42,053 nucleotides of DNA, taken from NCBI GenBank assembly GCA_032718475.1, contig JAUCBJ010001433.1:1-42053 (forward strand). Reading direction: 5' to 3'. Numbering within the stretch: the first letter of the stretch is position 1; every line of letters begins with the position of its first letter. This document shows positions 1-42,053 of this stretch, piece by piece. The translations under genes and the position numbers were made by a program. The DNA is from Nemertoderma westbladi (lineage: Eukaryota; Animalia; Xenacoelomorpha). Below the pieces are notes generated by a model. That model did no database searches, was not told the DNA's origin, and saw nothing but the letters and a program-made list of their open reading frames with translations.

Positions 1-101
1 TATTTTTATTTTATTTTATTTGTGTGGGAAGGGCGTCTCGCCCTCAATCCCACCCCCCTCAGTCCAAAACTTGGACGACTAAACTCCACTCTAACTCCGC
101 T

Positions 102-3100
102 CTAAGGTGCTCCTTCTAAGAGACAGCATTTACCTACCGCTCTCCTGTAGGTTTTTCTGTCCTTCGCACCTATCTTTCCACCTATCCGCACTTCTACCGA
201 TCGGACTCTTCCGTCCTCGTCGGAGTAGGTGCCTACAACTCTCGCCAACCGCCATTGGTTGTTGATGATAGTATCATCCGTGACGATTACGAGATCTCCC
301 TCTCTTAACTCCCTGTTTGGCTTCCTCCACTTGCTTCGCTTATGGAGCGTGGGTAGGTATTCTTCTACCCACCTCCTCCAATACTCTGCGCTTATTGCTT
401 TAGCGACTTTCCAACTCTGGCGGGAATGTATGTCATCTGGGTCTACACCCCGCATATCGATGGTCGCTGGCCTTTCCATTAGAAAAAGGCTAGGCGTCAA
501 CACGTCTAATGACTCAGGGTCATCATTCTCCGGATATAGCGGTCTGCTATTAATGATCCCCTCGCACTTCGCAAGTACTGTTCGTAAAACGTCCTCATTG
601 ACCATGTGGGTGTTCATTAACTTCGTCATTAGACGCTTTGAACTGCCCACCAATCTCTCGACGCATCCTAGTGTATGTGGTGCATACGGCGTCCTTCTCT
701 CCCACTTTACTTGTCGTCTTCTCATGGCCGCCCTGACTTCTTCTCCTTCTAAGATGTCCAAGGCCTCTGCCATCTCACTCTCTGCGCCCACAAAGTTGGT
801 GCCGTTGTCGCTATATATCACTGCGATCGTCCCACCTTTGCGGTCCCTAAACCTTTCTAAGGCGTTAATGAACGCTGATGCGGTTGCATCTTGGGCGAGT
901 TCTATCCCCACCGCCCGCGTATTGTTGCATACGAAGATAATGCCGTAACGTTTCTCCGTGTGTCGCATCACTTTGATCTTTATCGGCCCGAACATGTCCA
1001 CACCGCAATGCGTAAATGGCGGGTCGTGCTGTCTTACCCTACTCGCCGGTAGTGGCGCCATCTCCTGTACGGCTCTTTCCTTCTTCGCTCGTCGGCAGGT
1101 CTGGCACTGCCCCACTACCACTTTAACCTTCTTCCTTAGTTGTTTGACCCAATAGGTCCTCCTTATCTCTGTGAGGGTTCGGTTGGTGCCCCCATGCAGT
1201 ATCGATTTGTGGGAGTCCCATATGATCTGGTGGACTATAGGCGATCCTGTGGGAATGATGATGGGTTTCGGTGGCACGACTATACTGTTGTTATATCCCA
1301 CCCTAGAATTCATTACTAGGATCCCATCCTCGTTGAGTTGTGGCGACAGCGTAATCAACTCGCTGTCCCGTCGGAGGTGCTGTTGGTTGCCGACACGTTC
1401 CACCTCGTCGCCGTAGTTCTTGCGTTGTTCATAGCGGATCACTGCCTTGGCCGCTCCTTCCAGATCTATGGTTGTCCTGGTCTTCTTGTCCTTGCTGACT
1501 CCCGCAAGGAAATTCCCAAAGGCTCTCCAGTACGCCACTAGTTTCTTGGTCTTATACCAACTAGAACTGTAGCTGAGGAGTTTATCCGTCGGGTTATCGC
1601 ACAGTTCCCTTCCTGGTTGCACGTCCCTAATCTCCCTCACCATCTGGGAGTATATCTCTTCTCCCTCCGAATCTCCCTCTCCTTCTGATACTGGTTCCGA
1701 GCCCGGGTCCACCTTCTTCATCGGCGGCCATGCCTCTCTATCGCTCAGAAATTGTGGCCCATGTTGCCACAATACTTCCTTCTTCAGGAAAGTGTGGCGT
1801 TCCACGCCCCTCGACAGCAAGTCCGCTGGGTTCTCATCTGTTGGGCAGTAGTGCCACCTTTCCAGTTCTGTGCTCGCCCTTATTTCGTCCACTCTATTCG
1901 CGACGAATATCGGGTATCTCGTCTTTTCGTTGTGTAGCCAACCAAGCACTACCATGGAGTCCGTCCAGTAGTGTGTCTCCACTATGTTGGGAATTGTATC
2001 CACTAGGTAGGCTGTGGCTCTAACTCCCAGCCTCGCAGCTGTCAATTCTAACTTGGGAACAGATGCTGAATCTGGCGGCGTTGACTTAGCTTTGCTAAAG
2101 GCTAGTCTGGGCTTGTGAGGCCCCTCTCGTTGTACTAAATAGAGTGCCGCTCCGTATGCCTCTAACGACGCGTCGGAGAACATATGTAAGTCCAGATTCG
2201 TCATGTTCCCGTCCGGAAAATACACTCGCGGCATGTTGTATGTTCCCATCCTCTCCAAGTCTCCTGTCCATTTGCTCCACTGTTTCTTGATGTCCTCTGG
2301 TACCTCTACATCCCACTCATCCTTCAATTTATATACTCTCTTGAGTATCTGTTTCCCCGTGACTAGTAGTGGGGATGCTAGGCCTAGGGGATCGTATATC
2401 CTTGCTATATACGATACATAACCCCTCTTCGTATGGGTGTCTGCGCCCTCCTGGCTCAGCTGATACTTCAGTTCGTCTGTTTTCCTATCCCACACGATTC
2501 CCAATGCCTTCTGCTGGGATTCCGTTCTCTTAACCGCCATGTCCTGTCCTTTGGCTGTTGTAGGGTTGTCCATGGTCGATCCTGGTTTCTTGTCTTCTAT
2601 TTCCTTGATAAATTCTTCTGAACTGGATTGGAATTTGGTCAGGTTGAAGCCGGATCCTTTCAGGATGTCGCGAACCTCGCGCCCTGTTTCCAGTATCTCC
2701 TCAACCGTATTTCCAGACTCCATACCGTCGTCTACGTAGAAGCCGCGTCGGATCATATCGACGGCCCTACTGCTGTATCTATCTTCCTTCCCCTTTACCG
2801 TGTCTCTCACTGCCATAGTCGTCGTAAATGAGGACGACTTGGCCCCCATATTTTGTACTACCATCTTATACACTGGTATTACCGGCGGTTCTTCTTCGCC
2901 GTTATACCATAAGAAGCGTTGACTATCGCTATCTTCCTCTGTTACTCGGACTTGGTTGAACATGCCTTCTATGTCACACGTGAAGGCGTGTTTCCCATTC
3001 CGAAACCTAAGTAACACCTCTATGCCCGAATTGTAAATATTTGGGCCTTCCAACAGGTAATCGTTTAAGCATTTTCCGTCGGTCTTTGCCGATGCATCGA

Positions 3101-5297
3101 CTACCATCCTCAGTTTACCTTTCTTTGGGTCTAATGCTACGTGGAGTGGCAGGTAGTATGTCCTGCCCGTATTCGGCTCGTCGACCGGTAACTCCACGGC
3201 CCATCCTTTCTCGACGTACTTCTTAATGGTTTTGTGAATGTACTCGTTCTTCTCGGGGCTCTGTTTTAGTGTTTGTTTCAGCTTGCGGAGTCTCGTGAGT
3301 ACCATCCCTCTATTATCGGGTAGCGGTATCTTCGGTAGTTTCCATACCATTCCTATTGTATACCGCCCCTCATCACACGTCATCGATTCCTCCACGCTTT
3401 GTAGAGCCTGCTTGTCTTCTACCGAGGTCCCGACCCCTGTCTCTTTCAGTCCCTCGAAGTCTTGTCTGAGCAGTCTTTTAAGCTGCTCCTCTGCTCCCTC
3501 GTCACCCATTTCCTGCATTGTTCCCGCGAACATGCATCCTGATGTCTCCGACATCCTGAATGGTATCTTGCTCTTAATTGGACCACTCAGCGTCCACCCG
3601 AATGGCGTTAGTATAGCCACCGGGTCGCTCTGCTTGTCTTCGCCGAAGACCGTTTGCATTCTTTCGTGGGCCATTCCTACTATGATGGATACCTTCCTAA
3701 CGTCCACGTCTGGGATCGAGAAGTCAATGCTGTCCAGGAATTTGTATTGCTCGACCTCGATGTTGGTTGGCCGCCTGGCATTGATGTTAATTGACTCTAT
3801 TACTTGGATGGGGTCGATGGTTGCCCCATAATCGCATCCTGGTGCCACTGCTGCAATTGCGCACCGTCCTGTCCTCATCTCTAGGATCTCGTCCTTGCTA
3901 GAGATGGTTGTCACCGCCATCCTGCTTGGCCTCGTTCTCAACCCTATTTCTTCGGCTACCCATTCCTCAACTAATGTGAAGGCAGCTCCACTATCAACCA
4001 GCATTAGTGTTGTTACTGATCGATTGCCTTCCCCGATCACTCGTACTGGTACTACTCCAAGTAGCACTGTTCCTCTCTTCTTCGCCCCTACTGTGCTCGT
4101 TGCCATCGTCTGGCCTCTCCTTTGGCCAAACTTGACCGGCTTCTCTTGGCATTCCCCGGCCTTGTGTCCACTCTTTACACATCGCGAGCAGATTTTATTG
4201 CTCGACGCGTAATCTATCTGGTCTTGCCTCGGTAGCGCCTGCCAGTACCTGCAGTTCATGGTTTTATGAAGCGCATTTGCGTGTAACTGGCATTTGCTCT
4301 TTGGGTCGTAGCCCTCTTTATACAATGCGTTGCGTATCGCAGTTATATTTGTACCAAAGTCCCTACTATTCTTATTGACTGGATTTGGCCTACTGGACGT
4401 ACTGGGGTTATGTTTATTCATGTTGTTATTGTTCCCCTGTCCGTCCCTTGATGTTGTCTTATCTTCGCTTGTCTGTGGACTTGCAGTCCCCTGCGTCGCT
4501 GCGTATGGCAATGATTGTCTGAGCCTCGGCAATGCGTTTGATGTATTGTGCTCTGGTTTGGGCCTGTAGTGATCTGTCTTTGGTCCCTTTCCCAGGCTAT
4601 CTTCACTATAGACTGGGTCCGTTATTAGTTCAGCCTCGTAATTTAAGAAGTTTGACATTTCTTCTAAACCCGGTTCCGCACCCTTCTTGTCTCGAGTGGA
4701 GAAAGCGATCTTCCTCCACTTGTTGCGCAGCCAGCTCGGTAGTGCCTGCGCTATCGTGGTGATGTTATTGGACGCGTTGAGCTCGTATGGCGTGTCTAGC
4801 GTCTTCAGCACGATCAGCGCCTTCTCGACTTTGTTAGCAAACGTCTTAATGCTAACGGGATTATCCTGTAGGCCACCCGATGTTATGCCTCTCAGCGTTT
4901 GCCTGATGATCTTGGCCGGGTGCCCGTATTCCCTATCCAGTGCCCGCCATGCTGTCGTGAAGCCGCCCTCTATTCCCTGATATTGCCTCACGATGTCGTA
5001 CGCTGGGCCTCCCGTGTACACTTGTAGATACTTTAGGCACTCCGCCTGCGTCAAGTTTTTTGTTAGTATTTCGTTACTATACATTCGCCGAAACTGTAAG
5101 TATTCTTCCGGCCTGCTCCCATCGAATTTGAACGGTTCCACGGGTGGTAATTCGATCCTCGTTTTCAACGCATCGATCAACGTGGCCATCCCCATTGCCT
5201 GCGCTTCTAATGGATTCGACGGGTGCTGTATAGTTTCCCCTGTCTGGTGCGGTTCGTCCGTCCTATTTCTTGATCTTCTCTGACTCGGATATGTCAT
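102..5297 (-). CDS. BEL/Pao gag-pol polyprotein (Gag core, Zn knuckle, aspartic protease, RT, RNase H, integrase)
   Basis: 1731-aa ORF: Gag core 'KFDGSRPEEYLQF', CCHC knuckle 'CSRCVKSGHKAGEC', protease 'LVDSGA', RT 'FYVDDG', RNase H 'FSDASLEAYGA', integrase HHCC 'HKSILH...CQTC' and 'GVDMFG...SDNGTNF...CVERL', C-terminal 'WRRWVEEYL'. The frame stays open upstream to the C10 run at 5419-5428. Confidence 0.96.
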   Translation of the reverse strand: MTYPSQRRSRNRTDEPHQTGETIQHPSNPLEAQAMGMATLIDALKTRIELPPVEPFKFDGSRPEEYLQFRRMYSNEILTKNLTQAECLKYLQVYTGGPAYDIVRQYQGIEGGFTTAWRALDREYGHPAKIIRQTLRGITSGGLQDNPVSIKTFANKVEKALIVLKTLDTPYELNASNNITTIAQALPSWLRNKWRKIAFSTRDKKGAEPGLEEMSNFLNYEAELITDPVYSEDSLGKGPKTDHYRPKPEHNTSNALPRLRQSLPYAATQGTASPQTSEDKTTSRDGQGNNNNMNKHNPSTSSRPNPVNKNSRDFGTNITAIRNALYKEGYDPKSKCQLHANALHKTMNCRYWQALPRQDQIDYASSNKICSRCVKSGHKAGECQEKPVKFGQRRGQTMATSTVGAKKRGTVLLGVVPVRVIGEGNRSVTTLMLVDSGAAFTLVEEWVAEEIGLRTRPSRMAVTTISSKDEILEMRTGRCAIAAVAPGCDYGATIDPIQVIESININARRPTNIEVEQYKFLDSIDFSIPDVDVRKVSIIVGMAHERMQTVFGEDKQSDPVAILTPFGWTLSGPIKSKIPFRMSETSGCMFAGTMQEMGDEGAEEQLKRLLRQDFEGLKETGVGTSVEDKQALQSVEESMTCDEGRYTIGMVWKLPKIPLPDNRGMVLTRLRKLKQTLKQSPEKNEYIHKTIKKYVEKGWAVELPVDEPNTGRTYYLPLHVALDPKKGKLRMVVDASAKTDGKCLNDYLLEGPNIYNSGIEVLLRFRNGKHAFTCDIEGMFNQVRVTEEDSDSQRFLWYNGEEEPPVIPVYKMVVQNMGAKSSSFTTTMAVRDTVKGKEDRYSSRAVDMIRRGFYVDDGMESGNTVEEILETGREVRDILKGSGFNLTKFQSSSEEFIKEIEDKKPGSTMDNPTTAKGQDMAVKRTESQQKALGIVWDRKTDELKYQLSQEGADTHTKRGYVSYIARIYDPLGLASPLLVTGKQILKRVYKLKDEWDVEVPEDIKKQWSKWTGDLERMGTYNMPRVYFPDGNMTNLDLHMFSDASLEAYGAALYLVQREGPHKPRLAFSKAKSTPPDSASVPKLELTAARLGVRATAYLVDTIPNIVETHYWTDSMVVLGWLHNEKTRYPIFVANRVDEIRASTELERWHYCPTDENPADLLSRGVERHTFLKKEVLWQHGPQFLSDREAWPPMKKVDPGSEPVSEGEGDSEGEEIYSQMVREIRDVQPGRELCDNPTDKLLSYSSSWYKTKKLVAYWRAFGNFLAGVSKDKKTRTTIDLEGAAKAVIRYEQRKNYGDEVERVGNQQHLRRDSELITLSPQLNEDGILVMNSRVGYNNSIVVPPKPIIIPTGSPIVHQIIWDSHKSILHGGTNRTLTEIRRTYWVKQLRKKVKVVVGQCQTCRRAKKERAVQEMAPLPASRVRQHDPPFTHCGVDMFGPIKIKVMRHTEKRYGIIFVCNNTRAVGIELAQDATASAFINALERFRDRKGGTIAVIYSDNGTNFVGAESEMAEALDILEGEEVRAAMRRRQVKWERRTPYAPHTLGCVERLVGSSKRLMTKLMNTHMVNEDVLRTVLAKCEGIINSRPLYPENDDPESLDVLTPSLFLMERPATIDMRGVDPDDIHSRQSWKVAKAISAEYWRRWVEEYLPTLHKRSKWRKPNRELREGDLVIVTDDTIINNQWRLARVVGTYSDEDGRVRSVEVRIGGKIGAKDRKTYRRAVGKCCLLEGAP

Positions 5298-8200
5298 CGG
5301 GGGTAGCGGCCCCCTCCATATGTCTGTATCACACGACCTGTTTTCATCTAGGGGTCTCGTTGTTCTTGTTCCTGTCGGGGTATATTGTTGATATTGTGAT
5401 GGGGGAATGTCACCCTGTCCCCCCCCCCACCGGTATGTCTGGTACTGGGGTTGATGTTAATATGTTGGGGCCCATACACCTATCCGCAATAATTCCCCTC
5501 TCCCCTGGGTATATGTTATATCCCTGCATGCTGTAGTCATACTGCTGTGCTGGTACCGGTATAGGTCTATCAGCTTCTGGCCTACCCGCCGGTATGTATT
5601 CCGCGACTTCCGGGTTTAATTCCGTCGTTCGCGCTATCCTATCGCCTATATAGCCTCTCTCAGTATGGCCTATGGTATGTGCAGTAAGGCCTACAGTATG
5701 TCCTACAGTCTGCATGCGTCTCTCGGGATCGAAGTTTATTCTTCTCGAATGATCCTCCCCGCGGCTACCGTACTCTCGATCGATAGGTCTATTCCGTCGG
5801 AAAGTTTCTCTTCGATCCCCCTCTCTTCTGTCCTCATCTTCGTACCGGTACATCGTGTACCCCTCTCTCGGCGCGTAATGCATCTCACCGGGTCGCATCT
5901 CTCCGGGGCGACGGCAATCTCCCGGAGTCCGACCCCACTGACTCTCCGTTCCCATCTCGACTACCGACGGCTCGCTGTCCGTCCTCGCTCTTCTATCGTT
6001 TGCGGCGATACTTCTACTACTGTCTTCCCTTCTTCTCCTATCAGTGGGATATTCCCGCTCGCGAGATCTCTCGTCGACCTCCCGGTTAAACCCCACTGTT
6101 CTTCTTCCCTCCTCTGATTGGGCTCGACGCTCCGTCTGCCCTCTCGCGACGTCAACCTGTCTCTCTCTGCTCGGTCGCACGCCGCTGGGGATACTCGCGA
6201 TCCCCCTATTACTTTCCGTCGCCGGTTGTTGCGGTTTACCTATTTTGGCCCTCGCATTATCCGCTGACGGCTGTGGGACACTCCTTGCCCCCCCCCCCTC
6301 TCGCCGCTAACTTTCTGTTGTGGGGTGCTCGTAGCCCCCCCCCCACTCGCTACATCTAACTTCGCTACCTCTCCCCCCGCTATTATATACCTCTCTATAT
6401 TATATACCTCTGCTCCTTGTCTACTAACTACGTGGCCTACCAGGCCCTCTGCTCCCTGGTTATGTAGGCCCGACGTGTTTACATTAATAACACCCATGTT
6501 GGAAACGGAATTATTTTGTTCGTTTGGGACAAGGTTATTTATATTATTCTGCACGATATCTGAATTATTTTGTAAATTCGGGCATAGGTCATTATTTAAA
6601 TTATTCGAATTATTTTGCGTAATTGCGTTATCTAGATTATTTTGTAGATTCGAATCTGGGTTATTATTTTGATTATTTGAATTATTTTGCGTAGCTACAT
6701 TAATATTAGAATTATTTCCTACATTAATATTGGGATTATCCTGATTTAAATTTAAATTACTACCACTAGGCAAAGCATTTCCTGTAATAAAGGTTTGATT
6801 AGTGTTGTCCCATACGGTATTATCAATATTAACAACGTCTACTGTACCATTATTATTATTACCCCCCCCCCGCCCGTACGGTCGCACCAGTTTTGGGTCT
6901 GTCGCACGGTCCCTGTCAGTGGGGTGTTAATAAATGTATCTATGACCCCCGGGTCCTCAAAAATACTCGAGCGGGCCCCGCTTTCAGACGGTGTTGCTTG
7001 CACGACTTGCAACTCGTGCGCCCGTCTAATCTCACTTCCTGCAAACTCGCTCTGCAGTCCCTCTATTTTCTTGTTCTCTCTTTCAGCCTCTGTCATTCTC
7101 TTCTCACACTCCTGGATGTCCCGACTGGCCGACTCTATTATGCTCCTAGCGCTCTCCCTTCGTCTCGCCTCGCGCTCCTTGCGTTCCTTTTCCTTTCTCG
7201 CTTCATACTCCTTGCGTTCCGTCTCACGCTCCTTGCGTTCCCTTTCCTCCCTTGCCTCACGTTCCTCGCGTTTCCTTTCCTCTCTCGCCTCACGCTCCTT
7301 GCGTTCCGCCTCACGCTCCTTGCGTTCCCTTTCCTCTCTCGCCTCACGCTCCCTACACTCCCTTTCCTCTATATCATCACACTCCCTTAGGCTTTTCAAA
7401 GCCCTTTCGGCCTTCTCATTTGTTTCTCTAATCAATGCCGCTTCCCTCGCTAACCGCTCTCTCCCCTCCTCTAGCCGTTTCCCCATTTCCCTGTGACCTT
7501 GCTCTGCCATGCTGAGACGGTATGCGGCACCTATTTTCCTCACCGCTCTTTCTTTCGCGGAAGATGTAACAGACTTATCGGTTACGACGGAGTTCCCCCG
7601 CCTTCCTGACCTACTAACTTTCTCCCACTTCCCGGAGCTTTCTCCGACCGACGAGGCCGAATCCTCGGTGTTAACCTCGGATTCGCCCCCTTCGAGTCCC
7701 CTCCAACCCACCGGTTTTACTCCCCGGGCATCGATTAAGTATGGCCCTATGTACACTGACGCTATGCTAGGTCCCATACTCCCACACTCCCATAGTTCAA
7801 ACAGTTCGCCTGCAATTCCCTTTGCTCTCTCCCCGGCTAGTTCTCTCTGCCCAAAACGTATCAGGTAATTTAAGTGTCTATCCGACTCACCTAGTCGCTT
7901 TCTCAGTCTCACCTCGTCTACCTTCGCCCCTTCCTTCTTGGCGTCGTTTATCAGCTTCCGGGTCGCGTTGTAGGCCCGTCGAAGTCGCTCAGAAACCCCG
8001 ACGTCCTCGTCGCCGACCTCTCCTCCGTCCCTCCGGGTTCGACGTCGTACCGGCGGCTCCACCGTCGCCGTTCCGGTGGGCCGTCCGTCGCCCTCGGCCT
8101 GTAGCTGGCCGGCGACATCGGTACCAATCTCTCCTCCGTCTCTTCGCGTCCGGCGTCGCACCGTCGGCCCCACCGGTTCGGTGGGCCGCTCGTCGCCCTC

Positions 8201-8449
8201 GGCCGGTAGCTGGCCGGCGACATCGGCGCGCCGTCCTCCGTCCCGTGTCGACTCATCTCCTTCTCCTTCCGTCTCGCTCTCTTTCTCTCTTGGCTCGACT
8301 TCGGGTTCCAGGCCCTCCTCGTCCTGTGCTTCCGGTTCGCCCGTTATCGATGGCTCCGGCGTCGTGGGCCTGTATCGTTTGGTCGCGGCCTCGCGGATCG
8401 TTAGGTCTTCGTCCGGGGTCCGCGGTGGTGTCTCGCCCGACTCACTCAT
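5298..8449 (-). CDS. Probable N-terminal extension of the same Gag, split into three ORFs at poly-G runs
   Basis: ORFs 6839-8449, 6240-6887 and 5410-6180 change frame exactly at homopolymer runs (plus-strand C10 6862-6871, C11 6288-6298, C10 5419-5428). Each downstream frame is open back to its run. The product is low complexity: acidic repeat, E/R/K coiled coil, Asn-rich tract, R/E/D-rich tract. Confidence 0.75.
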
Positions 8450-8594
8450 CTCGTCTGGTGGCTGATGGTTCGGCTAGCTAGGGTGGAGTTCTTTGTGTTT
8501 AACTGGGGCGGCAGCTCGTCTTTAGTTACTGTGACGGGATCCAGGAGGGATCCCGATTTATCCGATGTGGTATTTAGTCCACGCGTCCCCGCCG

Positions 8595-9067
8595 TGTATA
8601 AGAGTGAAATAAAGATAACTGAGTTCTGAAGTTCGGTGTATAATAATAGGTTATAGGATATAGATATATTGTGAATTATACGGTAGGCGGGATACGGTAA
8701 CTAAAGTCCCGTGATCCCCTAACTAAACTAATTGACTGTACCCTACGCTAGCACTGCTGCACTGAGATAACTGAATCACTGATTAATAGGTTATTGGTTA
8801 TATTGCACGGTGGCCTTACTGCTACTCAATCGATGCCATTCCCCCCCCTGATTGGTTAGTACCCTTGTTGGCGCCCCGTGGAGTATTCCCGTTCACTCCA
8901 CCTGTTCTCCCTGGGTTAGGGGTTTGGCCCCTGACCCTCTATTGTGTGCTTCCTTCCCACTCTTATTGGGATGGCACGAGTTGGTTAATTGCCCAATCTC
9001 GTGGCTCCCAATATTGCTTATCGGCTTATAACTTTATGGGGTGTTGGCGGGATTGAATAAGCTAACA
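8595..9067 (-). repeat. Putative 5' LTR of the BEL/Pao element
   Basis: Starts TG(TTAG) at 9067. Candidate ...TATACA ends are at 8637 or 8595. The inner boundary is uncertain without the second LTR. Candidate 5-bp target site ACCAA at 9068-9072. Confidence 0.6.
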
Positions 9068-10925
9068 ACCAATGAGACACCTCCAATGTTATATAGTGTC
9101 TCGTTGGAGATGTGTGTATTGTACTTGACACAATGAACCCGGCGTAGCATTCTTGTGAATGTGCCATCCAGAGATTGGGTGTCCTCAGCAGTTAGAGCCC
9201 AGCATGGACTCCCGTAGTGGAGTACTGGAACTACTGCTGCTCTAAATAATCGGACCTTAAGTTTCCGATTAATTCTCGGTGACTTCCAATCCTGGAAAGC
9301 CTATTCAAGGCTGCCCATGCCTTTCCCTTACGTATTCGAAGGCTGACTTCCGGATCCATGATCCCAGGTAACAGAAGTCGTCCACATGCTCAAGCATACC
9401 ATCCTTTGAGCTTATGCTCATCCGATCAGAGACTTGCTGAGGACTTTCAAAGTTAACTGTCAAAATTTTGGTCTTTCTGGAGTTAATAAAAAGACCAACA
9501 CTAGAAGCAGCATGTTCTAATGAGCTGAGGAGCCGTTGGGCTCCCTCTAATGATTCTGAGAGTACTCCTAAGTCATCAGCAAAGTCTAGATCAGTTAGGT
9601 ACTTGGCAGGATTTCCTCGACTTCTGGAGCCAGTAGGTGGAGTTATCATCACCCCATCATCATTATGATGATCTAAGGACATGCGTAGAACATAGTCAAC
9701 CACAATAATGAACAAGAATGGTGCAAGTGTGTCTCCTTGGAGGACGCCCCATAACACTTCAAATGGTTCTGTGTCATCGTCAACAGTAGACACAAATGTT
9801 GTCGAACCATCGTATACTGATCTGATTGCTGCAATAATTTCATCAGGAATCCCATATAATGAAAGTATGCTGAACATACGTGAGCGAGAGACTGAATCAA
9901 AGGCCTTGAAGAAGTCAACAAAGATAACAGCCATATGCCTGTCTTTCTTTTTTGATAATTCTTCAATTATCCTTCTAAGTGCCAAAATGGGCTCCATGGT
10001 CCCACGACCTTTACGGAACCCATTCTGATTTCCACGGAGCAGTCTCTCAATGGGATCCCTGATGCGATTTAATAGAATCCTATTGTATAGCTTTGCAGCA
10101 ATCGAGATCAATGAGATTCCCCGAAAAGAACCATAGAGTGTTAGGTTGCCCTTCTTGGGAACTGGCACCAACTTATTTGTTTTCATTTCTTGTGGGACTC
10201 TTGTTGTTCGGTACATGTCTACTATGATGGGATAGATGAGCTTTAAACACTCAGGTATTTTAAAGACCTCAGGGGGAACACCATCTACTCCACTGGCACG
10301 ATTGGTCTTAATGTTCCTTGCAGCAGCCTTCACTTCTGCAAAGGAGATATCGCCAATGGGAATATCTGGGAGTACAGACTCAGACACTTTCACTTCTATA
10401 AAGTTATCAGGCAAGACCCTGTCATTATTGAGGAGCTTTTCAAAGTGGGCCTTCCAACCATTGAGGCGATCGGCTGGTGATTCAGCCTTAACCTTGGTGG
10501 TTGGTTGGCTTTTCCGCCCAGTAACCAAGTTGGTCGATTTCCATGCCTGGGATGATTGCCTGCTGTCGCAAGCATCATTGATGGCATCAACCTGTTGGTT
10601 TATTAGCTCCTGTAGATTAACAGAGTACTGCCTGTTCAGGGACCTAGATGCAGCCTTAACTGCATTCTTGGCCGCTGTAGTCTGTTTGAGTCGGGACTCT
10701 TTCTGCGCCTTGTAGAGGTCATTTCGGCACTTCTGAATTTTGTTGTCAGTCCAGGGCGCCCGTTTCCTGTTTCGAGGGTATACAGTAACTGTTTCTGCAG
10801 CTGCTAACTTAACCGCCTCAGTGAAGGCAGTATAGCCCTCACAGTGATCTGCCGCCTCAGAGGCAAGAACCTCATACCTGTTGCTCAGCTGTAGTGTGAA
10901 GCTGGATCTCACACTGTCAAACACT
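9068..10925 (-). mobile_element. RTE-clade non-LTR retrotransposon, copy 1 (5'-truncated, interrupted by the BEL element)
   Basis: RT ORF 9305-10924 with 'QNGFRKGR', 'FVDFFKAFDSV', 'GVLQGDTLAPFLF', 'DFADDL', 'FCYLGS'. Near-identical to the copy at 40462-41614 but has a ~7-bp deletion near 9342 that shifts the frame. No endonuclease domain present. Confidence 0.92.
9305..10924 (-). pseudogene. Truncated LINE reverse transcriptase ORF
   Basis: 539-aa ORF with LINE RT motifs, lacking the N-terminal endonuclease and frameshifted after 'WIRKS'. Confidence 0.88.
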
Positions 10926-11410
10926 ACTGACTGATTAACAGACTACAGACAGTCAGGTTTGAGCGGGAAGGTTCAAACTTTAAAGCAAACTATCTCGGAA
11001 TTACATTTCACGATATTTCCATTTTTCAAAATACTACTCCTCCGCCGTTTTTCACCCAAATTCGATAATTTATGGCTCGTTTGAAAGGTTTTTTGAAAAA
11101 ATTCTTGAAAAATTATCCAGCACTTTTTTGAAATTTTTTTTTAATATTATTGAAAATTTTAATTAATTTAATTAATTTTAATTATTTAATTTAAGTTATT
11201 TACTTAAAAATTGAAAATTTAAAAAATCGGCTGAATAATTTTTGTAGAAACGAAGGTGCTGAGTCCAAAAAAGTGGGTTTCAAAAAAATTGAATGAATAT
11301 TAATGGACTAGTAGTGTTTTTAGTGAAATTATTAATTCCACCACTCGCCGCTAGAGGGGGACTTTCAAATATCCATTTGGGGGCTCTTTGGCCTTCCACA
11401 CGTTGGCTGA
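10926..11410. mobile_element. Possible old non-autonomous element remnant
   Basis: Degenerate ACTG/ACAG microsatellite at the LINE junction, AT-rich quasi-palindromic core, and a CCGCTAGAGGG motif near 11348 that is shared with the 13461-15024 element. Confidence 0.3.
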
Positions 11411-11460
11411 ACACAACCTAACTGTGGTATTGACCAACAACAACACGGTGTTACTTACAG

Positions 11461-11919
11461 CTGTTTCAAAAACAACTCCCCTGAGGGGGTACCCCCCCCC
11501 CCCCCCCCCCCCCCTTAAAGCAATTATTATCCCTTGACTTAACCGTTGATATAGCTAGGAAACCCAATGTTAGTCTTCCGGACTGGAGGTTGTCTACTCG
11601 CTCCACCAAGACTTTCTCCCAACGCCAGTACTCCAAGGAGGCATTGGAGGAGGCCATTACTGCTGTTCTATGGAAACGTATACCAGTCAGGAAGGTCGCG
11701 GCTTTGTATAATATACCCAAGTCGACGCTATATGATAACATTAAAAGCGTCGCTGTCTCTGGTGAGATTAGAACCGCGGCGGAAAACCAAATTAATGACG
11801 TCGCTGTCAACCAATCACTCGAGACTACGTACGATTTAATACCGGAGTCTAAAAATGTGGATATATATGTTCATGATTTATATTTCAACGCTATAAAAAT
11901 TCATCCCTCTCCAGGGTAA
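11461..11919 (+). CDS. Putative terminal exon 1 encoding a pipsqueak-type HTH domain
   Basis: 'RQYSKEALEEAITAVLWKRIPVRKVAALYNIPKSTLYD' fits the psq HTH pattern. Candidate acceptor TTACTTACAG ends at 11460; it is in frame only if the C23 run (11492-11514) is really C24 or C21. The last codons run into a MITE relic. Confidence 0.65.
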
Positions 11920-12040
11920 ATCAACTCAAATAACAGCTGATTACTCGCAATAATAGAAATGTAACCTGTTATATGGACGTTAGTTTATTGTTTTGGTTAG
12001 AATAACGTGCCACTATTACTGTAACCTGTTCCTTTCCCTT
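11897..12040 (+). mobile_element. Internal fragment of the MITE family seen at 28711-28968
   Basis: 'TTCATCCCTCTCCAGGG...AATAACAGCTGATTACTC...AATAACGTGCCACT...GTAACCTG' closely matches ~28757-28890. Confidence 0.75.
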
Positions 12041-12730
12041 AATTGATAATTAACCATTGAGTGACACATTTATTCTCCGACATGGGATTTTCTTCAAGCC
12101 CCATCATATCTCCGGAATTTAGTGTCGAAATTCAGTGACAGGACATGCCACTGAATTAAGACGCTATATTCCGGGGCGCGGTGTATTGCTCTCATACACA
12201 CGTAATGTTTAATTGTTCAGTGTTCCGTTTATTGATATGTGATGTGCTTTTTTATTTTTTTCCTATTTATACGGTATCATATTATACTATTTTTAGTAAC
12301 CTCTACTGATTATTAGCTACTACTAATAATAATTTTGTTCGAGCATATAATATATACAGTATATCTATATATATATATATACATTTACGTTGTACCTCCG
12401 TTAATTTAGTTGTTGTAATAATTCTGTTTACCAATATATTTCTGTATTTTACAGTGTTTTAGTGATAGACTTCACGTCATTGGACTTCACGTTCATGGAC
12501 TTCATGTCAGTGCATTTTTTACTGTAGGATAATATATATTTTAAATCGTTTTAGGTAAATCTTATAATAATGATAATAGTTAATTAAATTTCATGATGAA
12601 TTTGTTTTTTTTAATAAACGAATGAGGCAATAGGTTTGTATAATGTCGGTTCGTAAGGAATTCTTCTAGACTCCTTTATGTTTGGTTTCAGTCCTACTGT
12701 CTGACACCTGGTATATCCTACTCTCTACAG

Positions 12731-13031
12731 TCATACAGACTCCCTGTTTTATTTGTCTAGAGGCGAGCGTTCTAATCACTACAGAGTTCCCTGCCGTTCC
12801 GAAGGCACAAAACGTCCCTTTCGCCAATACTCAGAGGAGACGCTAGAGGCGGCACTAAGAGCTGTTGTGGAAGATCACATGGGAATAATGCCGGCGGCGA
12901 GGAAGTTTAAAGTTCCTAAGTCTACTTTATACGACCGGTATAGAGCCAGACATGGGTCTTTTGGTAGAGCGTTGGTTAAAGACACAACAGTGGGGACTGT
13001 TGATGTTCTAGAACAATGGAATGATGGATAA
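12731..13031 (+). CDS. Putative terminal exon 2 encoding a pipsqueak-type HTH domain
   Basis: Acceptor CCTACTCTCTACAG (AG 12729-12730), then one base, then an open frame HTDSLFYLSRG...'RQYSEETLEAALRAVVEDHMGIMPAARKFKVPKSTLYDRYR'...stop at 13031. No transposase catalytic domain follows. Confidence 0.78.
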
Positions 13032-13535
13032 ATAAGATTCATTCTAGAGGAAAAACGTGCTTTTAATCATTACAGTGACTATTATAATATTGATAAATTA
13101 TTGCTTCTAGTTTTGTTTGTAATTTATTACTAAAACAGCCGACATATTTTTTAAATATATTTTTAAATGTATGTCTTTACCTGTTTTTTTTATTGCCTCA
13201 TATCTTTTATTAATTATGACTAATATTGAACGATTTACTATATGTACAATAACGTTCAGTGGAAGTGCATACAGCATATATTTGTGAGTTAAGATAAATT
13301 CTCCCAGTCAAATTTGATGAAAAAAAAACAATATATTTTACGACCCTGCTTGGGCTCATTTATGGAAAAAAGATCACCTTGATGTCATGGCGGTGAGAAA
13401 TCTCATATGTTTTGCTTTTAACAATGTTCTCACATGTGTTTAACATGGAATATTGTAACATGTGGGGCGAGCCACGAAGTTGGCGGAGCCTTAGCGAATT
13501 GACACTGTTAGGGGGTGGGTCAATTTATGCAAATA

Positions 13536-13603
13536 GTTGTCGTCGTCGTCGTCGTCGTCGTTGTCGTCGTCGTCGTTGTCGTCGTCGTCGTTGTCGTCGT
13601 CGT
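13536..13603. repeat. (GTC/GTT)n trinucleotide microsatellite
   Basis: Directly visible. Confidence 0.95.
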
Positions 13604-13729
13604 TACGATTTTGACATGCTAATAACTTTGTCGGATTTAAAGCTGCCAAGTTGAAAATTTGTAGGTATCAATATAAGCAAAAGTTGAGATTTTTGAGAGA
13701 CTTTCAGACACCATCAGTGCAATGGTCTC

Positions 13730-14921
13730 CCGCTAGAGGGCCACATGTCTAAACATTAAATGGCCACCCATTTCTTTGCTTTTAATCCGTTTAAGCTGAA
13801 ACTTGGGAAGTATGTACTAGACCATTAGCTGTAAATTTCAAAGGAGGCTAATCTGTCTGCAGTTCTCCAGTCTGCCGCTAGAGGGCGAAATGTCCCGAAT
13901 GTGAAATTATTCTTCCATTTAGTTGTTTATGATCTGATTACGCTGAAACTTGTCATATATGTACTAGATGACATCCTGAGTCTTTGTGTGGATTGTAATC
14001 GGTCCGAAGTTTTCCAGTCTCCCGCTAGAGGGCCACATGTCTAAACATTAAATGGCCACCCATTTCTTTGCTTTTAATCCGTTTAAGCTGAAACTTGGGA
14101 AGTATGTACTAGACCATTAGCTGTAAATTTCAAAGGAGGCTAATCTGTCTGCAGTTCTCCAGTCTGCCGCTAGAGGGCGAAATGTCCCGAATGTGAAATT
14201 ATTCTTCCATTTAGTTGTTTATGATCTGATTACGCTGAAACTTGTCATATATGTACTAGATGACATCCTGAGTCTTTGTGTGGATTGTAATCGGTCCGAA
14301 GTTTTCCAGTCTCCCGCTAGAGGGCCACATGTCTAAACATTAAATGGCCACCCATTTCTTTGCTTTTAATCCGTTTAAGCTGAAACTTGGGAAGTATGTA
14401 CTAGACCATTAGCTGTAAATTTCAAAGGAGGCTAATCTGTCTGCAGTTCTCCAGTCTGCCGCTAGAGGGCGAAATGTCCCGAATGTGAAATTATTCTTCC
14501 ATTTAGTTGTTTATGATCTGATTACGCTGAAACTTGTCATATATGTACTAGAAGACATCCTAAGTCTTTGTGTGGACAGTAATCGGTCCGGAGTTTTCGA
14601 GTCTGCCGCTAGAGGGCGAAATGTAGGAAAGTGATAACCTTTGCGAATTCCTTGATCTTAATCTATTTAAGCTGAATTTTGGAATATACAGTACCGGTAT
14701 GTACTAGACCACATGCCTCGTCTTTGTGAGGAAGGTGATCGATCCGTAGTTCTTTAATATGCCGCTAGAGGGCTAAATGTATGAAAGTGAAAACCTTCCA
14801 ACATTTCGTTATTTATGATCCGTCAATCGGAAACTTGGTAGATATGTAATAGACCATAGGCTGTGGCTTTGTAGGGAAACTAATCCTTCCTTCTTCAGTT
14901 ACCCAGTCTCCCGCTAGAGGG
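13730..14921 (+). repeat. Tandem array of ~146-bp monomers organised as a 292-bp dimer
   Basis: CCGCTAGAGGG recurs near 13730, 13875, 14022, 14167, 14314, 14459, 14606, 14763 and 14911. Alternate units are near-identical. Confidence 0.93.
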
Positions 14922-15452
14922 TTAACGTTTTCCGGGAAAATCTTCTCCTATGTTTTTATAATCCTTTCGAGTTGATACTTAGCATTAACTCATTTCACGT
15001 GCTGCGCGAAGGCCCCACTTCGTGTATATATATATATTGGAACATGGAAACGTGTTATTTAACTGCAATGAATAATAGCATTCCTTCATACATAGCGCTT
15101 TTTTATTGTTATATTTGATTGTGTTAACATGCCATCTTTGACAGATTACATTCCTCAATATGTCAACGCTTCAAGTTAAAATATAAAAATTAAATATTTG
15201 TTAAAACCACAATTGCACTGCGTTAAATCCACAATAAGCCTTTGGTACATGCCACAAGAGGATTATGTTATATGTCACAAAATGGCAGTGTTACATTTCA
15301 CATTAAGCCTTTGGTACATGCCACAAGAGGCAAATTGCCAGTGTTACATCTCACAATAGGCCTGTTTCACTTGCCAAAATTTGACAGTGTTACATGTTGC
15401 TGTAGTCATGTGTTGGTGTCACAATATTCCTGTGTTACGTGCATGCAATATT

Positions 15453-18400
15453 CGAGAGGAGCCTTCCTACTGCCTCAATTAGAGAGGAGCCTTCGGGTCG
15501 CCTCCGGTAGAGAGGAGCCTTCCGGTTGCATCCGGTAGTGAGGAACCCTTGGGTTGCCTTTGGTAGAGAGGGGCCTTTGGGTTGCTTCCTAGTGGAGGAG
15601 CCTTAAGCTTGCCTCCGTTAGAGAGGAGCCTTCGGGTTGCCTCTGTTAGAGGGGAGTCATTGGGTTGCCTCCAATAGAGAGGAGCCTTTGGGTTGCCTCC
15701 AGTAGAGGAGCCTTAAGCTTGCCTCCGGTCGAGAGGAGCCTTCGGGTTGCCTCTGTTAGCGATTAACCTTTTATTTGCCTCTGGTAGAGAGGATCCTTTG
15801 GGTTGCCTCTGTTAGAGAGGAGCCTTTGGGTTGCCTCCAGTAGAGGAGCCTTAAGCTTGCCTCCGGTAGTGAGGAGCCTTTGGGTTGCCTCCAGTAGAGA
15901 GGAGCCTTTGGGTTGCCTCTGGTAGTGAGGAGTCTTTGGGTTGCCTCCGGTAGAGAGTAGCCTTCCGGTTGCATCCGGTAGTGAGGAACCCTTGGGTTGC
16001 CTTTGGTAGAGAGGGGCCTTTGGGTTGCTTCCTAGTGGAGGAGCCTTAAGCTTGCCTCCGTTAGAGAGGAGCCTTCGGGTTGCCTCTGTTAGAGGGGAGT
16101 CATTGGGTTGCCTCCAATAGAGAGGAGCCTTTGGGTTGCCTCCAGTAGAGGAGCCTTAAGCTTGCCTCCGGTCGAGAGGAGCCTTCGGGTTGCCTCTGTT
16201 AGCGATTAACCTTTTATTTGCCTCTGGTAGAGAGGATCCTTTGGGTTGCCTCTGTTAGAGAGGAGCCTTTGGGTTGCCTCCAGTAGAGGAGCCTTAAGCT
16301 TGCCTCCGGTAGTGAGGAGCCTTTGGGTTGCCTCCAGTAGAGAGGAGCCTTTGGGTTGCCTCTGGTAGTGAGGAGTCTTTGGGTTGCCTCCGGTAGAGAG
16401 TAGCCTTCCGGTTGCATCCGGTAGTGAGGAACCCTTGGGTTGCCTTTGGTAGAGAGGGGCCTTTGGGTTGCTTCCTAGTGGAGGAGCCTTAAGCTTGCCT
16501 CCGGTCGAGAGGAGCCTTCGGGTTGCCTCTGTTAGCGATTAACCTTTTATTTGCCTCTGGTAGAGAGGATCCTTTGGGTTGCCTCTGTTAGAGAGGAGCC
16601 TTTGGGTTGCCTCCAGTAGAGGAGCCTTAAGCTTGCCTCCGGTAGTGATGAGCCTTTGGGTTGCCTCCAGTAGAGAGGAGCCTTTGGGTTGCCTCTGGTA
16701 GTGAGGAGTCTTTGGGTTGCCTCCAGTAGAGGAGCCTTTGGGTTGCCTCTGGTAGTGAGGAGCCTTTGGGTTGCCTCCAGTAGAGGAGCCTTTGGGTTGC
16801 CTCTGGTAGTGAGGAGCCTTTGGGTTGCCTCCAGTAGAGGAGCCTTTGGGTTGCCTCTGGTAGTTAGGTGCATTTGGGTTGCCTCCAGTAGAGGAGCCTT
16901 AAGCTTCCCTCCGGTAGAGAGGAGCCTTCGGGTTGCCTCTGTTAGAGGGGAGCCATTGGGTTGCCTCTGGTAGTGAGGAGTCTTTGGGTTGCCTCCAGTA
17001 GAGGAGCCTTTGGGTTGCCTCTGGTAGTGAGGGGCCTTTGGGTTGCCTCCAGTAGAGGAGCCTTTGGGTTGCCTCTGGTAGTGAGGAGCCTTTGGGTTGC
17101 CTCCAGTAGAGGAGCCTTTGGGTTGCCTCTGGTAGTGAGGAGCCTTTGGGTTGCCTCTGGTAGTGAGGAGTCTTTGGGTTGCCTCCAGTAGAGGAGCCTT
17201 TGGGTTGCCTCTGGTAGTGAGGGGCCTTTGGGTTGCCTCCAGTAGAGGAGCCTTTGGGTTGCCTCTGGTAGTGAGGAGCCTTTGGGTTGCCTCCAGTAGA
17301 GGAGCCTTTGGGTTGCCTCTGGTAGTTAGGAGCCTTTGGGTTGCCTCCAGTAGAGGAGCCTTAAGCTTGCCTCCGGTAGAGAGGAGCCTTTGGGTTGCCT
17401 CCAGTAGAGGAGCCTTAATCTTGCCTCCGGTAGAGAGGAGCCTTCGGGTTGCCTCTGTTAGAGAGGAGCCTTTAGTTGGCCTCCAGTAGAGTGGAGCCTT
17501 TGGGTTGCCTCTGGTAGTGAGGAGCCTTTGGGTTGCCTCCAGTGGAGGTGCCTTTCGGTTGCCTCTAATAGTGAGGAGCCTTTGGGTTGCCTCCAGTAGA
17601 GAGGAGCCTTTGGGTTGCCTCCAGTAGAGGAGCCTTAAGCTTGCCTCCGGTAGAGAGGAGCCTTCGGGTTGCCTCTGTTAGCGATGAACCTTTTAGTGCC
17701 TCTGGTAGAGAGGATCCTTTGGGTTGCCTCTGGTAGAGAGGAGCCTTTGGGTTGCCTCCAGTAGAGGAGCCTTAAGCTTGCCTACGGTAGAGAGGAGCCT
17801 TCGGGTTGCCTCTGTTAGAGAGGAGCCTTTGGGTTGCCTCCAGTAGAGAGGAGCCTTTGGGTTGCCTCTGGTAGTGAGGAGCCTTTGGGTTGCCTCCAGT
17901 AGAGGAGCCTTAAGCTTGCCTCCGGTAGGGAGGAGCCTTCGGGTTGCCTCTGTTAGAGAGGAGCCTTTGGGTTGCCTCCAGTAGAGAGGAGCCTTTGGGT
18001 TGCCTCTGGCAGTGAGGAGCCTTTGGGTTGCCTCCAGCAGAGGAGCCTTTGGGTTGCCTCTGGTAATTAGGAGCCTTTGGGTTGCCACCAGTAGAGGAGC
18101 CTTAAGCTTGCCTCCGGTAGAGATGAGCCATCGGGTTGCCTCTGTTAGAGAGGAGCCTTTGGGTTGCCTCCAGTAAAGAGGAGCCTTTGGGTTGCCTCTT
18201 GTAGTGAGGAGCCTTTGGGTTGCCTCAAGTAGAGGAGCCTTTGGGTTCCCTCTGGTAGTGAGGAGCCTTTGGGTTGCCTTCAGTAGAGGAGCCTTAAGCT
18301 TGCCTCCGATAGAGAGGAGCCTTCGGGTTGCCTCTGTTAGCGATGAACCTTTGGGTTGCCTCTGGCAGAGAGGAGCCTTAGCGTTGCCTCCGGTAGAGAG

Positions 18401-21400
18401 CAGCCTTCGGGTTTCCTCCGGTAGAGAGGAGCCTTTGGGTTGCCTCCAGTACAGGAGCCTTAAGTTTGCCTCCAGTAGAGAGGAACCTTCGGGTTGCCTC
18501 CAGTAGAGAGGAACCTTCGGGTTGCCTCCATTAGAGAGGAATATTCGGGTTGCCTCCATTAGAGAGGAACCTTCGGGTTGCCTCTTGTAGAGGGGAACCT
18601 TCGGGTTGCCTCCATTAGAGAGGGAGCCTTCGGGTTGCCTCCACTAGATAGGAGCCTTCGGGTTGCCTCCAGTAGTGAGGAGCCTTCGGGTTGCCTCCAG
18701 TAGAGAGGAGCCTTCGGGTTGCCTCCAGTAGAGAGGAGCCTTCGGGTTGCCTCCAGTAGAGAGGAGCCTTCGGGTTGCTTCTGGTAGTGAGGAGCCTTTG
18801 GGTTGCCTCCAGTAGAGAGGAGCCTTTGGGTTGCCTCCAGTAGAGGAGCCTTAAGCTTGCCTCCGGTAGAGAGGATCCTTCGGGTTGCCTCTGTTAGCGA
18901 TGAACCTTTTAGTTGCCTCTGGTAGAGAGGAGCCTTTGGGTTGCCTCCAGCAGAGGAGCCTTAAGCTTGACTCCGTCAGAGAGGTTGCTTCTTGTATAGG
19001 GGTTGCCCAGAGTAGAAAGGAGCCCTCGGATTGGCTCCAGTAGAAAGGAGCCTTTGGGTTGCCTCCAGCAGAAAAGAACCTTCGGGTTGCTTCTTGTACA
19101 GGGGAGCCTTCGGGTCGCCTCCAGTAGAGAGGAGCCTTCGGGTCGCTTCCAGTAGAGAGGAGCCTTTGGGTTGCCTCCAGTAGAAAGGAGCCTTCGGGTT
19201 ACTTCTTGTAGAGGGGAGTCTTCGGGTTGCCCAGAGTAGCAAGGAGCCCTCGTGTTGGCTCCAGTAGAAAGGAGCCTTTGGGTTGCATCCAGTAGAAAGG
19301 AACCTTCGGGTTGCTTTTTGTAGAGGGGAGCCTTCGGGTTGCCCAGAGTAGAAAGGAGCCTTTGGGTTGCCTCCAGTAGAAAGGAGCCTTTGGGTTGCCT
19401 CCAGTAGAAAGGAGCCTTCGGGTTACTTCTTGTAGAGGGGAGCCTTCGGGTTTCCCAGAGTAGAAAGGAGCCCTCGGGTTGGCTCCAGTAGAAAGGATTC
19501 TTTGGGTTGCCTCCAGTAGAAAGGAACATTCGGGTTGCTTTTTGTAGAGGGGAGCCTTCGGGTTGCCCAGAGTAGAAAGGAGCCCTCGGGTTGGCTCCAG
19601 TAGAAAGGAGCCTTTGGGTTGCGTCCAGTAGAAAGAACCTTCGGGTTGCTTCTTGTACAGGGGAGCCTTCGGGTTGCCCAGAGTAGAAAGGATCCCTCGG
19701 ATTGGCTCCAGTAGAAAGGAGCCTTTGGGTTGCCGCCAGTAGAAAAGAACCTTCGGGTTGCTTCTTGTGCAGGGGATCGTTCGGGTCGCCTCCAGTAGAG
19801 AGGAGCCTTTGGGTTGCCTCCAGTAGAAAGGAGCCTTCGGGTTACTTCTTGTAGAGGGGAGCCTTCGGGTTGCCTCCAGTAGAAAGGAGCCTTCGGGTTG
19901 CCTCCAGTAGAAAGGAGCCTTCGGGTTACTTCTTGTAGAGGGGAGTCTTCGTGTTGCTTCTTGTAGAGGGGAGCCTTTGGGTTGCCTCCGGTAGAGGAGC
20001 CCTCGGGTTACTTCTTGTAGAGGGGAGTCTTCGGGTTGCTTCTTGTAGAGGGGAGCCTTTGGGTTGCTTCTTGTAGAGGGGAGCCTTTGGGTTGCCTCCA
20101 GTAGAAAGGAGCCTTCGGGTTGCCTCCAGTAGAAAGGAGCCTTCGGGTTGCCTCCAGTAGAAAGGAGCCTTCGGGTTACTTCTTGTAGAGGGGAGCCTTC
20201 GGGTTACTTCTTGTAGAGGGGAGCCTTCGGGTTGCCTCTTGTAGAGGGGAGCCTTCGGGTCGCCTCCAGTAGAGAGGAGCCTTTGGGTTGCCTCCAGTAG
20301 AAAGGAGCCTTCGGGTTACTTCTTGTAGAGGGGAGCCTTCGGGTTGCCTCCAGTAGAAAGGAGCCTTTGGGTTGCCTCCAGTATAAAGGAGCCTTCGGGT
20401 TACTTCTTGTAGAGGGGAGTCTTCGGGTTGCTTCTTGTAGAAGGGAGCCTTTGGGTTGCCTCCGGTAGAGGAGCCTTCGGGTTACTTCTTGTAGAGGGGA
20501 GTCTTCGGGTTGCTTCTTGTAGAAGGGATCCTTTGGGTTGCCTCCAGTAGAAAGGAGCCTTCGGGTTGCCTCCAGTAGAAAGGAGCCTTCGGGTTGCCTC
20601 CAGTAGAAAGGAGCTTAAGGTTGCTTCTTGTAGAGGGGAGCCTTTGGGTTGCCTCCGGTAGAGGAGCCTTCGGGTTACTTCTTGTAGAGGGGAGTCTTCC
20701 GGTTGCTTCTTGTAGAGGGGAGTCTTTGGGTTGCCTCCAGTAGAAAGGAGCGTTTGGGTTGCCTCCAGTAGAAAGTATCCTTCGGGTTGCCTCCAGTAGT
20801 GAGGACCCTTTGGGTTGCCTCCAGTAGAGGAGCCTTTGGGTTGCCTCTGGTAGTTAGGAGCCTTTGGGTTGCCTCCAGTAGAGGAGCCTTAAGCTTGCCT
20901 CCGGTAGAGAGGAGCCTTCGGGTTGCCTCCTGTTAGAGAGGAGCCTTTAGTTGGCCTCCAGTAGAGAGGAGCCTTTGGGTTGCCTCTGGTAGTGAGGAGC
21001 CTTTGGGTTGCCTCCGGTAGAGAGGAGCCTTCGGGTTGCCTCTGTTAGAGGGGAGCCATTGGGTTGCCTCTGGTAGTGAGGAGTCTTTGGGTTGCCTCCA
21101 GTAGAGGAGCCTTTGGGTTGCCTCTGGTAGTGAGGGGCCTTTGGGTGGCCTCCAGTAGAGGAGCCTTTGGGTTGCCTCTGGTAGTGAGGCGCCTTTGGGT
21201 TGCCTCCAGTAGAGGAGCCTTTGGGTTGCCTCTGGTAGTGAGGAGCCTTTGGGTTGCCTCTGGTAGTGAGGAGTCTTTGGGTTGCCTCCAGTAGAGGAGC
21301 CTTTGGGTTGCCTCTGGTAGTGAGGGGCCTTTGGGTTGCCTCCAGTAGAGGAGCCTTTGGGTTGCCTCTGGTAGTGAGGAGCCTTTGGGTTGCCTCCAGT

Positions 21401-24400
21401 AGAGGAGCCTTTGGGTTGCCTCTGGTAGTTAGGAGCCTTTGGGTTGCCTCCAGTAGAGGAGCCTTAATCTTGCCTCCGGTAGAGAGGAGCCTTCGGGTTG
21501 CCTCTGTTAGAGAGGAGCCTTTAGTTGGCCTCCAGTAGAGAGGAGCCTTTGGGTTGCCTCTGGTAGTGAGGAGCCTTTGGGTTGCCTCCAGTGGAGGAGC
21601 CTTTCGGTTGCCTCTAATAGTGAGGAGCCTTTGGGTTGCCTCCAGTAGAGAGGAGCCTTTGGGTTGCCTCCAGTAGAGGAGCCTTAAGCTTGCCTCCGGT
21701 AGAGAGGAGCCTTCGGGTTGCCTCTGTTAGCGATGAACCTTTTAGTTGCCTCTGGTAGAGAGGATCCTTTGGGTTGCCTCTGGTAGAGAGGAGCCTTTGG
21801 GTTGCCTCCAGTAGAGGAGCCTTAAGCTTGCCTACGGTAGAGAGGAGCCTTCGGGTTGCCTCTGTTAGAGAGGAGCCTTTGGGTTGCCTCCAGTAGAGAG
21901 GAGCCTTTGGGTTGCCTCTGGTAGTGAGGAGCCTTTGGGTTGCCTCCAGTAGAGGAGCCTTAAGCTTGCCTCCGGTAGGGAGGAGCCTTCGGGTTGCCTC
22001 TGTTAGAGAGGAGCCTTTGGGTTGCATCCAGTAGAGAGAAGCCTTTGGGTTGCCTCTGGCAGTGAGGAGCCTTTGGGTTGCCTCCAGTAGAGAGGAGCCT
22101 TTGGGTTGCCTCTGGTAGTGAGGAGCCTTTGGGTTGCCTCCAGTAGAGGAGCCTTAAGCTTGCCTCCGGTAGGGAGGAGCCTTCGGGTTGCCTCTGGTAG
22201 TGAGGAGCCTTTGGGTTGCCTCCAGTAAAGAGGAGCCTTTGGGTTGCCTCTTGTAGTGAGGAGCCTTTGGGTTGCCTCAAGTAGAGGAGCCTTTGGGTTC
22301 CCTCTGGTAGTGAGGAGCCTTTGGGTTGCCTTCAGTAGAGGAGCCTTAAGCTTGCCTCCGATAGAGAGGAGCCTTCGGGTTGCCTCTGTTAGCGATGAAC
22401 CTTTGGGTTGCCTCTGGCAGAGAGGAGCCTTAGCGTTGCCTCCGGTAGAGAGCAGCCTTCGGGTTTCCTCCGGTAGAGAGGAGCCTTTGGGTTGCCTCCA
22501 GTACAGGAGCCTTAAGTTTGCCTCCAGTAGAGAGGAACCTTCGGGTTGCCTCCAGTAGAGAGGAACCTTCGGGTTGCCTCCATTAGAGAGGAATATTCGG
22601 GTTGCCTCCATTAGAGAGGAACCTTCGGGTTGCCTCTTGTAGAGGGGAACCTTCGGGTTGCCTCCATTAGAGAGGGAGCCTTCGGGTTGCCTCCAGTAGT
22701 GAGGAGCCTTCGGGTTGCCTCCAGTAGAGAGGAGCCTTCGGGTTGCCTCCAGTAGAGAGGAGCCTTCGGGTTGCCTCCAGTAGAGAGGAGCCTTCGGGTT
22801 GCTTCTGGTAGTGAGGAGCCTTTGGGTTGCCTCCAGTAGAGAGGAGCCTTCGGGTTGCCTCCAGTAGAGAGGAGCCTTCGGGTTGCTTCTGGTAGTGAGG
22901 AGCCTTTGGGTTGCCTCCACTAGATAGGAGCCTTCGGGTTGCCTCCAGTAGTGAGGAGCCTTCGGGTTGCCTCCAGTAGAGAGGAGCCTTCGGGTTGCCT
23001 CCAGTAGAGAGGAGCCTTCGGGTTGCCTCCAGTAGAGAGGAGCCTTCGGGTTGCTTCTGGTAGTGAGGAGCCTTTGGGTTGCCTCCAGTAGAGAGGAGCC
23101 TTTGGGTTGCCTCCAGTAGAGGAGCCTTAAGCTTGCCTCCGGTAGAGAGGATCCTTCGGGTTGCCTCTGTTAGCGATGAACCTTTTAGTTGCCTCTGGTA
23201 GAGAGGATCCTTTGGGTTGCCTCTGGTAGAGAGGAGCCTTTGGGTTGCCTCCAGCAGAGGAGCCTTAAGCTTGACTCCGTCAGAGAGGTTGCTTCTTGTA
23301 TAGGGGTTGCCCAGAGTAGAAAGGAGCCCTCGGATTGGCTCCAGTAGAAAGGAGCCTTTGGGTTGCCTCCAGCAGAAAAGAACCTTCGGGTTGCTTCTTG
23401 TACAGGGGAGCCTTCGGGTCGCCTCCAGTAGAGAGGAGCCTTCGGGTCGCTTCCAGTAGAGAGGAGCCTTTGGGTTGCCTCCAGTAGAAAGGAGCCTTCG
23501 GGTTACTTCTTGTAGAGGGGAGTCTTCGGGTTGCCCAGAGTAGCAAGGAGCCCTCGTGTTGGCTCCAGTAGAAAGGAGCCTTTGGGTTGCATCCAGTAGA
23601 AAGGAACCTTCGGGTTGCTTTTTGTAGAGGGGAGCCTTCGGGTTGCCCAGAGTAGAAAGGAGCCTTTGGGTTGCCTCCAGTAGAAAGGAGCCTTTGGGTT
23701 GCCTCCAGTAGAAAGGAGCCTTCGGGTTACTTCTTGTAGAGGGGAGCCTTCGGGTTTCCCAGAGTAGAAAGGAGCCCTCGGGTTGGCTCCAGTAGAAAGG
23801 ATTCTTTGGGTTGCCTCCAATAGAAAGGAACATTCGGGTTGCTTTTTGTAGAGGGGAGCCTTCGGGTTGCCCAGAGTAGAAAGGAGCCCTCGGGTTGGCT
23901 CCAGTAGAAAGGAGCCTTTGGGTTGCGTCCAGTAGAAAGAACCTTCGGGTTGCTTCTTGTACAGGGGAGCCTTCGGGTTGCCCAGAGTAGAAAGGATCCC
24001 TCGGATTGGCTCCAGTAGAAAGGAGCCTTTGGGTTGCCTCCAGTAGAAAAGAACCTTCGGGTTGCTTCTTGTGCAGGGGATCGTTCGGGTGCCTCCAGTA
24101 GAGAGGAGCCTTTGGGTTGCCTCCAGTAGAAAGGAGCCTTCGGGTTACTTCTTGTAGAGGGGAGCCTTCGGGTTGCCTCCAGTAGAAAGGAGCCTTCGGG
24201 TTGCCTCCAGTAGAAAGGAGCCTTCGGGTTACTTCTTGTAGAGGGGAGTCTTCGGGTTGCTTCTTGTAGAGGGGAGCCTTCGGGTCGCCTCCAGTAGAGA
24301 GGAGCCTTTGGGTTGCCTCCAGTAGAAAGGAGCCTTCGGGTTACTTCTTGTAGAGGGGAGCCTTCGGGTTGCCTCCAGTAGAAAGGAGCCTTCGGGTTGC

Positions 24401-25630
24401 CTCCAGTAGAAAGGAGCCTTCGGGTTACTTCTTGTAGAGGGGAGTCTTCGGGTTGCTTCTTGTAGAGGGGAGCCTTTGGGTTGCCTCCGGTAGAGGAGCC
24501 CTCGGGTTACTTCTTGTAGAGGGGAGTCTTCGGGTTGCTTCTTGTAGAGGGGAGCCTTTGGGTTGCTTCTTGTAGAGGGGAGCCTTTGGGTTGCCTCCAG
24601 TAGAAAGGAGCCTTCGGGTTGCCTCCAGTAGAAAGGAGCCTTCGGGTTGCCTCCAGTAGAAAGGAGTCTTCGGGTTACTTCTTGTAGAGGGGAGTCTTCG
24701 GGTTACTTCTTGTAGAGGGGAGCCTTCGGGTTGCCTCTTGTAGAGGGGAGCCTTCGGGTTGCCTCCAGTAGAGAGGAGCCTTTGGGTTGCCTCCAGTAGA
24801 AAGGAGCCTTCGGGTTACTTCTTGTAGAGGGGAGCCTTCGGGTTGCCTCCAGTAGAAAGGAGCCTTCGGGTTGCCTCCAGTATAGAGGAGCCTTCGGGTT
24901 ACTTCTTGTAGAGGGGAGTCTTCGGGTTGCTTCTTGTAGAGGGGAGCCTTTGGGTTGCCTCCAGTAGAAAGGAGCCTTCGGGTTGCCTCCAGTAGAAAGG
25001 AGCCTTCGGGTTGCCTCCAGTAGAAAGGAGCTTAAGGTTGCTTCTTGTAGAGGGGAGCCTTTGGGTTGCCTCCGGTAGAGGAGCCTTCGGGTTACTTCTT
25101 GTAGAGGGGAGTCTTCGGGTTGCTTCTTGTAGAGGGGAGTCTTTGGGTTGCCTCCAGTAGAAAGGAGCGTTTGGGTTGCCTCCAGTAGAAAGTATCCTTC
25201 GGGTTGCCTCCAGTAGAGAGGAGCCTTCGGGTTGCCTCCAGTAGAAAGGAGCCTTCGGGTTGCCTCTGGTAGAGGGGAGCCTTCGGGTTGCCTCCTGTAC
25301 AGGGGAGCCTTCGGGTCGCCTCCAGTAGAGAGGAGCCTTCGGGTCGCTTCCAGTAGAGAGGAGCCTTTGGGTTGCCTCCAGTAGAAAGGAGCCTTCGGGT
25401 TACTTCTTGTAGAGGGGAGTCTTCGGGTTGCCCAGAGTAGCAAGGAGCCCTCGTGTTGGCTCCAGTAGAAAGGAGCCTTTGGGTTGCATCCAGTAGAAAG
25501 GAACCTTCGGGTTGCTTCTTGTAGAGGGGAGCCTTCGGGTTACTTCTTGTAGAGGGGAGCCTTCGGGTTGCTTCTTGTAGAGGGGAGCCTTCGGGTTGCC
25601 CAGAGTAGAAGGAGCCTCTCGTTGTCTCCA
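15453..25630. repeat. ~10 kb GC-rich satellite/minisatellite of 28-bp and 26-bp units
   Basis: Consensus GAGGAGCCTT(C/T)GGGTTGCCTCCAGTAGA; roughly 370 units estimated from length. Higher-order repeats of 443 bp and ~4.05-4.3 kb are visible from duplicated ORF-track peptides. Confidence 0.97.
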
Positions 25631-25667
25631 GTGTCGTCCATGTTTTCCTTTTTCCTTTTAACCACAG

Positions 25668-25890
25668 ATTGTCGCCTGTTTACGAGCGGTACTCTGGCCT
25701 ACCGATAAATCCGTCAGACGGGCAACAGAGTCTCTGTAAAGGCGCTCAAAGGATTCGATTCCTGAAACTGTACTGCCCCGATCGCTATCAGAAGCATCTG
25801 GAGAAAAACCGTCAACGGGTCCAGCGAAGTCGCGAAAAACGACGCACGATGGCGATAAGCGATGAAACAGGCGTCCATGGTCACATCTGA
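25668..25890 (+). CDS. Putative terminal exon 3 encoding a basic helical (bZIP-basic-like) motif
   Basis: Strong acceptor TTTTCCTTTTTCCTTTTAACCACAG (AG 25666-25667), one base, then LSPVYERY...'RIRFLKLYCPDRYQKHLEKNRQRVQRSREKRR'...TGA at 25890. AATAAA at 25973. Confidence 0.7.
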
Positions 25891-25972
25891 GAGGTTACCC
25901 TTGAACCAAAGAGCTAAGGGAACTTTGTAAACCCAACTGAATAACAACATACATTTCTTGCGTGTTTTTCTT

Positions 25973-25978
25973 AATAAA
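25973..25978 (+). promoter_or_regulatory. Candidate polyadenylation signal for exon 3
   Basis: AATAAA 83 bp after the stop, followed by T/GT-rich sequence. Confidence 0.45.
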
Positions 25979-26969
25979 TCGCGTTTTATTGTATAAAATT
26001 AATTATAAGGTTTTTTAAATATCTGTTGAGATATTGACTGAATTATTGTAGAAATCTTGTTAACGCAATGCTAAGTTAATTAATTTAACAGTAAAGCACA
26101 ATAATAGTAGCACAGCTCATTTGTTAACACCACCTTCATTATAAAGGCAGAATATATGGCCAATAACCCCCCCCCCCCCCCCCCCCCCCCCCCGGCACTA
26201 TTATTTTTTCTAATCTCAATGAGATTGCATGAAACATCAAACAGAGATAGTTTCACCTACCTCCTTCTTGCTGGGTGAGCCAGAATTTATATTTTCGCTT
26301 TCATATTTTAGCTACAACAGTTTGAAAATGGTGTCTCCCATGATATTGCACCGCAGTTATTCTTCGACCTTATAGAGAATTGTTGGTACGGATAAGAAAG
26401 CTGACCGCCGCGCAAGGATTCCAAATATGTAACACAATCTGAATTTCATTCTAAATAACTTGAGATACCGACGTGTACTAAAGTAGCATGATGGGTGGAT
26501 GCCAACCATATACAATACAATAGGCCTAATAATAATGTACAAATAAAAATCGAATACAATAATGTAAACCATTTGAGAATGAATAGTGAGGGATTTGAGA
26601 TTTAATATAGATTTTTTAATGTAGATATTTAAATATAATATAGATTTTTTACTTTTATTGCTGTCTGTCCTTCATACTGCTTTACACTGAATCTTTCGTA
26701 GCAAAAGCTACAACTATTTAAAGAAAATGTGACATGGCACAATTTTCAAATTTTGTTATTGAAATTAAGGGTAGCTTCGGTGGAAATTCTAGAAATACAA
26801 GATTGACAATTTTGGAGGTTAATCAGGGCACATGAATAAATTGCGTGAGCGTATCCAAAATGGGCCATAAAAGTGTCCCAAACGTAACGGAGGTTTTTTT
26901 TTTATCAGAAAACGCGAACTGATAAAGATTTAGATCATCACATCTATTCACTTATTTAGTAAAGACATT

Positions 26970-27119
26970 GCTTAAAATATTATAATTTATTGTTTTGATT
27001 AGAACGTGCTGTAACCTGGCTTAAAATAATATAATTTATTGTTTTGATTAGAACGTGCTGTAACCTGGCTTAAAATATTATAATTTATTGTTTTGATTAG
27101 AACGTGCTGTAACCTGCTT
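26970..27119. repeat. Three tandem copies of a 49-bp unit
   Basis: CTTAAAATA...GATTAGAACGTGCTGTAACCTG starts at 26971, 27020 and 27069. Confidence 0.93.
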
Positions 27120-27997
27120 CAATTAATTTTCATCAAAAACATCTATTTAAATTTTCAAATTAATTGTTTGATATAATAATACAACATTTGTGTGTATCTC
27201 ATAGTTTTAAAGGCGACAAAATATTTAGGACCGCTTTTCACGGCAACATTTACCAGTTTTTCTAACTAGAGAGCTTTCTACTTCGATCTATAATATTTTG
27301 ACCTATAGTCGGTCACTTCAATGCCACCATTAAACAGCAATACTTGGGATTTTCAATATTATGGAGATAAAACACGAACATCAATTTATACTCAGATTTT
27401 TGCATGGGGGGGTGTGGTAATACTGATAAGCAGTATTACTGGTGGAAGGAGTCTTCCTAGCTGAGAATCTTTGGGGTAAATAGGTTAGTCTTGATCTTCA
27501 CATATATTCAATAATGATATTGAGCAAGTAATAAACAGGTAACCAGTTAATGCCCCAAAGTCCGGGGTCACGTGAACAGTAATCTCGATATAGTGTCAGT
27601 AGCTAATAATCAGTCGTCTTGCCATAATAATCCTACCATAATAACTTTGCGTTTACTATATTGGTAAAGATATAAGACTAATATTCTTCACATGGGCGTT
27701 TTTATATAAGGCCGGGCCGGGCCAGTCCGGGCCTACTTAAGCTTCATTTTTGAGGTTCTTAAAATTTGAGTTCCAATATGATAATAGATTGCGCACATAT
27801 TGGTTTTGGGTTTTCGAAGTGCATAATAGGGATTAATCCCGTAACACATGAAAAACGGAAGACAAACTTTGAGAACTTATTGGGGGAATCTGCGTACTTT
27901 ACCTGAGTGTATTTGTTTATTTTGTATGACGTCGCCTGTTTGTGATTGTTTACTTTCTATGACGTTATCATGTGTCATGTTATCATGTATTTCACAG

Positions 27998-28142
27998 GCG
28001 CTATCAACATGACTTGAGTAAGTCTCGTACTCGGTATCGCCAGTTTAAAGAAACCAATCCTGAGCGCTATGAGGAATATCTTAATTACATGAGAAACCGA
28101 CAGAGGGCGTATCGAGAGAGGATGAAGGGACATAGAGACTAA
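27998..28142 (+). CDS. Putative terminal exon 4, similar to exon 3 (not in the ORF track)
   Basis: Acceptor ATGTATTTCACAG (AG 27996-27997), one base, then RYQHDLSKSRTRYRQFKETNPERYEEYLNYMRNRQRAYRERMKGHRD*. Aligns with exon 3 without gaps. AATAAA at 28345. Confidence 0.68.
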
Positions 28143-28630
28143 AGGAAGGCCGGAATACAGTATAGTGTTGCCCGAGAGATAATAACATACGGATATTTGT
28201 ACTTACTCATCATTCTCAACTTTTATATCAAGTCTTGTTGGCATCCCACCACCCGTGATGATATACTAATGGGAATTTAATTATGAAAGATAAGGACAGT
28301 GTGAATATTTTTATTTGAAGTTTTATTGAGCCGATCTAGGACATAGTCCTGTAGTATCAAATACAATAAAAGTCAACATCACACATCACTAGATATTTGT
28401 TCTTTTGTGTCAGAGGTTCTAATAATATATGAACCGTGGTACGAATGGAAAGTAGGCCTATACCAAAATATATATATATAATATAACAGTATAGGGTGTA
28501 TGTGGGATTGTTGCTATAGCAATACCGGTACCATATCATATTACATATGATAATATTTCATATTATAAAAACAATGAATATAATAATGAATAAACGCATT
28601 TTTATTAAAATTAAATTAACTTACTTTAAA

Positions 28631-29270
28631 GGCCCGTTTCCGCACTGCTTTTTTATGTGAGGTAATCTGAGATTTTTTTTAAGCTGTTTCTCTAACTTGT
28701 TTTGCAGATAGGGGGTGGGGGGGGGGGGGGGGGGGGGGGACTGGACGCAATTAATATTCATCCCTCTCCAGGGGAAATTCGACGCAAATAACAGCTGATT
28801 ACTCTCAAAAAATAAAACTGTAACCTGTTCTATTGCGTTTAGTTTATTGTTTGGGTTAAAATAACGTGCCACTGTAACCTGCTCCTTTCCCCTATTTGAG
28901 GATTTAACATTGAGGCGGGATATTAATTCGCCATGGCGGGTTTTGCGTCCAGTCCCCCCCTACCCCCCTGTCTCTTATATTTATGAGCTATTTTTCAAGC
29001 TTCTTATTGAGAAGCTTTTTTTGAGCTTCTGTCATGCTTTTTTGGCTAGATATTGTCATAATCAAGTCGTGAATTGTTACATGCCTTTATCTAACGGTCG
29101 CCAAGTTAAAATGATTACGAAATTAGTAATATAGACATGTATCTAGAATTATTTTGATTATTATTATCCGTTATTTCAGCTCCACTGTTTTTTGGTGGAG
29201 CTTTGATTCTGAGATTTGAGGTTTTATCATTCCAAAATTATCAGATTCGTCTTGAAGCGATTTAAGCGAT
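28631..29270 (+). mobile_element. Partial copy of the Harbinger-like MITE family
   Basis: Left end GGCCCGTTTCCGCACTGCTTTTTT as at 38624. 29218-29260 resembles 41884-41925. Interrupted by another MITE. Confidence 0.62.
28711..28968. mobile_element. MITE with G-rich terminal inverted repeats
   Basis: GGGGGTGGG(n)GACTGGACGCAA ... TTGCGTCCAGTCCCCCCCTACCCCCC. Flanks TA/TG suggest a degenerate TA duplication (Tc1/mariner-pogo type, inferred). Confidence 0.75.
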
Positions 29271-29959
29271 GAATAACACAATAAATAATGATAATCAATT
29301 AAACAATTATACCGAGTATTATTTTAAATAAATTTAGAACACATTAATATGCAAAAATGACAATCTCTACTTGGCCTAGGCCAAGTAGAGACAACTACCA
29401 ATGCTAAAACACACTAAAATTCAATAAAATAAATATGGGCAATTCCAGTGTCGGACGATCGCAGACAATGAATTAATGAATTGAAGTAGAAGCTTAAGTA
29501 ACCAATAATTACAAACTATATTTACTTATTTATCAAGCACGTAAGTAACATCCCTACCGGTAGGTGTGTTATTACCAAAGTATGTAAACAACTAAAAAGC
29601 AACTTAAGACCTAGACCCTGCATACAATCAGTGATCAGCTGACGGCAGCCAGTATATAACTTTTTACAGAACACAGGCGAACACACACAAACACACTCCA
29701 AAAACTGCCGAACACAATCGAACACAGTCGAGAATAGAAAGAGCACAAAAAATAACACCGGGTACCAACATTTAGATAAAATTAGCCACGCGTTGCTTTT
29801 CTATAAGTAAATTGAATAAAATTTTCGCGAAATTAAATATTAATTTCTTATCAGATCAGGCCTAACCTAAGCTGACAACTAATAATTATTGAACATAGTA
29901 GTAGGCCTAAGTTATGTGTGGTTAGCACCGGGACAGCCGGGACACCGGGGATGTAATAC

Positions 29960-30990
29960 ATTTCAAGCTTTTGCAAGACTGACCACAATGGGTGTCTAGC
30001 AATTACAGTGAAATGTTTAAACAATTCACGCCAGTCAGTCAGCCAACGTGTATTGGGCTCGCCAATGTGTGTCATGATGTGGTTGTGCACAGTCTTACCC
30101 TGTTCGCTCCCATCTTTGGTCGTCCCATCCTGGTAGGCCTACTGTCTAACGCGTTCAAACAAGTGTTGGATGGTGTATCCAACATATTCCCCCTTACAAG
30201 AGGGACAAGAGAATGTATACGACGTTAGATGCAAGGATATCCGGGACGGGATGTTTAAGAGATGGAGTGACTGGCACAGTTTAGATGTAGTGAAAACGAA
30301 CCGAACTGGCCGTGTGCAAGACCTCTAAATTTTCCACTAACTTTCGAACAAGCAGATCGGTTGCCCGACCTCGGTACTCAAACTTACAGATAATGTGCTT
30401 TGAATCATCAACTGCTGCCTGGTAGACCAGGTCAATGACCTCGGTGGGGACAGCTGTTGGTGCCTCGCCCCCAGTACCACTGCCTGCACGCCCCCTAACG
30501 GCTTGAACTACGGCTAGCTCATGCTCGACCGGACCAGCATATCAGTATATTGGTTATTGCTAAGAATATTCTCAGCATCCCCAATAGCGGTATAGAGTTG
30601 GCAACCATCCAGCCACCCTTTGTACTGGCGTATAAAGATGCGGTGGAATATACCACGAACTAGCGTTTGTAAGACTAATCAGGGGCACACGCAGTGGCAT
30701 TGAGAACGAGCCCAGTATCTGTATAGGCTTGCGATACCACGCCGTTGAAAGAGCATAGTCAACCCGAGTGACAACCAAATCAAGAAAGGACAAGCGGCCC
30801 TCCACCTCCATCTCAAGGGTAAACTTGAAATTAGGATGGAGGGCATTGACCTCTCAAAGCTTCTCAGTGGGGTCGTTACTACCAACGCTAAATACGTCAT
30901 CGACGTACCTATCACTAAGCTTGGTGTCCGCAGTGATCCTCCCATTGAACTGTGAAAGAAAGATGTTGGCCAGTATGCCCAACTGGATTA
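29960..30990 (-). mobile_element. Degenerate Penelope-like element (RT plus GIY-YIG endonuclease)
   Basis: Minus-strand 'YVDDVF' (~30900), 'HPNFKFTLEMEVEGRLSFLDLVV...WYRKP', and a frameshifted 'SNVVY..SCPSCKGEYVGYTIQHLFERV' (~30150-30230). Confidence 0.82.
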
Positions 30991-31239
30991 TGGCGAACCC
31001 AACCCCAGATCACTAACCAAACATCATGCATCACCCCGGTTATTTAATGGAGACAGTTAAGTCAACATCAATATACACCAGTGATTTAGTAAATAATTAA
31101 TTAAATCAAACAATTAATGCAACATTAATTAATCAGATAAAAAAATATTGTTTAATTTTACCTATAAAAAGTTTTCGTGGCCTAATTGAAGTAAGAAATT
31201 CCGGATTATTATTCAACAGTATAATTTACTTTGGATGTA

Positions 31240-32359
31240 TACGCAAATCAATGTATATGCAAATTAATGTATATGCAAATTAATGCATATGCAAATTAAT
31301 GCATATCCAAAGAAATGTATATGCAAATTAATGTATTTGCAAATTAATGTATATGAAAATCAATGTATATGCAAATTAATAATGTATATGCTAATTAATG
31401 TATATGCAAATTAATGTAGATATGCAAATTAATGTATATGAAAATCAATGTATATGCAAATTAATAATGTATATGCTAATTAATGTATATGCAAATTAAT
31501 GTAAATATGCAAATTAATGTATATGAAAATTAATGTATCTGCAAATTAATGCATATCCAAAGAAATGTATATGCAAATTAATGTATATGCAAATTAATGT
31601 ATATGCAAATTAATGTATATGAAAATCAATGTATATGCAAATTAATGTATATGCAAATTAATAATGTATATGCAAAGAAATGTATATGCAAATTAATGTA
31701 TATGCAAATTAATGTATATGCAAACTAATGTATATGCAAATTAATGCATATCCAAAGAAATGTATATGCAAATTAATGTATATGAAAATCAATGTATATG
31801 CAAATTAATAATGTATATGCTAATTAATGTATATGCAAATTAATGCATATCCAAAGAAATGTATATGCAAATTAATGTATATGCAAATTAATGTATATGA
31901 AAATCAATGTATATGCAAATTAATAATGTATATGCTAATTAATGTATATGCAAATTAATGTAGATATGCAAATTAATGTATATGAAAATCAATGTATATG
32001 CAAATTAATAATGTATATGCTAATTAATGTATATGCAAATTAATGTAAATATGCAAATTAATGTATATGAAAATTAATGTATCTGCAAATTAATGCATAT
32101 CCAAAGAAATGTATATGCAAATTAATGTATATGCAAATTAATGTATATGCAAATTAATGTATATGAAAATCAATGTATATGCAAATTAATGTATATGCAA
32201 ATTAATAATGTATATGCAAAGAAATGTATATGCAAATTAATGTATATGCAAATTAATGTATATGCAAACTAATGTATATGCAAATTAATGCATATATGAA
32301 ATTAATGTATGTGCAAATTAATGTAGATATGCAAATTAATGTATATGCAAAGTAATGCA
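31240..32359. repeat. 16-bp AT-rich minisatellite (AATGTATATGCAAATT)n
   Basis: Directly visible, roughly 65-70 units. A 544-bp higher-order duplication is marked by GCATATCCAAAG at 31301/31845 and 31551/32095. Confidence 0.96.
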
Positions 32360-32619
32360 GTGGTCGTACAGTAGCATTATTGGATCAGTTTCATGGCAGT
32401 CCTCATGTCCTCCTATTAAAAAACAGTTTGTGAAATTGTGATTCTGAACACAGAATGATGATAAATTGAGAAATTATAAATGAGTAAGATTTAAATATTG
32501 ACAAATTGATCTCAAACCGCAATTAAATATTACAAACGGATATCGAAGAAGCAAAATGGTACTGGTAGACAGTCTGACAGTCGAGTATAGTAGTTTTCCT
32601 AGTCCAAAAAATATATGGC

Positions 32620-32790
32620 AGAAACGTATACATATAGGGCATAAAATTATTAGAAAAAAAATATAGGGCAAAAAAAGTAAAAATATAGGGTAAAAAAAGT
32701 TGAAAATATAGCGCAAAAGTAAAAACATAGGGCAAAAAAGGTTAAAAATATAGGGCAAGAAATGTTAAAAAATAGGGCAAAAAAATTAAT
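32620..32790. repeat. Degenerate AAAATATAGGGCAAAAAA tandem repeat
   Basis: About seven imperfect units of ~20-25 bp. Confidence 0.7.
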
Positions 32791-32868
32791 GCCCTAATAA
32801 ATCACATGAAATACAGAAACTGACACCAAAAAGTAATTCCGTGAAATATTGATTGCAACAGTAACGGA

Positions 32869-34440
32869 CACGTTCGTGGGGCCTTCGCGCAGCACGAGGC
32901 CTAGTTATTATATACAAATTAAAATTGAGCGACTGTATCACAAAATCAGGTTTTGAGAAATTTACCCACACCACCAATCAATCAAAGAAAGGGGGACAGT
33001 ACGTGTTCACCCCTTTTAATCTCTCTCCCCCCCCCCCCCCCCCCCCCACCCTTCCCAACCACCAATACATAACCGCGACATCTTCCACCCACGGTAGGGT
33101 AGCACGAACTTATTTCCAATCGCACGTTAAATATGCAAAGCCAGGTGGTTTATAGGAATATAATAAACGCAGTACTCGTTTTCATTATAAGCCTCTTTGC
33201 GTTCGTCCTGTTTTGTATTTAAATATATTTCTTAAACGCAGGCTAGGACGATCTTTATAATAATAATAACTAGGGATGCGATTAATATGTGAAGCCAGGT
33301 GGTTTATATAATAATTTAGTCAACGCAGTACTCGTCTTCATTATATGCCTCGTTGCGCTCGTCGCTTGTCCTGTTTTGTCATAAAATATTTTTCCTAAAC
33401 GCAGACTGACGATCTTTATACAGTTATAACTATACGAAGTTTCGAAACTGTGCGAGTAACTGTTGATACATCTATGTGGAGATGTGGGATATGTGGAGAT
33501 GTGTGATACAACGCCAACGCATCTTATGCCGATGTATATGGGTATTGAAATAATATTAAATCAATGTACACTCTTAAAGCTGCAGCGAAAAAATGTAGCT
33601 AATTTCCTAGGTTACATATAAAATAATAATATTATTTTTAAGAACATTAATTTTACTACTTTGCAAAAATTCAATTAAAAAATAACCAGACATATACATT
33701 GTGGAATAAACTATTTCAGAAGCCTACAACAGCCATGCCATGGATTGTATTTATGTTATTATATCTGTTATTTAACTGAGATAGCAATAGTAGTAGTAGT
33801 CGAACGGTTATCCCGTCCAGCCTATAATAAACACAATTCAGTGATTGGGCTGGAATAGCAATACTGGTTGCCTCTATTACAATTCCTCTCAGGTTAGTCT
33901 ACAGCCACAACTCCCAGCAGCTAGCTCCACACCAGCAGAGACTTGACCAATAATGGGAAGGATTAAATTTGTACTCAATAATTGTGCGGTTTAATTACGT
34001 TTAGATCAATTAAAGACACATTTATTAAAGCAAATCACTTAAACTAATTAAAAACTATAATAGAATGGCGTATGGGGATTATATCTGTATAATTTTTAAG
34101 TATAATTATTTAAATCTTATACTGTAAAACAATTAATTTCCTTTAAAAGGCAGGTTGAAAATGGCGTTTTCACCGCAATCAACTTAATTAACTAATTAAC
34201 TGCTATTATCTTAGCTTCTCGAAGGCCACACGGAAATTCTACTTGGAAAATTTCTAAACTTTTGCCAAACAACATGTGTACCAAGTTTGGATAGATTTCA
34301 TCAAAGATTGGCCGAGTTATTAACGTTTAAAATTGAACACGACAGAACGACAGAACGACAGAACGACAGAACGACAGAACGACAGGTTGATTAATGGTAC
34401 CACTACGCTAAGGCTCACTCACTTCGTGGCTCGCCCCACA
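32869..34440 (-). mobile_element. Second HINE-like element with the same termini as 13461-15024
   Basis: 34421-34440 is the exact reverse complement of 13461-13480, and 32876-32896 of 14998-15018. (GACAGAAC)n microsatellite at 34341-34385; internal ~154-bp tandem duplication at 33138/33292. Confidence 0.65.
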
Positions 34441-34599
34441 ATTAAAAACAATTTAATTAAAAGGGAAAGCCGTGTCATTTAGGGAAAACGATAAGATTGT
34501 AAATATTAACCCTATTAGTACCGGGCTATAAAATGTTGTACAAATACCTACTGTACCTGGGGGTGGAGGTCATATTGACCATATAAACCGACACACCGA

Positions 34600-37179
34600 C
34601 AAAATAAATTGAACTATAGTATTTTACTATATTGCTTCCATAGTTGCTTCCATTAAAATTACTGTACTATTCAACTCCTGATGCTGCCTTACTCAATATT
34701 AAATCATTTAATAAGTAACAGTTGTAAGTAATATTTATTAAGTAACTAGAGAGTCGCTTATCAACATAAACCAATATTGGATATTGAGTTCTCCGTTATG
34801 GAGTAAGCCTTGCAGACACTAATAAAGTTGCAATAACTTTTGAATGCGTGAATGGATTTTACTAAAATTATTTGCAAACCTTTTCTACGTCAACTCTTTC
34901 AACACATGTAATAAAATTTAAGAATTTCCATCAAAAATATTTTATTTTACTTTTTTCACCGGGAAAAAAGTAAAAACAATGCAATCCTATAGGTTATCTT
35001 TTTTCCCAAGTGAAAAAAGTGCAACTTTTTCTGCCGATTTTGGTCTAAAAGGTGAGTGAAAAAGTAACAATTTAAGTTTAACTATCATTACTATCTGGTA
35101 TGTCAATTGAATACACCTTCTCTTTGTTTTGGTACCGAACTACTACTACTAGGATCGGCATGCTGCATTGGAGCCCCCTTTTTAAGAATGCTGTGCCGGC
35201 TTGTTGACTAAATTTCGCCGCCACAACTCCCTATCACCCATGACATTTGCTAGGTCATCCCCATCTTCAAAGCTAGTAGTGTCCTTCAAGATGCGTTTCA
35301 AGAAAGTCATGGGCTGTCCACTATGCTTATTCACTCCATGAGGCCTCCAAAGCACAAGATTATGCACTGGCTGGTCCTTGCGGCGAAAGTAATGTCCTGC
35401 AAAGCGGAGGCGGTTCCATTCAAGTGTCAAGCTAGGGGAGATTAATGGAACACCTCCAATGCTGTATAGAGTTTGGTTGGAGATGTGTTCATTGTGCTTG
35501 ACAGAGTGAACCCGGCGCAGCATTCTTTTGAAAGTACCATCCAGAGATTTGGTATCCTCTGCAGTTATATCCCAGCATGGACTCCCATATAAGAGTACTG
35601 GTACTACTGCTGCCATAAATAATCGAAACTTAAGGTTCCGTTTAAGGTACCGAACAATTAATACGCAGGCATAAAAATCAGAATAATAAATAAAAATTAG
35701 AGTAGGTACCCGACTAACTGAGAAATAATAACTAATAACAGTGTAATTATAGCTTTGTTAAATGGGCAATGTTGTTGTGGGACAATAATCTATATAACAC
35801 TACTCACTTGGTTAAAATCTATTAACAATCTATTGGAGCATTTGAAAATCATCTTAGACATGCTTTCCTAACAACTCAATTTTTTTGGAACGGAAAAATT
35901 AAAGGGAATTGCATTTTTTAACAATATGAATGCACATGTTTTTTCAATTACCGCTTATTGAAGCATAGACTCGCAATATGTAAGCCAATGTTCATATTTC
36001 CATCTGGAAAGCGGAGAAAACTGATCCCCAGGTACAAGAAACATGTTGACAACCCATTTCAAACAATCTGCTATCACATATTACCATTCTGAGATTAGGA
36101 GAGCCAATAATGTAACTTTGTAGCTTTTAATGTGTAGCTTTGTAGCCAATAATGTGCTTTGTAGTAACTGTATGTATCACTGTACGTCGGAGGACTTCAT
36201 TTGTGCTATTATTGTAATTCATATTGTCAATTGTTATAGAACCTGTATTGGATCTGGAATAAAACATGAAAAAAATAAAAATAAAAAATAAAATAATTGT
36301 AAAGTTGTTCCGAAACAACACTGAGCAGCAAAGGGTTAATTTAACTTACGATGCTATAAAAATTCACATTTTTCAGGTTTTCTGGTGCGCTGATTCTAAT
36401 CAAATATTTTTCTAAGTTGTCGGATCATTGCTACTCGTATTTTTCGGTGAAATATGGCAAATTTTGGTGCTGGCACCAAATTGCAAGTTTTACAAGAACA
36501 AGTACAACATCTACAAAAGTACAAGTTTGATATGTGCAGGGTTTATTTTTATTGATTCTATCGGATTCAGTACCCTCAAAAACCCGTATAACACAAGATA
36601 CAAGGTCACACATTCAATATATATATTTGAAGGTTTTCAAAATTTGGTGATAGCACCAAATTTTGCCCTCACTTCTAATATATTCTTATATTATATTCAC
36701 TCCAATATTTTTATTCTTAAATTGTAACCGTTTCGCTCGAATTTAGAACAAAATCGGGAGAAAATGTTGTATTTTTTTTCCTTTGGGAAAAAAAGTAACC
36801 CAAAGGATTGCGTTGATTTTACTTTTTTCCCGGCGAAAAAAGTAAAATAAAATGTTTTGACGGAATTTCTCAAATTTTATTAAATATGTTGAAAGAGCAT
36901 GGACGTAGAAATGGTTTGCAAGTAATTTGAGCAAAATCCATTCACGCACTCAAAAGTTATTGCAAATTTAGTGTCTGCAACGCGAACTCCAAAACGGAAC
37001 TCAATATCCAATGGTTTATGTAGTGAAGAGTCTCTCTAGTTACGTAACAAATATTCAAGAACACTAAATTATTTAATATTGAGTAAGGCAGCATCAGGAG
37101 TTGAAGAGTGCAGTAATTTGAATTGCAGTAACATGGAAGCAATATAGTAAAATACTATACTATATTTCAATTTATTTTG
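34600..37179. mobile_element. Long inverted repeat pair (34600-35075 / 36716-37179), possible foldback or long-TIR element
   Basis: About 470-bp diverged inverted copies, e.g. CAACTCCTGATGCTGCCTTACTCAATATT near 34672 and its reverse complement near 37075. No TSD recognised. Confidence 0.7.
35141..35645 (-). mobile_element. RTE LINE copy 2, 3' fragment with target-site duplication
   Basis: C-terminal ORF 'VLLYGSPCW...RLRFAGH...DRELWR', (TAG)n tail, TSD GGTACCGAAC at 35131-35140 and 35646-35655. Confidence 0.92.
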
Positions 37180-37250
37180 TACCACCATATATCGCTGTAC
37201 GTTTTATTAAAGAATTAAGCAACAAAAAAGTACCAATTTAAGAATAAAAT

Positions 37251-37393
37251 TACTTATTACGTGGGAAAAAAACGTAGAACACATATTTTTTCAACATTCA
37301 CTAGACCCTTTATTAACCTCGCTGACGCTCGGTAAATAAAATGCCTCGAGAATAATAAAAAAATGTTCTACTTTTTTTCCCATGTAATAAATA
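37251..37393. mobile_element. Short palindromic MITE-like element
   Basis: TTATTACGTGGGAAAAAAACGTAGAACA ... TGTTCTACTTTTTTTCCCATGTAATAA, with central CTCGCTGACGCTCG. Confidence 0.7.
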
Positions 37394-37673
37394 ATTATAT
37401 TTTACGTCAAAGTTTTTTTATTATTTATTTGATTAAAACTATATTTAATGTAGTAATAGTTGAAATCTATTTTTGTTAAATGTGCTGTTCAGCAAAATTA
37501 TTATTTTGACTGTATTTTTAATCTAAGCCCTTTTTGAACTCACCGCTTCAATTAGGTATGCAGTTAGGCTAGTACAACAGCCAGCAGAGTATCGAAAAAT
37601 TATTGTGAAAAAAATACCAATATTATTTTGTAAAAAATCAATAAAGTTTGTTCTCATGGTCATCTAAATGATT

Positions 37674-38130
37674 AACTAGAAAGCCAGCAAGCTGGCTTTA
37701 AACGAACCTGCCCCTCAAACCAGTAACGCAGTACCCTGAGTGAGCGAAAATGAAAACACGATAATTGCCTTCAACTCAACGATAGAAACACCAGCTGCTG
37801 GTACTCATGTGGGCCTAGTAAGCTACTACTATTTATTAAGTGGATAGCCCAAACTGCGGAGAAGTATATTACTTGCCAAATTGATTACTATCTCACTCTA
37901 ACCCTGTAACACAGACAGTAATCAAACATCAACTGTAAGTTTGTATAATGTATTACCCCACCAGATGAATACCTCTTCCCAGTGAATCCTATGACAATAG
38001 TCTATAAGGTTACTCACTGCTATGTTAGGTGGGAGGGAGTTGATGATAATGAATGAGGAGGGACACAACTAACACTACGTTTGTCTATATGGACGGTCTC
38101 CTTACAGCCAGCTGGCTGGCTTTTCTAGTT
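37674..38130. mobile_element. Element with ~24-bp terminal inverted repeats that contain a hairpin and CTAG
   Basis: AACTAGAAAGCCAGCAAGCTGGCT ... AGCCAGCTGGCTGGCTTTTCTAGTT. Confidence 0.65.
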
Positions 38131-38149
38131 GAATCATATTATTCCGCAA

Positions 38150-38580
38150 CTAAGTAATTTACTCTTTTAGACGAATTTGTGCGTTTTTTTGCCGGACTAA
38201 CAAATTTTGGCGACGTTCTGTGCGAGATTGGCGATATTTGAAAAGATTCTGAGGCTCAAATATGTTGCTCATATGACTGAATATCTCAAACAAAAAAGTT
38301 GGTGCCTACTCGACGAGTTCCTATCGGTGAAATTCGACTTTAAATTTTCAAAACCGCTATTCTTCAGTGACCCCGTGATCGAAACGCCACAAAAAATATA
38401 CAGTCACGTGCGCAACCAAAATTTATGGAGAGTTTGTTATTAAAATTTTTGCTTACCTGCTTGAGTTTTTGAGATATTGGATGGTTATACATACACACAC
38501 ACACAACCACATCGTGTTTTTAAATGGCTCAACTCCTGACAAGAACTACCCTGGCCTATTAATAGGCAGGTTCGTTATTA
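38150..38580 (-). mobile_element. Possible HINE-like element
   Basis: Near-palindrome CCTGGCCTATTAATAGGCAGG (~38550-38570) close to a TACA/CA microsatellite (~38487-38503). Boundaries uncertain. Confidence 0.35.
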
Positions 38581-39306
38581 CACAGAATTCAAGGTAGCAG
38601 TTATATACATGATCGATGGTTTAGGCCCGTTTCCGCGCTGATTTTTTCATGTGCGGTATTCGGATCTTTTTTTAGAGCTTTTTTCAAGCCTTTTATTGAG
38701 TTTTTTTCAAGCTTCTTTTTTAGCGTTTTTTTTTCAAGCTTGTTTTGCCTTTTCTAACGTTTTTTAGTTAATATGTAGATATAATATGAATGTTCTAGAA
38801 TTAGATCATTGGTTTCATTTTTAGTTGTTGTTTTCAAGTGAGATGGTTAGTAGCTATCCTACTTATTGAAAGTAATTTAATCCCCAAAATAGAATTATGC
38901 TCACTAAGAAGTGTGTCAAATTATTAACATGACTGTGGGTGAGCTAATCTCTAGTATAATTAGAAGCTAGTGGTGTATCATTAGCTACCGCTGTACCTCG
39001 AATTCCGAGACGTAAATGGTTGTACAAAAGTCACTATCATTCTCGTCAAGTCTGTTTCCATATTTCAAATGTTTCCAGAGAATCATTAAAATGCTAAATA
39101 GGCCTACTGTTGATATAACGATCTCATAAGATTTTAATACAAACATTGTTTTTTTCTAAAAAGATGTTCCAGAATAAAAATATTTGTTCTTTAACATTAT
39201 GTATTATAAACAAATAGCTAACATGTTCTAGAAAAGAAAAAAAGAAATTATCAAAAACTAATTATTATAAATAATTGGGTGGGGGTGTGCTCATTCTGTA
39301 GGCCTA

Positions 39307-41684
39307 CAGTCGCTATCTCATTCTAGATACCGTTTCTCAAACTGGGTACCTTTTCTCTTACCTCATCTTACTAACTCAAACCTGTCTGGTCTACTCAAAC
39401 CCAACTCAAACTCGCGTAACCACCCACTGTGCACTGTGTAGCATTCATACAACAAGCTGTCTGTGTTTAATGGCCCACTCGCTTCTGTTATACTCTGCCT
39501 ACGGGTACTTAATGGTCGCTCGCTGTTATAACATTCCCTTAACTTGATTTGTTTGTGTGTAATTAACTCCGGTAGACAGCGAGAATTAACTTGCAGATTC
39601 AGTGACTCAATTTCGCTAATGTATATTTCGCTAATGTTAAACGTTAATGTTTTACCAATGTTTAATTCTCTATTACATCGTCAACATAATTATTCGCAAT
39701 ACATCCGGGTGTGGGGTGGGTATACCGGCCAAAGGGGCCAGAGGAAACCTCTAATTATAGACAGGGCCATATTTATGGGAGGAGGGGGGGGGGGGGGGGG
39801 GGGGGGTGTACTAATAATTAATTAACCATTATATTTTTAAACTGATATGTATTGTAAGGCACTAATTGACATCAAACAGACAACAGAGCACCAATTTCCC
39901 CAACAATGTTCCAAGAATTAAAACTTTCTGCTACAAAGCAGACCAAGCCAGTGTGGTTTAGTTAACAACATTTTAGTAAAGCCCACAAAGGAACTGCTGA
40001 TTGACAGGTCAGGAGCCAAAGAGCAGAAAGAGGCCCCGCCCCTTCCCTATGTGGCCATGTGGTGTCTCACTCAACCAGAGTAATTATCCATCCCGTACAG
40101 GAAGAGTAATGCGAGTATGGCACAGTTGGAGGTCAACCTAATTCAAACCATGGCGCCAGACTCTAGTTTGAGTTAGATTGAGCTGGCTGCATCTTTCTGA
40201 TTTCTCAACTCTTACCCCAGTCTTACCTACTGAAATTCTCCTTGACTATCATTAGTATCGGTGTCAGGTCAGGTATTCTAGGTCATTGATCAATAAACTT
40301 GCCACCTACATGCAGCATAAAGGAGGTGCCACCTGTAGCTGCATAGACCCTCTCACTAGGGCAAATCTTGGTCCTGTAACTAGGACCCCCTCCGTCCTGG
40401 GATAAGGACGCCCTTGGTCCTGGATTAAGGACCCACATACTTGGCTGCAGGGGTATGTGGCCTTCTTCAAGGCCTTTGATTCAGTCTCTCGCTCACGTAT
40501 GTTCAGCATACTTTCATTATATGGGATTCCTGATGAAATTATTGCAGCAATCAGATCAGTATACGATGGTTTGACAACATTTGTGTCTACTGTTGACGGT
40601 GACACAGAACCATTTGAAGTGTTATGGGGCGTCCTCCAAGGAGACACACTTGCACCATTCTTGTTCATAATTGTTGTTGACTATGTTCTACGCATGTCCT
40701 TAGATCATCATAATGATGATGGGGTGATGATAACTCCACCTACTGGCTCCAGAAGTCGAGGAAATCCTGCCAAGTACCTAACTGATCTAGACTTTGCTGA
40801 TGACTTAGGAGTACTCTCAGAATCACTAGAGGCAGCCCAACGGCTCCTCAGCTCATTAGAACATGCTGCTTCTAGTGTTGGTCTTTTTATTAACTCCAGA
40901 AAGACCAAAATTTTGACAGTTAACTTTGAAAGTCCTCAGCAAGTCTCTGATCGGATGAGCATAAGCTCAAAAGATGGTATGCTTAAGCATGTGGACGACT
41001 CCTGTTACCTGGGATCATGGATCCGGAAGTCAGGTGAGGACATTCGAATACGTAAGGGAAAGGCATGGGCAGCATTGAATGGGCTTTCCAGGATTTGGAA
41101 GTCACCAAGAATTAATCGGACGCTTAAGGTCCGATTATTTAAGAGCAGCAGTAGTTCCAGTACTCCTCTATGGGAGTCCATGTTGGGCTCTAACTGCTGA
41201 GGACACCAAATCTCTGGATGGCACATTCACAAGAATGCAAGAGTTCATTGTGTCAAGTACAATGCACACATCTCCAACCAGACATTATATAACATTGGAG
41301 GTGTCTCATTGGTTCCCCCAAGCTGGACACTAGAACAAAATCGCCTCCGCTTTGCAGGACATTGCTTTCGCCGTGAGGACCAGCCAGTGCATAATCTTGT
41401 ACTTTGGCAGCCTCATGGAGTGAATAAGCATAGTGGACAGCACATGACTTTCTTGAGACGCATCTTAAAGGACACTGGCCTTGAAGATGCGGATGATCTA
41501 GCAAATGTCATGGGCGATAGGGAGTTGTGGCGGTGCAATTTTGTCGATACGCCGGCACAGCATTCTTAAAAATGCAGCTGCAATGCAGCATGCCGATCCT
41601 AGTAGTAGTAGTAGTATCATTAGTAAAAGGTTTGAGAAATGATACCCAGTTTGAGAAATTATATTCAGAATGAGATAGGGACTG
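39307..41684. mobile_element. Tc1/mariner-type non-autonomous DNA transposon (TA TSD)
   Basis: TA-CAGTCGCTATCTCATTCT...TTTCTCAAACTGGGTA at the left end and TACCCAGTTTGAGAAA...AGAATGAGATAGGGACTG-TA at the right end. Confidence 0.75.
40258..41614 (+). mobile_element. RTE LINE copy 3 with ~200-bp 5' leader and TSD
   Basis: RT fragment from ~40462 with frameshifts near 41140 and 41240, (TAG)n tail, and TSD TATCATTAGTA at 40247-40257 and 41615-41625. Confidence 0.9.
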
Positions 41685-42053
41685 TACCAGTACCAGTTTG
41701 TGTTTAAAATTAGAGATTAAATTAAATTTCTAGAACATTCATGTCATTCCAACACTAAATTATACCTAATATCGTAATATTTTCAAAATTCGACCCGGCT
41801 GTTTTTCATTCTATTTTCAAACTTTTTTGAGCTTTTTTACAAGCATTTTTATAAGCTTTTTTTGGAACTTTATTCTATATTTTAGGTTTTAACATTCCGA
41901 AATTCTCAGATTCATCTTGAAGCAATGAATTTCTAGAAATTGTTTTATCTAAAAAAAGCTTGAAATAAATCTCAAAAAAGCAGCGCGGAATCGAGCCTTT
42001 AGAGATAATAAGACTTACAGTTAATTAATTATTGATTAATCATTAACTATAAT

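Follow-up and report, generated by a model that had tools for sequence, protein, structure and literature searches.

Four plus-strand coding units, each preceded by ...ACAG, each terminated by a stop codon and each containing a domain, reside in contig JAUCBJ010001433.1 of Nemertoderma westbladi. The window (the whole stretch of DNA analyzed, 42,053 nt) is made up mostly of repeats. A psq helix-turn-helix (HTH) is encoded by unit 1 (11461-11919, stop codon at 11917-11919) and unit 2 (12731-13031, stop codon at 13029-13031), a common basic helix by unit 3 (25668-25890, stop codon at 25888-25890) and unit 4 (27998-28142, stop codon at 28140-28142). Three-frame translation revealed that the frame contains no ATG from the acceptor up to the domain in any of the four units, and one base precedes the first full codon in each of units 2-4. 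The reading frames of units 2-4 were picked by domain homology and not by phase; the two types of module, which have no mutual similarity, have the same strand and phase. The first-pass annotation had described start-less, stop-ended units with a single leading base in units 2-4, and all coordinates, stops and missing ATGs were reproduced.

Acceptors were scored with a hand-set matrix. Those of units 2, 3 and 4 rank 10, 2 and 12 among the 2812 plus-strand AGs of the window, and all are phase 2. The acceptor initially assigned to unit 2, at 12731, is a phase-2 site (rank 58), but the better phase-2 site, to which rank 10 refers, lies at 12761. With the threshold set at 4.5, picked after the scores were seen, the non-repeat DNA (16,351 nt) has 8 acceptors among its 825 plus-strand AGs, and three of these eight head units 2-4 with the frame open. 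At a random position, the frequency of such an acceptor is 2.4%. The same phase would occur across three units by chance alone once in nine times. Among the plus-strand acceptors scoring at least 4.0 in non-repeat DNA, only those of units 2-4 (3 of 11) are followed by at least 47 open codons, against one of seven on the minus strand, which has no Pfam match. Donors above 2 bits are missing inside units 2-4, and between the units the non-repeat DNA has no donor above 5 bits, so that no private upstream exon is evident. AATAAA motifs are found 82 nt after the unit 3 stop (at 25973) and 223 nt after the unit 4 stop (at 28365); neither AATAAA nor ATTAAA occurs within 509 nt past the unit 2 stop.

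Unit 1 is less well defined. All acceptors had been described as pyrimidine-rich, but the one at 11461, ranking 842 of 2812, is not. Read from 11461 as assembled, the unit is in phase 0 and meets an in-frame TGA at 11482; the frame is open from 11485 to 11919, and a run of 23 C residues (11492-11514) breaks the frame between this acceptor and the domain. The suggestion that the run is off by one base yields phase 2 if one C is added, but phase 1 if one is removed. Other acceptors are found at 11521 (phase 0), 11555 (phase 1), and 11559, 11574 and 11589 (phase 2). Because its phase depends on the length of the C run, unit 1 adds nothing to the argument of a shared phase. For units 2-4, the layout of alternative terminal exons is supported in sequence by strong acceptors of one phase, lack of ATG, a stop in each unit, poly(A) signals past the stops of units 3 and 4, and constraint on the protein between the paralogues. 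The last codons of unit 1, a phase-2 GT at 11916 and the stop are provided by a decayed MITE copy (11888-12061, 82% identical to 28745-28914). A repeat following units 1, 3 and 4 might have suggested that a cassette was duplicated, but this reading was rejected, as the repeat is a G/C-tailed MITE.

The psq assignment of units 1 and 2 was confirmed, as both pass the Pfam HTH_psq cutoff (20.4 bits). The domain spans 11635-11751 in unit 1 (E 4.4e-7, 29.9 bits) and 12831-12947 in unit 2, where it is of the pogo-transposase type (E 2.2e-10, 40.5 bits). Identity between units 1 and 2 is 0.56, 0.60 and 0.36 at the first, second and third codon positions over 55 codons, and between units 3 and 4 is 0.44, 0.67 and 0.38 over 39 codons, the paralogues therefore retaining residues while third positions drift. 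Word-index searches for homologues of unit 2 returned nothing at near or longer lengths.

Units 3 and 4 had been said to share a basic helix, and are indeed homologous: 17 of 41 residues are identical (BLASTP E 1e-6), the two are reciprocal best matches among the 1043 ORFs of the window, and none of 2000 shuffles was as similar. In both, a helix with a conserved Pro kink lies ahead of the basic helix, in which Asn and Arg are spaced eight residues apart as in the basic region of ATF-2 type bZIP proteins, although the alignment in this register is not significant (E 1.5-2.3). Unlike bZIP proteins, both have the two alanines replaced, the extra Pro-kinked helix, and no leucine zipper: counted from the Arg, the stop comes after 17 residues in unit 3 and after 6 in unit 4, and Leu heptads are missing. 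Pfam bZIP_2 scores 17.1 bits in unit 3, under the cutoff of 22.3, and has no match in unit 4. By sequence, the basic helix belongs to no family matched by Pfam above cutoff; it is predicted to bind DNA. Foldseek found no match to it, no PDB sequence matched below E 0.99, and metagenome contigs gave no relative (0 of 347). A phage Mu-type transposase from viral contigs (one locus in 22 stretches) was discarded as a relative, 36 residues at 33% identity being attributable to chance.

No further psq or basic-helix unit rises above noise, and no unit resides on the opposite strand, among the 1043 ORFs searched on both strands with the two profiles. BTB domains were not found in 39 window frames (14 plus 25) scanned with Pfam. 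The resemblance to Tc5 at 27763-27903 falls short of significance (E 0.11), and the window yielded no Rfam match and no tRNA. The repeats include a BEL/Pao pol with a best identity of 35%, the named matches among the 120 listed being from fish, echinoderms, a cnidarian, a barnacle, a clam and insects. An RTE ORF of the window has no match in an exact-sequence collection, and CpG ratios vary from 0.46 to 1.39 by window segment, a spread that is not diagnostic of the host; the BEL/Pao matches likewise point to no particular lineage.

In Drosophila, mod(mdg4) and lola join common BTB-coding exons to many alternative 3' exons encoding DNA-binding modules, partly by trans-splicing; lola ends are mostly C2H2, mod(mdg4) ends FLYWCH, and some mod(mdg4) acceptor exons lie on the opposite strand. 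The units described here are similarly arranged: candidate exons that lack a start and end in a stop follow one another on one strand, each encodes a small module of putative DNA-binding function, and the acceptors ahead of them are, from the sequence, of the same phase in three units of four. They differ from both loci because the ends are psq (two units passing HTH_psq) and an unclassified basic helix (a weak bZIP_2 score in one unit, nothing in the other), and from mod(mdg4) because no unit lies on the opposite strand. Since the end types are neither C2H2 nor FLYWCH, the locus is not lola or mod(mdg4) proper, and the link to these genes drawn earlier holds as an analogy only, neither a BTB nor any other common exon being visible in the window and the psq domains being nearer to pogo. 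HTH/psq ends are nevertheless reported along with TTK-BTB domains in arthropod factors (PMC11426971).

We consider that the four units are probably alternative last exons belonging to a single transcription-factor gene and were captured from mobile elements. The common 5' part of such a gene would lie more than 11 kb upstream, past base 1, with a phase-2 donor at its end. Joined to a single unit in each transcript, it would give rise to isoforms with one of two psq HTHs or one of two basic helices, plausibly through cis alternative splicing of the ordinary kind, each unit having its own poly(A) site; nothing in the sequence points to trans-splicing, as all four units are on the plus strand. 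The psq ends may be captured N-termini of pogo transposases, acquired via an acceptor upstream of the transposase start, the remainder of the element being then lost, and each end type may have been duplicated. The codon-position constraint could date from mobile-element life. It is about equally probable that the common N-terminal domain is or is not a BTB. A precedent for the layout is given by BTB genes in which the variable 3' exons are numerous and encode DNA-binding ends (PMC11426971, PMC4667647). The most tentative step is that the zipperless basic helix might act as a bZIP basic region, with dimerization supplied by the common N-terminal domain.

Transposases of the pogo superfamily combine psq HTH, Tc5 HTH and DDE domains. 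Unit 2 is closest to their N-terminal psq, the HG..GR tail included, and among its best 25 domain matches psq lies in the first 70 residues in 23, a Tc5-like segment is present in 10 and BTB in none. The psq domains of units 1 and 2 resemble pogo-transposase N-termini more than BTB-psq proteins. It is unlikely, though, that the four units are independent relics which keep native acceptors and are not spliced to a host gene, units 1 and 2 being pogo-like N-termini, and units 3 and 4 deriving from a small basic protein encoded by a transposon or a Polinton-like element. The abundance of repeats in the window is in line with such an origin. In the atlas, units 3 and 4 have as neighbours hypothetical proteins of small size from viruses or bacteria (0.88 and 0.92); recognition is low, and these are to be taken as leads only. 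A metagenome scan for psq gave 11 loci from 158 stretches; none of the eight examined shows an exon array or BTB, but three have an acceptor-like site before the ATG of the pogo-like ORF (L002, and the near-identical L003 and L004, hence two independent cases). As such sites precede the ATG anyway, an acceptor does not prove host use. Those native acceptors are, however, phase 0 and not phase 2, and unlike pogo transposases units 1 and 2 feature no ATG, Tc5, DDE or clear inverted ends. No Tc5 or DDE remnant was found behind them by tblastn with 147 relatives and a Tc5 profile, and no transposase body around them; near unit 2, the 51 inverted pairs in 2.5 kb include only short AT-rich ones, 71-83% identical. 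Units 2-4 are moreover stop-free from acceptor through domain, the paralogues are intact though third positions are saturated, and a common strand and phase would not be expected of relics from unrelated elements.

Rather improbably, unit 1 could be an internal exon joined to unit 2, giving a tandem psq-psq product and three ends (1+2, 3 and 4) instead of four. The 147 relatives usually have psq repeats in tandem, and no poly(A) signal is near unit 1. A possible donor GT just past its domain (11762-11763, phase 1, 99.8th percentile) fits in frame a phase-1 acceptor of unit 2 at 12739, but the unit 1 frame stays open for about 50 codons beyond it. The donor at 11916 (phase 2, 99.0th percentile) fits acceptors 12731 and 12761, but is located inside the decayed MITE, the sister copy of which lacks a GT at this place. 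Finally, an AATAAA at 12613 could terminate unit 1, the poly(A) signal being 664-694 nt past its stop. Least probable is a tandem cluster of small genes, each with a separate promoter and first exon and with one of the units as its last exon, or else units that are trans-spliced acceptor transcripts in the manner of mod(mdg4), whose variable exons use independent promoters (PMC13490949). Independent expansions of psq genes are described for several animal lineages (PMC10027918). Against this reading, the non-repeat DNA between units has no strong donor or ATG-bearing exon, a mere 812 nt lie between the unit 1 stop and unit 2, the units share one strand, and PMC4667647 places conserved trans-splicing of this type in Diptera and Lepidoptera only.

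Alternative last exons of a single gene have counterparts among host-transposase fusions. As in KRABINER and SETMAR, a transposase DNA-binding domain lies behind an acceptor and is usable as an alternative host-gene end, and in the captures described an acceptor occurs just upstream of the transposase ORF in eight cases of nine (10.1101/2020.05.07.082677). KRABINER and SETMAR are, in the same account, single vertebrate captures, while several ends of two types are found here in a row, with the first HTH alone kept (10.1101/2020.05.07.082677).

A layout of this kind is already known from fly lola; the basic-helix ends are unclassified. In a literature search covering few subscription papers, no account was retrieved of an array that mixes psq with basic-helix ends, or of a lola-like array in animals other than arthropods. 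To our knowledge, loci with one head and many DNA-binding tails are detailed almost only in flies and moths. If the host were an arthropod and the head BTB, the locus would be one further example, with an unusual tail. It is doubtful, if conceivable, that a non-arthropod animal independently built a lola-like switchable locus from mobile-element parts, two ends of which would represent an undescribed family of zipperless bZIP-like helix-kink-helix DNA-binding domains dimerizing via the shared N-terminal domain. By combining one protein head with many DNA-binding tails, a gene can direct a chromatin or transcription complex to new targets; captured transposase HTHs beside an unclassified basic helix, if true, would mean that such loci are landing sites for unrelated mobile-element domains.

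Four start-less coding units lie on the plus strand at 11461-11919, 12731-13031, 25668-25890 and 27998-28142 (units 1 to 4), at the positions reported by the first-pass annotation, which had read them as same-phase alternative terminal exons of a mod(mdg4)/lola-like locus. Judging from sequence, the row of alternative last exons is probably real and probably functional, units 2-4 being well supported and unit 1 uncertain. Units 1 and 2 carry the psq helix-turn-helix (HTH) domain attributed to them (HTH_psq, 29.9 and 40.5 bits respectively; Pfam cutoff 20.4 bits), units 3 and 4 a common basic helix. In the latter pair 17 of 41 aligned residues are identical, the alignment score being reached by 0/2000 shuffles, and the two are reciprocal best matches among the 1043 window ORFs of at least 25 codons (score 67 vs. 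40 for the next). The two domain types are unrelated to each other. In-frame ATGs before the domain are missing in all four units, as previously noted. Profiles of both types detected no further units on either strand of the window. Codon third positions have drifted more than second ones (identity 0.36 vs. 0.60 in units 1/2, 0.38 vs. 0.67 in units 3/4), and identical residues are written with different codons in 13/22 and 11/17 cases, respectively. Both features argue for constraint on the protein within each pair, which may precede host use.

Acceptors were scored with a hand-set matrix, ranking 2812 plus-strand AGs. The sites at 12761 (unit 2), 25668 (unit 3) and 27998 (unit 4) rank 10, 2 and 12. 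The unit 2 acceptor originally placed at 12731 ranks 58, and 12761 is better. The single phase proposed for units 2-4 holds in sequence: from each of 12731, 12761, 25668 and 27998 a phase-2 frame runs without a stop as far as the domain. Only 8 of 825 AGs in non-repeat DNA score at least 4.5, a threshold chosen after the scores were seen, and three of these are 12761, 25668 and 27998. The chance of finding such an open acceptor within 120 nt of a random position is 2.4%, and three units would agree in phase by chance 1 time in 9. Acceptor and phase signals look jointly strong, yet fall short of a formal P value, because the threshold is post hoc and phase agreement counts only 1 in 9. No donor above 2 bits is found inside units 2-4. 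AATAAA motifs are located 82 nt past the unit 3 stop and 223 nt past the unit 4 stop, and are missing in the 509 nt after unit 2.

We consider it rather likely that the units are alternative last exons of one gene, spliced in cis to a common 5' part. The latter would lie beyond base 1, because the first 11.4 kb are made up by retroelements and repeats, and would end in a phase-2 donor, joined to one end per transcript, with a separate stop and poly(A) site for every end. The isoforms would then have one head in common, the N-terminal region encoded by the common exons, and differ in DNA targets. On this reading the psq ends (units 1 and 2) are HTHs captured from transposases, and the basic ends (units 3 and 4) are a second module, captured or duplicated.

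A full HMMER search for unit 2 relatives yielded 147 proteins. BTB was found in 2 of the 52 examined with Pfam; by custom profiles 23/147 are BTB-like and 25/147 Tc5-like, 5 of the 25 being seeds. The best 25 by single-domain score for unit 2 include 0 BTB and 10 Tc5 proteins, with psq in the first 70 residues in 23; the corresponding figures for unit 1, scored on the unit-2-selected set, are 1, 9 and 13. Since these best matches are BTB-poor, with Tc5 and N-terminal psq, the psq ends are by sequence of the pogo-transposase N-terminal type, in agreement with the transposase origin stated for psq factors (PMC10027918). Neither Tc5 nor DDE remnants were found downstream of units 1 and 2, nor convincing inverted ends around them. 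Just 5' of the unit 4 acceptor there is a weak Tc5-like stretch (27763-27903, plus strand, E 0.11), which may be what is left of an old pogo element. As a control, psq-Tc5 ORFs were found to have an acceptor-like site before the ATG at 3 of 8 metagenome loci examined (11 fetched); the three sites are in phase 0 by eye, and two of the loci are near-identical. Such acceptors cut both ways. A bare acceptor is expected anyway of an unspliced relic, which the units are unlikely to be, and is also a route of capture, hosts having acquired transposase domains through such an acceptor in 8/9 traced cases (10.1101/2020.05.07.082677). F-box genes that captured a transposase HTH provide further precedent (PMC12062965). 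A 97-residue psq ORF in another assembly (P0113), lacking an ATG and featuring a Phe/Leu-rich front like a translated pyrimidine tract, is possibly a similar end exon at another locus.

Site 11461 of unit 1 ranks 842/2812, hence cannot be regarded as a strong acceptor. From this site unit 1, as assembled, is in phase 0, with an in-frame TGA at 11482. The shared phase had been rescued by supposing the C23 run (11492-11514), between acceptor and domain, to be off by one; an added C does give phase 2, but a removed C gives phase 1. AGs in all three phases are located 3' of the run, and errors in its length being possible either way, unit 1 may be in any of the three phases. Homopolymer lengths in the assembly look unreliable, because a C10-11 run occurs at each of the 3 junctions between the 4 ORFs of a BEL/Pao element. 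Five runs of 21-27 C or G lie at 11492, 26167, 28717, 33027 and 39784. Donor-like sites at 11762 (phase 1) and 11916 (phase 2) both fit the unit 2 acceptors in frame, and unit 1 might accordingly be an internal exon spliced onto unit 2, which we deem improbable. Its stop is supplied by a decayed MITE copy (11888-12061), and an AATAAA is found 694 nt past the unit. A 29-bp hairpin (12112-12174, 83% complementary, 5-nt loop) lies 3' of the stop. That the units are separate genes or trans-spliced acceptors is likewise improbable.

The fold of unit 3, predicted from single sequence, consists of two helices, with a break at a Pro common to unit 4 (mean pLDDT 77, pTM 0.45). Asn/Arg spacing in the second helix recalls the bZIP basic region, in an alignment that is not significant; unlike bZIP, the helix has no zipper, and Pfam bZIP_2 is below cutoff. 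Sequence, structure and profile comparison did not place the basic helix in a family. Going by how bZIP proteins generally bind, a zipperless basic helix would presumably need a dimer partner, and in the proposed gene the head might supply the dimer, as a BTB domain would.

The window is animal DNA rich in repeats, about 16 kb being free of obvious ones. The BEL/Pao LTR retroelement (102-8473, minus strand) has four overlapping ORFs and a long Pfam-free region upstream of pol; among the 120 matches listed for pol, best identity to the nearest relatives is 35%, and the named ones come from several phyla. RTE-like LINE pieces of one family, 84-95% identical, reside at 9067-10942 and 35139-35645 (minus) and 40400-41612 (plus), and are CpG-poor (0.46 vs. 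0.77-0.99 in adjoining non-coding DNA). Between units 2 and 3, about 366 copies of a 28-bp satellite cover 10 kb (15471-25632), stopping about 35 nt upstream of the unit 3 acceptor. About 68 copies of a 16-bp satellite (31235-32357) contain ATGCAAAT, which we take to be the octamer motif. A tandem repeat of alternating 145/147-bp units (13725-14930) includes 9 copies of CCGCTAGAGGG, which presumably resembles the CTCF core motif, an extra copy being found at 11348, 113 nt 5' of unit 1. The repeat is preceded by a (GTC)n tract, an arrangement we assume to be that of Helentron-like non-autonomous elements. A MITE with G/C-tailed inverted ends is present at 28711-28968, 11888-12061 and 26970-27127, and an internal piece of it is tandemly repeated 3' of unit 3. 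The window holds 7 copies of TAGGCCTA.

The proposed exon layout can be likened to that of lola and mod(mdg4), in which common exons are joined to 20-31 variable 3' exons (PMC11426971, PMC4667647, PMC13490949). The C2H2/FLYWCH ends of those genes are absent here and the locus is known from its units alone, so it is not filed as either. In arthropods, TTK-BTB factors are known that end in an HTH and come in many isoforms (PMC11426971). The literature searched showed no paper describing an array that mixes psq and basic-helix ends. The significance of the locus would be greater if the host turned out to be a non-arthropod, or the basic helix a new DNA-binding family.
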